A program made the translations under genes and the position numbers. Positions 1 through 64,000 of a stretch of 64,000 nucleotides of DNA are shown here, piece after piece (positions within the stretch are counted from its first letter, which is position 1; each line of letters opens with the position of its first letter). The stretch lies in NCBI GenBank assembly GCA_022566355.1, contig JADFJB010000001.1, positions 234-64,233 on the forward strand. Reading direction: 5' to 3'. The notes beneath the pieces are model-generated. The model searched no databases. It had not been told where the DNA came from and worked only from the letters and a program-made list of their open reading frames with translations. The DNA is from Candidatus Zhuqueibacterota bacterium. Its GTDB lineage: Bacteria; Zhuqueibacterota; JdFR-76; DREG01.

Positions 1-268
1 CACCTTCAGCTATTGTTTTAGGTTTAGTCCATTGGTTTCCCTCCAGGATACTAAATCGTAATGCGTGGCCGTTTTCAATCTTTTCACTCCAACTCATGTA
101 AATTCGGCCATCATTGGCAGTGAACAAATTGGGTGTCTGGCTGCCAGGTAAAGCGGGGGATTCGATTGTTTGAATTTGATCGGCTGAAAAGGTTGCGGAT
201 TTTTCACAACCGAAAAATAATCCGATAATGATTATTAGCAGCCAGTACATCAATTTAGAATTCTTCAT
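1..268 (-). CDS. lipoprotein, N-terminal part (gene runs off window start)
   Basis: ATG at 268-266 (rc) with AGGAGA RBS 7 nt upstream. Translation MKNSKLMYWLLIIIIGLFFGCEKS... has a signal peptide + lipobox (LFFGC) and is open to position 1. Absent from the ORF track because truncated. Confidence 0.6.
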   Translation of the reverse strand, partial: MKNSKLMYWLLIIIIGLFFGCEKSATFSADQIQTIESPALPGSQTPNLFTANDGRIYMSWSEKIENGHALRFSILEGNQWTKPKTIAEG

Positions 269-600
269 TTGGTTCTCCTAAGTTTAATTGAATTTCAAAA
301 ATAGTTTAATGTGGGTTTATAGTCAAGTTTAAAGTGCACTACGACTGGGAAAAATCTCGATGAAACCATTTACATAGACATTAAAAAAATCGAAAAGAAT
401 GTAAGAAAAGACCCTATGATATTAATATTTAATAAGGTTAATATAATATTGAGTTTAAGGTTAAGAAAAAATTGATTGAGGTTGAGATAAAAAAAATGAA
501 AAGGTTGTGATAGTATTCTTACTTGTATCTAAAGAATAAAATTAGTCTAAAAACCTTATGAGCTAAATCTTAATCTTAACCTCAGCCTGAATCTCAATAG

Positions 601-1389
601 TTAAAGCACCCCGCTTCCAACTGGATTATCTATACATAACCGTTCAAGAAACTCTTCGAACCGCAAGCCCCACTTTTGTTGCAGATAAGGGACACGGGCT
701 TTTATTTTTTCAATATCACCATATCGAGGGTGTTCATTAAAAGCAAATACCATAGTGTTTTGACTACCTGGGGCCGTAAGACAAACCGTTCGCTGTTCAA
801 ATACTTGACGGATATTCCATAAACAGTCCATAAACGTGTTTTCATCATAGATTAATAGATTAAACACCACCACCCCTTTAAGGGCCAGATGCCTCTTGAA
901 ATGCATAAGATAAATCCTATTCGATATCCAGGCTGGCGCTCGATTATCCTCAGATATATCAACTAAAATCATTTCATATTCACAGTTTGTAGTCTTTAAA
1001 TAATCTCTGGCATCTGAATTAATGACCTCCCAGCCTTTACCCTCATCAGGGAAATCAAAAAATTTACGTGCAATATCTACAACGGTCGCTGACCATTCGA
1101 TTACGTCTCCTTTAATATTGACATCTCGATTATGAAAATATCGAGCAATAGAACCGCCGCCCATTCCTATTAATAAAACACTCAGTGGTGTCTCAACAAA
1201 CATTAACGAAGCAAGCATTGCCCGGCTAAATGGCGCTGGAAGCTGACCGGGTTCATCTAAGTCAATAATAGACTGCACCTCCTTACCAAAAGTCATCCAG
1301 CGGTGTCTTCCTATTTCCCACACTTCTATATTTTCATTTTTGGAATAGTGCGTATAAATTTTTTTAGCTTTAGTAATCTTAGTAAACAT
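601..1389 (-). CDS. spermidine-synthase-family (aminopropyl/methyltransferase fold) protein
   Basis: 262-aa ORF with LLIGMGGGSIARYF glycine-rich SAM/dcSAM-binding loop and VDISED acidic motif typical of the spermidine synthase fold. Confidence 0.55.
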   Translation of the reverse strand: MFTKITKAKKIYTHYSKNENIEVWEIGRHRWMTFGKEVQSIIDLDEPGQLPAPFSRAMLASLMFVETPLSVLLIGMGGGSIARYFHNRDVNIKGDVIEWSATVVDIARKFFDFPDEGKGWEVINSDARDYLKTTNCEYEMILVDISEDNRAPAWISNRIYLMHFKRHLALKGVVVFNLLIYDENTFMDCLWNIRQVFEQRTVCLTAPGSQNTMVFAFNEHPRYGDIEKIKARVPYLQQKWGLRFEEFLERLCIDNPVGSGVL

Positions 1390-1501
1390 TGAACCTATTT
1401 CTATGCCATTTAATTCTCAACAAAATATTAAAAACTCAATATCAGCTCCACAACCGCCACTTAATATCGTTAGGTAAACCGATAGCCATTTGCGTCTAAG
1501 G

Positions 1502-2158
1502 TTAATCTGCTCGATAATACGAAAGAGTGCCAACAATCGTCGTCATCTGATTTGTAACACGCACGTCTTTAAAAGTTGATGCGCGTAACAGTTCAGGCAA
1601 TAAACCCGCAACGTTATCCGCTGTTGTTTCAAAACCATCCAACATCTGTACCAGGTAGAATGCAGCCCGCATCAGGAAATTCTTAGGTTTGCCCCAATCC
1701 ACCAGATGCAGTTCACCGGTAGGTTTGAGCACTCGCTTGATTTCAGCCATAGTACGGAGTTTGTTCTCTCGCGTCAAGTGATGAAAAAATAGGCTCGAAA
1801 CGACTGTGTCAAATTTATTATCTGTATAAGGTAAGTTGAACGACATACCTTGATTTAACTGAATGGCAATATTTGCTTTCACAGCTTTGGCACTGGCGAT
1901 TTTAAGAACGTTGGGGTCACCATCCAGTCCAAAGACATTAGCTTCAGGACAAGCGTTTTTAATTTTCAGGGTGAGTGTAGCTGTACCACAGCCGAGATCG
2001 AGAACTTTATGGCCGGGTAAAATGTTAGTTTGCTCAAGTAGCTTACGCTTGAATTTCTCCCCCCGGATTGTCCAACGAATGAGCGGATCATATATCGAAG
2101 TGAGCCAATTGAATCTTAAGGCAGAGATATAATTTGAATTTCTGGAGGGGGACTTCAT
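1502..2158 (-). CDS. class I SAM-dependent methyltransferase (UbiE/COQ5-like)
   Basis: 218-aa ORF with VLDLGCGTATLT motif I and downstream motif II/III spacing typical of small-molecule methyltransferases. Confidence 0.7.
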   Translation of the reverse strand: MKSPSRNSNYISALRFNWLTSIYDPLIRWTIRGEKFKRKLLEQTNILPGHKVLDLGCGTATLTLKIKNACPEANVFGLDGDPNVLKIASAKAVKANIAIQLNQGMSFNLPYTDNKFDTVVSSLFFHHLTRENKLRTMAEIKRVLKPTGELHLVDWGKPKNFLMRAAFYLVQMLDGFETTADNVAGLLPELLRASTFKDVRVTNQMTTIVGTLSYYRAD

Positions 2159-2453
2159 AAAAATATAGGATGTTATTATAATTGATTTGAAATTAATTTT
2201 TCTTATCTACCAACAAACTGATCTCGCTTGAAAAGTTATCTGCAAACCGACAACCCTTTGGCCTGCAGTTGATTGTGCGTAATATCTGTGATTATCGTAA
2301 ATGCTGCGAAAAAACATAGAAAGTTTAATAAAATAAATTGTACCATCTTTTTTCGATCAGCGTTCTACCAGTTATCTCGCTTATTTGCTCTTTTTTTGAA
2401 ATTACAAAATCCTTTCTCAGAAATGATTAATGATTAATTATTAACCTGATCAA

Positions 2454-2583
2454 TTCATAAACTATGTCACTGGTTTATAATACTGTCATTCCCGAATGCT
2501 CTTATCGGGAATCTTGTTACACAGGCCTATAGACCCCCGATAAAAGCACTCGGGGATGACAGTTTGGTTGTTCTCGGACACCC
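2454..2583. repeat. structured intergenic repeat, copy A (near-identical to copy D at 48554-48745)
   Basis: ttcataaact(a/t)tgtcactggtttataa.actgtcattccc...gggaatcttgttacacaggcc.atagacccccgataaaagcactcgggg.tgaca...ttctcggacaccc is shared with 48554-48745 (copy D has a 20-bp insertion). Nested inverted repeats ctgtcattccc/ggggatgacag and ttatcggg/cccgataa. Confidence 0.7.
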
Positions 2584-2746
2584 TGCCAATTATACCAGTG
2601 GTCTTCATCGCACAGAAACCAGCCACCGCCGTTTTACCGAAAAAAACTACTATTCATTGAGATTAACTATTATCATCCCAATTGAGTATAGTTCTAAACT
2701 CGTATAGACAAGAAATGGCTTAATTGTTCTCTCTTAAAACGTTTTA

Positions 2747-3391
2747 CTATTTATGCTTATGTTCTTCTTCCTCCTCGAGTTCATGCTCAGCTCTAACGTA
2801 TTTAAACCGTAGGTTATTTCTTTTGTCGCCTATTTTTAGACTCACCACAGCATCAAAAGAGTCTACACCTTTTAAATTCACCTCGGCCTGGAAATAGGAA
2901 ACCTTCTCTTTGTCTCCCTCATGTATTTTTCCTTTTTCATGCTCTCCTTCTCCAGCGTGTTGCTTTCCTTCGCCTTCTTTATGCATCCCTTCCTTTTTAT
3001 GCTCTTCTTCCCCAGCGTGATGTTCTCCCTTGCCTTCTTTATGCATCTCCTCCTCATGCTCGGCTTCCTCGCCATGATGCGACTTCAGTTCCTCAGTGCT
3101 AGCAGCTAGCTTCAAAGTCTGCTTCGACTTATCCGGTAGGGTTAAATAGACCACACCTTCTACCTTATCGACTGATACCGGTTTGAGATTTGCGTCCAGA
3201 AGGTAAACGACGATGTTGCCTTTGTTATTTTCTCCCTCTACGACCAGGAACTCAACATGATGATCTCCCATAGAGCGTACCTGGCCGCCATGAGGAGACT
3301 CATGGGCATGCTGTGCCCAGGCCTTGCCTGAGAACAATGCCAGACTCACAAAAATTAAAGAGCCCACAGCTAAAGTTGTTGTTGTTTTCAT
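2747..3391 (-). CDS. secreted His/Glu-rich putative metal-binding protein downstream of czcA-like pump
   Basis: Signal peptide (MKTTTTLAVGSLIFVSLALFSGKAWA). Repeated HKEG.GEHHAGEEEH blocks and a C-terminal EEEEEHKHK tail. Same strand, 170 bp downstream of the RND gene. Confidence 0.6.
   Translation of the reverse strand: MKTTTTLAVGSLIFVSLALFSGKAWAQHAHESPHGGQVRSMGDHHVEFLVVEGENNKGNIVVYLLDANLKPVSVDKVEGVVYLTLPDKSKQTLKLAASTEELKSHHGEEAEHEEEMHKEGKGEHHAGEEEHKKEGMHKEGEGKQHAGEGEHEKGKIHEGDKEKVSYFQAEVNLKGVDSFDAVVSLKIGDKRNNLRFKYVRAEHELEEEEEHKHK
2930..3085. repeat. ~60-bp tandem repeat (about 2.5 units) inside His-rich gene
   Basis: tcctttttcatgctctccttctccagcgtgttgctttccttcgccttctttatgcatccct is followed by a near copy tcctttttatgctcttcttccccagcgtgatgttctcccttgccttctttatgcatctcc and a partial third. 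It encodes the repeated H/E-rich peptide blocks. Confidence 0.7.
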
Positions 3392-3564
3392 TTTTAATTC
3401 TCCTTCTTTTTAAGGTTACAAATAAACAGTTTCAAAAACCACTTCCATCATGGTGCGTTTGTGAAATGCCGATACTGATGGCATTTCAGTGTGCATCCGT
3501 GGTATCACCTCCTTTCACTACTTTATATAAGGCATGTCGCCCACATTAGATTAGCGCACTAGCG

Positions 3565-6500
3565 CTAAACAACTGCCAACCTTTTTTGTTCACTTTTTCT
3601 TTCCACCAGATAGTAAAAGACCGGCAAGGCCAGTAAGGTCAGGATTGTTGATGTGACCATGCCACCCACGATGACAATGGCAAGCGGTTTTTGCAGCTCA
3701 GCCCCGGAACCAGTGCTCAAAGCCAGTGGTAAGAGTCCCAAACCGGTGGTCAGTGCCGTCATCAAAACCGGGCTGATCCGGTCGCCGGCTCCTTCCAGAA
3801 TGGCCTCCAACAGCCCTTTGCCTTCTTGAAAACGAAGATCGTTAATATGGGTCACCAATATAATTCCGTTTCGGACAGCGATGCCAAGCAGCAAAATAAA
3901 CCCCACCAAAGAGGAAACACTCAAGACGCCGCCGGAAATAAAGATGCTGAAGACGCCGCCCACCAAGGCCAGGGGCAGATTCAACACGACCAGACCGGCC
4001 AATTTCCAGGTGCCTATGCTCATCTGCAGTAAAATGAATATAGCAGCGATTACGAAAACAGTTTCAATAAGCAGGAGTCGGGTCGCGCGCTGTTGACTCT
4101 CAAACTGCCCGCCGTAAGTGATGAAGTAGCCCTCCGGAAAAGATATCTGCTGGGCTACTCGATCTTGAACCTCTTCCACAAAACTACCCAGGTCTCTGTC
4201 CTGCACGTTGCACTGCACCACGATGCGGCGGGAGACGTTTTCCCTGTTGATGGTATTGGGTCCCATGCCGATTGTGATGTCCGCCACCCGCTTCAGGGGA
4301 ACTTTTGGGCCGGTTGGCGTGGAAATCCTCAGGTTCTCAAGCCGATCTATCTTGTTGCGATTCTCATCGTCTATCATCACTACCAAATCATACTGCCTTT
4401 GTCCAAGAACCACCTGGCTCACCACTTCACCATTGAAAGCCGTTTCTATAAAATGGGAAATATCTTGCACCGCCAGCCCGTACCGAGCGGCTTCCTTTCG
4501 GTTTATTTCAATTTTTAATTGGGGAATATCAATAAGTACTTGCGGTTCTACCTGCAGATCGGCCACACCTCGGACTTCTCTGACCACGCTGGCCACCTCC
4601 TGGGCTTTCTGCCGTAGAATGTTCAGGTCAGGGCCAAAGATTTTTATGGCGACCTGTGCCGTGACCCCTGACAGTAGGTGGTCGATGCGGTGCTGGATGG
4701 GCTGCCCGATACTGATTGCCACACCTGGAAACTGCCCCAGTATCTCTCGCATGTCTGCTAGCAGCTCCTCCCGGTTCTTCTCCCGCTCCTCCACCGGCAG
4801 AACGTTTACCAACATTTCGCCGTAGGAAACTCCTTCCGCGTGCTCATCCTGCTCAGCCCGACCTATGCGGTTGCTTGTAGAAGTTACTTCTGGGATCGTA
4901 TGAAGCGCTTCCTCCATTAGATAACCAATCCGCTGAGACTCTTCCAGGGAGGTACCCGGAGGTGATATCGAATTAACGACAAAAGTGCCTTCATCCAAAA
5001 TAGGGAGAAACTCTCTACCCATAAATGGAATCAGAAGAAGTGCAATCATGATTAGGGAAACTGATCCCAGAAGGACAAACTTGTTCCACTTCATCATAAA
5101 ATTCAAAATGGGTCTGTAGGCAGCCTTAACCCAACGGACTACAGGGCTTTCTTTGGTTTTGAGTTGCTTACCCCGGGTTAACATCAGGTCACACAATACC
5201 GGGACTACCGTCAATGCTACCAACAGAGAAGCTGCCATGGCTACCACTACTGCCAGACCCAAGGGGGAAAATAACCGACCTTCTATTCCGGTCAAGGTGA
5301 AAAGAGGAATAAAAACCAGGACAATAATCAAGGTAGCAAAAACAATGGAGGCCCGAATCTCATTGGACGCCCTCAGCACGACTTCGGTAGGGGTTTCCTT
5401 GGTTGGCTTGGCAAAATACTCCCGCAGTCGCCGGAAGATGTTCTCCACATCGATGATGCCGTCGTCCACGACCATGCCGATAGCAATAGCCAGTCCGGCC
5501 AGGGTCATGGTGTTCAATGTAAGTCCTTGCCAGTAAAGTACAATCACCGCTAAAATGAGAGACAGCGGAATGGCGGTTAAGGAAACGATTGAAGTCCGGA
5601 TATTGAATAAGAAGATCACCAAAATTAGAGTAACCAGTACAGCGCCCTCCATGAGGGCATCCTTGACCGTATTCACGGCTCGCTCTATCAAATCTGCTTG
5701 CACATATTCAGATTTTATCTTGACACCCTCGGGAAGCGAGAGCTCCAATTCCTCGAAGACATCTTTTATTTTCTTCGTTAGCTTAAAAGTATTAGTATTC
5801 GGCTGCTTGATCACCTTACCAAGTACCGTCTCAACGCCATTCAAAGATCCTGAACCCCGGCGGGCGATGGGACCGTGAATCCTCACATCAGCTACATCCT
5901 TGATGAGAATGGGAACACCGTTGTCCCGGGTATCGATGACAATATTTTCAATATCGGTCACGGTTCGAACCCGTCCCAGTCCTCGAATTAGAAATTCCTC
6001 CCGACGGTTCAAGAAAAAGCCGCCGGGTGTGTTCAGGTTATCCTTCTCCAGGGCTTCACGCACATCCGACAGACTTAAATCATAGGCCAAGAGGCGTCCC
6101 GGGTGCACCAGCACCTGGTACTGCTTGACGAACCCTCCCTGATTAATTACATTTGCGATGCCACCGGCGGCTTTCAGGCGAAATTGCACGATCCAATCCG
6201 CAATATCTCGCAGCTCCAGGGAGGAGAGTTTGCCGCTTTCATCCACCATGGCATATTCAACTATTTCACCGAGACGGGAGATAATAGGAGCCATAAAGGG
6301 CGCCTCCACTCCGTCGGGCAGTGTAGGAACTACCATCTGCAGTCTCTCGGTAACCATCTGGCGGGCGCGATAGATGTCGGTGCCCCACTCGAATTCCACA
6401 AATATTACAGATATCCCAACACCGGAAGAGGAACGCACCCGATTTACTAAAGGAACACCGTTGAATGCGCTCTCCAGAGGAAAAGTGACCAGAGTCTCTA

Positions 6501-6705
6501 CCTCCTCCGGGGCAAAACCCGGTGCCTCGGTCAGGATGGTCACCCTAGGGTCGTTGATATCCGGGTAGACATCAATGGGCAACTCTTGAAACACCTGGTA
6601 TCCCAGGATCAACACGGTAAATGCACTGGCGAGGATCAGCATTTTGTTTTTTAATGAAAAGGATATGATTTTAGACCACATTTTTATGTGTCTCCTTTCG
6701 TTCAA
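3565..6705 (-). CDS. czcA: HME-RND heavy-metal efflux permease, CzcA-like
   Basis: 1046 aa with 12-TM RND topology. N-terminal region (ELPIDVYPDINDPRVTILTEAPGFAPEEVE...) resembles the CzcA/CusA family. Operon with MFP and TolC-like genes. Confidence 0.8.
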   Translation of the reverse strand: MNERRHIKMWSKIISFSLKNKMLILASAFTVLILGYQVFQELPIDVYPDINDPRVTILTEAPGFAPEEVETLVTFPLESAFNGVPLVNRVRSSSGVGISVIFVEFEWGTDIYRARQMVTERLQMVVPTLPDGVEAPFMAPIISRLGEIVEYAMVDESGKLSSLELRDIADWIVQFRLKAAGGIANVINQGGFVKQYQVLVHPGRLLAYDLSLSDVREALEKDNLNTPGGFFLNRREEFLIRGLGRVRTVTDIENIVIDTRDNGVPILIKDVADVRIHGPIARRGSGSLNGVETVLGKVIKQPNTNTFKLTKKIKDVFEELELSLPEGVKIKSEYVQADLIERAVNTVKDALMEGAVLVTLILVIFLFNIRTSIVSLTAIPLSLILAVIVLYWQGLTLNTMTLAGLAIAIGMVVDDGIIDVENIFRRLREYFAKPTKETPTEVVLRASNEIRASIVFATLIIVLVFIPLFTLTGIEGRLFSPLGLAVVVAMAASLLVALTVVPVLCDLMLTRGKQLKTKESPVVRWVKAAYRPILNFMMKWNKFVLLGSVSLIMIALLLIPFMGREFLPILDEGTFVVNSISPPGTSLEESQRIGYLMEEALHTIPEVTSTSNRIGRAEQDEHAEGVSYGEMLVNVLPVEEREKNREELLADMREILGQFPGVAISIGQPIQHRIDHLLSGVTAQVAIKIFGPDLNILRQKAQEVASVVREVRGVADLQVEPQVLIDIPQLKIEINRKEAARYGLAVQDISHFIETAFNGEVVSQVVLGQRQYDLVVMIDDENRNKIDRLENLRISTPTGPKVPLKRVADITIGMGPNTINRENVSRRIVVQCNVQDRDLGSFVEEVQDRVAQQISFPEGYFITYGGQFESQQRATRLLLIETVFVIAAIFILLQMSIGTWKLAGLVVLNLPLALVGGVFSIFISGGVLSVSSLVGFILLLGIAVRNGIILVTHINDLRFQEGKGLLEAILEGAGDRISPVLMTALTTGLGLLPLALSTGSGAELQKPLAIVIVGGMVTSTILTLLALPVFYYLVERKSEQKRLAVV

Positions 6706-6725
6706 TCGAATTTAACAAACATATC

Positions 6726-7772
6726 TTAGTGGGCGTGGGGCTTACTCTCATCTTGTACCCCGCCCGCTTGAGGCCTTGTAACCACAGCTAAAAGCTGGTG
6801 GTTACCCTGGGTTACGACCGCATCTCCGGGAAACAGTCCATCTATAATCTCCACGTACAAATCATCACGAAATCCAGTCACCACATCCACTTTCTGGTAA
6901 ATTTCACCGTTCTCTACAAAAACAAACTTATCAGGGCCGACCTCAATCACCGCATCCACCGGCACCGCAATAGCTTCGGGATTGGATCCCACCACGATGG
7001 TCACTTCGCCAAACATCTCGGGCTTGAGCTTGCCATGCTTATTGTCCACATGCACCCATATCTGAGCTGCCCGTATATCCGGATCGAGGACTGAACTAAT
7101 AAAAATGATTTTACCTTCAAATATCTCATCCGGATAAGCATTTAGATGGATGCGCACCCGCTGCCCCATATTTAATAAAGGCACATAGTCCTCAAACACC
7201 TCACCTTCCACGATAACCATTGCAAGATCCATGATCTCAAAAAGCGGAGTAGAAGGATCTACGGAAGCTCCCATGGAAACCTTGCGCTGCACGATTGTGC
7301 CGGATATCGGGGCTGAAATGGATACCAGGGGAATGGGATTGCCGTAGCGGCGACTCTGTACTTCGGCTAACACCTGGCCCTTGGTTACTCGATCTCCCAT
7401 ATTGGCCAGTAAGTTTTCGACCCGGCCCTCGATGCGTGTGTTCACAAAGGCCACACGATTGGGATGTGGCCGTACGGTGCCAGGTACGCGAACAACTTGC
7501 TCTATATTTCGCAAATCGGCCACAACAATCTCAAGACCGATATTAATTTTTGCCTGTTCCGTTAAGCTTATGGTACCGGGATCTACTGCGTCATGGGCTT
7601 CCAGATTCGCCGAATTATCCCCGTTACTTTGAGCCGGGTTACTGCCAGCGCCGACTTTCATACCCATATAAAATGCAGCAGCCAGCAAAACAGGCACCAA
7701 AATAAGGGCCCAAACAGGCATACGAGCTTTCTCCGGATTTTCAAAAGTTTCTGTCATCGTATTGACCTCCAT
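6726..7772 (-). CDS. efflux RND periplasmic adaptor subunit (CzcB-like MFP)
   Basis: 348 aa with N-terminal TM anchor and beta-barrel/lipoyl adaptor motifs. Sits immediately upstream of the RND gene with a 21-bp gap. Confidence 0.8.
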   Translation of the reverse strand: MEVNTMTETFENPEKARMPVWALILVPVLLAAAFYMGMKVGAGSNPAQSNGDNSANLEAHDAVDPGTISLTEQAKINIGLEIVVADLRNIEQVVRVPGTVRPHPNRVAFVNTRIEGRVENLLANMGDRVTKGQVLAEVQSRRYGNPIPLVSISAPISGTIVQRKVSMGASVDPSTPLFEIMDLAMVIVEGEVFEDYVPLLNMGQRVRIHLNAYPDEIFEGKIIFISSVLDPDIRAAQIWVHVDNKHGKLKPEMFGEVTIVVGSNPEAIAVPVDAVIEVGPDKFVFVENGEIYQKVDVVTGFRDDLYVEIIDGLFPGDAVVTQGNHQLLAVVTRPQAGGVQDESKPHAH

Positions 7773-7801
7773 TAAAAATTATGCTAAAATGTACTTTCAA
7801 T

Positions 7802-9094
7802 CTATTCTCGAATATCAACCAGATTCCCACCAAGGACTTTATCCAGGTTGACGACCGCCAGGTTGAAACTATACAGGGCTTCCAGATAGGCTGTCTGAAT
7901 ATCAACCAAATTCCTCTGGGCTGTGATGACCTCGATAATTTCCGCCTCTCCCCGCTGGTAGGCTTCTTGAACCAAATCCATATTTTGTTCAGCCGTTTCC
8001 AGCATACCTTCTTCCAGAAGCTGCACCTCTTTAGAGGCCAGGAGCACTTCGGAATAAGCTGAGGCAACCTCCTTTTCAATCAGAAATTTCAGAAAAGAAT
8101 ATCTTGCTTCGGCTGTTCTTTCGCTAGCTAAAGACATTGCAATATCGCCCTGGTTCCTGTTGAATAGCTTGATAGGGAGGGAAATCATCGCGCCAAAATT
8201 GTTTTTGTCAAACTCCTTATTATATAAAACTGAAAATCTCAGGTTGGGAATTTTCAGAGAACGCGCCAAATTGATCTCGCTCTGCGCCGCCTCCTGCTCG
8301 AATTGCAGGGACTTCAGATCACGCCGATTTATTACAGCATAGGCTTTCAATCTTGCTACATCCACCTCAACAGGCTGGTAGGCCAATTCTTCTGAAGACG
8401 TGAACTCAGTCTCCCAGGGGCGCCCCATTAAGTTGTTTAATCTATACTTTGCGATCTTGAGTTGGTTTATCACCCTGGCCTTCTCACGGAGAGTTCTTTG
8501 TAGCTCAAGTTTGGCGAAGTTTACCTCAAATTGCGGAGCGTACCCGGCATTAAATTTGTCACTTGTTCGGTTTACCAGATCTTCGGTAAGTGAAATCACC
8601 CGATGTGCCAGATCCAATTTCTCTTGTTGCAGGAGAACCTGGTAGAAAGTCTCGCGGACATCTCCCACTAACATCCATTGTGCCCGACCTATCTCCGCCT
8701 CGACCTTCTCAATTGTGGATTGTGCTACCTGTTTACGGTGTCCTCGTTGACCACCAATCTCAAATTCTTGCGACACACTCAAGGAATACTCCGAAGTTTT
8801 TCCGACACGTTCCGATGGATTCGCATTAAAATAGGTGATCTCAAGTTCTGGATTGCTAGGAAATATCTTGGCCCCGGTTAACTGTCCTAAAGCAATCCCC
8901 AGACCTTCTCGTAAGGTTTTCAACTCCAGGTTATTTTTAACAGCTAGAGCGATAACCTGCTTAACTGAAAGCTGACTTACATTACCAACTGTACCTAATC
9001 TTTCCTGTGCCTGTGCAGGAATGTAAAGTGGTAACAATAGAGTCAAAAATAATTTCCAAAGGATCGTGCTTTTTATTTTCATTTTCTTCCTCAA
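7802..9094 (-). CDS. TolC-family outer membrane efflux protein (CzcC-like)
   Basis: 430 aa with signal peptide and two TolC-type repeat halves. First large gene of the czc-like operon. Confidence 0.8.
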   Translation of the reverse strand: MRKKMKIKSTILWKLFLTLLLPLYIPAQAQERLGTVGNVSQLSVKQVIALAVKNNLELKTLREGLGIALGQLTGAKIFPSNPELEITYFNANPSERVGKTSEYSLSVSQEFEIGGQRGHRKQVAQSTIEKVEAEIGRAQWMLVGDVRETFYQVLLQQEKLDLAHRVISLTEDLVNRTSDKFNAGYAPQFEVNFAKLELQRTLREKARVINQLKIAKYRLNNLMGRPWETEFTSSEELAYQPVEVDVARLKAYAVINRRDLKSLQFEQEAAQSEINLARSLKIPNLRFSVLYNKEFDKNNFGAMISLPIKLFNRNQGDIAMSLASERTAEARYSFLKFLIEKEVASAYSEVLLASKEVQLLEEGMLETAEQNMDLVQEAYQRGEAEIIEVITAQRNLVDIQTAYLEALYSFNLAVVNLDKVLGGNLVDIRE

Positions 9095-9305
9095 ATTTTT
9101 AATCTCATCTCCTTTTGTTGACGAGTCCGAAATGTTCCGCCCGTAAATTGTTCTTGTAAAAAGTTTTTTTATCGAAAATTTTTATAGATGTAGCATTTAA
9201 CCTTGGTCGCCAGATATAAACTAACTTACAAAATTCTAACAAATACAAAGCATGCACTTGTATAAACTACTGAACCGGCAACAGAAAAATGCGAATGAGA
9301 GATAT

Positions 9306-9728
9306 CTAAACTAGGGGAGGTGCATGTATTAGGTAGGAGAGGGCGTACTTGTCCCTTGTACGTAATCGAATTATTTTAAAAAGACCATTGAAATGGAAAT
9401 TTGGGGTTGATTCTATTGTTTCTAACCCACCTTTCGAAACCACACTTGATGAAAGAAAATGCTCAGTTTGTATGAGAGTGGGCAAATAAGAACTTCTGAC
9501 AAACAAAGTTAAGATCGTATTACAGCAAATATCTGCTTCCTGCCGTTGGTCATCATGATTATGCGGTGGTGTTCCATTTTCATGCTCATTATGTTCAGTG
9601 CTATGATGATCTTGAGGGGTTAACTCCATTGCTAAAGCAATGCCTTGCTCAAGCAGACAAGCTTGGGAACTTAGCAATAATATAAAAACTAAAAAAAAGA
9701 AAATTAATTTTGAGCGGGTTTTTTGCAT
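9306..9728 (-). CDS. small membrane-anchored/secreted His-rich protein with CC motif, hypothetical (CzcI-like position)
   Basis: 140 aa with hydrophobic N-terminus, HHSTEHNEHENGTPPHNHDD His-rich stretch and ICCN motif. 212 bp upstream of the TolC-like gene on the same strand. Confidence 0.45.
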   Translation of the reverse strand: MQKTRSKLIFFFLVFILLLSSQACLLEQGIALAMELTPQDHHSTEHNEHENGTPPHNHDDQRQEADICCNTILTLFVRSSYLPTLIQTEHFLSSSVVSKGGLETIESTPNFHFNGLFKIIRLRTRDKYALSYLIHAPPLV

Positions 9729-10030
9729 AATCTATAGTTATTTGCTAACCACTATTTTGTAGGCTGAAGTTAATCATTCTGTTAGAAAAAATCAAGCTAA
9801 CCTTCACTTCATAAATTCCAAATTTCGAGATATTGTCGTATAGTTTTACTTTTGGCCTGAAAGAATTTCTCTATAATGCCAATACGGACGATAGCCAGTC
9901 TTTTAACCGCAGTGGCAAAGTCACGGCAAACCATAACAGAAACTCAATCGATATCGTTGTTTGAGTAGTTTCGTTTCATGTTACCTTCTATAAGTCGTGT
10001 ATCCAATTTCGCTTTAAAAGAGATCGTGGT

Positions 10031-11125
10031 TCAGAGTAAAGATTGGACACTCATTTTACCCAAGAATAGTGTGCCAATCCCATGCACTCTTATCCCAACA
10101 CGGCCTGGCGGTAGGGCATTTGCATGGCCATGGGTGACCCGTTCTTTATTGTTGATATAGCCGCGAAAATGTCGTCCGTCACCAACTACCCGAAGAGAAA
10201 TCCAGCCATTTGCTTCTGTTTTCCCTTTATCAAAAACCTTAGTCTTTCCAGCACTGACCCTGCCAAGTTGGACAATTCCATTTTGTAAAGAGAAAAAATC
10301 ATAATTAGAGTCGTCCTGAACATGATGCAGCAGCATTATCGATCCGGAAAAATCGTCTACGTTTAACAACATATCCACCTGAACGCTTTCGAGTGAATCT
10401 CCGGCGACAAATAAAAGAGGTTGTCCGGTTGGCCTGAGTGAAAGAAAATCCCCTCGAATTGAATCGGAAATAACTTCTGCACTTAAATTTTCAAAAGCGC
10501 CGGTTAACCAGTGGAATTGCTCTGCAAGAACTTTTTTAGCGCCCGGGCCGGGATGCCAACTCCATGAGCCGTTTTCGGAGAAGTCCAATTTTTGTGCCTC
10601 AACTTCTTCGCTTGCTATTTCATCTTTAGCCGCCTCATTGGATTGCAAGGCTTGCACCCCTACGCCATACTTAAAAACCAATTCCGCGCCATGCTCGCCA
10701 GTTTCAAATAACAAATATAGGCCTGAAGCGCCACTAAGCAATAAAATCCATGAAACTATTTTTTTTGTATGCAATTTCTTAAGGATTAGAAATGTCCTGG
10801 CGATCGCATAAATCCCGAAATACAACATCGTCCACAATGCCAAATCCGAATGTTCATTTAAGGTCGGGTTTGCTAACGCTGGCAGCGTAACGATGTCACT
10901 TGCCTGTTTGCCGCTAAAGTAAGTGAAAACAGCGCTGATCGCGCCAACCACAAATAGAAAATCGGCAATTTCTCTCAGCCGGACTTGCTTTTTAAATAAA
11001 ACGCCAAGCAGATCAAAAAGAACAGCAGTGAACAACAGGGCTAACGGAAAATGAACCAACATGGGATGAATATTTGGCGCCCAATCCGGTAATGTTGGCA
11101 TAAATACTCCAGAGTTAATTGACAA
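10031..11125 (-). CDS. DUF2231-like membrane protein with C-terminal beta-rich (jelly-roll, DUF1080-like) domain
   Basis: N-terminus IHPMLVHFPLALL matches the DUF2231 signature and has 4-5 TM helices. C-terminal GWISLRVVGDG...GRVGIRVHG is beta-rich. Ends in TGA. Confidence 0.5.
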   Translation of the reverse strand: MSINSGVFMPTLPDWAPNIHPMLVHFPLALLFTAVLFDLLGVLFKKQVRLREIADFLFVVGAISAVFTYFSGKQASDIVTLPALANPTLNEHSDLALWTMLYFGIYAIARTFLILKKLHTKKIVSWILLLSGASGLYLLFETGEHGAELVFKYGVGVQALQSNEAAKDEIASEEVEAQKLDFSENGSWSWHPGPGAKKVLAEQFHWLTGAFENLSAEVISDSIRGDFLSLRPTGQPLLFVAGDSLESVQVDMLLNVDDFSGSIMLLHHVQDDSNYDFFSLQNGIVQLGRVSAGKTKVFDKGKTEANGWISLRVVGDGRHFRGYINNKERVTHGHANALPPGRVGIRVHGIGTLFLGKMSVQSLL

Positions 11126-11231
11126 AATTTATGATTTATTTAACAACAGGGTTAACAGAGAATATAGAGTGTTTTGACTTTCTTTAGTTTCCTGGCGACC
11201 TCTGCACTCTCAGCTTTGCAATCAATATTAG

Positions 11232-11750
11232 TCAGGGTTTCTTCTTTGGAATTCTTGATGTGTGCATATGTTGAATTTTCCAATTTTCATTCATTTTAAT
11301 TAATATTGCTGTCGCCAGGTTTTCACCATCGAAATTTCGAGTTTCCATTTTCACCGCAATTGATGTTTCGAAAATAGCATAAGCTGCGTTTCCGTACACT
11401 TTGACTTTAATATCACTGAAACTGTATTTTATTTCCAGAAATTGTTTGAGTTCCGGGCCGATATGATTATCGCGGTAATCTTGCCAACCCCAATTGATAT
11501 GGCTCCCTTCAAATATTGTAAAGGCATCTGTAGTAACTACATATTTCTCTATTTCGCTCATATTCTTACTTTGGACGGCTGCGGCATAATTGACCAGAGT
11601 CTGTTTAACTGCCTCTGCTTCATCGGAGAAAGATTGGTTAGAAATAACCGGAGCCGATGAAAACGCCAAAATGATGAGTACAAATAACCAATTTTTTAGT
11701 CTCATTTTTTTCCTTTCAAATAAAATATGATTTGTTAAATTTGAGCGCAT
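11232..11750 (-). CDS. SnoaL-like/NTF2-fold (DUF4440-like) secreted protein
   Basis: The likelier start is the second Met (MRLKNWLFVLIILAFSSAPV signal peptide, about 11705). KQTLVNYAAAVQSKNMSEIEKYV is typical of NTF2-like domains. Ends in TGA. Confidence 0.5.
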   Translation of the reverse strand: MRSNLTNHILFERKKMRLKNWLFVLIILAFSSAPVISNQSFSDEAEAVKQTLVNYAAAVQSKNMSEIEKYVVTTDAFTIFEGSHINWGWQDYRDNHIGPELKQFLEIKYSFSDIKVKVYGNAAYAIFETSIAVKMETRNFDGENLATAILIKMNENWKIQHMHTSRIPKKKP

Positions 11751-11774
11751 GTATAAAAAAAAATATAAAGAAGT

Positions 11775-12209
11775 TTAAAAAATTTCAAACAGCCCAAGAA
11801 TAAAAACATACCTCATAAAACGTAAAGTAAAACTAACCCCAATAAATAAGCCTAAATTGATTTTTATGACGCCAGCCAAAATTGTAATTGGGTCGCCAAT
11901 CACCGGCAGCCAAGATAATAACAATGCCCATTTTCCCCAGCGTTTGGTAATGGAATAGGCTTTGGCAACGGCCTTTTTTTGTAAGTGACGCTGTAGAAAT
12001 TTCTCTTCGCCTTTGTAACCCAGCCAATAATTAAAAAGAACTGCCGAACAATTGCCGATAGTTGCAAACAGCAACACTGGCACTGGCTGCATATCCAAAG
12101 CAAGTGCGCTTGCAACTGCAGTCTCGGAACTTACGGGAATTATTGTAGCGGCCATAAAGCTGAATAATAATAATCCAATGTAACCAAAGTTGAAGATGTA
12201 TTCGGTCAT
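11775..12209 (-). CDS. YqaA-family (DedA-related) membrane protein
   Basis: MTEYIFNFGYIGLLLFSFMAATIIPVSSE and LPVIGDPITILAG motifs match YqaA/SNARE-associated family proteins. Confidence 0.65.
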   Translation of the reverse strand: MTEYIFNFGYIGLLLFSFMAATIIPVSSETAVASALALDMQPVPVLLFATIGNCSAVLFNYWLGYKGEEKFLQRHLQKKAVAKAYSITKRWGKWALLLSWLPVIGDPITILAGVIKINLGLFIGVSFTLRFMRYVFILGLFEIF

Positions 12210-12655
12210 GGCTGTATGTTAATGCTTTGTTTGAATTAATAAGCGCAGAGACCGCCGAGATCACAGCGCAGCCTTGGGCCGCAACCAAATTATTTAGCCA
12301 CGGATTTACACTGATTGACACGGATAAAATCCGTTTAGAATAAAAAAATAAAAATCATTACATTCAATTTGAAATTGGTGGAAATGTTTTAGGTTCAAAT
12401 AGTGAAATTTAAAGCTCCATTTATTAAATCCGTGTTTTATCCGCGCGAATCCGTGGCTAAATTATTGTTTTTATTTAAAAGCCGTATTTGTTTGTTGATC
12501 TGTGTGTATTATCTTGGCCAACCAAAACTTTGCTAAAAAAACACGATGTTGCCGGCTTAAAGTACAGAGAAAACAAACAAGGTAACGTGTTCTCCTTAGT
12601 TGACTAAATCGAAAATTCCGCGTGCTTTGTGCACTCTGCGTTATGAGCTTTTTAA

Positions 12656-15109
12656 TTATAATACCAATTTTCTAAGTCTCAGTGCATTGACGATTACGGA
12701 AATAGAGCTAAAACTCATGGCTGCTGCAGCAATCATCGGGCTAAGTAATATTCCGAAGAACGGATAGAGAATACCGGCTGCAAGGGGCACACCCAAAGAG
12801 TTATAAATAAATGCCCAAAAGAGATTTTGACGAATGTTGCGCATCGTTCCGCGACTGAGTCGCCGAGCCCTTGCGATTCCTCTCAGATCGCCCTTCACGA
12901 GAGTTAATCCAGCGCTTTCGATAGCTACATCTGTGCCAGACCCCATGGCAATGCCCACATGTGCCTGGGCTAGTGCTGGCGCATCATTAATACCATCACC
13001 AGCCATTGCAACAATTCGTCCTTCGGATTGCAGTTGTTTAACCGTTTCATTTTTCATTTGCGGAAGCACTTCAGCTTCGACTTCATCAATTCCCAGAGTT
13101 TTTGCCACAAATTCTGCAGTCGTACGATTGTCGCCTGTCAACATGACGATTTTAATTCCCTCTTTGCGTAATAACTGAATTGCCTCCGGTGTGGATGGTT
13201 TTATCGGATCCGAAACACCCAACAAGCCGGCCGGTTTGTTATCGATTGCCACGAACATGACGGTTTCACCTTTTCGACGCATTTCCTCAGCCCTGTCGGT
13301 CAAATCGCCAAGTTGGATTTCCATTTCTTCAAAAAGTCTGCGATTACCCACAGCGACACTTCGGCCATCGATAGTACCGATAACGCCTTTGCCGGTGATG
13401 GAATCGAAATTTTCAACCGGTTTCAATTCTTGACCTCGTTTCCGTGCGCCGGTTACAATTGCTTCGGCTAATGGATGTTCGCTCGCTAGTTCCAGGCAAG
13501 CTGCCAATCGTAAGACCTCATCATCTCCATAGTCTTGCAAGCTTTCAATGCTGGTAAGCTTTGGCTTTCCTTCAGTAAGCGTGCCGGTTTTATCCACTAC
13601 CAGAGTGTCCACCTTTTCCATAGTCTCCAAAACTTCCGCATTTTTGATGAGGACGCCTGCCATTGCACCTCGCCCAGTGCCAACCATGATGGACATTGGC
13701 GTTGCCAGGCCCAATGCGCAAGGGCAGGCAATTATTAATACAGCAACTGCGTTTACCAGGGCGTAAGCCATACGCGGTTCCGGGCCCAATAATGACCATA
13801 TAATTGCAGTTAGGACACTAATAATTACTACTGCCGGCACGAAGTATGAAGCAACCTTATCTGCTAAGCCCTGAATGGGGGCGCGGCTTCGTTGCGCTTC
13901 ACTGACCATATGCACGATTTGTGCCAATAGGGTATCATTACCGATTCGTTGTGCTTCCATCACGAAGCTCCCTGTCCCGTTGACCGTCCCACCAATCACA
14001 TTCTGTCCGGATTCCTTTTGCACTGGAATGGATTCACCGGTTACCATGGATTCATCAACGGAACTGGTTCCATCGACTACAATCCCATCAACCGGAATTT
14101 TCTCACCGGGCCGAACGCGCAGTTTGTCGCCGCGTTGAACATGCTCCAGGGGAATGTCCTCTTCAACACCGTTATCCCGAACAATTCTCGCAGTATTGGG
14201 CGCCAGCCCCAGCAAGGCTTTTATTGCACTGTTGGTACGGCTTCTGGCCTTCAATTCCAAAACCTGGCCGAGAAGAACCAGTGTTGTGATTACAGCAGCC
14301 GCTTCAAAATAGACCGCTACTTCCCCTTCAGCGCCGCGGAAAGCGGCAGGGAAGATAGCCGGGAATAGCGTTGCTACCACGCTATAGATGTAGGCTACTC
14401 CAGTACCAATTGCGATTAGGGTAAACATATTAAGACTAAAATTAACAACAGAAGCCCAACCGCGTTGAAAAAAAGGCCAGCCTCCCCAGAGGACCACCGG
14501 CGATGCTAATATGAATTGAATCCAAATTAGAAGGTTTGCAGAGAATGCGTTTTGCACCGGCTTGCCAGGTATCACTTCGGACATAGCCAGAAAAAGCACG
14601 GGGATCGAAAGCCCAAAGCTTGCCCAGAATCGTCGGCTCATATCCTTTAGCTCCGGATTTTCCTCTTCATCCAAAACCACGGTTTTGAGTTCTAAAGCCA
14701 TCCCGCAAATCGGACAGATGCCGGGCTTGGATTGTACCACCTCCGGGTGCATGGGGCACGTATATCCTATTCTAGTTTGCTGTGTTACGGGTATTGCGGG
14801 TTCGAGGGACATGCCACATTTTGGACAAGATCCGGGTTCATTCTGTTCCACCTCAGGATCCATAGGGCAGGTATAAGTGACGCCTTTCATTGCTTTTTGA
14901 GTGTCTTGATGATGTTCATGCTCCACCTGTTCATGTTGCTCAACTTTGGTTGTGGTGAATGCTTCCGGATCCGATTTGAATTTTTCCAGGCAGTTTTGAG
15001 AGCAAAAATAGATGGATTCACCTTGGTAAGGAATGAAACCTGCGGCGGATGCGGGAGAAACTTCCATGCCGCAAACCGGATCTAATGTTTTAACTTTTAA
15101 GAATTGCAT
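12656..15109 (-). CDS. copA: copper-translocating P1B-type ATPase with N-terminal TRASH/YHS-like and two CPxxPEV...CPxCGM metal-binding modules
   Basis: CPC transmembrane motif ([13 protein letters not shown]), DKTGTLT phosphorylation site, GDGINDAP. N-terminal CGMEVSPAS...[23 protein letters not shown] and CPMHPEV..CPICGM modules. Confidence 0.9.
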
Positions 15110-15157
15110 TTGTTAACTTAAAATTATGGCTTTTTGTCCTAATCCTGTGTGATGCTC

Positions 15158-15544
15158 TTATAGATTCGCAATTATAGATTTCAATAAATCTCGAACCTCT
15201 TCTACGATCTCACCTAATTTAGAATTTTCCACCGCCTGCATAGAAGCCATTGGATCGATAGCAGTAACATCGACTTTGCCATCTTCAAACTCCTGTACGA
15301 TTACGTTACAGGGAAGCATGGTGCCGATTTTATTTTCTATCTGAAGCGCTTCGTAGGCAAACTGTGGGTTGCAGGCGCCTAATATGCGGTATTTGTAGAA
15401 GTCCACATCCAGCTTCTTTTTTAAGGTCTCCGTAACGTCAATCTCTGTGAGAATCCCGAAACCCTTTTCTTGTAAGGCAGCTGTAACATTTTCTATTGCT
15501 TCATCGAAGCTCTGATTCACTGTTTTTGAAAAATAGTAACTCAT
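15158..15544 (-). CDS. DUF302 domain protein
   Basis: 128 aa. The FGILTEIDVTETLKKK...YRILGACNP pattern matches DUF302, often linked to metal-resistance loci. Confidence 0.7.
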   Translation of the reverse strand: MSYYFSKTVNQSFDEAIENVTAALQEKGFGILTEIDVTETLKKKLDVDFYKYRILGACNPQFAYEALQIENKIGTMLPCNVIVQEFEDGKVDVTAIDPMASMQAVENSKLGEIVEEVRDLLKSIIANL

Positions 15545-15723
15545 TTTTTGTTCTCCTTATTTTCGTTTTGGCTTAATTTGTATCTTTTGTAAAATATAAC
15601 CAAAGGCAACATTGAATCATCAATGAAACTAAAAAACTTGATACTTATCTGTAGAGGAATGACGGATAACAAACGTGATCAAAAGTATTTTGTATCAAAA
15701 AACAACTCTCTCTATTGTACTCT

Positions 15724-18700
15724 TTAACTTGACTTCAAAACAGCAGAATCTGCCTGATCGATTTGATCTTCAATATTTTTGTTTAATCCGCGACTTCGCC
15801 ACAAAAAATAAATAGTAGGAATTACTAATAAACATAATATTGTCGTAGAAAATAGCCCTCCAACCATAGGGGCGGCGATTCGTTTCATCACCTGGGAACC
15901 GGCGCCATGGCCCCACATGATTGGTAGCAACCCAAGAATGGTTGTTGAAACAGTCATAACAATTGGCCGAATTCGCATAGCAGTTGCCTTCAGTATGACT
16001 TCTTTAAGATCTTGAAGGGAATGCAATTTGCCTTTCCGGTCATTGTAAGCATGATCCAGGTAGGTTAGCATGATAATGCCAATTTCCGCCGAGAGGCCGG
16101 CAAGCGCTATAAATCCAACTCCAACAGCAACGCTCAGGTTATAGTCGAGCAGATATATAAACCAAATACCACCGACGAGAGAAAACGGCAGCGACAACAT
16201 GACAATAAAGCTTTCTTGTATATTTTTAAAGTTGAGATAAAGCAGCAAAAAAATAATCAACAGGGTTACAGGGAGTACGATACGTAAGCGCTGTTGAGCT
16301 CGCACCATGTATTCATATTGTCCGCTCCAAACCAGGCTGTAGCCTTCAGGGAAATCTACCTCTTCTTCCACGACAATTTTAGCATTTTTCACATAAGTTC
16401 CCACATCAATATCGCGAATATCAATATACAGCCAGGCGGTACGTCGGGCGTTCTCACTTTTGATTACCGACGGACCTTTCTTGAATTCAATGTCTGCAAC
16501 GTAATTGATTGGGATCTGGGCGCCTGTGGGTGTGGCAATAAGCACCCGGCGCAGATCATCCAGATTATCTCTCAACTCCCGGCTGTAGCGCACATTTACC
16601 GGGTAACGCTCCAGACCTTCAACCGTCCACGTCACATTCATGCCGCCAATGGCCGACATTATCACATCCTGAATTGCACCTACTGTTAGGCCATATCTTG
16701 CAGCTTCCTCCCGATTAATGGTAAAATCCAGGTAATTTCCGCCCACAGTCTTGTCGGCAAAAACGCTGAGCGTTCCGGGGACATTTTTTACTACGGTAGC
16801 CACCCTTTGCGCCAGATCTGACAATACTTTAAGATCCGAACCCATAAGCTTAATACCCACCGGCGTCTTGATCCCCGTTGCCAGCATATCGATTCGTGTC
16901 TTGATCGGCATGGTCCATGCGTTTGTTAATCCAGGAAACTGGATGGATTGGTCCAGTTCTTCGATCAGTTTTTCAATCGTCATTCCCTCTCGCCACTCAT
17001 TCTCCGGCTTCAGCGTAATAGTTGTTTCGATCATCGAGAGCGGCGCTGGATCTGTGGCGGTCTCGGCGCGTCCGATTTTACCAAAGACATGGTGCACTTC
17101 CGGAAAGCTTTTGATGATTTTATCTGTCTGCTGCAAAAGCTCTTTTGCCTTGGTAATGCTGATACCTGGATCTGTAGTGGGCATGTAGAGCAAGTCTCCT
17201 TCATTTAGCGGCGGCATGAATTCCGATCCGATTCGCTGGAATGGTAAAATCGAAACAACCATGACTACAATTGCGACAATAATCGTCGACCACTTGAAGC
17301 GTAACACGAAATTGATCAAAGGTCGGTAGATTCGTATGAGAAACCGATTGATGGGGTTGACGTCCTCTGGTTTGATCCGGCCTTTGATCCAAAAACCCAT
17401 TAATACCGGTACAACGGTGATAGCTAACAAGGCAGACGCCGCCATAGCGTAGGTTTTTGTGAATGCAAGGGGGCTAAATAACCTTCCCTCCTGGGCCTGT
17501 AAAGTAAAGACTGGCAGAAAGGAAAGTGTTATGATCAACAAAGAATAAAACAGCGCCGGCCCAACTTCCTTAGCGGCATCGATGATAATAAGCCAATGAT
17601 CTTTCTTGCCGCCGTCTCTTTCGATATGTTTATGCGCATTCTCGATCATCACGATTGCCGCATCAACCATAACACCGATGGCTATGGCAATTCCGCCAAG
17701 AGACATGATGTTTGCAGTAATACCCTGGTAGGACATTATAATAAAAGCGATCAAAATTCCCATTGGCAGTGTAAATATGGCTACAAAAGCGCTGCGGAAA
17801 TGTAACAGAAAGATGATACATACCAGGGCGACGATAATAATTTCCTCGATCAGTTTGCGAGTAAGGTTATCGATTGCTTTATTGATCAACACAGATCGAT
17901 CATATGCTGCTTTGATGGTAACTCCGGGCGGCAGACCTTTCTTTAATTCTTCCATTTTTTCTTTTACAAGATCAATGGTTGCCAATGCATTTCCGCCAAA
18001 CCGCATTACGATGATGCCGCCGACAACTTCCCCCTCGCCATTCCAATCTGCTAAGCCGCGCCTTAATTCCGGACCAATGGAAACATTGGCAATGTTTTTG
18101 ATGAGTATCGGGGTGCCATGATTATCCACGCCCAATGGAATATTTTCCAAATCCTGTATAGACTTAATATATCCCAGTCCGCGCACCATAAATTCTGTTT
18201 CCCCGAATTCGACAAGGCGGCCGCCAACATCGTTATTACTGCTCTTGATCGCCATTCGAACTTTGCTGATAGAAATATTATATGCTGCGAGTTTGTTGGG
18301 ATCGACTTCGACCTGGTATTGTTTTACATAGCCGCCGATACTTGCTACTTCAGCAACTCCCGGTACGCTCATCAATTCATAACGCAGATACCAGTCCTGG
18401 ATCGAACGCAGCTGCTGCAGATCATACTGGTTGCCGCCATCCAACACGTATTCATAGATCCAACCTACGCCGGTTGCATCGGGTCCAAGTGTTGGATTTA
18501 CTCCCTGTGGTAGACGGCTGGAAACGAAATTCAAATATTCTAAAACCCGGCTGCGCGCCCAGTATAGATCAGTGCCATCCTCAAATATGATATAGACAAA
18601 TGAAAGGCCAAAGAAAGAATACCCCCGTACAGCCTTGGCAAAAGGCACCGCCAACATAGCGCTGGTAAGTGGATAGGTCACCTGGTCTTCCACCAACTGC

Positions 18701-18873
18701 GGCGCCTGTCCTGGATATTCCGTAAGAATGATTACCTGGACGTCGCTTAAATCCGGTATTGCGTCCACTGGCGTGTTGAGCAATTTATAAATACCGCCGA
18801 GAGCGATCATTATTGTGAAAATAATAACTAAAAAACGATTTTTTACTGAAGCTTCTATGATTCGTTCTATCAT
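15724..18873 (-). CDS. cusA: Cu(I)/Ag(I) HME-RND efflux permease CusA
   Basis: 1049 aa. AIPDLSDVQVIILTEYPGQAPQLVEDQVTYPLTSAMLAVP...FEDGTDLYWARSRVLEYLN...LGPDATGVGWIYEY is near-colinear with E. coli CusA by recall. Confidence 0.9.
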   Translation of the reverse strand: MIERIIEASVKNRFLVIIFTIMIALGGIYKLLNTPVDAIPDLSDVQVIILTEYPGQAPQLVEDQVTYPLTSAMLAVPFAKAVRGYSFFGLSFVYIIFEDGTDLYWARSRVLEYLNFVSSRLPQGVNPTLGPDATGVGWIYEYVLDGGNQYDLQQLRSIQDWYLRYELMSVPGVAEVASIGGYVKQYQVEVDPNKLAAYNISISKVRMAIKSSNNDVGGRLVEFGETEFMVRGLGYIKSIQDLENIPLGVDNHGTPILIKNIANVSIGPELRRGLADWNGEGEVVGGIIVMRFGGNALATIDLVKEKMEELKKGLPPGVTIKAAYDRSVLINKAIDNLTRKLIEEIIIVALVCIIFLLHFRSAFVAIFTLPMGILIAFIIMSYQGITANIMSLGGIAIAIGVMVDAAIVMIENAHKHIERDGGKKDHWLIIIDAAKEVGPALFYSLLIITLSFLPVFTLQAQEGRLFSPLAFTKTYAMAASALLAITVVPVLMGFWIKGRIKPEDVNPINRFLIRIYRPLINFVLRFKWSTIIVAIVVMVVSILPFQRIGSEFMPPLNEGDLLYMPTTDPGISITKAKELLQQTDKIIKSFPEVHHVFGKIGRAETATDPAPLSMIETTITLKPENEWREGMTIEKLIEELDQSIQFPGLTNAWTMPIKTRIDMLATGIKTPVGIKLMGSDLKVLSDLAQRVATVVKNVPGTLSVFADKTVGGNYLDFTINREEAARYGLTVGAIQDVIMSAIGGMNVTWTVEGLERYPVNVRYSRELRDNLDDLRRVLIATPTGAQIPINYVADIEFKKGPSVIKSENARRTAWLYIDIRDIDVGTYVKNAKIVVEEEVDFPEGYSLVWSGQYEYMVRAQQRLRIVLPVTLLIIFLLLYLNFKNIQESFIVMLSLPFSLVGGIWFIYLLDYNLSVAVGVGFIALAGLSAEIGIIMLTYLDHAYNDRKGKLHSLQDLKEVILKATAMRIRPIVMTVSTTILGLLPIMWGHGAGSQVMKRIAAPMVGGLFSTTILCLLVIPTIYFLWRSRGLNKNIEDQIDQADSAVLKSS

Positions 18874-18971
18874 GTTAGATTTCTCCGTGTGTCCATTGTA
18901 CTGAAAGATTCCATTTCTTCGAGAGACTGTGTGAAAATGGGAATAATTTTTATTACGATTCTAAAAGAACG

Positions 18972-19080
18972 CATGTCATTCCATAGGCTGCGTCCTGAGT
19001 GAAGTCGAAGGAAATCTTGTTATGGTTTGTGTAAGGTGTTGTTTTTTAACAAAGATCCAGTCACACGACGGGATGACATG
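18972..19080. repeat. structured intergenic repeat, copy B
   Basis: Terminal inverted repeat catgtcattcc ... cgacgggatgacatg. Shares ggaaatcttgtta with copies A/D, cgacgggatgacat with copy D, and core cctgagtgaagtcgaagg with copy C. Confidence 0.55.
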
Positions 19081-19168
19081 TGTCGGACTTTTTAAATTAT
19101 GTGATGATTCCATTAAACTTCGTGGTTAAAATAGTTTTCACACAGTAATCAGCGATAGAATAGCTGTT

Positions 19169-20716
19169 TCAGTGATTATGTTCTTTCGATTCCATGTTCT
19201 GCATGTTTTCCATCTCTTTCTTTTCTTTTGTTGCGCTATCTTGCGTATCCATTGGCTGTGTTTTTTTCTGTTTCTCAGCTAACAATTTTTGAATAACTTC
19301 TTGTAAGCGGCTTTCACTGTCAAGTAGAAACTGCGCTGAAATAACAACTTCTTCATTTCCAATGAGGCCGGAGATCACGCGGATTTTTCCGTTATCTCCT
19401 TCTTCTCCTAGTTTTACCTGCCGTGGTTCAAATTTTCCTTCACCCCGAACAACAAAAATCACATTTCGAGTGCCAGACCGTATGACCGCTTCGGATGGTA
19501 TGATTACAGCATCTTTTATGGTAGGAGTCTGGATTTCTATATTCGCATACATACCAATCTTTAGCTCCAGAACCGGATTGGAAAAATCAAGGCGGACATG
19601 AGCAGTCCGTGATTTCTCGCGAAGATATGGGTAGATATAAGCGACTCTACCATGGAAAATCTTTCCAGGCAGGTAAGAAAGCTCCATTTTTGCTTCCGCC
19701 CCTTCCCGAATCCATGGCAATTCATAGTCATAAATACTTGCGTGAACCCAGATACTGGACAAATCTGCAATTTCATATAAATTTGTACCCGCCTTAACAT
19801 GAAGGCCTTCAACAGCATTCTTTTGCACCACCATTCCACTTGCCGGCGATTCCAGCCTGATTGTTTTCTTTACTTCGCCGGTCTTTTCTAATCGATCAAT
19901 TTCTGATTTAGGAACATCCCAGTAGAGAAGACGTTGTCGGCTTGATTCAAAAAGTGACTCCGAGTTTCTTGTAATCGAATCAAAAGTGCTCTTGGCTAGT
20001 TTCTTCCGGTTCTCAAGAGCCAACAAGAATTCTTGCTGGGTGATCACTAGCTCCGGTGAATAAATTTCGAGGAGAGGCTCTCCTTTACGAACCATCTCTC
20101 CTACGTAATTCACAAATAGCTTTTCGATCCAACCGGAAATTTTGGTGGTTACAATATATAGTTTTTCTTCATTGTACTGGATCTTTCCCACCGTTCGGAT
20201 GGAACGGGTAAAATCTCCGCGTTCAACCATGGTGGTTCGAACACCCATGTTTTGTACAGTTACCGGGTCAATTTTTATATAACCACCAGCGCCAAGAGTT
20301 GTCTGGTCTTCATAGACTGGGATCAAGTCCATTCCCATCTTCGATTTCCCTGACTCGTCGTATATTTCAGTTGGATCCATGGGAGCTTGCCAATACAATA
20401 CTTTGCGCTCACCTTTCGATTGTGTATCTTGAATTTCAGATTCCCCAGAAGTAATCCTTACCGGAACAAGATCCATCTTGCATATAGGACATTGACCGGG
20501 TTCATGCAACAGAACTTCCGGATGCATTCCGCATGTCCATAACTGGCTCTCTTCCTGATGTTCCATCGCTGCCATTTCTGTGGTTTTTTCCTCTGAACCA
20601 CAACTGGATAAGCTTACAATTAACCCGAAAAGAAGTGGAATGGAAAGAAAGGTTAATGCCCTTACTGATAAGTTTGATTTATTTTTCATTCTGTACTCCA
20701 TTAATTTGATTGTCAT
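19169..20716 (-). CDS. cusB: efflux RND periplasmic adaptor CusB-like with N-terminal CxxPEV...CPxC metal-binding module
   Basis: 515 aa with signal/lipo region, then CGMHPEVLLHEPGQCPICKMDLV, then MFP beta-barrel/lipoyl domains. 4-bp overlap with upstream TolC gene. Ends in TGA. Confidence 0.8.
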   Translation of the reverse strand: MTIKLMEYRMKNKSNLSVRALTFLSIPLLFGLIVSLSSCGSEEKTTEMAAMEHQEESQLWTCGMHPEVLLHEPGQCPICKMDLVPVRITSGESEIQDTQSKGERKVLYWQAPMDPTEIYDESGKSKMGMDLIPVYEDQTTLGAGGYIKIDPVTVQNMGVRTTMVERGDFTRSIRTVGKIQYNEEKLYIVTTKISGWIEKLFVNYVGEMVRKGEPLLEIYSPELVITQQEFLLALENRKKLAKSTFDSITRNSESLFESSRQRLLYWDVPKSEIDRLEKTGEVKKTIRLESPASGMVVQKNAVEGLHVKAGTNLYEIADLSSIWVHASIYDYELPWIREGAEAKMELSYLPGKIFHGRVAYIYPYLREKSRTAHVRLDFSNPVLELKIGMYANIEIQTPTIKDAVIIPSEAVIRSGTRNVIFVVRGEGKFEPRQVKLGEEGDNGKIRVISGLIGNEEVVISAQFLLDSESRLQEVIQKLLAEKQKKTQPMDTQDSATKEKKEMENMQNMESKEHNH

Positions 20717-22011
20717 TTTCCCATTGCAAAATCACCGCCAACCGCACGTTCAAGCGCTGCCACTTGTTTGCAATAGTTGGCTTGTTCATTGGTATATGCC
20801 AATCGAAGTTGTAGAAGCATACGTTCTGCATCCAGTAAATTGAGAAAATCCAGTTTGCCGGTTTGGTACGCAGCAATGGCTGATTGCAAACTGCTCTCCG
20901 CTTGCGTAAGTAAACCCTGTTCGTACAAATCCAAAATTTCTGCCAGTGTTTTTATTTGAAAAATTAGGTCTGCAACCTCAGCTTGAACATGATTCATCAA
21001 GTTCTCATAGCTTAAATTCTGTGCCAGGATATTCTCTTCGGCCTGGTTCACACCAGCTTTTCTACCGCCTAACCATATAGGCAGGTTAATACCAACCAAG
21101 ATACCGAAAGGATCTTTACCTGAATCCGAAAATGAATTGTTTACCTTAGGAATTGTAATGTAAGTGGCTTGAATATTGAAATCCGGGTAGTAATTTTTTT
21201 TCGCCAATCTTTTGGCGAACTCAGCCTTTCGGATCATCGATTGATTGGCAAGCAGTTCTTGGCGCTGTGCAAGAGCCCGCTGCAATAATTGATTTTCATT
21301 GAGTTGAATCCTGCATGAATCGATCACCACAACGAGTCCAATGGGCGCATTCACTGGTTGATCCAACAAGGCATTCATTCTTGTTACCACGCCTGTTCGC
21401 ATTTTATCAAAGTTGAGTTGTTTAACGATGATGTTTGAAATTTCCACATGGGCTTTTAGTACTTGCGCCTGGATGCCTTGTCCGGTACTGTATCTTGTTG
21501 TAGCTACCTGGGCGAAATCACGGAGTAGATCAAGATATTGGTCGAGTATTTGTTTTGAACGGTCAACTTTGTAAAGATTGAAATAAGTAGTCTTTACTTT
21601 GAAAATCACATCACGGCGAACTGCACTCAGGTGATATTGGGCCGCTTCAGCATCCTGGTTGGCAATCTCACCTTTAAGACCAAGTTTGCCTGGAAACGGA
21701 ATGCGCTGTGTCAGCATGAATACATTTTCTTGCGGTCCAACTCGTGTTTCCACATTCTCTATCCACCTGGTATAACTTAACATTGGATCTGGCAGGGTAG
21801 AGACCTGGCTCGGAATATTGAGAAAAGCCAAGTAGCGTTTCTCAGCTGCTTGAATGGCAGGATTGTTCTGTGCAGCCTCTTGAATCAAATAGTTTAAGGA
21901 TACCGGGGCCTTGGTTTTCAAGTCACTTGCACCCGTTTTTCCCTGGGCACTAATTTGCCAGGGAATCCAAATCCCTGAAATCAAAAATAAATAGAAATAA
22001 ACTCGAAGCAT
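20713..22011 (-). CDS. TolC-family outer membrane efflux protein (CusC-like)
   Basis: 432 aa with signal peptide and TolC repeat structure. ATGA overlap with cusB-like gene. Confidence 0.8.
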   Translation of the reverse strand: MLRVYFYLFLISGIWIPWQISAQGKTGASDLKTKAPVSLNYLIQEAAQNNPAIQAAEKRYLAFLNIPSQVSTLPDPMLSYTRWIENVETRVGPQENVFMLTQRIPFPGKLGLKGEIANQDAEAAQYHLSAVRRDVIFKVKTTYFNLYKVDRSKQILDQYLDLLRDFAQVATTRYSTGQGIQAQVLKAHVEISNIIVKQLNFDKMRTGVVTRMNALLDQPVNAPIGLVVVIDSCRIQLNENQLLQRALAQRQELLANQSMIRKAEFAKRLAKKNYYPDFNIQATYITIPKVNNSFSDSGKDPFGILVGINLPIWLGGRKAGVNQAEENILAQNLSYENLMNHVQAEVADLIFQIKTLAEILDLYEQGLLTQAESSLQSAIAAYQTGKLDFLNLLDAERMLLQLRLAYTNEQANYCKQVAALERAVGGDFAMGK

Positions 22012-22149
22012 TTTTTCTCCTTCGATTTAACTTCATTAACTAAAATAATGAGATGAGTAACCACACAAACAATATGTGCATGGTCACGATAAATTTATGT
22101 TTTGAAAAAAATCAGATAAAAAAGGATGTAGTACACCCCGGGGAGAGTT

Positions 22150-22536
22150 TCAATTCAAAAAGGAGCAGAAGTAGAGGAAAAGGTGATCTTCAGTTAAAAA
22201 ATTCAAGAAATGCTGATCATAACGAAAATTGAGAATATTTGGGTTATGAGAAGTTAATTGTGGATCATTGTGAAGACAAATAATTAGCTTTTGATTGAAT
22301 GTCTTAATTACAGCTTTCTGAATAGGAAGTTGTTGATCCTGGGCGCTTTTTGACTCAATATTGCAACATTCTTTATGACATTCAGATTGCTGGGCACAGC
22401 AACTATGACTTTTTGCTGTTTGGAAATTTAAGAAACCTGCAAAGCAATTTAATGGAATAAAGAAGAGTAGATTAGTTGCGATTAAAAAGGCTGCAATTAA
22501 TTTACAATTGAGAGATTTTTGGTTTTGTTTTGGCAT
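22150..22536 (-). CDS. small membrane-anchored Cys-rich protein, hypothetical (possible metal-binding/regulatory)
   Basis: 128 aa with N-terminal TM and SHSCCAQQSECHKECCN cluster. 139 bp upstream of the cusC-like gene, same strand. Architecture parallels 9306-9728. Confidence 0.45.
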   Translation of the reverse strand: MPKQNQKSLNCKLIAAFLIATNLLFFIPLNCFAGFLNFQTAKSHSCCAQQSECHKECCNIESKSAQDQQLPIQKAVIKTFNQKLIICLHNDPQLTSHNPNILNFRYDQHFLNFLTEDHLFLYFCSFLN

Positions 22537-22862
22537 TCTTAATTTAGTTTGAACAGAAAAGTTGTCTTTATTATTTCATTGTTTCAATCTATTGTGTGAA
22601 AAACGGATTTTCAAATGATTTTAAGTTTTTGAATTTACTTTGTGTTTGAAAATAAGAGATTGATGAAAAATAAAGCCCGGGGGTCTTAAAGATATCCAGG
22701 ATATGCCACCAAAATATTTTTGGTTGGATAGCTTTGATGAGAGGGTTATGTTAATAAGACAGCATCAATATTTACTTATTTTGTTTTATAGGGTAGCATT
22801 CAGTATAAATTTGAGACTAACTTGTCCTCAAAATATTTAATTTGTAAACTACTTCAAAGTCC

Positions 22863-22946
22863 CCTGTTGAGAGGCTGTTGTAGAATACACATATCTGGCG
22901 AAATGTCATTTTTGGATACATTTTGCAACAGCCTGTTGAGAGAGGG
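22863..22946. promoter_or_regulatory. paired palindromic/direct motif in cus-operon upstream region (candidate operator)
   Basis: cctgttgagaggctgttg (22863-22880) and caacagcctgttgagagaggg (22926-22946) share direct cctgttgagag and inverted gctgttg/caacagc. ~390 bp upstream of the small Cys-rich gene. Confidence 0.3.
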
Positions 22947-23203
22947 ATTTAGGAGTGTTTCGTGAAAAAATTCATATAAAATTAGGAGTTTCTTAGATCC
23001 TGAGGCTTAAAAGACGGATACCAGATCCAGATGCCGGATAATATCATTTATACTCTACTACTATCGTCCGTTGTCTATCGTCTATCGTTAAAAGTCTATA
23101 TTTTGAATCCGGCATCCGGCATCCGGCATCCGACATCTGGGTGGAGCGGGTGTGAGTTCTGGTATCCGGTACCTGTCATACAGCATCCAGCATCTGATAT
23201 TCC

Positions 23204-25027
23204 TTAACCTGCCCCTCCACCACCCCCACCGGCGCCTCCGCCCCCACCGGCTGATGCACCGCCACCGGTTCCTGTGGCTGAACTAAAGCTGCTGCTTGCC
23301 ACGGTAACCATAGAAGAAACTGCAGTCCCAAATGCTGTTCCAAAGCTGTCACCCGAGTACTCACCATGATAGATGTACCATGGGAAAATGGTGCTGTGCA
23401 TTTTGTCAGGTACCAGGTTAATCAGTTGTTTAATTCGCTTGGACGTTAATCCAAGAATCATGCCGTAAATCAAATAACGATCCATCATCGTGGTTATTTC
23501 GCTTCGATCTGTTTGGGTAAATTTGTACCTGCGCAGGTATCGCCCTAAAGCTTTCCATTGCGCATATTGGTCAATGTATTCCCTTGAAATCCGGTAAGTG
23601 GCTACTGTGATAATAAACAATACCAAGCCTACCACACATGGGATAATTGCGCCGGGACCCGTAATAGGTATGGACACAAACCCTACCAGAATAAGACCTA
23701 GGGATGGGATCAAACCTTTCATCATTTTTCGTCTACTGTCTAAATCGTAAAACCCCTTTTCTTTTGCCAGGTCTGCAATTTCTTTTCTCCATTTGGAAAA
23801 CCATTTTGTCGTCTTACTTCTGGATTTTGCTATTTCTTTCATTGAAATTGAATGGCCATCCTTTGATAACTCCTCAAATAGATAATCGATGAGTTTATTT
23901 TCAAATGGTTGCAGGTCTCCAAATTTCTCTTCCAGATGATCCTTTTCTAATTTTATCGAGAATTCCGTTTTTTCTTTTTTACCAAAGATCGAATTGACGC
24001 TGACCTTCTCTTCCGAAATCTTAAGAAAACCTCTCCTGGCTAAATCAAAAAGAGTGGCAACCATTGCACTGCCTGTAACAGATCGATACTTGACAAAATA
24101 TCCCATAAGTGCAGGAGGCAAGTCATTGGGAATATCGGAATAATATTGGCTGCGAAATTTCGAAGGGTAAGGTCGGCCATGTTGATTGAAGATTGGCAGC
24201 CAAATTAGAAAACCTGCTATTGCTAAAACTGACAATACGATTGCACCTGTTTTCCAGCGCTTATTTCTTTCTGCCAATTCCTGTTGAGCCCTGATCCTTG
24301 CTTCATTGGCTTCCCGGGCCCATCGGGTCTCTTCCGCGATGATATTGTCCAACATACTCGTCGATGCCGATAACGGTAAATTTGAAACTAATCGTGCAGG
24401 GAATAAAATCCTGCCTTCCCAGAATCTATATCTTGGCAGATCCACAATATCCAGGTGGATTGTGGTTTCATCCATTATTGTTACATTTCCCCATAACGGA
24501 CCGTGCGCCCAGGCTCGCACTTCATCCAGTGCAGCGCCATATGGCAATTTTACGATTACATTGACTTCCCTGGTTCCGTGATCCCACTCACCGCCGACAA
24601 ATTGGTAATTGAGTTCAGCGACATCCGGATAAATATTCAGAATGTTTGTAAGCTTGTAGGAAAGGATAAAAGTCTTGCTTTCATTTCTTGCGCTATAAAA
24701 CCACTTCACATAAAATTCATCATTGCTATAACTAACCTGGTAGGTTCCCTTTTCTTTACCTGAACTACTGTGGTAAATAAAGTTTTCATCCCTTAATACA
24801 AAATTCTCAATTGAATCAAAACCTTTGACAGACTTTCGATAATCAGCCCAGCGAAATCTACCTTTGAACTTATAAGTCCTGAATTCCTGAATATCGATGC
24901 TGCCATCCAGGTTTACCGTGGCAATAATTTCAATTTTGATAATTTTGTAAGATTTGGCATATAGGGATAAAACATTCAATAAAGCTAATAGAAAAATGGT
25001 CATGCAAATAATTGAAATTCGTCTCAT
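23204..25027 (-). CDS. DUF2207 domain membrane protein with Gly-rich C-terminal tail
   Basis: 607 aa with signal peptide, extracytoplasmic domain, central TM helices and a terminal GGGASAGGGGGAGGGGGGAG tail. Confidence 0.75.
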   Translation of the reverse strand: MRRISIICMTIFLLALLNVLSLYAKSYKIIKIEIIATVNLDGSIDIQEFRTYKFKGRFRWADYRKSVKGFDSIENFVLRDENFIYHSSSGKEKGTYQVSYSNDEFYVKWFYSARNESKTFILSYKLTNILNIYPDVAELNYQFVGGEWDHGTREVNVIVKLPYGAALDEVRAWAHGPLWGNVTIMDETTIHLDIVDLPRYRFWEGRILFPARLVSNLPLSASTSMLDNIIAEETRWAREANEARIRAQQELAERNKRWKTGAIVLSVLAIAGFLIWLPIFNQHGRPYPSKFRSQYYSDIPNDLPPALMGYFVKYRSVTGSAMVATLFDLARRGFLKISEEKVSVNSIFGKKEKTEFSIKLEKDHLEEKFGDLQPFENKLIDYLFEELSKDGHSISMKEIAKSRSKTTKWFSKWRKEIADLAKEKGFYDLDSRRKMMKGLIPSLGLILVGFVSIPITGPGAIIPCVVGLVLFIITVATYRISREYIDQYAQWKALGRYLRRYKFTQTDRSEITTMMDRYLIYGMILGLTSKRIKQLINLVPDKMHSTIFPWYIYHGEYSGDSFGTAFGTAVSSMVTVASSSFSSATGTGGGASAGGGGGAGGGGGGAG

Positions 25028-25148
25028 TGTTGTAGCTCCTTGCTTTAAATAAAACTTGCGATGTTACCCAAATAAATAGGGTTTATTCAATAGACAAGTT
25101 TTATTGCATCAATATCCCGCAAGAATTATCCTCGTTGATAATTGGTCA

Positions 25149-27392
25149 TTAATCAAGCATCATACTCAAGCTCACCCGCCCCCTTTCCAAATCCACTTTC
25201 AGCACCCGAATTTCTATCACATCTCCCACGGCTACCACATCCAATGGATTGCGTCCTTTTTTACCCATCTCACTGCGGTGAACCAGCCCGTCTTGTTTTA
25301 CGCCGATGTCCACAAAGGCGCCGAAATCCACCACATTTCTTACGGTTCCTTTGAGAATCATGCCTTCACGCAGATCTTCCATTTTTAGTACGTCGCTGCG
25401 AAAAATGGGTTTGGGCATATCAGCGCGAGGATCGCGGCCGGGCTTTTCCAAATTTTCGATGATGTCTTCAAGAGTCGGCTCACCGATTCCAACATCAGCT
25501 GCTAAATCTGCCAAACTTTGTTTATTCTCCTGAATCCGTTCACGCAGAAGCTCGCTTCGCAGTGTAATAGTAGCCAGATCGAGGCCTAGTTTTTTTAATA
25601 ATTTTTCGGTGGCTCCGTAAGATTCCGGGTGAATGGCAGTCCGCTCCAATAAATTTTTGCTTTCGGGAATGCGAAGAAAACCTGCACATTGCTCATATGC
25701 TTTTGGCCCCATTCCACTGACCTTGGTTAGCTGTTCCCGATTTGTAAAACTGCCTTGTTGATCACGATGAGAAAGAATATTCTTGGCCGTGCGGGAATTT
25801 AAACCGGAGACAAATTGCAGGAGGGCTGCGGAAGCCGTGTTTAAATCAACGCCTACATAATTGACCACGGATTCCACAACGATGTCTAATGATTCACTTA
25901 ATTTTTTCTGATTGATATCATGCTGGTATAAACCGACGCCAATTGATTTCGGATCGATCTTAACCAATTCGGATAACGGATCGAGTAAGCGTCTGGCGAT
26001 TGAAATATTGCCCCGCATGCTGGCGTCCAATTTCGGGAATTCTTCCCGGGCGATTTCCGACGCTGAATAAACCGAGGCGCCGGCTTCGTTAACGATTACA
26101 TATACCACGTCATTCAACTGCTCCCGGATAAGATCTGCCACTAACTGCTCGGTTTCCCGCGAGGCTGTACCATTTCCGATAGCGATGACATTTACAAAAT
26201 GTTTATTGGTAAAATCAAATAGAGTGCGTTTTGCTTCGTCATAATTATTTTGCGGAGGATGGGGAAAAATGGTTGTCCCCTCCAAATATTTACCGGTTTC
26301 GTCGATAACGGCAATCTTACAGCCGGAACGAAAACCGGGATCAATGCCCATAATTCGCTTTCCCCTGATCGGGGGTTGCAGCAATAGATTGCGCAGGTTT
26401 TTTGTGAAAATGTTAATCGCATGCAAATCGGCTTTTTCCGTAAGCTGGTTTCGAATTTCCCGTTCGATAGAAGGTTCGATTAAACGTTTGTAAGCATCCA
26501 GAATCGACTCTTCAAAATGACTCGTGAAGATAGACATCGGTTCGGTGATTAACATTTGCTCTGTCAATTTAATGATTTTATCCTGTTCAACTTCGATGTT
26601 TACTTTCAGGATACCTTCTTTTTCACCACGATTCATCGCCAGGATCCGGTGGGGCGGGATTTGCTTTACCGGTTCATTGTAATCGTAGTACATCTCAAAA
26701 TCAGACCGGCTTTCCTTATCCTTAGCTTCACTTTCAACTACTCCATTGCGAGTCGTGTATTCTCGTGTAAACTGGCGAATATCGGCGCGATCCGATACCA
26801 TCTCGGCTACAATATCACAAGCGCCCTGGAGTGCATCTGCCACGGTCGGGATTTCTTTCTCCGCATCGACAAACGGTTGTGCCAACTCTTCCGGTGTTCC
26901 ATCCAGCGTTTCTTGCTGCCAGATCAACATGGCAAGGGGTTCCAATCCCCGCGCCTTCGCCACCGTTCCCCGGGTTTTCCGTTTTGGTTTATATGGTAAA
27001 TAAAGATCTTCAACTTCCTGCAATTTCCTGGTTTGGCAAATCCGGGATCGCAATTCGTCCGTTAGTTTTTCTTGCTCAGCGATGGTTTTAAGGACGGTTT
27101 GCTTTCTTTCTTCCAAATTGCGTAAATACTTGATGTGCGTTTGAACATTGCGAATTTGTTCTTCATCCAGCTTGCCGGTTACTTCTTTTCTGTAGCGAGC
27201 GATAAACGGAATGGTATTGTCCTGGTCCAATAATTCGACTGTACTCTTAACCTGGTTGACTCTCAACTCCAAATCATCGGCAATGATCTCAATCATCCTG
27301 TCTTGTGACATGCAGGTGTACTGATTGGTAGCTTTTTCGCTATTTGCTTGCTCGGGCATGTTTGGTTGAACTCCTTTTGAATATTGGAACAA
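25149..27392 (-). CDS. tex: Tex-family transcription accessory protein (YqgF/HhH/S1 domains)
   Basis: IADDLELRVNQVKSTVELLDQDNTIPFIARYRKEVTG near N-terminus and C-terminal S1 domain (GMILKGTVRNVVDFGAFVDIGVKQDGLVH). True start is probably an internal Met (MPEQ.. or MSQDRM..). Confidence 0.9.
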   Translation of the reverse strand: MFQYSKGVQPNMPEQANSEKATNQYTCMSQDRMIEIIADDLELRVNQVKSTVELLDQDNTIPFIARYRKEVTGKLDEEQIRNVQTHIKYLRNLEERKQTVLKTIAEQEKLTDELRSRICQTRKLQEVEDLYLPYKPKRKTRGTVAKARGLEPLAMLIWQQETLDGTPEELAQPFVDAEKEIPTVADALQGACDIVAEMVSDRADIRQFTREYTTRNGVVESEAKDKESRSDFEMYYDYNEPVKQIPPHRILAMNRGEKEGILKVNIEVEQDKIIKLTEQMLITEPMSIFTSHFEESILDAYKRLIEPSIEREIRNQLTEKADLHAINIFTKNLRNLLLQPPIRGKRIMGIDPGFRSGCKIAVIDETGKYLEGTTIFPHPPQNNYDEAKRTLFDFTNKHFVNVIAIGNGTASRETEQLVADLIREQLNDVVYVIVNEAGASVYSASEIAREEFPKLDASMRGNISIARRLLDPLSELVKIDPKSIGVGLYQHDINQKKLSESLDIVVESVVNYVGVDLNTASAALLQFVSGLNSRTAKNILSHRDQQGSFTNREQLTKVSGMGPKAYEQCAGFLRIPESKNLLERTAIHPESYGATEKLLKKLGLDLATITLRSELLRERIQENKQSLADLAADVGIGEPTLEDIIENLEKPGRDPRADMPKPIFRSDVLKMEDLREGMILKGTVRNVVDFGAFVDIGVKQDGLVHRSEMGKKGRNPLDVVAVGDVIEIRVLKVDLERGRVSLSMMLD

Positions 27393-27614
27393 TTAGAATA
27401 TAGTCTATCTTATATAATAACTATAACCTGTATTTCACAAGAAAAAAAGCTTAAATTTTAAAGCGGAAATTAATGGGAGGTCTTTTTTGTATTTGGATCA
27501 TCTATTTTTTTAAGCTACCCCGTGGTTAGATATAAAATGTAAGTTGCAATTATTACAAAGCCTAGCAGTTCGAATGAAGCAAGCAACATAAGCATTCTTA
27601 GTCTTGATAATATT

Positions 27615-27991
27615 TCAATCCTTTATCATTTTAATTGCATCTTCCATACTTGATGCAATATCGAATCCTTTTAAAGCGGGAAGGCCAATCATTGTCAGGC
27701 TGTCCATATATTCTTCAGGGAAATTGACACAAACTAAATGACCATTATCATTGTTGCTTACTTCTTGCCAAAGATTGAAAAGTGCTCTAACAACATTCTT
27801 GTCAGCAAATTTTTCTTCAATTTTGATAATACAGGAAGTTGTTTTTGAATCCTCTACTTGTTTTTGATACTGGTTAATTATTTTTCATTGATTATTTAAA
27901 GAATTCCCCTTATTAAAAGCAGTTCCTCATCGTATTTTAAAGTTAGAACAGGGATTCCTTCTTTAATCTTTCCATTAACCTTGACTCCCAT
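27615..27991 (-). pseudogene. STAS-domain (anti-sigma-factor-antagonist-like) gene, copy 1, frame-disrupted
   Basis: N-terminal frame encodes MGVKVNGKIKEGIPVLTLKYDEELLLIRGIL*. The C-terminal STAS part (KIINQYQKQVEDSKTTSCIIKIEEKFADKNVVRALFNLWQEVSNNDNGHLVCVNFPEEYMDSLTMIGLPALKGFDIASSMEDAIKMIKD) is in the -1 frame and preceded by an in-frame TGA. ~80% nt identity to copy 2. Confidence 0.55.
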
Positions 27992-28058
27992 TATCTGGCC
28001 CAATAATTAATTATTCTTAATAATGATCTGTATATTTTATATTAGGAATGTTCCTTTA

Positions 28059-28796
28059 CTAAAGTCTAGTAAGACTGGAAGTTAGATATAATTCAAGTTT
28101 CCACATGCGAAATGCCATTTGTCGTAAGCTTAGACTCACCAAAAGGCTAATAATTGTGAAAACAAGAAATTTCAAAAGTTGTGGCGAAAAATAAATCCAG
28201 GATTGGTTGGGAAATTGCTGAAAAACTTCAATATACATCAATATTATGAGTTGAATTGACAAAAGCAGGATAGCACAACTAACCCCCATGCTAAACCGAA
28301 ATCTCCTGTGTACCCTTTGAGCTTGTTTAAGTACAGCCGGACACCTTTCGCCAAATTTATCAGCGATAAATGTACGGTAAATCACCAGTCGATTCCAGGG
28401 GCTTGCAATTTGTAATGTTTCAATTATTCCAGATAACTGTTCCAACTCATTTTCAATATCAGAATTAGCATCAACTGTCAAATGATCGATTGTAGGAGAT
28501 GCAAATTTATAAATAATAATGTTAACTCGATCCAATATTTTTTGTCTAAAGTTTTTGCCTCTTTTTAGTTTTGCATGTGAATACCGGTAAAGTGCAACGT
28601 CGATATAAGAATTAATGATCAGACCAAATGTATAAGTTAAAATGAATCCCAGAAGAATAACAATAACCTTCTGATTCCAAAAACCTGATTTAAAATCAGG
28701 CCAATGCCATAGACCTACAGAAAAGAGTATAACTACTCCAGGACAAACATAGGTGAAAAACTCAAAAAGGTCGATCTTGTCCAGTATATCCTTCAT
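28059..28796 (-). CDS. hypothetical polytopic membrane protein
   Basis: 245 aa with ~5 predicted TM helices and no recognisable motif. Flanked by the two STAS copies as direct repeats. Confidence 0.5.
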   Translation of the reverse strand: MKDILDKIDLFEFFTYVCPGVVILFSVGLWHWPDFKSGFWNQKVIVILLGFILTYTFGLIINSYIDVALYRYSHAKLKRGKNFRQKILDRVNIIIYKFASPTIDHLTVDANSDIENELEQLSGIIETLQIASPWNRLVIYRTFIADKFGERCPAVLKQAQRVHRRFRFSMGVSCAILLLSIQLIILMYIEVFQQFPNQSWIYFSPQLLKFLVFTIISLLVSLSLRQMAFRMWKLELYLTSSLTRL

Positions 28797-28910
28797 AGAA
28801 CTAGATTTTACTTATTTGTTTACAATTTCATCTTAATTTATTTAATCTTATATATGAAAAACTGGGAGCCATATGATGTTTTTCTAATCCTAATTTAACA
28901 AACACTGTAT

Positions 28911-29296
28911 TCAACTTTTTATCTTTTTAATTGCGTCTTCCTCACTTGCAAGATAAAATCCTTTTAATACGGGCAAGCCAATTGATGTCAGGCTGTCCAT
29001 ATAATCTTCAGGATAATTGACGCAGACTAAAATACCATTATTATTGTCGGTTACTTCTTTCCAAAGATCAAAAAGTGCTCTAACAACAGCACTTCCAGCA
29101 AATTTAGCTTCAATTTTGATAATACAGGAAGTGGTTTCTGAGGCATCTTGTAGACTTTGGTACTGGTTAATTATTTCTTTACTAATTATTTTATCAACCC
29201 CCTTTTTAAAAGCAGTTCCTTATCCATATAATTTAAAGTGAGAACTATGATGCCATCTTCCATCTGGCCAGTAACTTTGATATCTTCTTTTTTCAT
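28911..29296 (-). CDS. STAS-domain protein, copy 2; intact only if a -1 frameshift occurs at U_UUA_AAA
   Basis: Frame 0: MKKEDIKVTGQMEDGIIVLTLNYMDKELLLK then RGLIK*. Frame -1 continues KGVDKIISKEIINQYQSLQDASETTSCIIKIEAKFAGSAVVRALFDLWKEVTDNNNGILVCVNYPEDYMDSLTSIGLPVLKGFYLASEEDAIKKIKS*. Junction lies on sense-strand cUUUUAAAAAggggg (forward 29203-29211). Length 386 nt = 129 codons - 1. Confidence 0.55.
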
Positions 29297-29638
29297 TATT
29301 ATACCTTAAAATTATTTTTAGTAATGATTTTTATATTTTAAAGTGCGATTATTATAAGTAGGTACCCACAATACTATTAACATAAATTAAATTTTCAGAT
29401 CTTTATTTTTTTCTTAGCCGGGACAACATCTTTGCTAAATATCATTTTCATGGTTCGCCCTAATTCTGACACTTCAATCTTACTAATTAATTAGGAATAT
29501 CACTTGTCTTTTGAATTTTAGCTGCATCTACATTTTTATTTTGCTACTAATTCTTCCTCTTTACTTGGAATATATTCGTTCATAGTTTTATATTTTGAGT
29601 CTTAGAGGCTTCGAGGCTGAATAGTTACAGATAGTGTA

Positions 29639-30169
29639 ATGAATAAGACAAAAAAAAGTTGTAAAGAAATTCGAGAGCAGGTGGTTCTTTTTCTTTTGTT
29701 CATCACTTCAGAAGATTGTTTGCAGGCATATGAAAACTCAATTTCACAAGAAAAACTTGCTTTTGAGTTGAGCCGGATCTGGTTCGACGAGATTTATATT
29801 CCGGGAATGATTTACCTCGTCGATGGTTTGAAGGGTAACTTTAGTGAAAATAATGCCCGGGAATTTGAGAAATGTTTCACAGAGAAAGAATTCAAATCAT
29901 TAGAACGATTCCATCGATTTTTTGAATTACGAATGGATATGCTTTCTAAAGACATGAAAAAGAAGGGAACCATCCCGCAAAACGACTCATGGCAGCATCT
30001 AAAAAAACATGCGTCCTATCTGGCTGATGAACTGGAACCGAATGCGGATGAAAAAAGAAAACATCTGGAGAGGATGGTTAAAGATGGATTGTTGGATGAT
30101 GGAAAGTTGCTGAAAGGCAGCATCCGGGATAAATGGGTGTTGCCGTTAACAACAACGATGGATAAATAA
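29639..30169 (+). CDS. hypothetical protein
   Basis: 176-aa ORF, the only plus-strand gene in a minus-strand region. Charged, helical, no recognised motif. Confidence 0.45.
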   Translation: MNKTKKSCKEIREQVVLFLLFITSEDCLQAYENSISQEKLAFELSRIWFDEIYIPGMIYLVDGLKGNFSENNAREFEKCFTEKEFKSLERFHRFFELRMDMLSKDMKKKGTIPQNDSWQHLKKHASYLADELEPNADEKRKHLERMVKDGLLDDGKLLKGSIRDKWVLPLTTTMDK

Positions 30170-30279
30170 AAAGGATCATGAATAATCCTCAGAATTAGAT
30201 TTCCAATTTGGAATAATCATTTGTGCCATTCATGGGGCGTTGAACAAATCCAGGGAACCCATTTATGGTTTCCGGAATC

Positions 30280-30783
30280 TCACATATATTTCAATCCCAA
30301 TCCAATGTAAATAACCATAGCTGCGAACCCTATATTTACCATCAAAAGAAAGAAAATTTTTCGGCGAATTTTTTTATAGGATTCCGGAAACGATTCTAAC
30401 TTTTGATCATAGCTTCTAGCCATGGAGATTAACCTTGGACCGTACACCGAATTTTGTATTCCCTGGCTAACAATAATCAGTGTCACTAGAATTAGTTTAA
30501 AAACTAAAAAATTGATGTAATTTGAACTAAAGTTAAAATTACGCATATAGCTGACATTAATTAAATTGAAGATCCCAGTCAAAATAATCACTCCAATTGC
30601 TTCCCATTGAACCGTCTTAAACCGGTTATTTATTTTTATTAAGACTTCAGCAAATTCTCTGGTTGAAGCAAAGTGATTCTTTAAGACCGGACTTATAACC
30701 AACACAAAACAAATAGTGCCACCTACCCAGACGATGACAGCCAGGATGTGCAGCCACAGGATAAAAGTGCCGAATGTAAACAT
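30280..30783 (-). CDS. CopD-family-like 4-TM membrane protein
   Basis: 167 aa. LWLHILAVIVWVGGTI is the H..W.GG signature shared by CopD/DUF2214/HemJ-like small membrane proteins. Confidence 0.45.
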   Translation of the reverse strand: MFTFGTFILWLHILAVIVWVGGTICFVLVISPVLKNHFASTREFAEVLIKINNRFKTVQWEAIGVIILTGIFNLINVSYMRNFNFSSNYINFLVFKLILVTLIIVSQGIQNSVYGPRLISMARSYDQKLESFPESYKKIRRKIFFLLMVNIGFAAMVIYIGLGLKYM

Positions 30784-30792
30784 TATATGATT

Positions 30793-30935
30793 CTAGGGGC
30801 TAGAGGTGAGAGGCTTGAGACTAGGAAACTAGGGGCTAGAGATTGGACGCTAGAAACTAGAACTTTAACCAATTTTTAGTAGAAATAAAAGCATTTCCTA
30901 TCTAGCCTCTAGTCTCTCACCTCTAGCCTCCAATT
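30793..30935. repeat. CTAG-rich inverted/direct repeat structure (terminator-like) between convergent-in-series genes
   Basis: Perfect 14-bp arms gctagaggtgagag (30799-30812) and ctctcacctctagc (30914-30927). ctaggggctagag occurs twice directly. Lies between the stop of 30941-31453 and the start of 30280-30783. Confidence 0.5.
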
Positions 30936-30940
30936 TCATC

Positions 30941-31453
30941 CTACATCCCCATCTGCTCTCTAACTTCTTCCAAGACCGTAGCATTGATTTCCTTAAAACC
31001 ATTCTCCATTGCATGCTGCTCAATTCTTTTTTTAATCATGGAGCGAACAAAAGAAGGGATTCTATCCATTCGTTCTTTGGCTTCATCCGTCCAAATAAGC
31101 TCACTATCGGATTCATATGCTTCTTCAACCATTCCGGTAAATGGACATTTTGAAGTGGGACTTGAATTTTCAGGTGCTTGCTCAACATCTTGGTTTTCGG
31201 TTGATAGCTCAGTATCTTCTTTTTGATAAGTCAATGAGCTTCTAATTTTTTCCATTGGCTCGGCTGGTACAGACCTGCCGCCAATTTTTACATCGAGGGA
31301 TCGTACCATCTGGGTTTCCATCTGGTTTGTTAGCATAGCGATGTCTTTGCCGCATTTCGGGCAATGAAAGATAACCGTCATCGAGCCGTTTTCAGGGCCT
31401 GAGGTCTCTTTCAGCTTCATTGCCTCATCGCATTCAACACATAAAAATTTCAT
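30941..31453 (-). CDS. zinc-ribbon + PCP_red (protochlorophyllide-reductase B C-terminal-like) domain protein
   Basis: N-terminal CVEC...CPKCG zinc ribbon. C-terminal LIWTDEAKERMDRIPSFVRSMIKKRIEQHAMENGFKEINATVLEEV closely matches the ChlB/BchB C-terminal (PF08369-type) domain by recall. Confidence 0.7.
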   Translation of the reverse strand: MKFLCVECDEAMKLKETSGPENGSMTVIFHCPKCGKDIAMLTNQMETQMVRSLDVKIGGRSVPAEPMEKIRSSLTYQKEDTELSTENQDVEQAPENSSPTSKCPFTGMVEEAYESDSELIWTDEAKERMDRIPSFVRSMIKKRIEQHAMENGFKEINATVLEEVREQMGM

Positions 31454-32362
31454 TCAATTCTCCAAGTTTAAAGTTTTTTCATATAAACTAACTTTAATTT
31501 TATCGGCTATTTGACGAATCGATTTTCCTGCCGGTCGGTCTGAATATTTCTGTAGAAAAAAATCTCCCTCATCTGCACAAACTGCGATCCTGGGGTCGAA
31601 CGGGATATTCCCTAAATATGAGATGCCATGTTTTATTGCAAATTCCTCAACATTACCGGCTGGGAATAATTCTTCCTCGTGACCACAGTTGGCACAAACA
31701 TGGTTAGACATATTTTCTATAATTCCAATAACCGGCGTTTTTAATATTTCATTTGCCATTTTTATAGATTTGCCAACCACAAATTGTGAAACCGCCGAGG
31801 GAATTGTGACAATAATAGTTCCTGTTATTTGGGGTAGTACATCAGCCAGGTTGGCTAATTTATCGGTGCCGGGAGGTAAGTCGATAAAAAGAGTATCCAA
31901 TTTACCCCAATTCGTATCAGAGAGAAATTCTCGCAGTGCTGCCGCTTCCATCATTCCGCGCCAGGTATAGGAGTCTTTTTGGGTCGGGGCGTCCCATAGA
32001 ACGGGAGAGCTGTCATCAGGCAAGAATAGATCCATCGACATAATTTTCATATTTAATTGGCTTAATACAGGCAGGGTGCCCGATTTTTCATATTTGAGTT
32101 TTTGGTTTCGAACACCTGTCATTTTAGCGATAGATGGTCCATTGATGTCCGCATCTAAAATCCCCACTTTATTTCCTGCCAGTGCAAAAGTAGATGCCAA
32201 ATTTACCGCAATAGAACTCTTACCAACTCCGCCTTTACCGCTCATCACAGTGATAATATTGTGAATGGAAGCCATTCTGGCTTGCATGCGATCTATTTGT
32301 TCGCCAACCTGAGCCACAATGTTTGAGCCACCGTCGCCTTTTATGTCGTGATACTTTTTCAA
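31454..32362 (-). CDS. mrp: Mrp/NBP35-family P-loop ATPase (ApbC-like)
   Basis: Deviant Walker A MSGKGGVGKSSIAVNLA and C-terminal CANCGHEE Cys motif. Stop/start abut the downstream PCP_red gene. Confidence 0.85.
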   Translation of the reverse strand: MKKYHDIKGDGGSNIVAQVGEQIDRMQARMASIHNIITVMSGKGGVGKSSIAVNLASTFALAGNKVGILDADINGPSIAKMTGVRNQKLKYEKSGTLPVLSQLNMKIMSMDLFLPDDSSPVLWDAPTQKDSYTWRGMMEAAALREFLSDTNWGKLDTLFIDLPPGTDKLANLADVLPQITGTIIVTIPSAVSQFVVGKSIKMANEILKTPVIGIIENMSNHVCANCGHEEELFPAGNVEEFAIKHGISYLGNIPFDPRIAVCADEGDFFLQKYSDRPAGKSIRQIADKIKVSLYEKTLNLEN

Positions 32363-32475
32363 GATTTAATGACTCTTTTTCATAAATGAAACTCAATGAA
32401 TATTGAAAATGAATGGGGGAATGGGTGAAAGGGAGAATGTGTGATTTTCATGTTTTAATTATCCATTTATCAGCT

Positions 32476-32769
32476 TTAATCGATCATGAGTACTATCTGA
32501 GATAATATACGATTATAACCTTCGTCAAATTTTAATGTTGCATCATCATCAATATACTTGCATCGATTAGATAGTTCTATTAGAACTTGTGTTTCACATG
32601 CCTCAGTTTCTGCATCGCTTAATTTTGCGATGAAAGCTGCTCTATATCTTCGTTTTCTCCATGCTTCTGCTAGATTAGTACAAACAGATCTTCATGAACG
32701 TCTTATTTGATCAACTAATGAAAATTTCTCTTCGTTTGGAAAACTTTTAGTAATTTTAAAAATTTTCAT
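32476..32769 (-). pseudogene. four-helix-bundle (23S rRNA IVS-protein family) gene with in-frame TGA
   Basis: MKIFKITKSFPNEEKFSLVDQIRRS-TGA-RSVCTNLAEAWRKRRYRAAFIAKLSDAETEACETQVLIELSNRCKYIDDDATLKF... matches the TIGR02436-type family (consensus ..QIRRAAVSIPSNIAEG..). Stop TGA at 32692-32694. Inserted between operon genes. Confidence 0.6.
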
Positions 32770-32806
32770 CGCTAGCTCAATTTCATTCTGATAAACTCTT
32801 AACTCT

Positions 32807-34894
32807 TTATAACTTTTTATTCTTGGCGCCATTCTCTATATCTCCCCGACTCTTATTAGAATCATTCTCCCCTTCGCCCATTCTCCCGTTCTCCGATTCA
32901 GTTAACTTCTGCCCCTTCTGGTTTTCGTTCCCTGATTCTGTTGAATTATCTTTATCAATATTTTTCATCATCTCCTCCATCATTATCCGCCCTTCAGCGA
33001 TGCCTTCTTCTGCGATTTCGAGTGTGATTAACTCAACTTTTATCTTATTGGCAAAATCCACAATTCTTTCTTTGGTTTTATCACGCATAAAGCCTTCCGG
33101 AACGCGATTAAGGCGTGCAACGGCTGAAGAAGTCCAGGAGAACTCGCCGTCTTTGATGATTTCTGTGGCCGGACCGCTTGCACTGTAAGGTGTCTTCTTA
33201 AGCTTCCCTCGCTCTTCGAGATTTTTCGTTTCCTCGATAACATCTCCGGCAACTTCATAAACCTGAAGTTTGGTTATGATCGGAATTTTCTTTACCCGGG
33301 CGGATTTCTCGATCTGCGCTTTCGTTCGTCGTCTTTGATATCCTGACGGAACCTCATGTAAAGCCTGCTTTGCATCGCTGGTCCATTTCAGTTTAATATT
33401 GTCAAAGGTTAACTCTTCGGAGATAGCACCTTCCAGGGGTGCAAGGTTTTCGATGGCTTGTTTGTCCAGTTTTTGGAATTGATCGGTTTTCGATTTACAT
33501 ATAGGGCAAATGACCGGTTTAATATCTTTAGCCGCATAGCCACATTCTTTACAGATATAAGTTTCGGACTCCAGCAGGTTGCCTTTGTCGATCGCCACCT
33601 CTTCCGCGATAATGCCCATCGCTTGCATGGCCTTTGGCGGCAAAATTGTTGACAGCGATTTTTCGATAATTTTTATATTGATAACCGAATGTCCTCTTTC
33701 CATGGCCCAACGATGTATAGTGGTCCGTGCAATCCCACGTACACCTGCAGGCGCCGTATTTAACAACTTGGTGGCGTCCTCGGTCCAGATCATAGATTCT
33801 TCTGCCCGAATATCGATAGCTGGCACAAACCTTTTACTGGATAACAGGACATTACAGGGCGCCATTCTGAGAAGGTTCTCGGTATTGCTGCCTATATCCA
33901 TTTCTTCATCACTGTGTACACCAATTCGACCCATTACCAGCAGCCAGGGTCTTTCTCGACGAACGTATTGAAGGATCTTTTCAAACGCTTTACCATCGAT
34001 TAAAGTAATTTTTAATTCAATGCCTTGTTCGCTTGCTATCCTGCGGGAGACTTCAAGATGCGATTGATAGATCTTGGCCAGACCAGTATCGATTACATCC
34101 TCATGAAGTTGTTCCTGCTCTTTAAATTTGAAAACCTTGGTCGCTTTTTCGGTTAGAACATGTACAAGACTGTTGAAAAGGGTGTAATGTAAATAAGGAT
34201 CATAAACGGAAATTGCTTCGACTTCTTTATTCAAAGCTTTTCCCAATTCAAGCGCAGTCTTTAAACCTGCAAACGACTCCGGACTGCCGTCAACACAAAC
34301 AACGATATTACCGCCGTTGCCCAGTTCATGCTTAACTTCTCCGTTGCCGCTCCCATCGAGTTGTTCTTCAAGGGGTGACGTGTTCTTGACGATCAAGGTG
34401 TCGGTTTTGATTCTACGAACCACACGATCTGTAACACTACCGATCACGCTATCTCTCACAGCGCCAAGCCCCAAAGCTCCCATAATCACCAGGTCGTAAT
34501 CACTTTCGTTGATATCATCAACGAGGACTTTATAATTCTTGCCATCGATCATTTTAGGTTCGAAAGGGATTTTCGCCGCCTGGCAGTATTTGTTCATCAC
34601 TTCCAGATATGAGTCTGAAATAAGTTCCAGTCCCATGGTGATCAGGGTGTCGTGGATGCTTCGTTGCTTCTCTAATTCTTCCTCAACTTGATACTCTTCC
34701 GGTAGGGTGAATTCCATCTGTTTAAACCGTATGTCATGCATCTTGGCTGCATAGGCATGACAACCAACCAGCTTTGATTCGAACCGTTTTGAAAAGTCAA
34801 CTGCAAACTCGATGCTCGATAAGGAATGATCTGAATTATCCACGGGAACATAAATCTTTTTAAACATAATTCTCCTTTCGAAGGCCTTTAGCAA
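32807..34894 (-). CDS. multidomain protein: 2x universal stress protein domains + zinc ribbon + 3x PCP_red domains
   Basis: USP motifs (KKIYVPVDNSDHS...; NIVVCVDGSPESF...), CKECG...CPICKS ribbon, and three W-T-(E/S)-(D/A)A...(V/I)P.G(F/Y/V).R... modules (MIWTEDATKLLNTAPAGVRGIARTT; LKWTSDAKQALHEVPSGYQRRRTK; FSWTSSAVARLNRVPEGFMRDKTK). Confidence 0.7.
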   Translation of the reverse strand: MLKAFERRIMFKKIYVPVDNSDHSLSSIEFAVDFSKRFESKLVGCHAYAAKMHDIRFKQMEFTLPEEYQVEEELEKQRSIHDTLITMGLELISDSYLEVMNKYCQAAKIPFEPKMIDGKNYKVLVDDINESDYDLVIMGALGLGAVRDSVIGSVTDRVVRRIKTDTLIVKNTSPLEEQLDGSGNGEVKHELGNGGNIVVCVDGSPESFAGLKTALELGKALNKEVEAISVYDPYLHYTLFNSLVHVLTEKATKVFKFKEQEQLHEDVIDTGLAKIYQSHLEVSRRIASEQGIELKITLIDGKAFEKILQYVRRERPWLLVMGRIGVHSDEEMDIGSNTENLLRMAPCNVLLSSKRFVPAIDIRAEESMIWTEDATKLLNTAPAGVRGIARTTIHRWAMERGHSVINIKIIEKSLSTILPPKAMQAMGIIAEEVAIDKGNLLESETYICKECGYAAKDIKPVICPICKSKTDQFQKLDKQAIENLAPLEGAISEELTFDNIKLKWTSDAKQALHEVPSGYQRRRTKAQIEKSARVKKIPIITKLQVYEVAGDVIEETKNLEERGKLKKTPYSASGPATEIIKDGEFSWTSSAVARLNRVPEGFMRDKTKERIVDFANKIKVELITLEIAEEGIAEGRIMMEEMMKNIDKDNSTESGNENQKGQKLTESENGRMGEGENDSNKSRGDIENGAKNKKL

Positions 34895-35238
34895 GGATTG
34901 TAATTTGTTGGAAGGTCATTTCTTCAATAGTTACATTTATTTTGAATCGCTAATATATGACTTTTCAATTTTAAAGTCAACATGTTTCAGGTTTTCTTAT
35001 ATATGTTATAATATCCACTTTTTTCAAAAAAGCCTTGTTTTATTTCGTTCCGCTGATCTTATTAATAATAGCTCAACAAATAATAATGAGTCAGTGTTTT
35101 TTTCAACAATTGATCAATTTAGAACCGGAAAGCAAACAAATAAAAATATTTAGTGTCTGTGAAATTATCTGTCCTGATGCCGGTGTATTTTGAAAAAGCT
35201 TAATAAGGGTTTGTGGTTTTGTCTGTGTAAGTCAGTGG

Positions 35239-35607
35239 CTAATAAACAAACCCGATTCGATTATACACATAATTTAACCTGGTGAGAATGTAATTCAAGG
35301 TTTGATTTGCTTTCTGATCCTGGTTTGACTCCCCTAAAGAAATAGACATAATCGCGTTGCGTAAGTGATCCGTACTGGAATCCGGAAGTGGTCCATGTTT
35401 TGTTTCTTTAACACAATTAACAAAGTTTTTAAGCTCAAACCTGGCTTTAACAAGGGAATTATAAAAATCCGTTTCTGGTGTGAATTGGTTTGTGAGTTTA
35501 CTGATCCTGCTAATCTCAAGTTGAATGATTGCAGGCCCCATCTGTTGGAATTCCTTCCAACTGAGGAATTCGAGTTCATTCCAATCTTTTTTTTTAAGGG
35601 TAGACAT
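35239..35607 (-). CDS. hypothetical protein
   Basis: 122-aa ORF with no recognisable motif, downstream of the 199-aa hypothetical. Confidence 0.4.
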   Translation of the reverse strand: MSTLKKKDWNELEFLSWKEFQQMGPAIIQLEISRISKLTNQFTPETDFYNSLVKARFELKNFVNCVKETKHGPLPDSSTDHLRNAIMSISLGESNQDQKANQTLNYILTRLNYVYNRIGFVY

Positions 35608-35728
35608 TTTTAGTTTATGGTGAATGGTTAATTTATCTTCCGCGTGATCACTTCATGATTTGATTCGCTTAAATTTAGTTATTCAAAAATTTGTTCCAAA
35701 AAAGTCAACTCTCTCGCGCAGTAAAATG

Positions 35729-36328
35729 CTAGGGGGGCTGATGTTTTGCTCCGGTATTAACAGCCCGCCACATTTGCAGCAGTCCTTTGAATTTTCTGCG
35801 AAATTCTGCAGAATCCTGTTGGATGGTCTCCCGTGTAAATTGAGGCAATAGATTTACCAGAAGCGATTCCATTTTTTCGATGGAAATCCAACCATGTTGC
35901 AGATAAGCCAGGGTAAGATGATAGTCCGGTTCATCTCCACGAGCGATGAAACGAAAGGCGACACTATAAGGATCGAAGTGCAAGAGTTTTAATTTATCCT
36001 GTTTAAAATTGCCATTATTGGAATAGATAGTATTTTCTGCTCGAATAGCTCGCTCTCGATATCCATCCGGTAATGGGATGTAATCACCTGGAGATTCATC
36101 GATCACCTCCACTATGAATTGATCCTGCGTTCGTTTTAACGCTTCTGAAAAAGCTGGTTTATGTTCGGGATTAATTTCAGATGCAATCTCAATTCGTTCA
36201 ATCCAATTGCGCCAGCCTTCGAATAAAAGACTGGTCTCGCCAACAAGATAGAGGTTACCGGCCTTGTTGTAATTAACACTTAGTTTTGATAGAAACTCCA
36301 ATAGGGTTTGGCCTTGAATTAGGTTCAT
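35729..36328 (-). CDS. hypothetical protein, possible degenerate nucleotidyltransferase fold (AbiEii-like?)
   Basis: LYLVGETSLLFEGWRNWIERIEIA resembles the G[ST]x9-13[DE]h[DE]h minimal NTase pattern with Glu replacing Asp. This is a weak call. Confidence 0.3.
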   Translation of the reverse strand: MNLIQGQTLLEFLSKLSVNYNKAGNLYLVGETSLLFEGWRNWIERIEIASEINPEHKPAFSEALKRTQDQFIVEVIDESPGDYIPLPDGYRERAIRAENTIYSNNGNFKQDKLKLLHFDPYSVAFRFIARGDEPDYHLTLAYLQHGWISIEKMESLLVNLLPQFTRETIQQDSAEFRRKFKGLLQMWRAVNTGAKHQPP

Positions 36329-36366
36329 AATAGATTACTATTGGTTAAATTTTGAATGATTATTTT

Positions 36367-36696
36367 TTAGTCTCTTATTTCAAGAGCTATTTTTAAAGTT
36401 TGATTTAATTCATTTAGTTTTAATGGGGATAACCTGCAAATGAAGTTTTTCAATATAATTTTAGAAAGGCTTACAAGCTCATCACAATGAATACTACTGT
36501 CATGTTTAAGTCCTTCAGCAATTCCAACTAATACCTGAGTGGATAAACCATCATGACTCGAATAAAGTGGTGCACAAATGACTGTAGAAAATTGTGAATC
36601 TATTAATAGTTGCCGACTAACTACTACAAATATTCTCGACTTTTTTGGATCCTTAGAGGAGGGCTTTTTAACTTTATATAAATCGCCACGTCTCAC
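36367..36696 (-). CDS. type II toxin, MazF/PemK (Kid) family endoribonuclease
   Basis: MRRGDLYKV...[30 protein letters not shown] matches the PemK/MazF N-terminal beta-barrel signature. 4-bp overlap with the upstream small gene. Confidence 0.75.
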
Positions 36697-36923
36697 ACGG
36701 GAACCTGGTAATCTAATACATCACTAGCTTCGTTATTGAGACGATCAGAATTGTTATTTATGATTTCAAGATCACAGCGATCCTGTACCTCTTTCAAATA
36801 TATCTCTATATAAATCCACAAAGCTTTTTCAATAAAATCTGATCGACTTTTATTTTGCCCTGATTTTTCATCAATAGCATTCAATAATTCTTCAGACAAT
36901 GTAACTGATGTTTTGATTTTCAT
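36693..36923 (-). CDS. RHH/CopG-type antitoxin for MazF-like toxin
   Basis: 76 aa. [30 protein letters not shown] is a ribbon-helix-helix N-terminal signature. Translationally coupled to the toxin. Confidence 0.6.
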
Positions 36924-37053
36924 ACTACCAATATACCACCTATGTTTTTTTAATGCAATAAATTTTGTTTATTTTTTTGGAAAACTGCTAAGTTGACAAA
37001 ATTAATCATTAAACCGAATGTTTTAAAATCACCTCTTTTCTTGGCTAACAAGA

Positions 37054-37698
37054 TTAGTTCAACACAACATACCTTTCCAACCTGGAAACCTCCTTTTCGT
37101 CCACGTACTTACCAATTTCACGACGAAATTGCTTTAGGTTTCTATATGGGCGGTACTCTTTAAATTCATGAAGCATCCGTTTACCAACTCCGGGAATACT
37201 CAGGATGTCTTCGTCACTTGCCGTATTCAGATTGATTGGGACAAAAACATACTGTTCCAGGCGCGCCAATTCCTTATCGTTCACATATTTTCCGATCTCT
37301 CTTCGGAATTGCGCCAGGGCCTTATAGGGACGATACTCCTCGAACTCATGGGCCATACGTTTACCTACACCGGGAACCAGCCAAACTTCTTTTCGGGAAG
37401 CTGTGTTGAGGTTAATTGGGATAAATAATGTAACATACAATTTGGACAATGAGTCTTTGTGTACTGACTGACTGAGTAATGTGTCCAATTCGGTCATTCT
37501 CAAAAAAGGCCGGTTTTCCAAAATATCCTTTACAAGCTTTTTATTGAGTTGAGGAAGTGAAAGCAGCTCCTTTTCCCCTGCCCGATTCGGATTTAGAACA
37601 TTTTTGTTGTTGCCAACCTGACTAAATGCGGCACATACAGTAATAATTACAAAAATGAAAACCATCATTATTGTAAATAAAGATTTATTTGAAGTCAT
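37054..37698 (-). CDS. helix-hairpin-helix repeat protein (ComEA-like), internally duplicated
   Basis: Signal peptide. Repeated INLNTAS..E.L..PGVGKRM.HEF motifs (HhH). A ~180-bp DNA duplication (about 37075-37255 and 37255-37435) yields two near-identical protein modules. Confidence 0.65.
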   Translation of the reverse strand: MTSNKSLFTIMMVFIFVIITVCAAFSQVGNNKNVLNPNRAGEKELLSLPQLNKKLVKDILENRPFLRMTELDTLLSQSVHKDSLSKLYVTLFIPINLNTASRKEVWLVPGVGKRMAHEFEEYRPYKALAQFRREIGKYVNDKELARLEQYVFVPINLNTASDEDILSIPGVGKRMLHEFKEYRPYRNLKQFRREIGKYVDEKEVSRLERYVVLN

Positions 37699-38215
37699 CT
37701 AAATTCTCCCGTTTTAATTTGGATTCTTTTTGGTTTATTCGAAAAACCGGATGTCTAAAAGTGTAAACCGATCCCAGCAGACCAAGCTGGATCATTATGC
37801 CTGGAGCCAAAAAAGGTGTTGCACCTTTGATCGATTTCCAGAAAAGTTCTAATCCGGATAAAGAAGGATACATCTCTAACTCGAATTCTACATTAACTCG
37901 ATAATGTAAGATAACGCCAACACAGCCACTAATCATAAATAATATCATCACTATCTGAAGCACTCGCAAAACCATAGAAACACGTTTGAAAGCAAACCAG
38001 CCTAGAACTACCAGACTACCGCAAATAAGAATAAGAGGCACAAATTGCCAGTAGACTTCAAAATGTTCTAGTAGCAGAAGTTCCACACCAGCGCCCAGTA
38101 AACCGGCAACAAATATGAGTAAAAGAAGATTTCGAATAATCTTACCAGTTGTGAAATTGCTGTGTTTGTCAGATGAGGTATTGTTCATTAGATAATGTAC
38201 ATAATACATTTTCAA
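37685..38215 (-). CDS. hypothetical 4-TM membrane protein
   Basis: 176 aa, hydrophobic. Divergent from the TetR gene. Confidence 0.45.
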   Translation of the reverse strand: MKMYYVHYLMNNTSSDKHSNFTTGKIIRNLLLLIFVAGLLGAGVELLLLEHFEVYWQFVPLILICGSLVVLGWFAFKRVSMVLRVLQIVMILFMISGCVGVILHYRVNVEFELEMYPSLSGLELFWKSIKGATPFLAPGIMIQLGLLGSVYTFRHPVFRINQKESKLKRENLDDFK

Positions 38216-38283
38216 TAAGCATCACAATTTTTTTATTTTGTTTTTCTAAGATAAAAAGCTGGAACTCATGACAATTTCCATCG

Positions 38284-38351
38284 TAGATTCATTCATTCGT
38301 TTGATTAAAGCATTCGTTTGATTAAAGCATTCGTTTGATTAAAGCATACGT
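38284..38351. repeat. 17-bp tandem repeat x4 (cattcgtttgattaaag) in divergent promoter region
   Basis: Three perfect units plus a fourth with 1-2 mismatches, 67 bp upstream of the TetR start. Confidence 0.8.
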
Positions 38352-38417
38352 TTGATTAAATTTTGGTAATGAGTATGAAATCACAAATTTTTTTTCTACT
38401 TTTATTGCAGGAATATC

Positions 38418-39065
38418 ATGGAGCAACTTGACACGAGAACGAGACTGTTAGATGTGGCCGAAGAATTATTTGCAGAGAAGGGAATCGGATCAACTTCCCT
38501 GCGAAAAATTATTGCTGAAGCAGGCGTCAACCTCGCATCTATTCATTACCATTTTGGCTCCAAGGAAGCCCTTGCCTGGGAGGTTTTTGCCCGGCGTATT
38601 AAACCCGTTAATGCGGAACGGCTACAGCGACTCGACAGAATTGAGGAAAGATCCGGTGAGACACCTCCAAACCTTGAAGAATTGATCAGGGCATTCATCG
38701 AACCGGCAATCCGGATTAAGTTTGATGAACCTGAACGCACCAAACTTATTCTTAGGCTGGTTGCTCAATTACAATCGGATTCCGGGAATTTAGGTGACCA
38801 TTTTGTTGATCTATTTGAAGAAGTAGCAACGCGATTCATAGCTGCATTTCAAGCCGCTCTTTCCCAGCATTCCCATGCAGAACTTTATTGGCGTTTTAAA
38901 TTTATGCTCGGCGTCATGCATATGATCATGGCACAGCCTCCGGTGCAGGAAAGTAAAATATTTTCACCCCCGGAATTGGATCTGGAGAGTATTTTAGCCC
39001 ACGTAATTCCGTTCCTGGTAGCAGGTTTTAAAACACCTACTTTAAATGTCTTAAAACAGGAATAA
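38418..39065 (+). CDS. TetR/AcrR-family transcriptional regulator
   Basis: N-terminal HTH RTRLLDVAEELFAEKGIGSTSLRKIIAEAGVNLASIHYHFGSKEAL. Confidence 0.85.
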   Translation: MEQLDTRTRLLDVAEELFAEKGIGSTSLRKIIAEAGVNLASIHYHFGSKEALAWEVFARRIKPVNAERLQRLDRIEERSGETPPNLEELIRAFIEPAIRIKFDEPERTKLILRLVAQLQSDSGNLGDHFVDLFEEVATRFIAAFQAALSQHSHAELYWRFKFMLGVMHMIMAQPPVQESKIFSPPELDLESILAHVIPFLVAGFKTPTLNVLKQE

Positions 39066-39069
39066 AACT

Positions 39070-40509
39070 ATGGTAAGAAAATTATTTGTTTTACTGCTGA
39101 CACTTTTATTCATCTCATGCGCTTCGGCGCCGTCAAAACAAGATATAGAAACTGGGGTAACTGCTCCGACTAGCTGGCAATATTCTTCAACCATTGCTGC
39201 TGAAATCGATTCTGCATGGTGGACTGAATTTAACGATCCTCAACTGAACCAGGTTTTGGATGAAGCCTTCAATAAAAATTACGATCTAACCATTGCTGCT
39301 GCTAATTTTCATTCTGCAGCTGCCCAGGCAAGGATCGCCGGCGCTCCACTTTACCCACAAGCGAATCTTTCCTTTAACGGCGCCAGAAACAAACAAAATT
39401 TTATTGGATTTCCTATCCCTGGCGCCGGAGGCAACGTCTTAAGCAGCACAACGACTTCATTCGGTGTCTCGATGAATGTAAGCTGGGAGCTCGATTTATG
39501 GGGACGATTGCGATCGGATAAGGCAGCGGCTGTAGCTCAACTTCAAGCAACTCACGCTGATTTTATTGGCGCGAGGCTTTCTTTAGCTGCCCAGGCCAGC
39601 AAAAGCTGGTTTGCTGCCATTGAAGCAAAACGACAGATGGAATTATCGCAGGCTACGGCTGATAGCTGGCTCACATCTTATGAACGAGTTCAAAGACGCT
39701 ACGAAAATGGCTTGACCAGTTCCCTGGATCTTCGTTTGTCTCGAGCCAATCTGTCTATTGCAGAAGCCAACCTCAGCGCCAGAAAATCCCAGTATGAAAA
39801 TGTGTTACGGCAACTTGAAATACTCTTGCGACGATATCCTTCGGCAAGTATGGAAATAAACCGTGAACTTCCGGAAACATCAAGAGAAGTTCCAACTGGA
39901 TTGCCAGCCGACCTGGTTTCACGCCGACCTGACCTGGCGGCTGCGGAACGACGTTTAGCTGCATCTTATGCCGGCGTTTCAGGCGCTAAAGCTGCACTGC
40001 TGCCGCAAATCAGTCTTACAAGCTCCGGAGGAACTTCCAGCAATCAGCTTAACGATTTATTAAATGGAAATTTTAGTGTTTGGAGTATTGCCGGTAGTTT
40101 GTTGCAACCTATCTTTCAAGGCGGGAGATTGCGTGCGAATGTCGATCTCGCTAAAACCAAAACTGAGATTGCCCTGGCACAATACCAACGTGCCCTTCTG
40201 AATGCCTTTGCTGAGGTTGAGAATGCCCTGGCTAACGAGAAGTACTTAAATGAACGGCAGGTTGCTTTAAAAGAAGCAACGCGACAATCTACAGCGGCCC
40301 AGGCTCTGGCAGAGTCACAGTACAATCGGGGCTTAATCAATTTCGTAACCATGCTGGAAACCCAGCGAGCAGCCTATGACAATGAACGGCAATTGCTTAC
40401 CGTCCGCCGGCAGCGCCTTGATGCAAGAATCGATCTGTACCTGGCGCTGGGTGGTGGTTTTACAGTCAACAAAGACAAACAGATTCAAGATCAGGAGAAT
40501 CCGTTATGA
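39070..40509 (+). CDS. RND efflux outer-membrane lipoprotein, NodT family
   Basis: Lipobox LLFISCASAP, two TolC-like repeats, NodT-type length of 479 aa. Confidence 0.85.
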   Translation: MVRKLFVLLLTLLFISCASAPSKQDIETGVTAPTSWQYSSTIAAEIDSAWWTEFNDPQLNQVLDEAFNKNYDLTIAAANFHSAAAQARIAGAPLYPQANLSFNGARNKQNFIGFPIPGAGGNVLSSTTTSFGVSMNVSWELDLWGRLRSDKAAAVAQLQATHADFIGARLSLAAQASKSWFAAIEAKRQMELSQATADSWLTSYERVQRRYENGLTSSLDLRLSRANLSIAEANLSARKSQYENVLRQLEILLRRYPSASMEINRELPETSREVPTGLPADLVSRRPDLAAAERRLAASYAGVSGAKAALLPQISLTSSGGTSSNQLNDLLNGNFSVWSIAGSLLQPIFQGGRLRANVDLAKTKTEIALAQYQRALLNAFAEVENALANEKYLNERQVALKEATRQSTAAQALAESQYNRGLINFVTMLETQRAAYDNERQLLTVRRQRLDARIDLYLALGGGFTVNKDKQIQDQENPL

Positions 40510-41711
40510 AGGAAAAGAAGAAATTTGTTCTACCTATATTGGTGATTTTTGTTAGCATCCTGGGTGCAATCGTGATTGTTGCATCCAGACCTGAAGTTAA
40601 GCCCTTACCTCCTGAGGTCTCAAGAAAAATAATTCGAGCGCAGAAAGTGTACAAACAAAGCGTTCAAATGGTAGTCAAATCGCAAGGAACTGTAGTACCT
40701 CGAACAGAAAGTGTACTGGTTTCCCAGGCGGCAGGGCTTATCATTGCCGTCTCGCCATCATTCGTTGTAGGTGGATTCTTTGAGAAAGGAGATGTTCTGG
40801 TTTCTCTCGATCCACGCGATTATGAATTTGCCCTGACACAGGTAAAACATCAAGTTGCCCAAACCGAGTTATCTTTGGAAATTGAAGGACAGGAAGCCAA
40901 GATTGCAAAAGAAGAATGGCATCGTTTAAATGATGGCCAAGCGCCTCCGTTGGTTGCCAGGGAGCCGCAGGTGAACCAGGCTCGCGCAGCGTTGGAAGCT
41001 GCTAAGGCAGGTATGTTGCAGGCCCAGCTCAATCTTGAACGAACCCAAATTCGAGCGCCGTTTTCAGGGCGGGTACGCAATAAGCATGTAGACGTTGGCC
41101 AGTACGTTACTCCCGGTTTGGCGGTAGCTAAGATTTATGCTGTTGATTATGTAGAAGTTCGTCTCCCCATACCCGATGAAGAACTTGCTTATGTTGACAT
41201 TCCTTTGGATTTTCGTGGTGCAAAAACGAACCACAAAGGGCCAATAGTAATTCTGAAGACGCGCTTCGCAGGTGAAGAACATGAATGGCAGGGCTATATC
41301 ACCCGGATTGAAGGAGAGATCGATGCACGCAGCAGAATGATTCATGCGGTCGTCCGGGTTGAAAATCCCTATAGCAAAAAACCCAACTCAATTAGGCCTC
41401 CATTAACAGTCGGGATGTTTGTGTATGCGGAAATCGAAGGGAAATATGTAGATGATTTGTATGCGATCCCGCGTGCTGCTCTTCGAGATAATGGCCAGGT
41501 CCTGATTGTGGATGCTGATGAGCGCTTACGATTTCGCAACGTTGAGCCATTTCGTTTCGATTCTGAAATTGTATATATTCGTTCAGGGCTGGAAGACGGA
41601 GAGCAAATTTGCATTTCGACACTTCAGGCAGTCGTCGATGGTATGCCGGTTAGTGTACTAGAAGAAAAAGTTTATGTAGGTAAAGAAACAAAATTAGAGG
41701 AGACCAAATGA
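40506..41711 (+). CDS. efflux RND periplasmic adaptor subunit (AcrA/HlyD-like)
   Basis: N-terminal TM, coiled-coil hairpin and beta-barrel domains. 4-bp overlaps on both sides. Confidence 0.85.
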   Translation: MKEKKKFVLPILVIFVSILGAIVIVASRPEVKPLPPEVSRKIIRAQKVYKQSVQMVVKSQGTVVPRTESVLVSQAAGLIIAVSPSFVVGGFFEKGDVLVSLDPRDYEFALTQVKHQVAQTELSLEIEGQEAKIAKEEWHRLNDGQAPPLVAREPQVNQARAALEAAKAGMLQAQLNLERTQIRAPFSGRVRNKHVDVGQYVTPGLAVAKIYAVDYVEVRLPIPDEELAYVDIPLDFRGAKTNHKGPIVILKTRFAGEEHEWQGYITRIEGEIDARSRMIHAVVRVENPYSKKPNSIRPPLTVGMFVYAEIEGKYVDDLYAIPRAALRDNGQVLIVDADERLRFRNVEPFRFDSEIVYIRSGLEDGEQICISTLQAVVDGMPVSVLEEKVYVGKETKLEETK

Positions 41712-44700
41712 ATCGTGCCATAGAGTGGTTTGCTCATAACCGGGTAACGGCAAATCTTCTAATGATTGCCATTATTGTGGCTGGTGTTATATCTCTGTCA
41801 CAAATAAAATTGGAAGTTTTCCCGGAGTTTTCTGCAGATTTGATTAGGGTCTCGGTAGCCTACTTAGGCGCTGCTCCGGAGGAAGTGGAGGAAGGTGTCT
41901 GCGTCCGAGTGGAAGAAGCGATTCAAGACCTTGAAGGAATTAAGAAAATCACTGCAACAGCATCGGAGAATATAGGTACTGTTGTGATAGAAGTTGAAAC
42001 CGGTTATGATATTAGGAAATTGTTGGATGACATCAAATCCCGTGTAGATGCCATTACTACTTTCCCAAGGGAAACCGAAAAACCAGTGGTCCAGGAAATA
42101 CTGAACCGCCGACAGGTTATCAACGTAGCCATTTCGGGCCAGGCGGATGAGAAAAGCCTTAAATTTCTCGGGGAGCGAATCAGGGATGAAATTAGCGACT
42201 TGCCGGAGATTAGTCAAGTGGAATTAACCGCTGCCCGGCCTTATGAAATTGCCATCGAAGTATCTGAAGAAGCATTGCGCCGCTATGGACTCACTTTCGA
42301 TGAAGTGGCCCAGGCAGTTCGATTGTCTTCTTTGGATCTACCTGGTGGTTCGATTAAAACCAGTAGCGGTGAAATATCATTACGGACTAAAGGGCAGGCT
42401 TATCGCGGTCAAGAATTCGAAAATTTGATCTTGCGTACTTCAGCGGATGGAACGCGACTGAAACTGGGAGATGTTGCAACTATTGTCGATGGTTTTGCAG
42501 AAAGCGATCAATTTTCCAGGTTTAATAACGAACCTACGGTTCTGGTTCAAATTTTCAGAGTAGGAGAAGAAAATGCCCTAACAGTAGCCAATGCTGTAAA
42601 AGAGTATATCGCAGAAGCGCAATTGCGAATGCCGGAAGGAATCCACCTCACCACCTGGCAAGACGACTCGCTGCTGCTAAAAGATCGACTCAATTTACTT
42701 CTGCGTAACGGGCGCAACGGTTTTATATTGGTCTTTCTGGCTCTTGCATTATTTTTAAGATTAAGGCTGGCATGGTGGGTGACGGTAGGGATGATCATCT
42801 CGTTTTTTGGCGCATTTTGGGTGATGCCCAATTTTGATGTCTCCATCAATATGATCTCATTGTTTGCCTTCATACTGGTACTCGGTATCATCGTTGATGA
42901 CGCAATTATAGTGGGAGAAAATGTTTATACACACCTGGAACAAGGTAAAAGTAGTTTAAGAGCGGCCATTGAAGGAGCACAAGGGGTCGCAGTTCCTGTG
43001 ACCTTTGCCGTATTGACTACAGTAGCTGCATTTTCGCCTTTGCTTTCCGTTGCTGGTTTCATGGGAAAAATTATGAGAGTTATTCCCATTATTGTTATTG
43101 CTACACTGTTATTTTCCCTGGTTGAATCGTTGCTAATTTTGCCGGCCCACTTGTCTCATCTTCATCTCAAGAATAAAAAAAAACCAAGCTGGGGTTTAGC
43201 AAAATGGTGGGATAAATTTCAGGAGGGATTTGCCGTAAAATTACGCTACTTCATTAATGTACATTACCGCAATATTCTGGACCTGGCTTTGCGCTGGCGC
43301 TATCTTTCCATTTCCCTGGGTGTCGGGATGCTCATTCTTACCATTGGCCTGGTTGCCGGAGGCAGGATAAAATTTACTTTCATGCCCCAGGTTGAGGCTG
43401 ACAATGTCGTAGCCCTCTTAACCATGCCCCAGGGAACATCCGCTGATGTTACCGCCCAGGCGGTTAAGGTCCTGGAAGAAAACGCCCTAAAACTGAAAAA
43501 CGAATTTAAAGATGGAGACAGCACGCCAATTCAGCACATTCTGGCTTCGGTTGGCTCCCAACCGTTTCTTACTCGACAAATGAATCCTGGCGGTCCCAGC
43601 ACAAGTACATTTAGTGGTTCCCATCTTGGTGAAGTAAACCTCCAGTTGTTTTCCTCTGAAATCCGTGATGTAACCAGCCCGGAATTAGCGCAACGATGGC
43701 GTGAGTTAGTCGGTACTGTGCCGGATGCTGAAAAATTGATTTTCTCCTCGTCATTGTTCTCTGTGGGTGAAGCGATCAATTTTCAATTAGCGGGTGCAAA
43801 CTACGAAGAGCTCCAGCTAGCCGCGAATGAACTCAAAGCCCGGATTGGTGAATACCCCGGAGTTTTTGATATTTCAGACTCGTTTCGGGGTGGGAAAAAA
43901 GAGATCAAACTCAAAATAAAACCCGAAGCTGAAGCACTCGGACTTTCTCTTTCCGATCTGGCGCGGCAAGTGCGCCAGGCATTTTACGGTGAGGAAGTAC
44001 AGAGAATTCAACGCGGTCGTGACGATATTCGTGTCATGGTTAGATACCCGGAGAACCAGCGAAAATCTTTGGGTGATCTTGAGAATATGCGTATTCATAT
44101 ACCTGGCGGGGGAGAAGTTCCGTTCCATATCGCGGCAGAAGTCCAACAAGGCATCGGCTTTGCTTCCATCAACCGCACTGACCGCAAAAGGACCATCAAC
44201 ATCACGGCAGATGTTGACTTAAGCAAAGCAAATGCCAACGAGATTGTCGCCGACATCAGCGCAAATGTGATGCCTTATCTGCTGGAAAAATACCCGGGCT
44301 TAAGTTATTCCCTTGAGGGTGAACAATCCGAACAGCAGAAGACCCTTGCCGGCTTGGGACGAGGATTTTTGTTTGCCTTGCTGATCATATATATTTTGCT
44401 TGCCATTCCTTTTCGCTCATATTCCCAACCTTTCATCGTGATGAGCGCTATTCCGTTTGGATTGATTGGTGCAATATGGGGTCATGTGTTTATGGGATTG
44501 AATTTAACCATCCTTTCCGGATTTGGCGTGGTTGCATTAACCGGTGTAGTGGTTAATGATAGCTTGTTGATGGTTGATTTCGTCAACCGGGCAAGGGCAT
44601 CAGGACTGCCTCTTCATGAGGCCATCCGGGAGGCTGGGGGTTCTCGTTTTCGGCCGATCATGCTAACCTCATTGACCACTTTCGCCGGACTTACACCACT

Positions 44701-44893
44701 GCTCCTGGAAAGAAGCCTGCAGGCACAATTCCTGATTCCAATGGCCATTTCGCTTGCTTTTGGTGTCATGTTTGCGACTTTGATTACGCTGATATTAGTG
44801 CCTTGTATTTACCACATTCTGGAGGATGTGAAAGTAGGGTTGGCTAAGGGTTGGAGAAGAGTTCGAACTGAACCGGAATTGGTTGAGGTATGA
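41708..44893 (+). CDS. multidrug RND permease (HAE1, AcrB/AcrD/AcrF family)
   Basis: 1061 aa. MNRAIEWFAHNRVTANLLMIAIIVAGV N-terminus and 12-TM two-porter-domain organisation. Confidence 0.9.
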   Translation: MNRAIEWFAHNRVTANLLMIAIIVAGVISLSQIKLEVFPEFSADLIRVSVAYLGAAPEEVEEGVCVRVEEAIQDLEGIKKITATASENIGTVVIEVETGYDIRKLLDDIKSRVDAITTFPRETEKPVVQEILNRRQVINVAISGQADEKSLKFLGERIRDEISDLPEISQVELTAARPYEIAIEVSEEALRRYGLTFDEVAQAVRLSSLDLPGGSIKTSSGEISLRTKGQAYRGQEFENLILRTSADGTRLKLGDVATIVDGFAESDQFSRFNNEPTVLVQIFRVGEENALTVANAVKEYIAEAQLRMPEGIHLTTWQDDSLLLKDRLNLLLRNGRNGFILVFLALALFLRLRLAWWVTVGMIISFFGAFWVMPNFDVSINMISLFAFILVLGIIVDDAIIVGENVYTHLEQGKSSLRAAIEGAQGVAVPVTFAVLTTVAAFSPLLSVAGFMGKIMRVIPIIVIATLLFSLVESLLILPAHLSHLHLKNKKKPSWGLAKWWDKFQEGFAVKLRYFINVHYRNILDLALRWRYLSISLGVGMLILTIGLVAGGRIKFTFMPQVEADNVVALLTMPQGTSADVTAQAVKVLEENALKLKNEFKDGDSTPIQHILASVGSQPFLTRQMNPGGPSTSTFSGSHLGEVNLQLFSSEIRDVTSPELAQRWRELVGTVPDAEKLIFSSSLFSVGEAINFQLAGANYEELQLAANELKARIGEYPGVFDISDSFRGGKKEIKLKIKPEAEALGLSLSDLARQVRQAFYGEEVQRIQRGRDDIRVMVRYPENQRKSLGDLENMRIHIPGGGEVPFHIAAEVQQGIGFASINRTDRKRTINITADVDLSKANANEIVADISANVMPYLLEKYPGLSYSLEGEQSEQQKTLAGLGRGFLFALLIIYILLAIPFRSYSQPFIVMSAIPFGLIGAIWGHVFMGLNLTILSGFGVVALTGVVVNDSLLMVDFVNRARASGLPLHEAIREAGGSRFRPIMLTSLTTFAGLTPLLLERSLQAQFLIPMAISLAFGVMFATLITLILVPCIYHILEDVKVGLAKGWRRVRTEPELVEV

Positions 44894-44963
44894 GGTTGAT
44901 TGTTACAATAATTCTTTAGCAAGATTTCTTAGAATTACAACATCACTATTTTTCAGGCATTCC

Positions 44964-45369
44964 TTAGGTTATTATAGCAATCTGAATCAAAATTCCCAGG
45001 TAACTTGAAGCTTTTACCTGGTGTTCAGTCTCTTCAGGACCTTCCAAATTGTTATGTATTTCATGAGTGCTTTTTCCGATAAGGAATAGACCCCCAAAGA
45101 TCAGAATTAAGTCCGTCCTGAGATGTCATTTGCAAAAATAGTAAAAAAAGGTTTGGTTAAGCCCATCACCCAGGTCAATGAGAGGAGTAATAAAATTCGC
45201 GTAATCATCGCCAGGCTAAGTCCAATTATTCTGGCTTGATTTCTTTGGCTGGAGGGTAAACGTCCAACTAGGATTGATATAAAAATGATATTATCGATGC
45301 CGAGGACAATCTCCAAAGCTGTAAGTGTTGTAAGGGCAATCCATGTTTGGGGTCAATTAACCAATCCAT
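44964..45369 (-). pseudogene. terC: terC-family membrane protein remnant (two frameshifts, 3' truncated)
   Basis: MDWLIDPK.. then a frameshift into ..TWIALTTLTALEIVLGIDNIIFISILVGRLPSSQRNQARIIGLSLAMITRILLLLSLTWVMGLTKPFFTIFANDISGR. A second frameshift leads into DLILIFGGLFLIGKSTHEIHNNLEGPEETEHQ... Ends after ~135 aa, whereas full TerC is >220 aa. Confidence 0.65.
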
Positions 45370-45470
45370 GTTTTACGCTCCTATTCTCAATTCTTTCTAC
45401 AATCTGATTATTTCCTACCCCTAATCTTTGAAAAGAGTAACTTAGCGATTCCGTAATAGGGAAGAATAAA

Positions 45471-45671
45471 TCATAATATTTGTCTCTTTTCAAAATTTAA
45501 TTTGGAGATTATTCCGTCACAATGGTTACAAAAAAATGCGGTCCATGTATTTTCCTGAATACGCCCATCAGTAATTGCCGGTTGCTGCCAGATTTCGATC
45601 AAATGTGGGTTAACTACATGACAATGGGGACAGGTACTCGAACGAGATGAAACAATTAATTTCATAGTCAT
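45471..45671 (-). CDS. small zinc-ribbon protein (CPHC...CNHC), hypothetical
   Basis: 66 aa with two CxxC pairs. 20 bp downstream of the 184-aa hypothetical on the same strand. Confidence 0.4.
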   Translation of the reverse strand: MTMKLIVSSRSSTCPHCHVVNPHLIEIWQQPAITDGRIQENTWTAFFCNHCDGIISKLNFEKRQIL

Positions 45672-45690
45672 TTCTAAAGAACCTTGTCAT

Positions 45691-46245
45691 TTATTTTTTT
45701 GAAGTAATATCTAATATTGAATCCGTAGATCGTTTTGCAATATGTTCAATCTCTATATAATGCTGACAGGAACCCAGTAAATTGATATATTTCAAATCCA
45801 GTTCCTCCACCATCGTCTTTAATTCCTTTGAATCGGGAAACACGTAATCACAATCTGGTTTAATGGATCGAGCTTGCTCGATTGTTAAATGAATGAGATT
45901 CAACACGGCGTTTAAATTCTCAAGCACTTCATCCTGTTGCAGCACATTCGCCCGACCTCTTTTTGTTTGCAATCCCGTAAAAAGACTTTTGATATCATCC
46001 CAATATTTTGCATAAGCTGAATCGACTACTTTCTCATCCAAAGCACGGGTATAAACCACATTCATGGCGATCTGGTTTAGCAATAATCGAATAACATTAA
46101 TACCTATTAATAATTCGATTGTGATCGCGGTTATCTCCGCATGAAGAGGGGATTTTTTATGTAAGTTACTTATTTTATGGATACAATAAAATAGTACTAT
46201 TGACAGTGCAATTAAGTCAACAATCAATTCCGTAGTAGAAATCAA
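45691..46245 (-). CDS. hypothetical membrane-anchored protein
   Basis: 184 aa with one N-terminal TM and a helical remainder. Confidence 0.45.
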   Translation of the reverse strand: MISTTELIVDLIALSIVLFYCIHKISNLHKKSPLHAEITAITIELLIGINVIRLLLNQIAMNVVYTRALDEKVVDSAYAKYWDDIKSLFTGLQTKRGRANVLQQDEVLENLNAVLNLIHLTIEQARSIKPDCDYVFPDSKELKTMVEELDLKYINLLGSCQHYIEIEHIAKRSTDSILDITSKK

Positions 46246-46603
46246 TTTATTCAGCTTTCATTATAAATGTTTTCTTACAAAAAATCTATACCTAATAGTA
46301 CCAAATAATGATCAAAAAAAAACCTAACCCAAGCAACGCATCCTTGCTTAGATCAGGCTTCCATGTAAACAACCTTTTTTGCTTCACTGCAAATGAATAA
46401 AAGAACAATTTGAGACACTAATTATAATGATCAGAATTAACAAAGTCAAGGGGAAAATGAATTTGATAGGATTGGACTTTGTCAGTACCTTTCTTAATAT
46501 GCTCAAATTTTATAGTTATCTCTCTATGATCTAGTGGAATGATTCCAAAAATAACGTGTGTTTCAGAATAAACATAAATGAATTGTTAAATTCTGATTAT
46601 AAA

Positions 46604-46730
46604 GTGTCATCAGCCACCCTGAGCGCAGTCGAAGGGTGACGAGTTTTTGTTGTCATTGAACTTAATGGCTATTAATGACAAAGTGTCTTAGACAGCAGCT
46701 TTAAGCATAATGGTTGTCATTGAATATTGC
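46604..46730. repeat. structured intergenic repeat, divergent copy C
   Basis: tgtcatcagccaccctgagcgcagtcgaagggtgacga shares the cctgag.g.agtcgaagg core with copy B. Followed by gtcattgaa direct repeats. Confidence 0.35.
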
Positions 46731-46775
46731 GATGATAATTAGGAATCGTTTAACTAGTATTGCCGTGGCAAAAAT

Positions 46776-47237
46776 TCAGGTTAGTTGATATTCAGTAGTG
46801 ATTTCAATCGCTTTATGCAAAGATTTATAAACCGGACAGTAATCTGCGTGCATACTATGAACGCGTTCGATCGTTTCTTTAGCCTCTTTTGTTGCAGATA
46901 TCCTATAGAGTACATGAATACGCCGAATAACAAGGACATTGTCTTCTAATTCAACTTCTCCCCTGACTTCCGCAGTAAGCTTCTTATTGCTAGCATCAAC
47001 TTGACGCGCTTCCAGCGCGCTTCCAAAAGTTCCGGTGAGTCAGCCGCCGGTTGCTGCGATCACATAATCTATGGTTGTTGCTTGTGGTTCGGAGATATCC
47101 GGACTGATCCCGTAATGCTTGGCGATATCACCGTGCACACCAAACTTAACCGTTTGGTTTACTGGCAGATAGGCTGTACGTAATGGCCCGTGATGGCGTT
47201 CGATTTGTATTTTTGAGACATAGACAACATCTGGCAT
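46776..47237 (-). CDS. osmC: OsmC-family peroxiredoxin-like protein with in-frame TGA at the conserved peroxidatic Cys (candidate selenoprotein, or point-mutated pseudogene)
   Basis: Track ORF 47040-47237 ends IDYVIAATGG-TGA. The same frame continues LTGTFGSALEARQV...HSMHADYCPVYKSLHKAIEITTEYQLT* to 46776. The C-terminal ...CPV..L...EIT..YQL is colinear with E. coli OsmC (..AGCPVSQVLKAEITLDYQLKS), and the TGA aligns with ..AAAHAG-C-FSMAL. Confidence 0.7.
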
Positions 47238-47410
47238 TTTGACCTCCGATTCATATTCGTGTTTATAAAATTTACTTTTTTGATAAAAACATCCTGAACT
47301 TTTTTATGGCGAAGTAAGCTAGCTAAAACCATCTAAACTGTCAAGTAATAAGTTAACAATTTAGAAGCCTCTTCGGTTAAGGCTTGATTATTGGTTCTTT
47401 GAATTTGTAA

Positions 47411-47450
47411 TTTATTTGGTATTTGGTATTTGGTATTTGGTATTTGGTAT
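47411..47450. repeat. heptanucleotide tandem repeat (ggtattt)x5 in OsmC-like upstream region
   Basis: tttggtatttggtatttggtatttggtatttggtatttggtttttgtcttttgtg. Confidence 0.8.
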
Positions 47451-47471
47451 TTGGTTTTTGTCTTTTGTGAT

Positions 47472-48524
47472 TTAATAGAAATTATCCACATCAAACACAT
47501 TCTTCATGGGTTTATTAGAAAGGAATCGGTTTAGATTATCGCAGAACAGATCGGTCAATCGGCGGTTCTCGCGATCACTGGTACTGGCGGAGTGGGGACT
47601 GATCAACACATTTGGCATTTCCCATAAGGGGCTATTTTCCGGTAGCGGTTCGTTCGCAAAAACATCGAGACAAGCACCACCCAACTGACCGGACCGTAAT
47701 GCTTCAATTAAATCGGGTTCATCCACCAACGCACCCCGTCCGATATTAATAAAAATAGCGCCTCGGGGCATTAACGAAAATTCTTCCGCCCCCAGCATGG
47801 CATCGGTTTTATCCGTATGTGGTGCGCATAAAACCAGGTAGTCGGCCGATCTTAAAGCGGAGTGAAGTTCGTTGGGAGCATAAAGACGATCCATGTTGAG
47901 GGCAGAAGGATCGATGCCGGAAATTCTCCGCTTTACGCCAATCACATACATGCCTAGCGTTTTGGCACAACGTGCGACTTCTGAACCAATTGCACCTGCG
48001 CCGATAATAAGCAGGGTTCTCTCAACCAGGTCGGTTCCGGCAAAGCGCTGCCAGTGTTTGCGCTTCTGGCCGTGAGCCATGGTAAAAAATCCCCGGCTGA
48101 ATAGCGTCATAGCCATTACACAAAATTCGGTGAGTGGCTGTGCATGAATTCCAGTTGCCGTTGTTATTACAGTGTGGGGCAAACGAATATGGTATTGCCA
48201 GCGTTTTACGAGCTGTCCGATTCCGGCACTAGTGGCTTGTATCCAGAGAACATGAGGGGCCAATTCAGGTAAGTCTTCAAGATGGGTGCGGTCAAAATCA
48301 AATAATATATCCGCTCTTTGTAAAAGTTTTTGCCAACGGTTTTCCTGGTCAGGTGTCCTTGTAAATGGATTGCCAATATGGTCAGCAGCATAACGAGGAG
48401 TGGGAAGCAACTCCGGTTCATATAGTACATTCAACCGTTTGCTGACAGATCGAATTCGATCCACATGCTCTTCTTCCAAGTAGCTGGCAATGACTAGATT
48501 CAATATGGATTTGTCTGAAAGCAT
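47472..48524 (-). CDS. D-isomer-specific 2-hydroxyacid dehydrogenase family protein
   Basis: Rossmann GAGAIGSEVARCAKTLGMYV. Catalytic R/E/H context (NIGRGALVDE...SPHSA). Confidence 0.85.
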   Translation of the reverse strand: MLSDKSILNLVIASYLEEEHVDRIRSVSKRLNVLYEPELLPTPRYAADHIGNPFTRTPDQENRWQKLLQRADILFDFDRTHLEDLPELAPHVLWIQATSAGIGQLVKRWQYHIRLPHTVITTATGIHAQPLTEFCVMAMTLFSRGFFTMAHGQKRKHWQRFAGTDLVERTLLIIGAGAIGSEVARCAKTLGMYVIGVKRRISGIDPSALNMDRLYAPNELHSALRSADYLVLCAPHTDKTDAMLGAEEFSLMPRGAIFINIGRGALVDEPDLIEALRSGQLGGACLDVFANEPLPENSPLWEMPNVLISPHSASTSDRENRRLTDLFCDNLNRFLSNKPMKNVFDVDNFY

Positions 48525-48553
48525 TCGTTTATGGGGTTAATTAACTCGATCTA

Positions 48554-48745
48554 TTCATAAACTTTGTCACTGGTTTATAAAACTGTCATTCCCGTCCCGC
48601 CTGGGCGGGATTATCGGGAATCTTGTTACACAGGCCCATAGACCCCCGATAAAAGCACTCGGGGGTGACAATTTTGGGGTTCTCGGACACCCCGAAAGTA
48701 TTCGGGAACTACACTCTGTAGCATCCTGCGCGACGGGATGACATT
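48554..48745. repeat. structured intergenic repeat, copy D (long form)
   Basis: ~85-90% identical to copy A over ~130 bp with a 20-bp GC-rich insertion (gtcccgcctgggcgggatta). Outer inverted repeat tgtcattcccgtc ... gacgggatgacat. Confidence 0.7.
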
Positions 48746-48786
48746 GGATGTTTTAAGCTTAAACAGATCGCAGTTTAAAATCAAAT

Positions 48787-51375
48787 CTACCTACTCTTTT
48801 TCTTTCCACTCATTTTCTTTTCACGGTTCATTTCAATGATGTCCACTGTGTAAGCATAATTTCCAATCAAATGTTTGCAAAAATAATCCGATCTTAACCA
48901 GAAAAAATATTCGTTCATATCGCCATAACCATGTCTCTGTCCCGGAAATACAAAGAAATCAAAGCGTTTGTTTGCTTTGATTAAAGCATTCGCCAACCGA
49001 ATTGTGCCGGCAGGATGAACGTTGTTATCGATATCGCCAGTGGTTATTAACAAACGTCCTTTTAAATTTTTAGCAATTTCCGAATTCTTCTCGATATCGT
49101 ATTCAAATTTGATGTTGCCGTCTTTGTCCGTAACCTCTTTGACGCCATGGTGTTTTTCACTCCACCAGCGATTATAGACATTATTTTCATGATTTCCTGA
49201 TGAAGAAACGGCCACTTTAAAGAAATCCGGGTAAACAAGCATTGCGGCTGTTGACATAAAACCACCGCCCGAATGACCAAAGATCCCCACTTTGTCGATG
49301 TCGATAAATGGATACCGATCCGCTAGTTGTTCGATGGCTGCTTTTTTGTCTGCCAATCCATAATCACGGAGATTGCCATATCCATAGTTGTGGTACCATT
49401 TTGAGCGGCTTGGATGACCGCCGCGGTTGCCCACAGTAATGACTATAAATCCAAACTGGGCCAGCCGATCGGTTCTGTCCATCCGGGTAGAAAAAGATTT
49501 GCTGACCGACTCAGTTTGGGGACCGGGATATACATAGGCAATGATCGGGTATTTCCTGGTGGAATCGAAATCGAAAGGTTTATATATGACGCCGTACAAA
49601 TCCGTAATACCATCATCTGCTTTCACTCGGTAGGGTTTCGGAAATTTGTAGCCGGCCTGCATCAATAATGACAGATCTGCAGTCTCCAGGTCCACAATTT
49701 TGTTGCCGCGATTATCCCGCACTTCTGATTTTGGCGTTGTATCCACACTGGAATACGTATTGACAAAAAAGCGATTGGAGTCGCTGGGGCGAGCCGTGTG
49801 GTTATAGTTGCCAGGATTCAACAGCGTAAGTCCCGTACCGTTAAAATTTACTTTATATAAATGCCTGTAGTAAGGGTCTTCATTGGATTCGTGGGCATTC
49901 GCTGTAAAATAGAGAACCCGGTTTTCAGCATCGATCCCGGAGATGTTTTCACTGTGAAAAGGACCTGAAGTAATTTGATTCTTTAGATTACCGTTTCCAT
50001 CATAAAGATAAAAATGAGCCCAACCATCCCGTTCAGACCAGTGGATCAATTCTTGGCCGTTGTTGACAAGTCCAAGTCGGCGAGTTTCCACATAAGTGTT
50101 GAGCCTTTCCTCAATCAAAACTTTGACTTCGCCAGTGGCTGCATCCGCAACACAAATATCGATCCGGTGCAGGTCGCGACTGGTTCTGGTGAAGTAAACT
50201 TTATCCGGAGTTTCTGCTAACCAAAGACTGGGTCTATTGTCATCATCACGATTCTTCGCTAATCGCGCTGCGGTAATGATGGAAACCTGCTGATCTTTAA
50301 ATTCATCTTCCTGGACAACTATCTTTTCTTCCGAGGATAAATCAAAAACCAGGAGCTCAACCTGGGAAGCTTCCGATTCACCTGGCATGTTATATTTATA
50401 GGTTTCCAATGTGGGCCTGGGATTTGCTACAGAATTGATAACCCATAAATCCTTAACCTCACGACTGTCGGAACGAGTCATTGCAAACTTTTTTGAATTG
50501 CGGGACCAGACGATCCGAACTGATTTTCGTTTATCTTTGTTCTTTACCTTGTCAACATTAGTCTCACCTCGGCTCCGGCCCTGGTAGCTATAATACTCTT
50601 CACCATCAGTCGTCAAAGGGTGCTCCACTATTGTAGAATCCTCTTTTGTAGAATCCTCTTCGCTCTCGACGGCTTTCAGGTAATTCTCCATGTCCATCCA
50701 GAACAGGTTGTAGTTTTTGGAAAAGATAACAACTGAACTATCCGGAGCTATAGATGCCCAATCCGGTCTTTTCTTCGGTTTTTTATAATCTTCTACGATG
50801 GTTAGTTTTCCTGTGGAAAGCCTGTATTCAAAAAAGAAGATCTTTTTCTTGGGTTTTTTATTTTTTACTTTTTTCTTGTCATCCTTTTTTTCTTCCTTTT
50901 TTTGATCTTCTTTTTTCTCTTCCTTTTCCTCTTTTTCTTCTTTCTTCTCATCTTGCGAACTTTCTACTTCAAAGAAGATTGCCGTTTCATTCTTTATGAA
51001 TTTGATTTTATCAATTGGAAGGTGTTTGGCATCATAAGGGTCTTTGGTTATCCGAGTCAGCATGGCAGCTATTTTAACATTATCGAAAATTGGGCGCTTC
51101 GTTCGTTTAACCGGATCAACTATGTAAAATGTCTTGCCTTCGCTAGTTTCGAAGGAGTACCAAAATCGGTTACTTAGCTTAAGCCAATGTGGATCCACGG
51201 ATGTACTAAAAACCATTTTTTTCATCTTGTTTGGCGAAAACTTAGAAGCCAGCAGGTAGTTGGCTTTATCGATGGGTTTATTTTGGCCTGATAAACTTGC
51301 AGATTGAAATACAAGGGCTGTCAACGCGATTACAATAATAATACTTCTTTTCATAGCATGTTCCTTCCTAATCAA
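48787..51375 (-). CDS. S9-family serine peptidase (DPP-IV/prolyl-oligopeptidase type) with Lys/Glu-rich low-complexity insert
   Basis: Signal peptide. N-terminal beta-propeller region. GHSGGGFMS nucleophile elbow with downstream Asp/His. Insert DEKKEEKEEKEEKKEDQKKEEKKDDKKKVKNKKPKKK encoded by a ttcttcc/ttttt simple repeat (about 50860-50960). Confidence 0.85.
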   Translation of the reverse strand: MIRKEHAMKRSIIIVIALTALVFQSASLSGQNKPIDKANYLLASKFSPNKMKKMVFSTSVDPHWLKLSNRFWYSFETSEGKTFYIVDPVKRTKRPIFDNVKIAAMLTRITKDPYDAKHLPIDKIKFIKNETAIFFEVESSQDEKKEEKEEKEEKKEDQKKEEKKDDKKKVKNKKPKKKIFFFEYRLSTGKLTIVEDYKKPKKRPDWASIAPDSSVVIFSKNYNLFWMDMENYLKAVESEEDSTKEDSTIVEHPLTTDGEEYYSYQGRSRGETNVDKVKNKDKRKSVRIVWSRNSKKFAMTRSDSREVKDLWVINSVANPRPTLETYKYNMPGESEASQVELLVFDLSSEEKIVVQEDEFKDQQVSIITAARLAKNRDDDNRPSLWLAETPDKVYFTRTSRDLHRIDICVADAATGEVKVLIEERLNTYVETRRLGLVNNGQELIHWSERDGWAHFYLYDGNGNLKNQITSGPFHSENISGIDAENRVLYFTANAHESNEDPYYRHLYKVNFNGTGLTLLNPGNYNHTARPSDSNRFFVNTYSSVDTTPKSEVRDNRGNKIVDLETADLSLLMQAGYKFPKPYRVKADDGITDLYGVIYKPFDFDSTRKYPIIAYVYPGPQTESVSKSFSTRMDRTDRLAQFGFIVITVGNRGGHPSRSKWYHNYGYGNLRDYGLADKKAAIEQLADRYPFIDIDKVGIFGHSGGGFMSTAAMLVYPDFFKVAVSSSGNHENNVYNRWWSEKHHGVKEVTDKDGNIKFEYDIEKNSEIAKNLKGRLLITTGDIDNNVHPAGTIRLANALIKANKRFDFFVFPGQRHGYGDMNEYFFWLRSDYFCKHLIGNYAYTVDIIEMNREKKMSGKKKSR

Positions 51376-52053
51376 TTAATTAATTGTTCAGAATTCAGTA
51401 AGTAAGGGTGAATAATAGAGTGAGATTCTCATTCTCATTCGAAATTCAGATTACTTCTTAATAAGAAAAAATATCTACTAAAAAGTCAATGAATTAATAT
51501 CAATAAATATGAATTCACCAAAAACTTGTGGGATTTGTTCATAAAAATAATTCAGAAAAGACTAGCTTTTAAAATTCGAAGAAATTTTGTTTTTGGGTTA
51601 TGAACCACAAGGCTATTTTTGGAATTTAGTAACATAATTGTAACTGTTGAAAATTGGCGGATATTTAATATACTGAAATCCTTTAAAAAACACCGGTAAA
51701 AATGAAACCTATTTTTCTGTAAAAGATGTTTCAAATTGAACCAATTATAATAAATCGTGCAATATTTCTTGGATATTGATTTAATTTGAAACAAATTATT
51801 TATCCTATCGCTTCAATTTAAAAAACAATCGAATCAACAATTTCATGCCTTTCTAACCTGCTGTGTGCACAAATATCGACCAACCCACAAATAGTTGCCG
51901 GATATTTCCCTATAAAAATAGAGAATTTGACCGGATTAGTCAGGTTCAAAGTAAAAAAACCCTTTATTAGAATATTTATAAGATATTAAATAATAATAAG
52001 TTAAATCAACATTTATTTAACAAAAAATGTATGATTTTTACAATTTATCAATA

Positions 52054-52069
52054 TGGCATAATCCTTGCT
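52054..52069 (+). promoter_or_regulatory. sigma54 (-24/-12) type promoter upstream of REC-DUF4388 gene
   Basis: TGGCAT-aatcc-TTGCT matches TGGCAC-N5-TTGCW with correct GG-to-GC spacing. ~38 bp upstream of ATG 52107. A sigma54-dependent activator is encoded in the same cluster. Confidence 0.5.
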
Positions 52070-52106
52070 GAGCATCTCGTAAAAGATGTTTTAGATTTAG
52101 TTAATA

Positions 52107-52736
52107 GTGGATAAAAGAACAATGAATATGCCTGAACACAGAGTTCTGATTGTAGATGATGAAGAAGATTTAACCTGGAGCATCACCAAGAGCTTAAAAA
52201 GGGAAAATCGAATTTCAGAGGTAAATTCTTTCAACTCAGGTAGCGAAGCGTTAGAAATTCTACAAAATGAAAGAGTAGATCTATTGGTCACTGATCTGCG
52301 CATGCCGGGAATTAATGGTTTTGCACTTATTAAGTATATTCAAGAAAAGAAATTAAATACAAAAATCATCATTATGACAGCCTATAGATCCGAAGAAATT
52401 CTAAATAAAGTTTTAATGGATGATAAGTGTAGTTTCATAGAAAAACCATTTGAGATGAGTAGTTTGAAGCAAAAGATCTATAAAATTCTTGAGCCTGTGC
52501 CATTAAAAGTTAAGAACGATGCAAGCAGGAAAATTCTTCATCTTTTAGATACAACAACGACCATCGATGATCTTCGGGTTACTTTGGTCAGTGGGAGTAA
52601 GAAGGGTCGTTTATACATTTCCAAAGGGCAGATCTATCAGGCAGAATTAGGATATATGAATGGAAAAAATGCACTCGATGAAATGCTAAATTGGGATCAT
52701 TGTAGATTAGAAGTTGAATCTCCTCAAAACCCATAA
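52107..52736 (+). CDS. response-regulator receiver fused to DUF4388 (PATAN-like) domain
   Basis: REC motifs (VLIVDDEEDL..., DLLVTDLRMPGINGF, KIIIMTAY). C-terminal RLYISKGQIYQAELGYMNGKNALDEMLNWDHCRLEVE matches the DUF4388 pattern (G.iyhA..g...GeeA...l.W..G.F). Confidence 0.7.
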   Translation: MDKRTMNMPEHRVLIVDDEEDLTWSITKSLKRENRISEVNSFNSGSEALEILQNERVDLLVTDLRMPGINGFALIKYIQEKKLNTKIIIMTAYRSEEILNKVLMDDKCSFIEKPFEMSSLKQKIYKILEPVPLKVKNDASRKILHLLDTTTTIDDLRVTLVSGSKKGRLYISKGQIYQAELGYMNGKNALDEMLNWDHCRLEVESPQNP

Positions 52737-52840
52737 TTTTGTTGAAGAGTAGTTTGAAAACCCGATGAAAAATAATTTTAGATTTAAGGAAATCACTAAT
52801 TGTTTCCGATAAATAGAATTAATAAACTAAAAATGTTTTA

Positions 52841-53650
52841 TTGAATTCCAGGAGTAGTTGCATGGGCGAAGTTGTTTCAATTGCAAGTCAAAAAGGTGGT
52901 GTTGGTAAAACCACAACAGCGGTAAATTTGGGTGCTGCATTTGCTCATCTTAATTATAGAACATTAATAATAGATTTGGATCCGCAGGGAGGTATAGCCT
53001 CTAGTTTCGGGATGAGTCGCTATGATATAAAGGGTGGAATTCTACAACTATTCACAGAAAATATGCCTATTGAACAAACAATCCATTCTACCGAACTGAG
53101 TAATTTAGACTTAATTCCATGCAATGTTTGGTCCGATGACGATGAAAAAAGGAAACTAATCGGATCATCCGCAGAATCAAAACTGAAAGCTTGCTTACGT
53201 TCCATTAAAGAGGATTATGATTATTTTCTTATCGACTGTCCCCCAGCTTTGGGGAATCTAACTTATAATGGTTTGATTGCATCGGATTCGATAATTGTTC
53301 CAATTCAATGTGAATATTATGCTTTAAAGGCTTTAGGGCGTTTTTTAAAATTAACACGGACAATCAAAGAAGAATATAATCCATCATTGAAGTACCGTGG
53401 ATTCTTACTAACCATGTATGATTCGAGGAATAATTTAACCAAACGGGTTGTCGAAAAAGTAAAATATACCCTAAAGGGGATGGTGTTTGAAACGGTTATT
53501 CCACGAAATGTCAGGCTGGCAGAAGTGCCTTATTATGGCCGGCCCGTTATGCTTTTTGATCAAAAGTGTAAAGGTAGTCAAAGTTATATGCAGTTGGCGG
53601 AGGAGATGGTTGCTTCAAATCAAATTCAAATCAAGAAAGAAGTTGCCTAA
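52841..53650 (+). CDS. ParA/Soj/MinD-family P-loop ATPase (orphan; no parB adjacent)
   Basis: Deviant Walker A IASQKGGVGKTTTAVNLGAAFA (likely start at Met 52862). IIDLDPQG, and DYFLIDCPPALG Walker B region. Confidence 0.85.
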   Translation: MNSRSSCMGEVVSIASQKGGVGKTTTAVNLGAAFAHLNYRTLIIDLDPQGGIASSFGMSRYDIKGGILQLFTENMPIEQTIHSTELSNLDLIPCNVWSDDDEKRKLIGSSAESKLKACLRSIKEDYDYFLIDCPPALGNLTYNGLIASDSIIVPIQCEYYALKALGRFLKLTRTIKEEYNPSLKYRGFLLTMYDSRNNLTKRVVEKVKYTLKGMVFETVIPRNVRLAEVPYYGRPVMLFDQKCKGSQSYMQLAEEMVASNQIQIKKEVA

Positions 53651-53653
53651 AAA

Positions 53654-54355
53654 TTGAAAGGTAAGCGAATGGTCATACGATTTCTTAGACGTCTCACGGT
53701 TTTGGTCGTGGTGGCGGTAGCGGTGGCGTTGGGAATCAGTGCAATTGGGTTCACTTTACACCGAATTGAAACATTTCATTTTTTTACGTTTAACAACAGA
53801 ATGGAGGGTTCAATAAAAGAAATTGAAGGCTCTATAAAAGTAGATCAACAACGACAAAATGTAACAATTAGAATTATTAGTATCATTGATAAATATAATC
53901 CTACTATGTCAACTGAGTTAAAGCAAGTAATAGCAGATTTGATTTATAAAATGGAAGTTAAATATGATAATCTGAACGTAGATCTAATCTGTGCAACAAT
54001 TACGCATGAAAGTGCCCGGACATGGGATCCAAAAGTTATTTCACCGGTAGGTGCGATGGGTTTAATGCAAATAATGCCTAAGACCGGCCAATTTCTAGTT
54101 GAATATGAAAATTTAAAATGGACTTCAGCAGAAGAGATTCTCAATAATCCAATTTATAATGTTCGTATGGGATGTCGATATCTTTCGATGTTAATTGATT
54201 TTTATGGCATCGAAGGAGCTCTAGCTGCTTATAATGGTGGAGAAAAACGAGCTGCAATGTGGCTTGCTAACAATAAAGCTGATGGGATTTTATGGGAAGA
54301 AACTCAGAATTATGTACCTGCTGTAATGAAATTATACCGTAAATTTCAGAATTAG
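53654..54355 (+). CDS. lytic transglycosylase (SLT domain) with N-terminal membrane anchor
   Basis: N-terminal TM. SLT catalytic region ITHESARTWDPKVISPVGAMGLMQIMPKTG ... AYNGGEKRA. Confidence 0.8.
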   Translation: MKGKRMVIRFLRRLTVLVVVAVAVALGISAIGFTLHRIETFHFFTFNNRMEGSIKEIEGSIKVDQQRQNVTIRIISIIDKYNPTMSTELKQVIADLIYKMEVKYDNLNVDLICATITHESARTWDPKVISPVGAMGLMQIMPKTGQFLVEYENLKWTSAEEILNNPIYNVRMGCRYLSMLIDFYGIEGALAAYNGGEKRAAMWLANNKADGILWEETQNYVPAVMKLYRKFQN

Positions 54356-54366
54356 GAGATACGTAT

Positions 54367-57267
54367 ATGTCGACAATTCAGACTTCTCCTGAACAAACTA
54401 ATGAAGCAGGTTTCAACGAAACTTTATTGGAGCGCTTTTTCAACCCAAAAAGCTATTTCCTCCAAAAATTTATGACTTCTCTTAATAAGAGTGATTCTTC
54501 TGTTCCTGAGACAGCGCATGCCGTTACTGTTGGTTTAATTATGGATGAAATCATCAATTCGGAAAATAAACTAAGATTATTTAAACAGCTAGATCAGTTT
54601 GATGAATTTCGCAGGTATCATGAACAATTAGATTACGGTATCGATTGCTTAAAGAATTCCAGGTTAACTACCCAGCAGATGATGGACATCGTAGGAGCCC
54701 TTGGGCAATCTCTTTCATCCACACTTCTGGATCTCTTATCTAAAGAGTCTACCAAATCCATGCTACTTGATATATTCGGATTAGAATCAACTAGTAATGG
54801 CAATGGTAATGATCATTCTTCAATGTCTAAAGATTCATTAAATGATGAGATAAAGAAAATCGACGATGTCCTCTCTCTTGAATCATTGTCTTTTAATGAT
54901 GAAGATGAAATTCCTCAACAAAGTGAATTAAGCTCGGAAACTGAAATTGTATTTTCTTCTAAACCAAAACCTGAATTTCCTGTTCTAAAAGTAGACGAGA
55001 AAGAAACAGGAGAATTAGGTGATGAAACAGAGAATTCACTTTTCCAAGATTCACAACCAGAAACACCCGTAACTAAAATTGAGGAACAAGGACCAGAGGA
55101 ATTAAGCTCGGAAACTGAAATTGTATTTTCTTCTAAACCAAAACCTGAATTTCCTGTTCTAAAGGGAGACGAGAAAGAAACAGGAGAATTAGGTGATGAA
55201 ACAGAGAATTCACTGTTCCAAGATTCACAACCAGAAACACCCGTAACTAAAATTGATGAGAAAGATTCGGTGAAATTAATCGATGAAATTGAAAAATCGA
55301 TTTTTCATGAGTTAAAATCCGAACCGCTGGTTGATAAAGCAGAAGAATCAAAGTCGGAAAAATTAACAATTGAATCTGATAATCTGTCATTCACCGAATC
55401 AAAGATTGAGCCACACGAACCTCATGTGGAACTGAAAACTGAGAATTTAAAACCGGTAAATGAACTATTTAATCCTCAAGAATCTGACGGATTCCCTTTA
55501 CATTCCGATCTTAACGAACCAACTGGATTTAAAGAAAAGCCAAAAGATCTAAATGGTAACGAGATTGTTCAACAATTTGCCAAGTTGGATGAGATTGAAA
55601 GTATCGAACCCAATCCAACCGATTTACAACCTTGGTCCTATTTCCAGGATGATGTAAGTAATAAATTAAGAAGCATACGGAAAAATATTGATAATTTCTG
55701 CCTGAATGCAAACGATTGGAAATCATTTAAAAAAATCAAAAATGATTTTAAAGATTTGCGCGATGGGGCGATGATCCAAGGTGATGAAGGAATTGAAGCG
55801 CTCTCATTCAAGGTATTGCTGTTATTTGAAACTGCATACATGAAAGGAATAGAAAAACGATCAATTCTTAAGAACATTCTCAACGACGCCTGGGAAGCCG
55901 TTGCTGTTGTCAACAGCTCCGGAAAAGGCAGCGAGAGATTGGATATCGTTAGATTGGTAGCACATCAAATTGATAAACAAAGAGAAGTTTACCCGGAAGA
56001 ATTGTTCGTCCAAAATGGCAAAACAGAAAAAGCTGCTCCAATAATCGAGAAAGTTGATGTCAAAGAAAATTCAAATAATTTCTCCAAAAAGACAAACGAA
56101 GAACCAATTGTTATCCTGAATAAGCCTGAACTTGAAGAAATCTACGAGTTCAATGAACCCGAGCCTTCCATAAATGAAACAGAAATACACGATGAACATG
56201 TCGACACGGTAGAATTTAAATCAATTCGTGAATCCGAGCTTCTTACCGAACTTATGGAGGAACAACTAGAGGCTGAAGAAGATTCTGTAAATCGATCCCA
56301 ATTATCTGAAAATCTAAGTCTTAAAGAACATCCGGATTCGAACTTAGATAGACAGATTGATTCTTTAAGCGATGTATCTAAAACAACAGGGGAATCAGAT
56401 TTAATGGAATCAAGCGATTTACCATTGACAGAGCCAGAACCTTCTTCTTCTAAACAGCCACAACCTGTTGCAATAAATTTGCCAGGAGAAGCTGATGAAG
56501 ATTTGCTCGAAATATTGGAAGATATTAAAAATGAAGAATCGCAGCTAAACTTAGTTGAACCGGCGAATAGTGAATCTCAAAGTGAGCAAGTAGAAGATCA
56601 AAATGAATCCAACTTTGATTTTTACATAGAAAAGTTGCAGAAGGATTATGAAGCCAATCAAACTAAACATCCGGAAAATAGCAAAAATGATCATAATGGC
56701 TCTTCACAACCTGACCCAGGAAACGGTGGGATTAAAGGGAACATAAAGTCGGGTGACACAGGGGATGGCTACGATTTTGTTTCGGAATCTGATATGTATT
56801 TTTCTTTTGCCCGAAAGTCTCTTCAAAACTTGATGAGAAATCCTTCTGATTCACAATCACTGGAAGACATTGAGCTGGCATTTTACTCATTAAAAACTTT
56901 AGCCAAAAAACTTGGTTATAAAACCATTTATCAGTTGATGGCTTATGCGGAAAATTTGATAAGTAACAAAAAGGAAAATGAATCTTCCATGACCGTAACC
57001 CAGGTTAATGGTCTATACACGGCAGTTTCCGAAATTGAACATGCTTGCAGAGAGAAAAGATTAAACGAGCCGGAAAGGCAATCCTGGATTAATCAGCAAA
57101 TAAAAATCATTCAAGGATGGAGTGAAATTCCAGCCTCTTTAGAGAAAGAGGAAATCGATGTTTCACCTGTTCAACTTGAGAAGAAAGAAAATCCATCAGA
57201 TGATCCGTTAGATTTTTTATTATTTGATGACACTTCAAAATTTTTTAAGCAGTTGTTAAGAGAGTAA
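54367..57267 (+). CDS. 966-aa highly acidic, low-complexity repeat protein, hypothetical
   Basis: Glu/Asp/Ser-rich, with a perfect-ish 52-aa internal repeat. Two helical segments (LRDGAMIQGDEGIEALSFKVLLLFE; LEDIELAFYSLKTLAKKLGYKTIYQLMAYAENLI) resemble an Hpt-like four-helix module lacking the His. Confidence 0.6.
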   Translation: MSTIQTSPEQTNEAGFNETLLERFFNPKSYFLQKFMTSLNKSDSSVPETAHAVTVGLIMDEIINSENKLRLFKQLDQFDEFRRYHEQLDYGIDCLKNSRLTTQQMMDIVGALGQSLSSTLLDLLSKESTKSMLLDIFGLESTSNGNGNDHSSMSKDSLNDEIKKIDDVLSLESLSFNDEDEIPQQSELSSETEIVFSSKPKPEFPVLKVDEKETGELGDETENSLFQDSQPETPVTKIEEQGPEELSSETEIVFSSKPKPEFPVLKGDEKETGELGDETENSLFQDSQPETPVTKIDEKDSVKLIDEIEKSIFHELKSEPLVDKAEESKSEKLTIESDNLSFTESKIEPHEPHVELKTENLKPVNELFNPQESDGFPLHSDLNEPTGFKEKPKDLNGNEIVQQFAKLDEIESIEPNPTDLQPWSYFQDDVSNKLRSIRKNIDNFCLNANDWKSFKKIKNDFKDLRDGAMIQGDEGIEALSFKVLLLFETAYMKGIEKRSILKNILNDAWEAVAVVNSSGKGSERLDIVRLVAHQIDKQREVYPEELFVQNGKTEKAAPIIEKVDVKENSNNFSKKTNEEPIVILNKPELEEIYEFNEPEPSINETEIHDEHVDTVEFKSIRESELLTELMEEQLEAEEDSVNRSQLSENLSLKEHPDSNLDRQIDSLSDVSKTTGESDLMESSDLPLTEPEPSSSKQPQPVAINLPGEADEDLLEILEDIKNEESQLNLVEPANSESQSEQVEDQNESNFDFYIEKLQKDYEANQTKHPENSKNDHNGSSQPDPGNGGIKGNIKSGDTGDGYDFVSESDMYFSFARKSLQNLMRNPSDSQSLEDIELAFYSLKTLAKKLGYKTIYQLMAYAENLISNKKENESSMTVTQVNGLYTAVSEIEHACREKRLNEPERQSWINQQIKIIQGWSEIPASLEKEEIDVSPVQLEKKENPSDDPLDFLLFDDTSKFFKQLLRE
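54925..55253. repeat. ~156-bp tandem-like duplication (2 copies, 18-bp spacer, ~98% identical) inside acidic protein gene
   Basis: gaattaagctcggaaactgaaattgtattttcttctaaaccaaaacctgaatttcctgttctaaa...ccagaaacacccgtaactaaaatt occurs at 54925-55080 and 55099-55253. Confidence 0.85.
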
Positions 57268-57328
57268 ACATTTTTAATAATAAATCACTTTCAAGGATCT
57301 ATGAAATCAAATATCCAATAGGAATAAT

Positions 57329-59092
57329 ATGAAAGAGGACAAGAAAATTACATTTCAAAGTGATACTGACAAAGAGTTAGAAGCCCTGCTTAAATCGCAT
57401 AAAACGGTGATCAAGGTCATTGGGACGGGGGGCGCTGGGAATAATACCATTTCCAGGCTATTAGAAGCAGGTATTGATGATGTTCAAACCTATGCCATTA
57501 ATACCGATGCCCAGGATCTCCTTTTTACAAATGCTGATCATAAAATCCTGATTGGTAGAGAAATTACTAGTGGCCTGGGTGCAGGGAGTGATCCTAAAGT
57601 GGGTGAAGATTCGGCGGTTGAAAATGAGAATGAAATAAAAGCAATTGTAAGTGATGCGGATTTAGTTTTTGTCACGTGTGGACTGGGTGGCGGTACTGGA
57701 ACCGGTTCTGCACCGATTATAGCCGAATTGGCAAAAGAAGCAGGTGCATTAACCATATCTATAACAACATTGCCATTTTCAGAAGAAGGGGTAATGAGAA
57801 GAAATAATGCTGAGTATGGGCTGGAGCGGTTAAAAAAGAATTCCGATACCCTTATTGTAATTGAAAATGACAAATTGTTGGAGATTGATCCTGATGTGTC
57901 TTTGGATGAGGCGTTTCGTGTAGCTGACGATGTTTTAGTAAACGCTGTCAAAGGGATAACTGAATTGGTTACGCAAAAGGGCTTGGTTAATTTGGATTTT
58001 GCAGATATTCGAACAATAATGAAAGACGGTGGAACTGCATTAATCGGGATGGCTGAAAGTGAGTCACCTGATAGGGCCATAGATGCTGTTGAAAAAGCAG
58101 TAGCAAATCCCTTGATTGATCTAAAAATTGACGGTGCAAAAAGTGCATTGCTCAATATAACCGGCGGCAGGGATATGACAATCAGAGATGCAAAAACAGC
58201 CATGCATACTTTGGCGCGAAAATTAGATAAATCTGCAAAGATCATCTGGGGGGCTCGTATAAGTCCGGACCTTGATAAAAAAGTTTACGTGATGGTTTTA
58301 GCCACAGGGTTGAGTAATGATATGATTCCTTCTAATGTAGAATTGGTTTCCTATGAGAGTAACTCTAAAAAATTGGTCAAAAAAACATCTTACGGAACAA
58401 AAACCTCTTCCCAGCTCCTTGATGAAGAAAACGATAATGAAAGTTCATCTACGAAGACCGAAGCGCAATCTGTTGATGAAGAAAAACTAAACAGCTCTAA
58501 AAAGATTTTTTCTGAAATTATGGAAGAGGAGTCTGATGCAGATTTAAAGATTCTTTCTGATGTTATAATGGAACTTCAAGAAAACATCACTGACAGTGAT
58601 CAATGGGAAGAACTAAGGAAAGCAAGTTCTTCACTAGCTGGAACAGCACAAATGTTTGATTTCGATGATATTTCCAAGACGATGAACTTGGCCGAAGATT
58701 TCTTGGCCAGTATTATTTATAAAGATTTATTCTTTGAACAAGTTCTCGAATTGTTTACGGATATCCCAAACCATCTGCAATTGATGATCCGGAATGAGGC
58801 GGATTCCATGAAATGGGCACAAGAATTTAAAGTTAAAGCTGATTTATTAGCGAAATCAATTCGCAGCAATGATATTTCTACAAAAGAAGATTTCGTAAAA
58901 GAGTTAGAGAAGATTAACAAAGATATGGATAAGCATTTGGTTGAATCCGGTTATGATACAGAATCGGGTCCAGCTTCAACAGGGGACTCAAAAATGGATA
59001 GTGAAAAAACCTCGAAAGATGTTTCGAATGTAAATGATGCAATGCAATATGTGAAAAGCTTATTGCGCAAAGACGAAAATCCGTCAAAATAA
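57329..59092 (+). CDS. ftsZ: FtsZ-family tubulin-like GTPase with ~250-aa acidic C-terminal extension (FtsZ paralog or non-dcw FtsZ)
   Basis: Canonical FtsZ core: IKVIGTGGAGNNTISRL, AINTDAQDL, LGAGSDPKVG, DLVFVTCGLGGGTGTGSAPIIA, LIVIENDKLL, NLDFADIRTIMKDGGTALIGMAES, ALLNITGG. C-terminus lacks the usual conserved FtsA/ZipA-binding peptide and carries ELRKASSSLAGTAQMFDFDDISKTMNLAEDFL. No ftsA/ftsQ/mur genes nearby. Confidence 0.85.
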   Translation: MKEDKKITFQSDTDKELEALLKSHKTVIKVIGTGGAGNNTISRLLEAGIDDVQTYAINTDAQDLLFTNADHKILIGREITSGLGAGSDPKVGEDSAVENENEIKAIVSDADLVFVTCGLGGGTGTGSAPIIAELAKEAGALTISITTLPFSEEGVMRRNNAEYGLERLKKNSDTLIVIENDKLLEIDPDVSLDEAFRVADDVLVNAVKGITELVTQKGLVNLDFADIRTIMKDGGTALIGMAESESPDRAIDAVEKAVANPLIDLKIDGAKSALLNITGGRDMTIRDAKTAMHTLARKLDKSAKIIWGARISPDLDKKVYVMVLATGLSNDMIPSNVELVSYESNSKKLVKKTSYGTKTSSQLLDEENDNESSSTKTEAQSVDEEKLNSSKKIFSEIMEEESDADLKILSDVIMELQENITDSDQWEELRKASSSLAGTAQMFDFDDISKTMNLAEDFLASIIYKDLFFEQVLELFTDIPNHLQLMIRNEADSMKWAQEFKVKADLLAKSIRSNDISTKEDFVKELEKINKDMDKHLVESGYDTESGPASTGDSKMDSEKTSKDVSNVNDAMQYVKSLLRKDENPSK

Positions 59093-59094
59093 TA

Positions 59095-59859
59095 TTGAGT
59101 TTTATCATGTCTGAGAAAAAAGAAACCGTAATTTCGGAACCAGCTTTGGAATTTGTTTCCTACTATCAAAAAGAAATGCGTCGAAACATAGCAGATATCC
59201 GTAAGTTGATTTCTGATGTTGAGAACCAGGAGGATACCGAAAATTTACTTCAAGAAATAAAAAAAAGTGGACTGGCCATGAGTGATCTGGCAATGGTCTA
59301 CGGTTTTGAGAGTGAAGAAGTAATTGGACGAACGATCGTAATGATGGTGGATACGCACGATAAAGAAAATGATTCGGAAAAACTAATCTCAAATTTAATA
59401 GATTCTGTAAAAGCTGCGGAAGCCGTATTACTGGTCAGCGAGAAAGAAAAGGAAAAAGATGGGAATAAAATAATCAAATACAATGCCGAAGAAGATTCTG
59501 TAACGATTAGCAGCGAAGAAGTTGACGAAGGGGATGAGAATGGGCTTATATTTGATATTAAAGAAGATGAGGGATTGATCTCTCTCATAAAAGGAGAATA
59601 CTCGATAACAACGTCGACAATCAAATCTACAAATTTTGAAGATGGAGTTGCTGAGAATTCATTTTTGCCGAAAGATCAAAATCGATCTTTGAAATTTGAT
59701 ATTCCTGAAGAAGATGATTCCAGCTCTGAAATTCAGAGTTCTTTTACTGAGCTGGACGATGTTTTGGAGATTAATTTTGTCGAAAAGCCGGTAGTTACCC
59801 AAAAAGAACAAAAGAGTATTTTTAAGAAAATTACCGACTTATTTAGTTCAAAAAATTAA
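59095..59859 (+). CDS. acidic hypothetical protein
   Basis: 254 aa, starts 3 bp after the ftsZ-like stop. Contains LLQEIKKSGLAMSDLAMVYGFESEEVIGRTIVMMVD, similar to the motif in the FtsZ C-terminal extension and the 966-aa protein. Confidence 0.5.
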   Translation: MSFIMSEKKETVISEPALEFVSYYQKEMRRNIADIRKLISDVENQEDTENLLQEIKKSGLAMSDLAMVYGFESEEVIGRTIVMMVDTHDKENDSEKLISNLIDSVKAAEAVLLVSEKEKEKDGNKIIKYNAEEDSVTISSEEVDEGDENGLIFDIKEDEGLISLIKGEYSITTSTIKSTNFEDGVAENSFLPKDQNRSLKFDIPEEDDSSSEIQSSFTELDDVLEINFVEKPVVTQKEQKSIFKKITDLFSSKN

Positions 59860-60004
59860 GAAGCCAGTAATTTATATCCTGCTTATTTGCCAACCTTATC
59901 CTTTCTTTTTGTCTCTTATTTCAAATTTATTCAAAACTTGCCGAATAATAAACTAAGGCTTCCGTTGGTTGCCATAAAACTAGTTCTGTACTGGAAAGAG
60001 GAAA

Positions 60005-60769
60005 GTGAAATCTAATTTAGAAAAACAGGATCTGGTTGTTGAAGATGAAATTCCGGGTCAAATAAAGAATAACCAAAAGCATTTTTTGCTGTTCAAAGAA
60101 AAAATGGCCAGTCTGGAACAACTTGCCGCAGGGATTGCTCACGAATTACGAAATCCTCTAAGCATCATCGGGACTTCCGTTTATTATCTCAACAAAGTTC
60201 TGGAGAATCATCCGGAAGTGCGTGTCCACGAACATTTAACTATCATGCAGGTCGAAATCATACGATCACAACGAATCATTAACAATTTGCTGGATTTTTC
60301 CCAGAGGACAAGTACGGAACGTGAAAGTGCCGACGTTAACAAAATTATTCGGCAAACCCTCTCATTGATAGAGAAAAATCTATTGTACCAGGAAATAGAA
60401 TTAGAATCAAATTTGGAGCATGGTCCTCTCTGTTTTATCAATGTTAGTGAGATAAAACAAGTTCTACTCAATATATTTATGAATGCTATGGAGGCTATGC
60501 CAAGCGGTGGATGTTTGACAATCCACACTTATGTCAAAGAAAAAAATTACTTAGCTGTTGATATCACCGACACAGGGATTGGCATCGAACAGGAAGATTT
60601 GAAAAAAATTTTTGAACCGTTTTTTTCATCAAAATTAGATCAAAATGGAATTGGTCTGGGGTTATCACTGGTAGACGCAAGCATTTCCAGGAATCACGGC
60701 GAAATACATATTACATCAGAAATAGGAAAAGGTACAAAGGTATCCATAGTGTTACCTATTTCATCTTAA
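60005..60769 (+). CDS. cytoplasmic sensor histidine kinase (HisKA + HATPase_c, no sensor/TM domain)
   Basis: H-box LAAGIAHELRNPLSII. N box NIFMNAMEA. G1/G2 DTGIGIE...GIGLGLSLV. Confidence 0.85.
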   Translation: MKSNLEKQDLVVEDEIPGQIKNNQKHFLLFKEKMASLEQLAAGIAHELRNPLSIIGTSVYYLNKVLENHPEVRVHEHLTIMQVEIIRSQRIINNLLDFSQRTSTERESADVNKIIRQTLSLIEKNLLYQEIELESNLEHGPLCFINVSEIKQVLLNIFMNAMEAMPSGGCLTIHTYVKEKNYLAVDITDTGIGIEQEDLKKIFEPFFSSKLDQNGIGLGLSLVDASISRNHGEIHITSEIGKGTKVSIVLPISS

Positions 60770-60776
60770 ATTAAAT

Positions 60777-62123
60777 ATGAAATATCAAAAAGAAAAAATA
60801 TTAATCGTTGATGATGAACCGAATTTTTTGCGGGCATTACGCGATACCCTTGAGTTGGAATCATTTGAGATTTTCACAAGCCTTTCTGCCCTGGAAGCTC
60901 TACCGATTTTACATGAAAATAGAATTGATGCTGTTATTACTGATTTACGTATGCCCAAAATGAGCGGAATTGAACTGCTGCGTGAAATAAAACAAAAATG
61001 GCCTGGCGTAATCGTATTCATATTAACCGGTTACGGTTCTATTCAACATGCTGTCGACTGCATGAAGCTTGGTGCGGAAAATTATATTTTGAAGCCGATC
61101 AACATCATGGATCTAATAAGCAATTTAAAAACAGCGCTGATGAAATCTTCTGAGACAGAGAAGAAAAACGCAGGCAACACTGCTGATATGGACTTTCCAT
61201 TCATTGGCCAGTCAAGTGCCACTATAGAGACAAGAGAATTGGTAAAGAAAATTGCGCATTCCGAACTTTCAGTAGTAATCAAAGGCGAAAGCGGAACAGG
61301 TAAAGAGCTGATCGCAAATGCTATTTATCAGTACAGTAATCGTAAGAATAAGCCATTTCTTAAAATTAATTGTGCCGCCCTGCCACTTCATTTATTAGAA
61401 AGTGAATTATTTGGCTATGAGCCAGGTGCTTTTACGGATGCAAAAAAACTAAAGCGTGGAAAGCTGGAAATCGCTCATCAAGGCACTTTGTTTTTAGATG
61501 AGATTGGCGATATGCCAATCGAAATGCAGGCAAAATTACTTCGTGTTTTGGAAGAGCACGTTGTGGAAAGGCTTGGTGGTAATCAATTGATTCAAACGGA
61601 CTTTCGTCTGATTTCAGCGACCAATCAAAACCTGGAATTGTGTATCAAAAATGGTGAATTTCGCAATGACCTTTATTTCCGATTAAATACAATGCAAATC
61701 AATTTAAAGCCTTTACGTGAGATTAGAGAAGATATTCAATTGATCAGTAATTATTTTGTCCAACGATATTCAATTGAGCAGAAAATTAATCAGCCATCAA
61801 TACATTCAAAAACGATGGAAATTTTTTTATCTTACCATTGGCCTGGAAATGTGCGTGAGCTGAGGAATGTGATCCAAAGATCGGTGGTACTATGCGATGG
61901 TAAAGATATTCTTCCGGAACACCTTCCTGATCACATGCATTGGCATGAGTATAATGACGTTGAAATTGACTCGACATCCCTTTTGTCTCTTGAAGATATG
62001 GAAAGGGAGCATATTCAAAAAGTTATGCAAATCGCTTCCGGTAACAAAAATCGAACCGCGGCCCTCTTAAAAATCCATCGTGATACACTTTATAGAAAAT
62101 TGCGGAAATACGAATTGGATTAA
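60777..62123 (+). CDS. sigma54-dependent response regulator (NtrC family: REC + AAA+ + Fis HTH)
   Basis: REC (ILIVDDEPNFL..DAVITDLRMPKMSG). AAA+ GESGTGKE and GAFTDA (GAFTGA variant). HWPGNVREL. C-terminal HTH TAALLKIHRDTLYRKLRKY. Confidence 0.9.
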   Translation: MKYQKEKILIVDDEPNFLRALRDTLELESFEIFTSLSALEALPILHENRIDAVITDLRMPKMSGIELLREIKQKWPGVIVFILTGYGSIQHAVDCMKLGAENYILKPINIMDLISNLKTALMKSSETEKKNAGNTADMDFPFIGQSSATIETRELVKKIAHSELSVVIKGESGTGKELIANAIYQYSNRKNKPFLKINCAALPLHLLESELFGYEPGAFTDAKKLKRGKLEIAHQGTLFLDEIGDMPIEMQAKLLRVLEEHVVERLGGNQLIQTDFRLISATNQNLELCIKNGEFRNDLYFRLNTMQINLKPLREIREDIQLISNYFVQRYSIEQKINQPSIHSKTMEIFLSYHWPGNVRELRNVIQRSVVLCDGKDILPEHLPDHMHWHEYNDVEIDSTSLLSLEDMEREHIQKVMQIASGNKNRTAALLKIHRDTLYRKLRKYELD

Positions 62124-62404
62124 AACGCTAACCAAACACACCTCCATGAAATAAAATTCCATTCTAGACTTTCATTATGTCGTGTTTTACATAATTTGAA
62201 GACGATATGTAGAAATAGTCTAAATCTAATAAAGTCAAAATGTTATCTTCTTTATAACATGTCTATTGTCGTAATTTACGACTTCATACCGAATTCCTTT
62301 TTTTGTCATTTTCATTAAAACGCTACATCAATAAATCCCTATAAACTATTAAATAACAAGTGGTTATTGCTATATTTATTCCGGTTCGATAAGCGATTAG
62401 TTTG

Positions 62405-62421
62405 TTTGGAACAAGACTTGC
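62405..62421 (+). promoter_or_regulatory. sigma54-type promoter upstream of wza-like gene
   Basis: tTGGAAC-aagac-TTGCT has GG/GC spacing identical to the consensus. ~68 bp upstream of ATG 62489. Confidence 0.45.
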
Positions 62422-62488
62422 TAAAATAGTTTCGAAACGAATTACGGTAAATCTTCAACTAGAACTTTAATAGGGAAGATAGAAAATT

Positions 62489-63229
62489 TTGGCAAAGAAA
62501 TATACGGTAAAAATTTTATTAATTTTCTGCTTAATATCAAGTCTCCTGTTTGGATGTTCTAACAGAGTTGGAATTAAACAGCCGCAACAAAGTTATGGAA
62601 ATGGATCTAGCAGTCAATCTGTTGAAAATCAACCAGTTGTTCCTGCGGAATATCTATTAGGTTTTGGTGATGAAATAGAAGTCAGATTTTTCAACAATGC
62701 ACGATTCAATGAAACTATTACAGTACGGCCTGATGGTCGAATTACATTGGAAAAAGTTGGCGACATTTATGTATCTGGAATGACCCCTAGTGGCTTGGAC
62801 AGTATAATTACAAAATCCTATTCAGATTTGTTAATCAACCCGGAAGTAACGATATTCGTTCGACAGTTCGGGGGGTATAATGTTTATCTACTAGGAGAAG
62901 TGAACGAACCAGGGGGTTATCCAATAACGCGCAATATGACAATTTTACAGGCAATTGCGCAAGCCGGTGGAGCCAAGGATAGCGCCAAGCTAAAGAGTGT
63001 AATGATATTGCGATTAGGTCAGGATGAGCAAATCGAAGCCATTAAAGTCAACTTAAAAGAACTATTAAAAGGTGCAAACATTCCAAACCAGTATTACTTG
63101 CGCCCACAAGATATTGTTTATGTTCCAAAAACATTTATTGCGGGAATTAGCTCATTTCTTAAACAAGTCTATGATGGAGCGTTTCCGCCTGTTGATATTT
63201 ATTTGAGAGTATTATTCTGGACCAAATGA
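62489..63229 (+). CDS. wza: polysaccharide export outer-membrane protein (Wza-like, SLBB domain)
   Basis: Lipoprotein-like N-terminus (LISSLLFGCS). Poly_export motif GDEIEVRFFNN...ITVRPDGRITLEKVGDIYVSGMTPSGL and SLBB YNVYLLGEVNEPGGYPI...TILQAIAQAGG. Confidence 0.8.
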   Translation: MAKKYTVKILLIFCLISSLLFGCSNRVGIKQPQQSYGNGSSSQSVENQPVVPAEYLLGFGDEIEVRFFNNARFNETITVRPDGRITLEKVGDIYVSGMTPSGLDSIITKSYSDLLINPEVTIFVRQFGGYNVYLLGEVNEPGGYPITRNMTILQAIAQAGGAKDSAKLKSVMILRLGQDEQIEAIKVNLKELLKGANIPNQYYLRPQDIVYVPKTFIAGISSFLKQVYDGAFPPVDIYLRVLFWTK

Positions 63230-63375
63230 AGCTTGTTTTACAAGATTCTTAAAGTCTGAACAAAACATAATTCACAACGCCAAGGAATCTCATTTTATAA
63301 TTTGGGACTGACTTGGCGGAGCTGTATTTAAATAAATTAAAACTAAATCAATAATTCCCGGAGTAAAAAAACTAA

Positions 63376-64000
63376 ATGTTTAGTGAATCAAAATACGAAA
63401 ACTCATTTTCCTTAAGAAATTTATTCATGGTCATATTTAAACGAAAATTGACATTACTGGTCGTTTTTCTGTCTGTCGTTGCAATTGGATCTATTGTCAG
63501 TTATTTATTGCCAAGAATATACCAGGCAAAAGCAACAATTTTAATTAAAGATGATACCGAAGACGAAAAGGCCATTTTATTCAAAAATAGTGCTTATAGA
63601 GGAATCGGGCAATTTGATTGGGTAAATTCTGAGGTGGAAATTCTTAGAAGTTACCCAGTTGCAGAACGTGTGGTTCAAGAACTGCAATTATCTCAGGTTT
63701 ATTTTAAAAATCATTCAAATAAACCTAACATTGATAAAATTATTTTTGCTAAAACGGTAATAAGAGTGAGGGAAAAATTTAGAGTTGATGTCCCTCGTAA
63801 TAGTAATGTTTTGGAAATTAGCTATAAAACGAAAGATCCACTGCTTGCTGCCGAAGTTGTTAAATCGTTTATAAATACCTACAAAACTTATCGTTCTGAA
63901 ATATCAGAACAGTCTGAAACTCACCAATTTTTTGAGGAACAACTAAAGATTGAAAACGACAAACTCCAGAAATTGGAAAGGCAGCAATCTGCATATAAAA
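63376..64000 (+). CDS. polysaccharide chain-length determinant (Wzz/GumC-like), N-terminal part (runs off window end)
   Basis: ATG 63376. TM near N-terminus (LTLLVVFLSVVAIGSIVSYLLP). YQAKATILIK... Wzz-type periplasmic coiled region. Open to 64000. Confidence 0.7.
   Translation, partial: MFSESKYENSFSLRNLFMVIFKRKLTLLVVFLSVVAIGSIVSYLLPRIYQAKATILIKDDTEDEKAILFKNSAYRGIGQFDWVNSEVEILRSYPVAERVVQELQLSQVYFKNHSNKPNIDKIIFAKTVIRVREKFRVDVPRNSNVLEISYKTKDPLLAAEVVKSFINTYKTYRSEISEQSETHQFFEEQLKIENDKLQKLERQQSAYK

Follow-up and report, generated by a model that had tools for sequence, protein, structure and literature searches.

Four short intergenic repeats, elements A to D, lie in the stretch of 64,000 nucleotides analysed here (the window, 64 kb), and the question they raise is whether they form a novel repeat family specific to this lineage, as a first-pass annotation proposed, or whether they belong to a type that is already described. 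Our analysis suggests, with a probability that we put at roughly two in three, that A and D, and B in a decayed form, are gene-less doublets of a hairpin unit of the NTS type arranged tail-to-tail, and that the A/D unit belongs with the pan-bacterial Ssn-related motifs (SRMs) rather than being lineage-specific (Chenal et al., Nat Commun 2025; PMC11893778). Of the four loci, A and D are clear copies, with four clear units between them; B is a degenerate relative, and C belongs to a different module family.

All four loci are intergenic and located between minus-strand genes, in keeping with the earlier description of sites between same-strand genes, and the close likeness of A and D noted there is borne out by two aligned blocks: 2440-2494 with 48540-48594 (91% identical) and 2502-2583 with 48611-48692 (93% identical). 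The homology thus begins at 2440/48540, 14 nt upstream of the start given in the first-pass annotation. Between the two blocks, A has the 7 nt AATGCTC and D has 16 nt at the same place; this is the GC-rich hairpin insertion that had been ascribed to D, and it is real, lies at 48595-48610, forms its own hairpin when folded and is polymorphic among strains. The stretch of D that runs out to 48745 has no counterpart in A, yet is present in the copy of another genome (L058, see below). Judged from these alignments, A and D are true homologues. Their features are as follows.

2440 to 2585, minus strand: composite element A, made up of the doublet and its conserved flanks; 91-93% identical to D, with a long hairpin (z -6 to -8).
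2485 to 2513, plus strand: unit A1, GTC-ATTCCCGA-ATGCTCTTA-TCGGGAAT-C, which fits the unit pattern; ssDNA hairpin of -6.9 kcal/mol, z -4.5.
2514 to 2531, no strand: the 18-nt spacer between A1 and A2, TTGTTACACAGGCCTATA, as read from the sequence.
2532 to 2560, minus strand: unit A2, GTC-ATCCCCGA-GTGCTTTTA-TCGGGGGT-C, which fits the unit pattern; fold z -3.3.
48540 to 48745, minus strand: composite element D, made up of the doublet, its conserved flanks and a third, degenerate unit, and defined by homology to A and to the L058 copy.
48585 to 48622, plus strand: unit D1, which fits the unit pattern and has a nested palindrome in its loop; ssDNA fold of -12.4 kcal/mol, z -4.3.
48595 to 48610, plus strand: the nested 16-nt palindrome TCCCGCCTGGGCGGGA in the D1 loop, which is a canonical NTS core, delimited by strain alignment.
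48641 to 48669, minus strand: unit D2, GTC-ACCCCCGA-GTGCTTTTA-TCGGGGGT-C, which fits the unit pattern; fold z -4.9.
48721 to 48742, minus strand: unit D3, degenerate, GTCATCC-CGTCGCGCA-GGATG-C, as read from the sequence; conserved in L058, fold not significant.

The core of both A and D thus consists of two hairpin units of about 29 nt, placed tail-to-tail 18 nt apart on opposite strands, with their GTCAT ends pointing outward and with the consensus GTC-AYYCCCG-loop-CGGGRRT-C. The stems of A1 and D1 are ATTCCCG/CGGGAAT, those of A2 and D2 are compensated variants of it, and the loop of the window units measures 9-11 nt (ATGYTYTTA). The pattern GTCAYYCC-N4-30-GGRRTC finds exactly A1, A2, D1 and D2 in the window, four matches against 0.14 expected, a number reached in none of 100 shuffled sequences. 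A generic search for GTC-A...T-C hairpins gave no further convincing units in the window. Folded as single-stranded DNA, the four single units have z scores of -3.3 to -4.9, and the A doublet reaches -7.5 and -6.6 on its two strands. Outside the doublet, CAGGSTGTCCGRGAAC... on one side and GTTTTATAAACCAGTGACAAAGTTTATGAAT...GTTAAT on the other are kept among A, D and the copies in related genomes and, as far as the sequences go, these conserved outer flanks define a lineage-level composite of about 150-205 nt. The genes on either side of element A, 2747..3391 and 1502..2158, are encoded on the minus strand, and A has its sense orientation in common with them. The neighbours of element D are 48787..51375 (peptidase S9) and 47472..48524 (2-hydroxyacid dehydrogenase), and 16 nt separate its end from the ATG of the latter gene.

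B and C had been described as mosaic relatives of A and D with long stem-loops of their own. The first part of this description stands for B, which shares short blocks with A and D, and not for C, which has an 18-nt module in common with B only; the second part stands for A and D, whose folds are significant, and for neither B nor C. The features of these two loci are the following.

18972 to 19080, no strand: element B, a doublet that is mosaic and degenerate, located in a cusC-cusB-cusA-type operon; fold not significant.
18975 to 19016, plus strand: unit B1 of element B.
18994 to 19011, plus strand: the module CCTGAGTGAAGTCGAAGG in the B1 loop, common to C; two matches against 0.19 expected.
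19054 to 19077, minus strand: unit B2 of element B.
46604 to 46730, no strand: element C, of another hairpin-module type; not a copy of A or D.

Element B occupies a 295-nt spacer between a cusB-like gene (19169..20716) and a cusA-like gene (15724..18873) of an OEP-MFP-RND operon. It has GGAAATCTTGTTA in common with A1 and D1 (a 12/13 block), and its unit B2 shares the exact 14-nt block ATGTCATCCCGTCG with D3, these short blocks being all that links it to A and D by sequence. It has terminal inverted repeats of 10-11 nt and the architecture of A and D, with GTCAT facing outward and ATC inward. Element C is located some 45 nt downstream of an OsmC-like gene and is built of two hairpin modules, CACCCT-GAGCGCAGTCGA-AGGGTG at 46615-38 and TTGTCATT...AATGACAA at 46650-81. 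It lacks the GTCATTCC/GGGATGAC termini, and the part that it shares with B is limited to the 18-nt module CCTGAG-N-G-N-AGTCGAAGG (two matches in the window against 0.19 expected). This module had only one further match in 843 kb of SRM-bearing loci and, being nearly absent from them, is best placed in a separate module family; a literature search for the CCTGAG...CGAAGG module found no mention of it.

These observations bear on the possibility that the four loci are not one family at all, A and D being a single duplicated segment and B and C resembling them by chance through short GC-rich words. The folds of B (z -0.6 and -0.8) and C are no better than those of shuffled sequence, the alignment of all four loci has a mean column identity of 53%, and the terminus word GTCATYCC taken alone is only weakly enriched in the window (nine occurrences against 3.6 expected, with 2 of 100 shuffles reaching nine), all of which would fit such a view. 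It is countered by the 14-nt exact block that B shares with D3, the 12/13 block that it shares with A1 and D1, its A/D architecture, the excess of the B-C module over expectation and the fact that the site of B is an insertion hot spot in relatives (see below). We thus consider this view unlikely for the set as a whole, while for C relative to A and D it probably holds. For B, we prefer the reading given at the outset, a decayed doublet of the NTS type and mosaic relative of A and D, at the same odds of about two to one.

The distribution of the unit argues against a lineage-specific family. A scan of GTDB, with one genome per species and with only the inner 20 nt of the unit as query (CCCGARTGYTYTTATCGGGR), matched at least 120 loci, spread over more than 20 phyla, where about 17 matches would be expected by chance according to our own estimate. 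The matches include Binatia, Desulfobacterota, Planctomycetota, Omnitrophota, Nitrospirota, Ignavibacteriota and Bacteroidota, as well as Calditrichota, KSB1, Elusimicrobiota, Gammaproteobacteria (Vibrio, Iodobacter) and others. Two words that were absent from the search pattern accompany them: GTCA at positions -6 to -3, and RTC after the stem, each in 107 of the 129 matches listed. The outer two stem pairs covary among these 129 listed matches (TT/AA in 54, TC/GA in 46, CC/GG in 18 and a non-complementary combination in 11). Further copies and compensatory changes in the stems, both of which the first-pass annotation had proposed to look for, thus exist. Of 122 matches listed, 55 (45%) have a second, inverted unit no more than 60 nt away on their tail side; among the same matches, a partner on the head side was seen once and a direct partner never, and random control positions gave none. 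The commonest doublet spacers among the matches listed are 19 and 27 nt, and the 18 nt found in the window is close to these. With 45% of matches having a tail-to-tail partner, the doublets of the window represent the standard arrangement of a pan-bacterial element.

The full composite, including its outer flanks, is found between unrelated genes in GCA_964464595.1 (L058, labelled Deferribacteres), where it is 83% identical to D over 208 nt and 88% identical to A over 139 nt, and a half-variant of it lies between convergent genes in L078. A metagenome scan for the composite pattern GTCCGRGAAC-N5-12-GTCAYCCCCGAG returned 11 loci, essentially all of them chance matches in coding sequence, and added no extra copies. 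The best named CusA relatives of the organism in the window belong to the Calditrichaeota.

The hairpin unit resembles the targets of a recently described nuclease family. SRMs are ssDNA hairpin targets of the SsnA family of GIY-YIG nucleases, and flank ssn homologues in many phyla; the Neisseria version, the 28-nt NTS (CGTCATTCCCGCGMAVGCGGGAATCYRG), contains the classical dRS3 repeat ATTCCC-N8-GGGAAT (PMC11893778). SsnA is a single-domain GIY-YIG protein of 94 amino acids that binds the NTS as ssDNA and cuts a few nucleotides upstream of it, and is inactive on dsDNA, on RNA and on the reverse strand, with no RNA binding (PMC11893778). In the mutagenesis experiments of that study, cleavage depended on three bases 5' of the palindrome and binding on the palindrome and, above all, on the C directly after it, while the identity of the loop was dispensable and loop extensions were tolerated (PMC11893778). 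In the window, GTC stands directly 5' of the stem in A1, A2, D1, D2, B1, B2 and D3, and C directly 3' of the palindrome in A1, A2, D1, D2, B1 and B2, with G at this position in D3. The published SRM expression, HGTCWYN(0-2)YYVSBRHN(0-5)WNVSBRGN(0-2)RNCYNB, had no match in the window (shuffled sequences average 0.19); since it accepts no more than 7 nt between the stem arms, it misses the window units with their loop of 9-11 nt. Neither the NTS consensus with up to three mismatches nor the exact dRS3 repeat (ATTCCC-N8-GGGAAT) was found in the window. The family to which the unit belongs is already known, as dRS3, as NIMEs (PMC1797815) and, since 2025, as NTS/SRM (PMC11893778), and the designation of the repeats as novel and lineage-specific therefore does not hold. 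Three aspects nevertheless appear not to be described in the portion of Chenal et al. (2025) available to us: the long-loop form missed by the published expression, the prevalence of tail-to-tail doublets across phyla, and the composite found in the lineage of the window.

Regular-expression and phmmer searches found no GIY-YIG gene within the 64-kb window, and it is in other genomes that the unit is linked to such genes. In L105 (Melioribacteraceae), a 94-aa single-domain GIY-YIG ORF (PF01541, E 2.5e-16) has the same long-loop unit on both sides, 16-36 nt away and in inverted orientation. In L070 (Bacteroidota), the unit precedes a GIY-YIG gene, with 5 nt between it and the ATG, and the unit together with a 5' fragment of the gene is repeated in tandem ahead of the intact gene. 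The protein family of the L105 type has 2321 matches at E <=1e-10, the top ones of about 94-99 aa and 60-75% identical across phyla. Two of its relatives, in L148 and L156, are 68-74% identical to the L105 protein and are each located between inverted short-loop units that fill the intergenic space, those of L156 being canonical NTS-like units. The geometry of unit, gene and unit, with GTCAT outward and the GIY-YIG gene inside, is that of the gene-less doublets. A GIY-YIG ORF was present in 3 of the at least 120 motif-bearing loci, a count that taken alone indicates no enrichment. A search of solved structures with the L105 protein gave no match.

Inverted doublets with long hairpins, an intergenic location and mosaic clusters are also properties of REPINs and BIMEs, a resemblance that has been noted for the Ssn system too (PMC11893778), and the elements might accordingly be REP/REPIN sequences mobilised by a RAYT, an IS200/IS605-like Y1 transposase. 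Pfam scans of 36 ORFs of the window, nearly all large ones included, identified neither a Y1 nor any other transposase, and the gene found between two inverted units elsewhere encodes a GIY-YIG protein. Moreover, the conserved 5' word of the unit is GTCA, not the GTAG-type word of REP elements. We consider mobilisation by a RAYT to be very improbable, and return to the NTS-type doublet as the preferred reading.

Comparison with strains and relatives shows that the elements turn over rapidly. The cusB-cusA spacer, which measures 295 nt and holds B in the window, is 183 nt long in a relative whose CusA is 94% identical and there contains a different doublet, with GTGTCRT termini and nested TCCCGSC...GGGA mini-hairpins; in a relative at 92% CusA identity it is 116 nt long and has a GCCACGAAG-type repeat, and at 82% it is reduced to 54 nt with no repeat. 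At element A, the strain contig L139 matches the window without a difference over about 330 nt, as far as unit A2, then has five differences from it across the spacer (2514-2531), A1 and the start of the tail, and about 10 nt past A1 (near position 2475 of the window) runs into a LigD-polymerase-like gene where the window has the methyltransferase gene 1502..2158, the element variant ending about 20 nt before the start codon. This switch of genes identifies element A as a recombination junction. At D1, the loop exists in two alleles among strains that are more than 99% identical, AATGTTC (L002, L003) or TCCCGCCTGGGCGGGA. The same nested form also occurs in an Omnitrophota MAG (L051) and the core TCCCGCCTGGGCGGGA in canonical units of L156, L096 and L016. 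Since TCCCGCCTGGGCGGGA is the core of canonical NTS units and the nested form exists in L051, the D1 polymorphism is best explained as a swap of pre-existing variants and not as a fresh insertion. In A, L058 and L078, both ends of the composite carry the word CAGG. Since this word does not change from one copy to the next, and in L078 belongs to an extended palindrome, it cannot be called a target-site duplication. Taken at the sequence level, these data support the view that the elements behave as insertional, recombining DNA, in line with the earlier characterisation as a REP/MITE-like hairpin family with mosaic relatives.

The same data weigh on the other possibility raised for these repeats, that they act mainly as RNA, whether as an mRNA stabiliser, a processing site, an attenuator or a small or cis-regulatory RNA. 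A, D and the L058 copy share one orientation relative to their co-directional flanking genes, B is inside an operon, and D and the L139 variant end 16 nt and about 20 nt, respectively, ahead of a start codon. The sense-strand RNA fold of A is also the stronger one (-65.6 vs -56.6 kcal/mol, z -8 vs -6), yet this asymmetry between strands amounts to five positions (four G-U pairs against one) and is not significant. We rejected the G-U asymmetry as evidence for RNA since it stems from the pairing of an AT-type with a GC-type unit. A search of Rfam gave no match at the gathering score and, at E <=1, only miRNA-like noise (best 29.8 bits against a threshold of 70). A tRNA-derived origin was likewise rejected, the sole ARAGORN call being elsewhere in the window. 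The finding is ordinary by virtue of its match to a described repeat family, and not to an Rfam family. No terminator was seen in the A or D region, and the promoter-like matches of the A region are missing from D. Each doublet has one unit per strand, and the unit occurs in unrelated contexts over many phyla, including between convergent genes in L078. SsnA, furthermore, does not bind RNA (PMC11893778), and the swift replacement of elements by unrelated repeats at the same site speaks against a conserved cis-regulatory role. An action mainly as RNA is thus quite unlikely, and the non-coding RNA interpretation of the first-pass annotation finds no support, doublets of a DNA hairpin being the preferred reading.

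How might such doublets arise and change? The anatomy of the elements, the pan-bacterial distribution of the unit, the covariation in its stem, its association with GIY-YIG genes of other genomes and the turnover of its copies, all established above, could be connected in the following way. When the locus becomes single-stranded during replication, transformation or repair, each unit would fold and become the target of a cognate nuclease of the Ssn type, produced from a gene at another place in the genome, which would bind it and nick the adjacent DNA. Through repair, and through recombination among the dispersed copies, loops may then be swapped and one element replaced by another, and the same processes could account for the gain and loss of elements in intergenic spacers and for the joining of different genes to one element. 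We infer that the organism would possess an Ssn, that this Ssn would cut the units of the window and that cutting would drive their turnover. Since its units are inverted relative to each other just like those on either side of ssn genes, the doublet is best read as an empty unit-ssn-unit cassette, or as the non-autonomous counterpart of one.

The proposal can be taken one step further, tentatively, and we regard this extension as doubtful: the doublet may be the empty form of a pan-bacterial mobile unit-ssn-unit cassette that spreads by ssDNA nicking and copy-repair, in a homing-like manner driven by a free-standing GIY-YIG nuclease with no transposase, and the doublets of this lineage could then also serve as portable junctions that exchange downstream genes (methyltransferase vs LigD-like at A). 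We know of no strand-joining activity among GIY-YIG nucleases. If the extension were true, Ssn and SRM together would form a type of selfish element that has so far gone unrecognised and has MITE-like derivatives; a large part of the hairpin repeats seen in the genomes of uncultured bacteria would then have an explanation. For the window alone the outcome is modest, since these are repeats of a known type and not a new RNA. More broadly, a repeat flagged as lineage-specific is part of a hairpin family that extends across more than 20 phyla, and the published SRM expression (PMC11893778) misses a very common long-loop form of it. The geometry of the doublets provides a handle on a question of the Ssn paper, whether the unit-ssn-unit arrangement is mobile now or was so once (PMC11893778). 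The elements also mark places of assembly breaks and of strain differences.

Among the known systems to which the elements can be compared, dRS3 dates from 2000. The elements share with dRS3 and the NIMEs a terminal ATTCCC/GGGAAT inverted repeat, short repeats that appear to surround variable RS segments in a mosaic structure with dynamic variation between strains, and ties to recombination and to the divergence of neighbouring genes (PMC1797815). They differ in their host, an uncultured environmental bacterium that is probably Calditrichota-like and not Neisseria, and in the centre of the repeat, defined as 8 nt in dRS3 and measuring 13 nt in A1 and 22 nt in D1. NIMEs are arrays of dRS3 that bracket RS segments of 19-214 bp, variable between strains (PMC1797815), whereas the doublets of the window stand singly, D forming the one cluster of three units, and long arrays are absent, strain variability being seen here as well. 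The elements are comparable to REPs, REPINs and BIMEs in that the unit is short and palindromic, the form that apparently replicates is an inverted doublet, copies are located between genes and also inside operons, and a single-copy gene has the repeats on either side; the flanking word is a different one and the partner protein is a GIY-YIG nuclease instead of an HUH Y1 transposase. They resemble MITEs such as the Correia elements in being small and non-coding, with terminal inverted repeats and presence/absence polymorphism, but have no demonstrable target-site duplication, and their ends are themselves autonomous hairpins. We know of no DDE transposase partner for these elements. Compared with the published NTS and SRM motifs (PMC11893778), the window units have a longer loop (9-11 nt vs about 4-7 nt), stems of the window type include ATC/GAT and ACC/GGT variants, and the 64-kb window has no ssn gene. 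The likeness to NTS and SRM lies in the GTC word, a stem of the ATTCCC...GGGAAT type and the cytosine that follows the palindrome, all found in window units, in the intergenic location, in the spread over phyla and in the inverted units that elsewhere surround single-domain GIY-YIG genes of 94-95 aa. With these determinants present and the published pattern unmatched, the units are filed as NTS/SRM-like on the strength of their determinants and their context.

The hairpin unit, a ~29-nt NTS-like repeat, occurs in tandem in other genomes. In a Bacteroidota locus (L070, positions 2500-3250), three tandem copies of the unit joined to the first ~60-100 nt of a GIY-YIG gene lie upstream of the intact gene, and another unit is found 3' of it in direct orientation. 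The middle tandem copy has a degenerate unit and lacks a recognisable gene fragment. The array looks like the outcome of repeated abortive copying at the hairpin unit. In Vibrio superstes (L060, 600-1500), a ~199-bp sequence is repeated four times in tandem, each repeat containing a doublet of hairpin units, GTCATTGCCGAAGTC...GGCAATC and GTCATCCCCGAGTGCTCTTATCGGGGATC. Lastly, the extended 5' flank GTCCGAGAAC-N6-GTCAT, which in the window adjoins A2 and D2 (the minus-strand units of the doublet elements A and D), is also found in an unrelated soil metagenome contig (L129, 2270-2400), upstream of a different unit type (GTCATCCCCGAGCGCTGCGAAGGATGG); its presence there could be due to chance or could reflect a wider conserved flank.

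Element A and element B, the latter a degenerate relative in the cusB-cusA spacer, are both contained in a dense metal-resistance island (window positions 1-22000), which also encodes DUF302 and DUF2231, in addition to the following:

2747..3391: His/Glu-rich 214-aa protein with internal 60-nt repeats
3565-9094 and 15724-22011: two CusCBA-type RND systems
12656..15109: P-type ATPase with HMBD/YHS domains

Other repeats and features of the window are:

12288-12466: inverted repeat, TTAGCCACGGATT type, with 28-nt arms, 82% complementary and separated by 123 nt
27654-27883 and 28947-29176: direct repeat, two 230-nt copies with 82% identity at a distance of 1293 nt
30786-30939: inverted repeat with 38-nt arms, 79% complementary, made of 36-nt CTAGGGGCTAGAGG-type tandem units
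37724-37816, minus strand: tRNA-Thr(GGT), 93 nt, called by ARAGORN within ORF 37685..38215
38286-38353: 17-nt tandem repeat GATTAAAGCATTCGTTT, ~4 copies, upstream of the TetR gene 38418..39065
46776-47237, minus strand: OsmC-like gene (PF02566, E 5.9e-15 on read-through)
47413-47468: (TATTTGG)n microsatellite adjoining the 3' end of 47472..48524
54925-55272: tandem 174-nt (58-aa) repeat, 94% identical, inside ORF 54367..57267

The inverted repeat at 12288-12466, which sits in the intergenic region 12210-12655, is a hairpin-repeat family distinct from the A/D unit; in another locus (L142), the spacer between cusB and cusA is taken up by a related repeat of the GCCACGAAG type. The repeat at 30786-30939, located between the CopD-like gene 30280..30783 and 30941..31453, gave only a sub-threshold miRNA-like match in Rfam. 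The 230-nt direct repeat brackets ORF 28059..28796, whose 245-aa product has no Pfam match. The tRNA-Thr interval did not match the Rfam tRNA model at gathering score, and the call is probably a false positive.

Three of these repeats vary, or may vary, among strains. Strain alignments are interrupted at the 174-nt repeat, showing that its copy number differs among strains; the 966-aa protein of the surrounding ORF has no Pfam match and occurs as a 665-aa version in strain contigs L002, L004 and L005. Alignments also break at both the microsatellite and the 17-nt repeat, which suggests length variation there.

The OsmC-like gene carries an in-frame TGA (47040-47042), and the ORF called by gene callers ends at 65 aa in all strains. 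Going by OsmC/Ohr active-site motifs, the TGA apparently occupies what we take to be the first catalytic Cys position (..AATGG-TGA-LTGTF..). A GC-rich 7-bp hairpin begins ~22 nt past the TGA, and the second Cys motif, DYCPV, is unbroken. The gene either encodes a selenocysteine-containing protein of the OsmC type or is a nonsense pseudogene.

Follow-up and report, generated by a model that had tools for sequence, protein, structure and literature searches.

Each of two heavy-metal RND operons in the window (the whole 64,000-nucleotide stretch of DNA that was analyzed) is preceded by a small gene, ORF1 before the czcCBA-like operon and ORF2 before the cusCBA-like operon. We interpret ORF1 as a cis-acting, metal-sensing leader peptide (uORF) of the CutF/CruR kind and ORF2 as, most likely, a derived, proline-less version, a reading to which we assign a probability of roughly 0.6. 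ORF1, and probably ORF2 too, looks like a known kind of regulator that now turns up in a little-studied phylum. Metal-sensing arrest-peptide uORFs (CruR and CutF) are said to have been recognized only in 2022-2023 and to have been studied in two Proteobacteria. Our reading would extend the class to candidate division KSB1/Calditrichota and would place one portable module before efflux pumps, TonB-dependent receptors, and YHS proteins. Moreover, the natural Arg-to-His change in the RAPP core and the longer tether would offer handles on how metal status is passed from a nascent chain to its ribosome. Genes of the MCH8124351.1 type, annotated as hypothetical proteins, and ORF2-type ORFs located before heavy-metal RND operons would then be candidate regulators and not structural pump components.

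Both ORFs picked out by the earlier note were found where it had placed them; both lie on the minus strand (Table 1). ORF1 (140 aa) contains HHSTEHNEHENG...ICCN, and its database record, MCH8124351.1, is a "hypothetical protein" of candidate division KSB1; ORF2 (128 aa) contains SHSCCAQQSECHKECCN. Compared to its relative P0002, ORF1 shows 76% identity at equal length, with no indels and a dN/dS of ~0.44. ORF2 and its relative P0004 are likewise of equal length, with 65% identity, and their genes differ by 64 changes at codon position 3 versus 36 at position 1 and 19 at position 2; the order small ORF-OEP-CusB-CusA is kept at the P0004 locus. Since length and frame are retained and the substitution pattern in relatives is coding-like, ORF1 and ORF2 are genuine genes, conserved as coding sequence. 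The pumps of both operons pass the TIGR00914 cut-off (for the ORF1 operon, 936.7 bits versus a cut-off of 701), both OEPs match PF02321, and the ORF1 operon also matches TIGR01730. The placement 140 to 210 bp upstream of a TolC-like gene that the earlier note had described was borne out: the OEP gene starts 211 to 223 nt after ORF1 and 138 nt after ORF2, on the same strand, and MFP and RND genes follow.

Table 1. Features of the two small ORFs, their operons, and adjoining RNA elements (positions in the window)
Feature	Position	Strand	Basis
ORF1, leader ORF (putative) of czcCBA-like operon	9306..9728	-	ORF list, homologues, dN/dS, family of ~40 clusters
ORF1 residues 7-24, KLIFFFLVFILLLSSQAC, putative export signal or N-in/C-out anchor	9657..9710	-	hydropathy, AF2 helix, Cys24 conservation
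ORF1 residues 41-70, putative metal-sensing motif: His-rich stretch and vicinal Cys pair	9519..9608	-	family conservation
ORF1 residues 71-120, linker/tether; length conserved, sequence not	9369..9518	-	alignment columns, spacing, pLDDT
ORF1 residues 121-138, RLRTRDKYALSYLIHAPP, putative ribosome-arrest segment, end 2 codons from stop	9315..9368	-	family conservation
ORF1-OEP spacer, 211 nt to TTG start or 223 nt to ATG with GAGGAAG Shine-Dalgarno	9095..9305	-	sequence
ORF1-operon genes: OEP 7802-9094, MFP 6726-7772, CusA/CzcA-family RND pump 3565-6705	3565..9094	-	PF02321, TIGR00914, TIGR01730
ORF2, leader ORF (putative) of cusCBA-like operon	22150..22536	-	sequence relatives P0003, P0004
ORF2 residues 12-36, putative export signal or anchor	22429..22503	-	hydropathy, P0004 alignment
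ORF2 residues 44-59, HSCCAQQSECHKECCN, Cys cluster	22360..22407	-	five Cys kept in P0004
ORF2 residues 104-128, FRYDQHFLNFLTEDHLFLYFCSFLN, conserved C-terminal tail without PP	22153..22227	-	P0004 conservation
Terminator-like 7-bp hairpin GGGGUGUACUACAUCCU then U6, begins 11 nt past ORF2 stop	22123..22139	-	sequence, DNA alignment
ORF2-operon genes: OEP 20713-22011, CusB-like MFP 19169-20716, CusA/CzcA-family RND pump 15724-18873	15724..22011	-	PF02321, TIGR00914

ORF1 belongs to a family of ~40 clusters of ~140-aa KSB1/Calditrichaceae proteins; the 39 cluster representatives (134 to 176 aa) are all full-length matches to ORF1, with E values down to 1e-25. Conserved residues lie in three places only: the end of the N-terminal anchor (C24 and E27), the putative sensor (H56, H58, C68, and C69), and the last 18 residues. 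The N-terminal hydrophobic anchor that the earlier note had ascribed to both proteins is there as one strong segment each, after a basic N-terminus, with best Kyte-Doolittle 19-residue means of 2.64 in ORF1 and 2.08 in ORF2. The hydrophobic C-terminal half that it had also ascribed to them is not: past the N-terminus, 19-residue hydropathy stays at or below ~1.1 in ORF1 and ~0.8 in ORF2, so no second membrane-like segment is indicated. In ORF1, the anchor ends at the family-invariant Cys24, followed by a near-invariant LxEQ (E27 conserved in at least 90%). The AF2 model has a helix at residues 2 to 36 (pLDDT 80 to 97), pLDDT below 50 over residues 62 to 124, and a pTM of 0.27; according to this model, ORF1 beyond residue 36 is predicted to be disordered.

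Between anchor and C-terminus, the family conserves a motif and a distance. The sensor consensus is PSHxHDxxGxExxFCCDN, in which H56, H58, and C68 are conserved in at least 90% of members and C69 is invariant. No column between residues 70 and 122 of the family alignment is invariant or near invariant; the distance from CC to HAPP is 64 to 68 aa in 36 of the 40 aligned members. Beyond this linker, R123, R125, D126, Y128, A129, L130, L133, L134, H135, A136, P137, and P138 are each invariant or conserved in at least 90%. The family C-terminus reads RxRDKYALSCLLHAPPxx-stop, and that of ORF1 itself RxRDKYALSYLIHAPP, with PP at P137-P138 of 140 residues. PP is present in all 40 aligned members, 28 of which have 2 aa past it. 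The core is HAPP in 38 of the 40, NAPP in one, and RSPP in one; Arg replaces His only in the RSPP members P0037 (aligned) and P0057 (at locus L014), which are the two members found in a TonB-receptor context. Because the codons of the tail vary synonymously among family members, selection acts on the tail peptide.

The earlier note had tied the synteny of these small proteins to RND operons, and this proved too narrow. ORF1-family genes come first before OEP-MFP-RND genes in the window and at L027 (31% identity), before a TonB-dependent receptor plus SusD at L014 and L020, and before YHS proteins at L022 and L026. At L016 and L018, the family gene is followed by that of a spermine-synthase-like membrane protein, in a neighborhood of Cu ATPase, YHS, and cupredoxin genes. 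Overall, family genes stand at the head of RND, TonB-receptor, YHS, and further copper-linked operons. Downstream spacers range from 110 to 330 nt. A scan of genome contigs with a narrow back-translated pattern returned four loci, which supplied taxonomy and little added context. ORF1 has no Pfam match even at E up to 10, and no Pfam or NCBIfam family reaches its cut-off for ORF1 or ORF2. Weak matches to ZrgA, DmeF, and UreE in a wider scan of the ORF1 family were set aside as reflecting His-rich composition. DUF6660, a Bacteroidota family that we had presumed a possible home of these proteins, was discarded given the lack of a Pfam match at E up to 10 and of any mention found in the literature.

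CutF-like and CruR uORFs unite an export signal with a metal motif of Cys and His and with a proline-based arrest motif at the C-terminus, and in the CutF-like class the OEP gene of RND systems is the commonest downstream neighbor (PMC9973294). By its sequence, ORF1 appears to conform to the published four-rule set of this class, named after Rhodobacter capsulatus CutF (Ozturk et al. 2023, PMC9973294; bioRxiv 10.1101/2025.02.05.636593), its signal peptide being putative. ORF1 and ORF2 are both shorter than 150 aa, and both genes are first in their operons, on the same strand as the next gene and separated from it by less than 1 kb; PP falls within the last 15 residues in ORF1, whereas the last 15 residues of ORF2 hold no Pro. 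The single N-terminal hydrophobic segment of each is compatible alike with a cleaved signal, a lipoprotein signal, or an anchor. Co-translational sensing of metal across the membrane has been proposed for the CutF-like class, as we propose it for ORF1. CutF itself has CxxxC plus PPP, precedes a multicopper oxidase, and relies on a stem-loop that shields the next Shine-Dalgarno sequence; in contrast, ORF1 combines vicinal CC with a His cluster, carries HAPP after a 12-residue conserved segment, and spaces sensor and arrest motif (both putative) ~65 aa apart, and no stem-loop that would shield the Shine-Dalgarno sequence is evident in the window. KSB1/Calditrichota are absent from the phyla named in the CutF-like survey (PMC9973294).

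CruR (Bordetella pertussis Bp2923, DUF2946; Roy et al. 2022, PMC9426467) is a uORF of metal-homeostasis operons, often those of TonB-dependent receptors, as are the ORF1-family genes at L014 and L020. The spacing of its motifs is conserved to within 1 to 2 residues and is functionally required, and its regulation is independent of the signal peptide (PMC9426467). CruR and the ORF1 family both keep two conserved motifs at fixed spacing, 45 residues in CruR versus the 64 to 68 aa given above, and they share an arrest motif (putative in ORF1) 2 to 3 residues from the C-terminus, a long spacer, and RNA that toward the ORF end is rich in C and poor in G. CruR is also predicted to be poorly structured, as the AF2 model suggests for ORF1. 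The motifs themselves differ, being CXXC plus RAPP in CruR and, in place of CXXC, a CC (FCCDN with PSHxHD) plus HAPP in ORF1. The PF11162 (DUF2946) cut-off of 23.7 bits is not reached in the ORF1 family, 6 of 40 relatives scoring 11.7 to 15.6 bits over the N-terminal half only, and hhalign of the family against 13 proteobacterial DUF2946 proteins gave a probability of 3.7%.

The RAPP/RGPP arrest peptides (ApdA, ApdP, ApcA, SecM-like; Morici 2024, PMC10951233; Fujiwara 2025, PMC12992588) are, as ORF1 would be, small secretory proteins encoded upstream of the gene they regulate, and they carry x-A/G-P-P close to the C-terminus, as ORF1 does. Among the proteins reported, 530 RAPP and 415 RGPP small proteins, mostly with signal peptides, lie upstream of TolC-family genes (PMC12992588). 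The ORF1-family profile matched a sample of such TolC-upstream proteins with an hhalign probability of 91.7% (E = 7.8e-7), a match that spans the signal peptide and the His-rich region and whose score composition may inflate. ORF1 residues 41 to 70 align with the His/Cys region of these proteins, and the C-terminus of one of them, WP_045033083.1, reads ...GLRAPPLV where that of ORF1 reads ...LIHAPPLV. The near-C-terminal position of the motif is thus shared; the Arg of the R-(A/G)-P-P core is not, as 38 of the 40 aligned ORF1-family members have His in its place, and the main texts of PMC10951233 and PMC12992588 make no mention of HAPP. This substitution counts against a leader function. In ApcA, ApdA, ApdP, and SecM, no other residue can replace the Arg (PMC12992588), so arrest on ORF1 would have to be of a polyproline (A-P-P) type or involve a lineage-specific ribosome.

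From the genes and their family, the conserved motifs and the distances between these, the disorder predicted for ORF1, and the genomic contexts, we infer export, metal binding, arrest, and a regulatory output. The N-terminal signal or anchor would bring nascent ORF1 into the Sec translocon, and the ribosome would pause on RxRDKYALSYLIHAPP when P137 occupies the P site and P138 the A site. During this pause the PSHxHD..CC motif, 65 to 68 residues back, would be just clear of the ribosome tunnel and the membrane channel. Binding of metal, or Cys oxidation together with folding in its absence, could then alter the pull on the chain and hence how long the arrest lasts. The arrest time might set OEP-MFP-RND expression by either of two routes, the C-rich, G-poor RNA at the stop being shielded from Rho, as for CruR, or the downstream ribosome-binding site being freed, as for CutF. 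The one conserved sensor-plus-arrest module precedes efflux operons as well as uptake-like ones, for which its output would have to run in opposite directions, and this argues against the scheme. Of the functions that the earlier note had offered, a metal-sensing or regulatory role agrees with the CutF-like/CruR class; a stable chaperone is disfavored by the predicted disorder and by conservation confined to the sensor, the linker length, and a 16-residue tail 2 residues from the stop.

ORF2 is a near orphan whose sequence relatives are only P0003 (identical) and P0004 (65%), and no significant similarity was found outside this group or to any named family. The segment NLLFFIPLNCFAGFL in its anchor, the last residue of which is Cys31, is identical in P0004. 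Cys accounts for 9 of the 128 residues of ORF2, and 70 aa separate its second CC from the C-terminus. The tail is kept in P0004 despite many synonymous changes. F-[CS]-[ST]-[FL]-L-x-stop is common to ORF2 and to the small ORFs upstream of OEP orthologues (52 to 55% identical to OEP2) at L098 and L032. Because the ORF2 stop lies only 11 nt ahead of a hairpin and U-tract, a pause at termination could act as an attenuator there. The post-stop hairpin lacks the U-run in L001, and terminator-like sites are no more numerous than in shuffled sequence. VcpD (ArsD-related) was rejected as a family for ORF2 at 19 bits versus a cut-off of 90, the match resting on CC pairs, and P0008 was rejected as a relative on inspection, since its E value of 6.5e-18 sums weak matches over 11 repeats of a 1,633-aa protein.

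On a bolder version of our reading, the ORF1 family would have a new arrest core, HAPP after RxRDKYALSCLL, with a 65-residue tether that puts the sensor past the translocon, and ORF2-type proteins would be proline-free devices that stall at the stop beside a hairpin/U-tract attenuator. We consider this combination quite improbable; if it were true, one genome would hold two mechanistically distinct metal-responsive leader peptides, that of the ORF1 type being a true across-membrane metal sensor.

The earlier note had called ORF1 and ORF2 paralogous. The layout it had described as shared is there, the vicinal Cys pair lying 71 aa from the C-terminus in ORF1 and 70 in ORF2; judged by their sequences, however, the two are not demonstrably paralogous (BLASTP E = 2.7; hhalign probability 0.03 to 0.3% even with the 40-sequence profile). 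They could still be true, highly diverged paralogues, the ORF2 type having arisen when a premature stop cut the arrest segment off an ORF1-type leader (RDKYAL..HAPP), and we hold this tentatively, at somewhat less than even odds. Operon position and layout are common to both, and the CC pair is 71 aa from the C-terminus at L098 as well. At L098 and L032, the in-frame codons past the TGA of the small ORF encode (Y/S)TPSRDKYAL(T/S), and in six-frame translation of 558 kb SRDKYAL occurs elsewhere only within ORF1-family genes. This post-stop relic hints at descent of ORF2-type loci from the ORF1 type. Furthermore, the small ORF at L031 stays open across the corresponding DNA, where it encodes TVEKYVLNASFLM, the post-stop hairpin of ORF2 falls over the RDKYAL relic of L098/L032 in the DNA alignment, and the top hhalign matches, although nonsignificant, are the expected ones (FCCDN versus KECCN and RDKYALS versus VEKYVLN). 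On the other hand, paralogy is without statistical support at the protein level (E = 0.2 to 2.7, probability <1%), and the relic, present in two related loci only, effectively represents one event. By our own estimate from residue frequencies, the 6-residue RDKYAL pattern has a chance expectation of ~0.5 in 558 kb, and the hairpin-to-relic alignment matches only ~9 of 15 bases. The relic is notable for its position and frame. Read-through of TGA, or selenocysteine, in ORF2-type genes was rejected, as downstream in-frame peptides are not conserved past the relic.

It is unlikely, in our estimation, that ORF1 and ORF2 act in trans as stable anchored or lipidated periplasmic metal-binding accessory proteins, i.e., as CusF-like metallochaperones, buffers, or CzcI-like regulators that deliver metal to the RND pump or gate it. 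The Cys at the anchor end does sit in a loosely lipobox-like setting across the ORF1 family (SQAC, PNAC, and LQAC), with a weak match to the spirochaete lipoprotein signal model TIGR01781 (E = 0.13), and both proteins have His- and Cys-rich motifs. Cupriavidus metallidurans CzcI, a suggested metal-sensing regulator, is likewise encoded by a small gene before czcCBA, the likeness being one of position only; PMC9973294 assigns it to the CutF-like network as a member devoid of the proline motif, which ORF2, rich in Cys, also lacks and ORF1 has. These points are countered by the absence of a match to CusF (PF11604) or any other chaperone family in Pfam or NCBIfam and by an AF2 model of ORF1 that, past residue 36, is disordered and holds no folded beta-barrel such as that of CusF. 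A 50-residue body whose length is kept and whose residues are not would be hard to explain in a folded binder, and the best-conserved element of ORF1 is the 16-residue, PP-containing tail. The unrelated genes downstream of ORF1-family members fit a portable regulatory module and not a partner of one pump. Finally, the view that one or both ORFs are functionless chance ORFs in AT-rich promoter or spacer DNA, which could appeal to their GC content (0.32 to 0.35 versus 0.43 to 0.50 in neighboring genes), to the lack of a family annotation, and to ORF2 being unnamed in any source, is effectively refuted by the length and frame kept in diverged relatives, whose changes fall in excess at third codon positions, by the size of the ORF1 family and its full-length matches, and by the peptide-specific conservation within it.

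We also looked at the RNA around the two genes. The mRNA around the putative arrest site and stop of ORF1 (9267-9396) is C-rich and G-poor (C, 27 to 32%; G, 13%), and the ORF1-OEP spacer is 89% identical in L002 except for two indels. A Shine-Dalgarno-shielding stem-loop in the spacers of the window was rejected, as they fold no better than shuffles (z = 0.46 for ORF1 and -1.16 for ORF2). An operator shared upstream of ORF1 and ORF2 was likewise rejected; a single common 11-mer was found, for which the estimated chance expectation is ~0.1. Biased codons (AGG GAT AAG TAC GCC) and the post-stop relic at L098 and L032 had suggested an RNA element in the RDKYAL codons, an idea rejected for the ORF1 family since RNAalifold finds no consensus pairs and the codons vary synonymously. 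In the window, the PP codons pair weakly with the Shine-Dalgarno sequence of OEP1 (-6.5 kcal/mol; 64 of 198 windows do better), whose strongest partners are AU-rich stretches, probably nonspecific. At L014, L020, and L022, no other stretch of the ORF plus spacer complements the downstream Shine-Dalgarno sequence as well as the codons of the putative arrest site.

ORF1 and ORF2, the small genes heading the czcCBA-like and cusCBA-like operons of a contig from a candidate division KSB1 MAG, both exist as an earlier note had described them, with the right motifs and positions; they lie on the minus strand, and ORF1 is identical to MCH8124351.1, a "hypothetical protein". Downstream of each, on the same strand, lie an OEP gene (PF02321), an MFP gene, and an RND pump gene. 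Both pumps exceed the TIGR00914 (CusA/CzcA) cut-off, MCH8124357.1 being the RND pump accession, and the second MFP, in the ORF2 operon, resembles CusB. The ORF-to-OEP spacers measure 211-223 nt (ORF1) and 138 nt (ORF2). Both ORFs are genuine genes: homologue P0002 is 76% identical to ORF1 at the same length, with a dN/dS of ~0.44, and homologue P0004 is 65% identical to ORF2, with 64 differences at third codon positions versus 36 at position 1 and 19 at position 2. Neither pair has indels, and the order small ORF-OEP-CusB-CusA is also kept at the P0004 locus.

The same note held the two proteins to be paralogues with hydrophobic C-terminal halves, and neither point stood. Paralogy was undetectable by BLASTP (E = 2.7) or by hhalign profile alignment (probability 0.03-0.3%, even with a 40-sequence ORF1 or 5-sequence ORF2 profile), and in each protein the only membrane-like stretch is a single hydrophobic segment at the N-terminus. 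As a whole, the observation is partly confirmed.

To collect relatives, ORF1 and ORF2 were concatenated into one query and searched exhaustively with HMMER against 1.84 billion representatives. The 41 matches comprised 39 end-to-end ORF1 relatives (~140 aa), ORF2 itself, and a repeat protein set aside as spurious. A profile search of a 5.8-billion-protein set returned 33 proteins, with candidate division KSB1 as the only organism name among them; a genome scan named Calditrichaceae MAGs. In the 40-sequence family alignment, conservation is limited to three places: the anchor end (C24 invariant, E27 near-invariant), the putative metal sensor PSHxHDxxGxExxFCCDN (H56, H58, C68, and C69 conserved), and a C-terminal stretch of 18 residues, RxRDKYALSCLLHAPPxx-stop. 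Between sensor and tail, ~50 residues hold no conserved position in this alignment; despite this unconserved linker, 36 of 40 members have CC and HAPP 64-68 aa apart, and 28 of 40 end 2 aa after PP. Since the tail codons vary synonymously and RNAalifold found no consensus RNA structure in them, the peptide is the level at which the tail is selected. AlphaFold2 with the same alignment confidently predicted only an N-terminal helix (residues 2-36); residues 62-124 had pLDDT <50, and pTM was 0.27.

Leaders of this kind have been described. Bordetella CruR (DUF2946), which heads a TonB-receptor operon, senses Cu through CXXC and carries a C-terminal RAPP arrest motif three residues from the protein end, at a motif spacing that is conserved and required for function; its output is control of Rho-dependent termination within a long spacer (PMC9426467). 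Rhodobacter CutF is exported cotranslationally and senses periplasmic Cu via CxxxC; its stalling at a C-terminal PPP motif melts a stem-loop that covers the Shine-Dalgarno sequence of the next gene (PMC9973294; bioRxiv 2025.02.05.636593). Four rules define CutF-like proteins: a length below 150 aa, a signal peptide, PP among the final 15 residues, and a neighbouring gene on the same strand no more than 1 kb away. The 5,334 proteins counted most often neighbour OEP genes of RND systems, followed by TonB-like genes, and CzcI was included in their network as a variant that lacks the proline motif (PMC9973294). Small proteins encoded upstream of TolC-family genes were listed in a 2025 survey: 530 end in RAPP and 415 in RGPP, most of them with signal peptides (PMC12992588). 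ORF1 fits all four CutF-like rules when its hydrophobic N-terminal segment is counted as a putative signal peptide. Against six RAPP/RGPP proteins upstream of TolC or TonB-receptor genes, taken from the supplement of that survey (PMC12992588), the ORF1 family aligned with a probability of 91.7% (E = 7.8e-7) across the signal-to-Cys region, and against one Bacteroidota protein ending ...GLRAPPLV with 46%, over the sensor motif alone. The probability against 13 proteobacterial DUF2946 proteins was 3.7%, and Pfam DUF2946 gave weak, below-cut-off matches to 6 of 40 family members. The four rules and the RAPP/RGPP match, set against the poor DUF2946 match, place ORF1 by functional class among the CutF-like/RAPP-type metal uORFs and outside Pfam DUF2946. 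It looks like a new member, specific to this lineage, of a type of regulator described only recently.

The family nonetheless departs from known arrest peptides. In 38 of 40 members the core reads HAPP, with His where RAPP has Arg, a residue that no other can replace in the RAPP-type cores of ApcA, ApdA, ApdP, and SecM (PMC12992588). The two TonB-receptor-context members, P0037 (locus L020) and P0057 (L014), have Arg at this position (RSPP). If arrest occurs in the family, it may be a polyproline stall on A-P-P, a strong pause triplet, or may require the conserved RDKYALSCLL segment upstream. Sensor and arrest site are ~65 aa apart, compared to 45 aa in CruR. Because this exceeds the 30-40 residues that the exit tunnel holds by the usual estimate, plus the membrane crossing, the ORF1 sensor would sit outside the translocon.

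Without exception the family member is the first gene, 110-330 nt ahead of the next. It is followed by OEP-MFP-RND genes in the window and at L027 (member 31% identical), a SusC-like TonB-dependent receptor and SusD-like gene at L014 and L020, small YHS proteins at L022 and L026, and, at L016 and L018, a directly adjacent ~800-aa spermine-synthase-like membrane protein among YHS, Cu-ATPase, cupredoxin, and Ccm genes. Synteny with RND operons thus recurs elsewhere, but since the contexts span RND and non-RND operons, the refutation test set in the earlier note gives a split outcome: the family is a portable front-end, not an RND component. The earlier interpretation is partly supported, in its regulatory, metal-sensing role but not in a chaperone role or an RND-specific family. 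A spermine-synthase-like protein of the same kind also closes the TonB-receptor operons at both L014 and L020, and a P-II-like gene lies directly upstream of the leader at L016 and L018.

At L014, L020, and L022, no other stretch of ORF plus spacer complements the downstream Shine-Dalgarno region, 190-290 nt away, as well as the codons of the arrest site. This CutF-like arrangement suggests that the ribosome-binding site is masked at long range and that a stalled ribosome would free it. In the window, the PP codons pair weakly with the OEP Shine-Dalgarno sequence, and the ORF1-OEP spacer has no unusual fold (z = 0.46); near the arrest site and stop, the mRNA is rich in C (27-32%) and poor in G (13%), resembling the rut site of CruR.

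ORF2 is a near-orphan by sequence, and synteny was therefore used to find counterparts. Scanning metagenomes with the neighbouring OEP gave 77 loci. Of these, three (L031, L032, and L098) combine an OEP of 52-55% identity with usable DNA upstream, and all three have a small Cys-rich ORF. The tail motif F-[CS]-[ST]-[FL]-L-x-stop is common to L098, L032, ORF2, and P0004, but not L031, and the CC-to-end distance of ORF2-type ORFs (70-71 aa) equals that of ORF1. At L098 and L032, the TGA is followed directly, in frame, by codons for (Y/S)TPSRDKYAL(T/S), which matches the opening of the arrest segment in the ORF1 family; elsewhere in 558 kb of six-frame translation, RD[KRQN][YF]A[LI] occurs only inside ORF1-family genes. 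The equivalent DNA at L031 is read through as TVEKYVLNASFLM, and the aligned position in the window is a 7-bp hairpin, then a U-run, 11 nt past the ORF2 stop. The codons after the stop look like a relic linking both gene types and suggest an origin of ORF2-type genes from ORF1-type ones that lost their arrest segment; ORF2 itself is probably a degenerate relative. Its closest published analogue is CzcI, both lacking the proline motif. A leader or attenuator role is plausible given the conserved tail, the stop near a hairpin, and RNA that is C-rich and G-poor across the 3' half of the ORF. OEP loci that are more distant, and probably belong to other phyla, have small Cys/His ORFs with PP ends; these are ordinary CutF-like leaders, and the arrangement is general. 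Neither ORF1 nor ORF2 locus has categorically new features; the His-for-Arg core, long tether, and PP-less derivative are useful experimental handles.

Coordinates of features in the window and in metagenome loci (L-numbers)
Feature	Position	Strand	Remark
Last gene of czcCBA-like operon	2747-3391	-	214-aa signal-peptide protein
ORF1	9306-9728	-	140 aa
P-type ATPase, heavy metal	12656-15109	-	817 aa; between both RND operons
ORF2	22150-22536	-	128 aa
AT-rich spacer upstream of ORF2	22537-23203		667 nt, three repeat features
CCTGTTGAGAG, two copies	22863; 22932		in ORF2 upstream spacer
Imperfect inverted repeat	22856-22886 / 22920-22950		31 nt; same spacer
GGATGCC-type repeats	23107-23140		same spacer
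(R/H)(S/A)PP codons complementary to Shine-Dalgarno	L014 8400-8423		12-bp duplex
Same	L020 6021-6044		9-bp duplex
Same	L022 4389-4412		11-bp duplex
Putative relic RDKYAL codons	L098 285-305; L032 105-125
P-II-like gene (PF00543)	L016 7445-7789; L018 7605-7949		114 aa
Distant OEP-locus small ORF	L078 186-572		signal peptide, Cys/His; ...DPRPPQS
Same	L084 1892-2293		signal peptide, Cys/His; ...DIRPPINI
Same	L100 1721-2122		signal peptide, Cys/His; ...DIKPPKPPIYLSIG
Same	L087 1920-2306		signal peptide, Cys/His; ...GSPPVSLSQVYCVYRI

The first 27 kb of the window are a metal-resistance island. Its P-type ATPase (MCH8124355.1) has three Cys-rich metal-binding modules at the N-terminus (C-G-M-E/C..C and two CPMDPEV/CPMHPEV...CP.CGM) and is flanked by DUF302, DedA-like, SnoaL-like, and DUF2231-fusion genes. 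The last protein of the czcCBA-like operon, for which no family match was found, is extremely His/Glu/Lys-rich in its C-terminal half; its N-terminal half resembles 133-144 aa proteins (KATLKV...MVDLYL...GMKMG...FMN[ST]LD) whose genes, in many metagenome loci, immediately precede an OEP homologue. The repeats upstream of ORF2 are possible operator or REP-like elements, and a reverse-complement copy of an 11-mer in that spacer, ACGGACGATAG, lies near 9894, ~165 nt upstream of ORF1.

What the first reader, a model, noticed from the sequence alone, without database searches (positions are those of the whole stretch)
27615..29296. Two direct-repeat STAS-domain genes flanking a membrane-protein gene, both interrupted at the same position; copy 2 breaks exactly on a canonical -1 slippery heptamer U_UUA_AAA
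Both copies (~80% nt identity over ~330 bp) encode an anti-sigma-antagonist-like STAS domain whose N-terminal beta-strands (MKKEDIKVTGQMEDGIIVLTLNYMDKELLLK / MGVKVNGKIKEGIPVLTLKYDEELLLIRG) are in frame 0 and the rest in frame -1. Total lengths are 3n-1 in both. In copy 2 the junction is cUUUUAAAAAggggg, i.e. X_XXY_YYZ = U_UUA_AAA. This is a textbook -1 programmed-frameshift site that would give ...KELLLK-KGVDKIIS.... Copy 1 has lost the heptamer (UUUAAUAAG) and gained a TGA in the -1 frame, so it is decayed. The frame break appears to predate the duplication. The options are a programmed frameshift gene, a duplicated ancestral pseudogene, or a shared homopolymer sequencing artefact.
Basis: seen in the sequence. 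Interest (0 to 1): 0.65.

Follow-up and report, generated by a model that had tools for sequence, protein, structure and literature searches.

The report
Two decaying STAS-gene copies, not recoding
Two duplicated copies of a small signalling (STAS-fold) gene in an uncultured KSB1 bacterium are really broken in nature, but by different mutations about 20 bases apart, and the whole gene cassette is visibly decaying in the population, so this is most likely ordinary gene decay and not a programmed ribosomal frameshift.

Summary
Two ~82%-identical direct repeats on the minus strand (copy 2 at 29296-28911, copy 1 at 27991-27615) flank a 4-TM membrane-protein gene. Each has length 3n-1 and is split between two frames. 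Copy 2 has an in-frame U_UUA_AAA at 29210-29204. The fused copy 2 models confidently as an anti-sigma-antagonist (STAS) fold, although Pfam does not detect it.

The frame break is not an artefact: the same state is present in contigs from at least 11 independent metagenome samples.

The interpretation mostly fails.
- The lesions are not at the same position. Copy 2 lost one base at its G tract. Copy 1 stays in frame there, carries an in-frame TAA, and lost a base 22 nt further on. It is closed in all three frames and has lost the conserved Ser.
- About 170 family clusters, and five loci read at DNA level, are single uninterrupted ORFs.
- No stimulatory RNA structure follows the heptamer.
- In the population, copy 2 carries only nonsynonymous SNPs, G4 alleles that a -1 shift cannot rescue, and gene-conversion tracts that remove the Ser.
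- The neighbouring membrane gene is frameshifted in most contigs and deleted in one.
- The cognate kinase/phosphatase gene is absent from the window.

Verdict: independently inactivated pseudogenes in a decaying partner-switching cassette (about 0.8). A functional -1 frameshift is about 0.07.

The parts
28911..29296 (-). Copy 2 of the STAS-fold gene (386 nt, 3n-1), directly upstream of the membrane gene. It is intact apart from one missing base.
   Evidence: The family HMM scores the fused product at 139 bits.
29186..29296 (-). Copy 2 zero-frame ORF: 36 aa, MKKEDIKVTGQMEDGIIVLTLNYMDKELLLKRGLIK, ending in TAA at 29188-29186. This is the only product expected from standard decoding.
   Evidence: This exact ORF, or its T9A variant, is on 23 contigs.
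29204..29210 (-). In-frame heptamer U_UUA_AAA (codons CTT TTA AAA) inside the 0/-1 overlap window, which runs from about 29219 to 29186.
   Evidence: No stimulatory structure follows it.
29198..29202 (-). G5 tract: the inferred site of copy 2's 1-nt deletion. Copy 1 and L001 read AGG GGA here. The tract is polymorphic in the population: G5, GGGGT, and G4.
   Evidence: Codon alignment. BLAST gap placement. G4 alleles L019 and L020.
28911..29219 (-). Copy 2 -1-frame segment encoding alpha1 to alpha4 of the STAS fold. It has no ATG, GTG or TTG start before residue M100.
29091..29093 (-). AGT codon for Ser69 in the AGS motif at the N-terminus of helix alpha2. This is the inferred phospho-acceptor. 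It is replaced by ADK or AEK in the chimeric alleles L015-L017.
28059..28796 (-). 245-aa membrane protein with four hydrophobic segments, the conserved downstream partner of the STAS gene. A 1-nt deletion at 28313 gives a 183-aa allele in most population contigs.
27615..27991 (-). Copy 1 of the STAS-fold gene (377 nt). It is a pseudogene: closed in all three frames between 27898 and 27885.
   Evidence: The family HMM scores it at 128.6 bits.
27896..27898 (-). Copy 1 in-frame nonsense codon TAA, aligned with AAA (Lys) in copy 2 and GAG in L001.
27881..27885 (-). Copy 1 A5 tract: the inferred site of its own 1-nt deletion, 22 nt downstream of the position equivalent to copy 2's lesion.
27798..27806 (-). 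Copy 1 codons GCT GAC AAG (ADK), which replace the family's AGS motif, so the conserved Ser is lost.
29310..29353 (-). Duplicated leader upstream of copy 2. Its counterpart is 28009-28052, upstream of copy 1, at 77% identity.

Best explanation
The locus is the decaying remnant of a three-gene partner-switching cassette in a candidate division KSB1 bacterium. Intact versions elsewhere have three genes in order: a sensor fused to a SpoIIE-type PP2C phosphatase and an RsbW-type kinase; a ~130-aa divergent STAS protein with a conserved Ser; and a ~250-aa 4-TM membrane protein.

In this genome the STAS gene was duplicated, so that the two copies flank the membrane gene. The kinase/phosphatase gene is not within the 64-kb window. 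Both STAS copies have been inactivated independently in the AT-rich, homopolymer-rich linker between the N-terminal beta-hairpin and helix alpha1.
- Copy 2 lost one base at its G tract.
- Copy 1 acquired a TAA nonsense codon, lost one base in an A tract 22 nt further downstream, and lost the conserved Ser.

Standard decoding of copy 2 yields only a 36-aa peptide. The U_UUA_AAA heptamer is a by-product of Leu-Leu-Lys codons in an AT-rich gene. Without a stimulator it would let well under 1% of ribosomes reach the full-length frame. That is leakiness, not programmed expression.

Shown here: the lesions are real, they differ between copies, relatives are uninterrupted, no stimulatory structure is present, and population variation is neutral-looking. 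Inferred: loss of function, and the partner-switching role of the intact cassette.
For: 1. Real lesions. The window, L003, L004 and L008-L017 agree without indels at the junctions, across at least 11 samples.

2. Different lesions.
- Codon alignment with intact homologues: copy 1 reads AGG GGA ATT CTT TAA ATA ATC AAT G-A AAA and L001 reads AGG GGA ACC AGT GAG..., whereas copy 2 reads A-G GGG GTT.
- Identity in the 22-nt segment is 7/22 in register and 14/21 shifted by one base.

3. Copy 1 is dead. All three frames are closed, AGS is replaced by ADK, and Y95 by F. L012 carries an additional nonsense SNP at 27925.

4. Relatives are single ORFs.
- The three homologues are full-length.
- One search found 170 representative clusters, nearly all 120-140 aa and covering profile positions 1-127.
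- Of the DNA loci read, L001, L002, L005 and L006 have no heptamer at the site.
- The one candidate fragment, P0079, was a mis-called start.

5. No frameshift stimulator. The 126 nt from the site fold at -15.1 kcal/mol, z = +1.24, and 181 of 200 shuffles fold as well. In E. coli, heptamers without stimulators give only 2-10 times a 0.055% background (PMC4066793).

6. Relaxed selection.
- dN/dS between the copies is 0.56, with codon-position differences of 24/23/33.
- Population SNPs in copy 2 are 0 synonymous and 4 nonsynonymous, including P110H at a Pro shared by both copies and two homologues. In the membrane gene they are 0 and 2, plus a frameshift. In flanking genes they are 10 and 8 (Fisher p = 0.022).

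7. Alleles incompatible with a -1 PRF design.
- G4 alleles put the C-terminal part two bases out of frame (L019, L020).
- Conversion tracts put ADK or AEK into copy 2 (L015-L017).

8. The cassette is decaying.
- The 183-aa truncated membrane allele is on 13 contigs against 4 for the 245-aa allele.
- L010 lacks the membrane gene through recombination between the repeats.
- No SpoIIE/HATPase_c_2 homologue is in the window, though one is present upstream in L002 and L006.
- The cassette is 31.9% GC against 40.6% for the window.

9. No repaired allele exists in the protein collection.

10. Other disrupted genes occur in the same window: a TerC fragment with a 1-nt deletion and no slippery site, and a 23S-IVP gene with an in-frame TGA.
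Against: - Apart from the missing base, copy 2 is pristine. It keeps every family-conserved residue including Ser69 and scores 139 bits against the family HMM. Either the lesion is recent or the gene is still used.
- A correctly phased X_XXY_YYZ heptamer sits in the 13-codon overlap window, which has a prior of roughly 0.1.
- The G5 state predominates: 23 contigs against 2 with G4.
- All population contigs are at least 96-99% identical, so they give little evolutionary depth.
- The SNP counts are small.
- L010 and the chimeric contigs could in principle be assembly chimeras, although several are k=141 contigs from different samples.
- Nothing here measures expression.
Confidence: 0.8

Rival explanations
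1. Copy 2 is a functional gene expressed by programmed -1 ribosomal frameshifting at U_UUA_AAA (29210-29204). This would produce a 36-aa zero-frame peptide and a 128-aa STAS protein in a fixed ratio. Copy 1 is a decayed duplicate.
For: - The heptamer is in the correct register inside the overlap window.
- The trans-frame product aligns without an indel to intact homologues and folds as a confident STAS domain.
- Copy 2 keeps all conserved residues.
- The G5 state predominates across samples.
Against: - No downstream stem-loop (z = +1.24). The G5 tract starts 1 nt after the heptamer, and the only SD-like AAGGA lies 5 nt upstream, within conserved K-E codons.
- No other family member is frameshifted.
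- The missing base maps to the G tract and not to the heptamer.
- Such heptamers are common in ordinary genes here, with 7 U_UUA_AAA in intact ORFs.
- Population SNPs are 0 synonymous and 4 nonsynonymous. G4 alleles and Ser-removing conversion tracts occur in copy 2.
- The membrane partner is truncated in most contigs.
- There is no obvious use for a 36-aa beta-hairpin product.
- Heptamers without a stimulator give under about 0.6% frameshifting in E. coli (PMC4066793).
Confidence: 0.07
2. The G tract is a phase-variable contingency switch: G6 = ON (an intact ORF reading ...KRGVDK...), and G5 or G4 = OFF. It would toggle the STAS protein by slipped-strand mispairing.
For: - Tract length is polymorphic. 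G4 occurs on two different haplotype backgrounds, T9 in L019 and A9 in L020.
- A G-to-T SNP at the tract end recurs in L012, L013 and L017.
- Adding one G restores a product matching the LLLERG of P0001.
Against:
- From general knowledge of contingency loci, tracts of 5 are far shorter than typical phase-variable tracts (at least 7-8).
- L020 has only 2.9x coverage.
- Copy 1 and the membrane gene are inactivated by unrelated lesions.
Confidence: 0.05
3. A single ancestral pseudogene was duplicated: the frame break predates the duplication.
For: - Both copies have length 3n-1, and their ORFs break within about 25 nt of each other.
- There is no net length difference between the copies across the junction: both shared blocks have a spacing of 1293.
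Against: - The nucleotide alignment needs two compensating indels between the copies.
- Copy 1's zero frame stays homologous to intact proteins for 9 codons beyond copy 2's break.
- This model needs three indel events instead of two.
- dN/dS of 0.56, significantly below 1 (p = 0.04), implies some purifying selection after the duplication.
Confidence: 0.05
4. Homopolymer sequencing or assembly error in an otherwise intact gene.
For: The break lies in a T4A5G5 run.
Against: - The same state is found in independent assemblies (MEGAHIT k141, SPIRE-style scaffolds, Logan, SPAdes) from at least 11 samples and several projects. These contigs differ from the window by SNPs and so are not the same assembly.
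- Copy 1 additionally has a substitution-type stop.
Confidence: 0.01

Closest known systems
SpoIIAA / RsbV anti-sigma-factor antagonists (STAS domain) in partner-switching modules with RsbW/SpoIIAB kinases and RsbU/SpoIIE PP2C phosphatases
   Same: - The predicted fold order is beta-hairpin, alpha1, beta3, alpha2, beta4, alpha3, beta5, alpha4. Top structural matches are 4hyl, 8ih8, 1tid/1th8 (SpoIIAA) and 6m36 (RsbV), with TM 0.6-0.77.
- A conserved Ser sits at the N-terminus of alpha2.
- Intact relatives lie directly downstream of a SpoIIE + HATPase_c_2 protein.
   Different: - There is no Pfam or NCBIfam STAS hit, and the profile-to-PDB sequence match is marginal (E = 0.04).
- In relatives the kinase and phosphatase are fused into one sensor protein.
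- The conserved downstream partner is an uncharacterised 4-TM membrane protein and not a sigma factor.
- In this window the genes are broken and the kinase/phosphatase is missing.
Bacterial programmed -1 frameshifting (dnaX gamma/tau; IS3/IS911 orfAB)
   Same: An X_XXY_YYZ heptamer in the zero-frame register, a short zero-frame extension ending in a stop, and a downstream domain in the -1 frame.
   Different: - From general knowledge, those systems have an upstream SD-like element at about 10 nt and/or a downstream hairpin or pseudoknot, preferentially use X_XXA_AAG, and are conserved across orthologues.
- PMC4066793 gives the efficiency range.
- Here there is no stimulator, Z = A, no conservation, and alleles incompatible with -1 rescue.
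Leaky translational 'correction' of indel mutations (adventitious frameshifting; Atkins et al. 2016, PMC5009743 abstract)
   Same: A 1-nt deletion in a run that is itself slippery could allow low-level restoration of the frame.
   Different: There is no evidence that any rescue occurs here or is selected for. The surrounding cassette is being lost.
Homopolymer-tract phase variation (contingency loci)
   Same: A coding-region G tract with length polymorphism (G5/G4) that changes the reading frame.
   Different: The tract is only 5 nt and no in-frame (G6) allele was observed.

Membership tests
Programmed -1 ribosomal frameshift gene | Slippery heptamer X_XXY_YYZ in the zero-frame register within the 0/-1 overlap | tested here: met
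   Copy 2 has U_UUA_AAA at 29210-29204. Copy 1 has UUUAAUA, which is not slippery. Background is 0.08-0.13 such heptamers per 13 codons.
Programmed -1 ribosomal frameshift gene | Stimulatory element: a downstream hairpin or pseudoknot 5-9 nt away, or an upstream SD-like sequence at about 10-14 nt | tested here: not met
   The downstream 126 nt fold no better than shuffles (z = +1.24). The best local stem is 7 bp with only 2 G-C pairs. The SD-like AAGGA is only 5 nt upstream, inside conserved Lys-Glu codons. Pseudoknots were checked only by eye.
Programmed -1 ribosomal frameshift gene | Frameshift architecture conserved in orthologues | tested here: not met
   All homologues are single ORFs. 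Four intact loci were read at DNA level with no heptamer at the site. P0079 was a mis-called start.
Programmed -1 ribosomal frameshift gene | Purifying selection on the trans-frame product | tested here: inconclusive
   There are 0 synonymous and 4 nonsynonymous SNPs, G4 alleles, and Ser-removing conversion tracts, all pointing to relaxation. Numbers are small (p = 0.07 for copy 2 alone).
Programmed -1 ribosomal frameshift gene | Trans-frame protein detected | not testable with these tools
   Needs proteomics, ribosome profiling or a reporter assay.
STAS / anti-sigma-factor antagonist fold | SpoIIAA-like alpha/beta fold | tested here: met
   AF2 pLDDT 89.2 and pTM 0.85. The top 30 Foldseek PDB hits are STAS proteins, probability 1.00, TM 0.6-0.77.
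STAS / anti-sigma-factor antagonist fold | Sequence match to curated STAS models | tested here: not met
   No Pfam, NCBIfam or PADLOC hit for the fused proteins or for intact homologues. The family profile against PDB gives 4hyl at E = 0.04 only.
STAS / anti-sigma-factor antagonist fold | Conserved phosphorylatable Ser/Thr at the N-terminus of helix alpha2 | tested here: met
   Ser69 (AGS) is conserved in 83% of 139 family members and is present in copy 2. It is replaced by Lys in copy 1. Equivalence to SpoIIAA Ser58 is inferred from its position in the model.
STAS / anti-sigma-factor antagonist fold | Linkage to an RsbW-type kinase and a PP2C phosphatase | tested here: not met
   Met in the intact loci L002 and L006 (SpoIIE + HATPase_c_2) and in the kinase C-terminal ends seen in L001 and L018. 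Not met in this window: tblastn found no hit at E <= 1.
Pseudogene | ORF disrupted relative to intact homologues by lesions that are real in the DNA | tested here: met
Pseudogene | Relaxed selection, or further degradation, in the population | tested here: met
   dN/dS is 0.56. The SNP spectrum differs from flanking genes at p = 0.022. There are extra nonsense and indel alleles, a truncated partner gene and a deletion allele.
Phase-variable contingency locus | Both ON and OFF tract lengths present in the population | tested here: not met
   Only G5, G4 and GGGGT were seen. No in-frame allele was found.

The most novel reading that the evidence does not exclude
Copy 2 is kept as a deliberately low-output gene. 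Either a stimulator-less -1 frameshift at U_UUA_AAA, or reversible slippage of the adjacent G tract, sets the dose of a divergent STAS partner-switching protein that controls the neighbouring 4-TM membrane protein. This would be the first recoding- or phase-controlled anti-sigma-antagonist-type regulator.
Probability: 0.07. Interest if true: 0.5.

Novelty: new member of a known kind. Interest (0 to 1): 0.15.

Why it matters
Mainly as a caution. A perfectly phased 'textbook' slippery heptamer at a frame break is weak evidence for recoding in an AT-rich gene. One-base deletions arise preferentially in the same homopolymer runs that look slippery, and such heptamers occur about once per 160 codons in ordinary genes of this window.

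The case also shows that independent metagenome assemblies can stand in for read-level checks, and can expose ongoing gene decay in an uncultured lineage: frameshift, nonsense, gene-conversion and deletion alleles.

A secondary point is that the intact relatives define an undescribed cassette: a sensor-PP2C-kinase fusion, a divergent STAS protein that Pfam does not detect, and a conserved 4-TM protein. This may be a partner-switching module with a membrane output.

Tried and rejected
- **Sequencing artefact.** Rejected by independent assemblies.
- **TGA read as sense** (to rescue copy 1). Rejected: TGA terminates 11 of 44 large ORFs, and the TGA lies in an out-of-register stretch.
- **Separate expression of the C-terminal part by re-initiation.** Rejected: there is no ATG, GTG or TTG in that frame before Met100.
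- **Transcriptional slippage.** Considered unlikely because the runs are only 4-5 nt. This rests on general knowledge and was not tested.
- **+1 frameshift at copy 1's CTT TAA.** Rejected: the +1 frame stops two codons later.
- **P0079 as a possibly frameshifted relative.** It was a mis-called start in an intact ORF.
- **Genome-collection scan with the STAS alignment.** Found nothing. The scan with the membrane protein found only L007, where the gene sits alone next to a tRNA.
- **Family libraries.** Pfam, NCBIfam and PADLOC gave no meaningful family for the STAS or membrane proteins.
- **RNA searches.** Rfam found no RNA family in the window.
- **Promoter/terminator scan.** It gave no more sites than shuffles.
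- **First submissions.** They were repeated with alignment A4.
Full report
**What is in the sequence**

On the minus strand the region holds, in order:
- copy 2 (ATG 29296 to TGA 28911, 386 nt);
- a 114-nt spacer;
- a 245-aa ORF (28796-28059) with four hydrophobic segments;
- a 67-nt spacer;
- copy 1 (ATG 27991 to TGA 27615, 377 nt);
- the Tex gene.

The two copies are about 82% identical (230-nt block at 82%). The duplication includes about 45 nt of leader. Both lengths are 3n-1.

Each copy has an N-terminal beta-hairpin segment in one frame and the remainder in the -1 frame. Copy 2's zero frame reads CTT TTA AAA AGG GGG TTG ATA AAA TAA. U_UUA_AAA (29210-29204) is therefore correctly phased, and the run is T4A5G5, not T5A5G5.

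**Is it a STAS gene?**

Pfam, NCBIfam and PADLOC do not recognise the conceptual fusion proteins or their intact homologues.

The fused copy 2 nevertheless models with pLDDT 89 and pTM 0.85. Its secondary-structure order is beta1-beta2, alpha1, beta3, alpha2, beta4, alpha3, beta5, alpha4. Its best PDB matches are all anti-sigma-factor antagonists or STAS domains, including 4hyl, RsfB, SpoIIAA, RsbV, RsbS and SLC26 STAS, with TM 0.6-0.77. A 75-member family profile reaches the same 4hyl chain at only E = 0.04.

**Relatives**

The fused protein finds three full-length homologues of 130-131 aa at 37-50% identity. A profile search of 1.84 billion representatives finds 170 clusters, nearly all 120-140 aa and covering the whole profile.

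At DNA level:
- L001, L002, L005, L006 and L018 are single uninterrupted ORFs.
- Where downstream sequence is available (L001, L002, L006, L018), a homologue of the membrane protein follows within 8-17 nt.
- L002 and L006 are preceded by a large protein with SpoIIE (PP2C) and HATPase_c_2 (RsbW-type kinase) domains. The C-terminal ends of equivalent proteins are visible in L001 and L018.

This is a partner-switching cassette. The family conserves an AGS motif whose Ser (83% of members) sits at the N-terminus of helix alpha2. That is the position of the phospho-acceptor in SpoIIAA-type proteins; the equivalence is inferred.

The window contains no homologue of the kinase/phosphatase protein.

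**Not an artefact**

The exact 245-aa membrane protein and the exact 36-aa zero-frame ORF of copy 2 occur on contigs from many independent metagenome assemblies. These include MEGAHIT k141 contigs, LIUR22-1 and ZHOU22-1 scaffolds, and Logan assemblies.

L003 (8.7 kb) differs from the window by 12 substitutions and no gaps. L004 differs by one substitution and no gaps. The others likewise show no indel at the junctions.

The source organism is a candidate division KSB1 bacterium (MCH8124362.1).

**The two breaks are not the same**

Across the junction the copies have no net length difference. The 22 nt between the well-aligned blocks, however, are 7/22 identical in register and 14/21 identical when shifted by one base. 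BLAST independently inserts a gap at about 27905 and another at about 27883.

Codon alignment with intact homologues shows where each base was lost:
- Copy 1 stays in the ancestral frame past the G tract. It reads AGG GGA ATT CTT TAA ATA ATC AAT G-A AAA ATA ATT, against AGG GGA ACC AGT GAG in L001. It has a TAA nonsense codon (27898-27896) and its own 1-nt deletion in the A5 run (27881-27885).
- Copy 2 lacks a base at the G tract: A-G GGG GTT.

Copy 1 is closed in all three frames between these lesions. It has also replaced AGS by ADK, and the conserved Tyr95 by Phe. The frame break therefore does not predate the duplication. Two independent 1-nt deletions falling within 22 nt of each other in a ~380-nt gene has a chance of roughly 0.1, and more in a homopolymer-rich linker.

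**Testing programmed frameshifting in copy 2**

- *Stimulators.* The 126 nt starting at the site fold at -15.1 kcal/mol against -19.0 +/- 3.1 for shuffles (z = +1.24). The only nearby stem is 7 bp with two G-C pairs. The G tract starts 1 nt after the heptamer, too close to act as a spacer-separated stem.
- *Efficiency.* In E. coli, heptamers without stimulators exceed a 0.055% background by only 2-10 fold (PMC4066793).
- *Specificity.* In-frame X_XXY_YYZ heptamers occur 108 times in the window's intact ORFs. Seven of them are U_UUA_AAA, and copy 2's own N-terminal part has a second one.
- *Origin of the heptamer.* CTT TTA is shared with copy 1 (CTT TTA ATA) and encodes the conserved Leu-Leu, so the heptamer is a codon-usage by-product.
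- *Conservation.* No relative is frameshifted (see above).

**Population evidence**

- Point polymorphisms in copy 2 are all nonsynonymous in the would-be product: T9A, V33F, P110H and D121E. The membrane gene has two nonsynonymous SNPs and a 1-nt deletion. Flanking genes show 10 synonymous and 8 nonsynonymous SNPs. Fisher p = 0.022 for the cassette and 0.07 for copy 2 alone.
- L019 and L020 carry a G4 tract on two different haplotypes. This places the C-terminal part two bases out of frame, where a -1 slip leads to a stop.
- L015-L017 carry copy-1-derived conversion tracts in copy 2 that replace AGS by ADK or AEK.
- L010 joins copy 2 to the tail and downstream flank of copy 1, deleting the membrane gene.
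- The 183-aa frameshifted membrane allele is on 13 contigs against 4 for the intact allele.
- No repaired (in-frame) allele exists among 5.8 billion clusters, or by exact look-up of six candidate sequences.
- Between the copies, dN/dS is 0.56 with nearly flat codon-position differences of 24/23/33.
- The cassette is 31.9% GC against 40.6% for the window.

**Caveats**

- Copy 2 is otherwise intact and scores 139 bits against the family HMM, compared with 129 bits for copy 1. Its lesion is therefore either recent or tolerated.
- The population is shallow, at 96% identity or more.
- The SNP counts are small.
- The chimeric contigs could be assembly products.
- Nothing here measures expression.
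- A low level of adventitious frame restoration of the kind reviewed in PMC5009743 cannot be excluded.

**Conclusion**

These are two independently inactivated copies of a divergent STAS gene, in a partner-switching cassette that has lost its kinase/phosphatase neighbour and is being eroded in a KSB1 population. The slippery heptamer is most likely incidental.

I put about 0.8 on this. The rivals are about 0.07 for functional -1 PRF, 0.05 for G-tract phase variation, 0.05 for a shared ancestral break, and 0.01 for artefact.

Noticed in passing
window 46779-47303 (-), TGA at 47040-47042: An OsmC/Ohr-like ORF is interrupted by a single in-frame TGA (...AATGG[TGA]LTGTFG...) at the position where, from my recollection of the family, the conserved Cys lies. 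This makes it a candidate selenocysteine codon. A GC-rich hairpin lies about 20 nt downstream, but the fold is not better than shuffles.
   Followed up: partly
window 32479-32835 (-), TGA at about 32692-32694: A four-helix-bundle '23S rRNA intervening sequence protein' gene (PF05635 in L003) carries an in-frame TGA (DQIRRS*RSVCTNLAEAW). This is either a nonsense pseudogene or recoding. L003, which shows no gaps and no substitution there, has the same state.
   Followed up: partly
window 44967-45352 (-): A TerC-family fragment has a 1-nt deletion (expected CGG GAC, found CGGAC, near 45115) and no slippery site. This is another frameshift pseudogene in the same window.
   Followed up: partly
window 24143 (L003 allele): In the L003 strain the DUF2207 membrane-protein gene (23204-25027) carries a TAT-to-TAA nonsense SNP at codon 295 and is called as two genes. 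This is further strain-level gene inactivation.
   Followed up: partly
window 28313 (alleles L008, L012; proteins P0160, P0161, P0163): A 1-nt deletion in a GGG run truncates the 245-aa membrane protein to 183 aa. The truncated allele is on 13 contigs and the intact allele on 4.
   Followed up: yes
L002:2-3414, L006:1267-5161, L018:1-1619, L001: A conserved, undescribed three-gene cassette: a sensor-SpoIIE(PP2C)-HATPase_c_2 fusion, a divergent STAS protein of ~130 aa with no Pfam hit (about 170 clusters at 50% identity), and a 4-TM protein of ~250 aa with no Pfam hit. It may be a partner-switching module with a membrane output.
   Followed up: partly
L007:4700-4960: In the MAG contig CAZOAL010000008.1 the membrane-protein homologue stands alone, with no STAS gene. 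By eye from the sequence (no tRNA scan was run on L007), it sits just downstream of a tRNA-like gene and a partial repeat of that gene's 3' end, which would suggest insertion at a tRNA site.
   Followed up: no
window 36370-36968 (-): An overlapping pair of small ORFs resembles a ribbon-helix-helix antitoxin plus a MazF/PemK-type toxin. This was judged from the sequences only.
   Followed up: no
window 37724-37816 (-): ARAGORN calls a 93-nt tRNA-Thr(GGU) that lies inside the predicted ORF 37685-38215. Either the ORF or the tRNA call is spurious.
   Followed up: no
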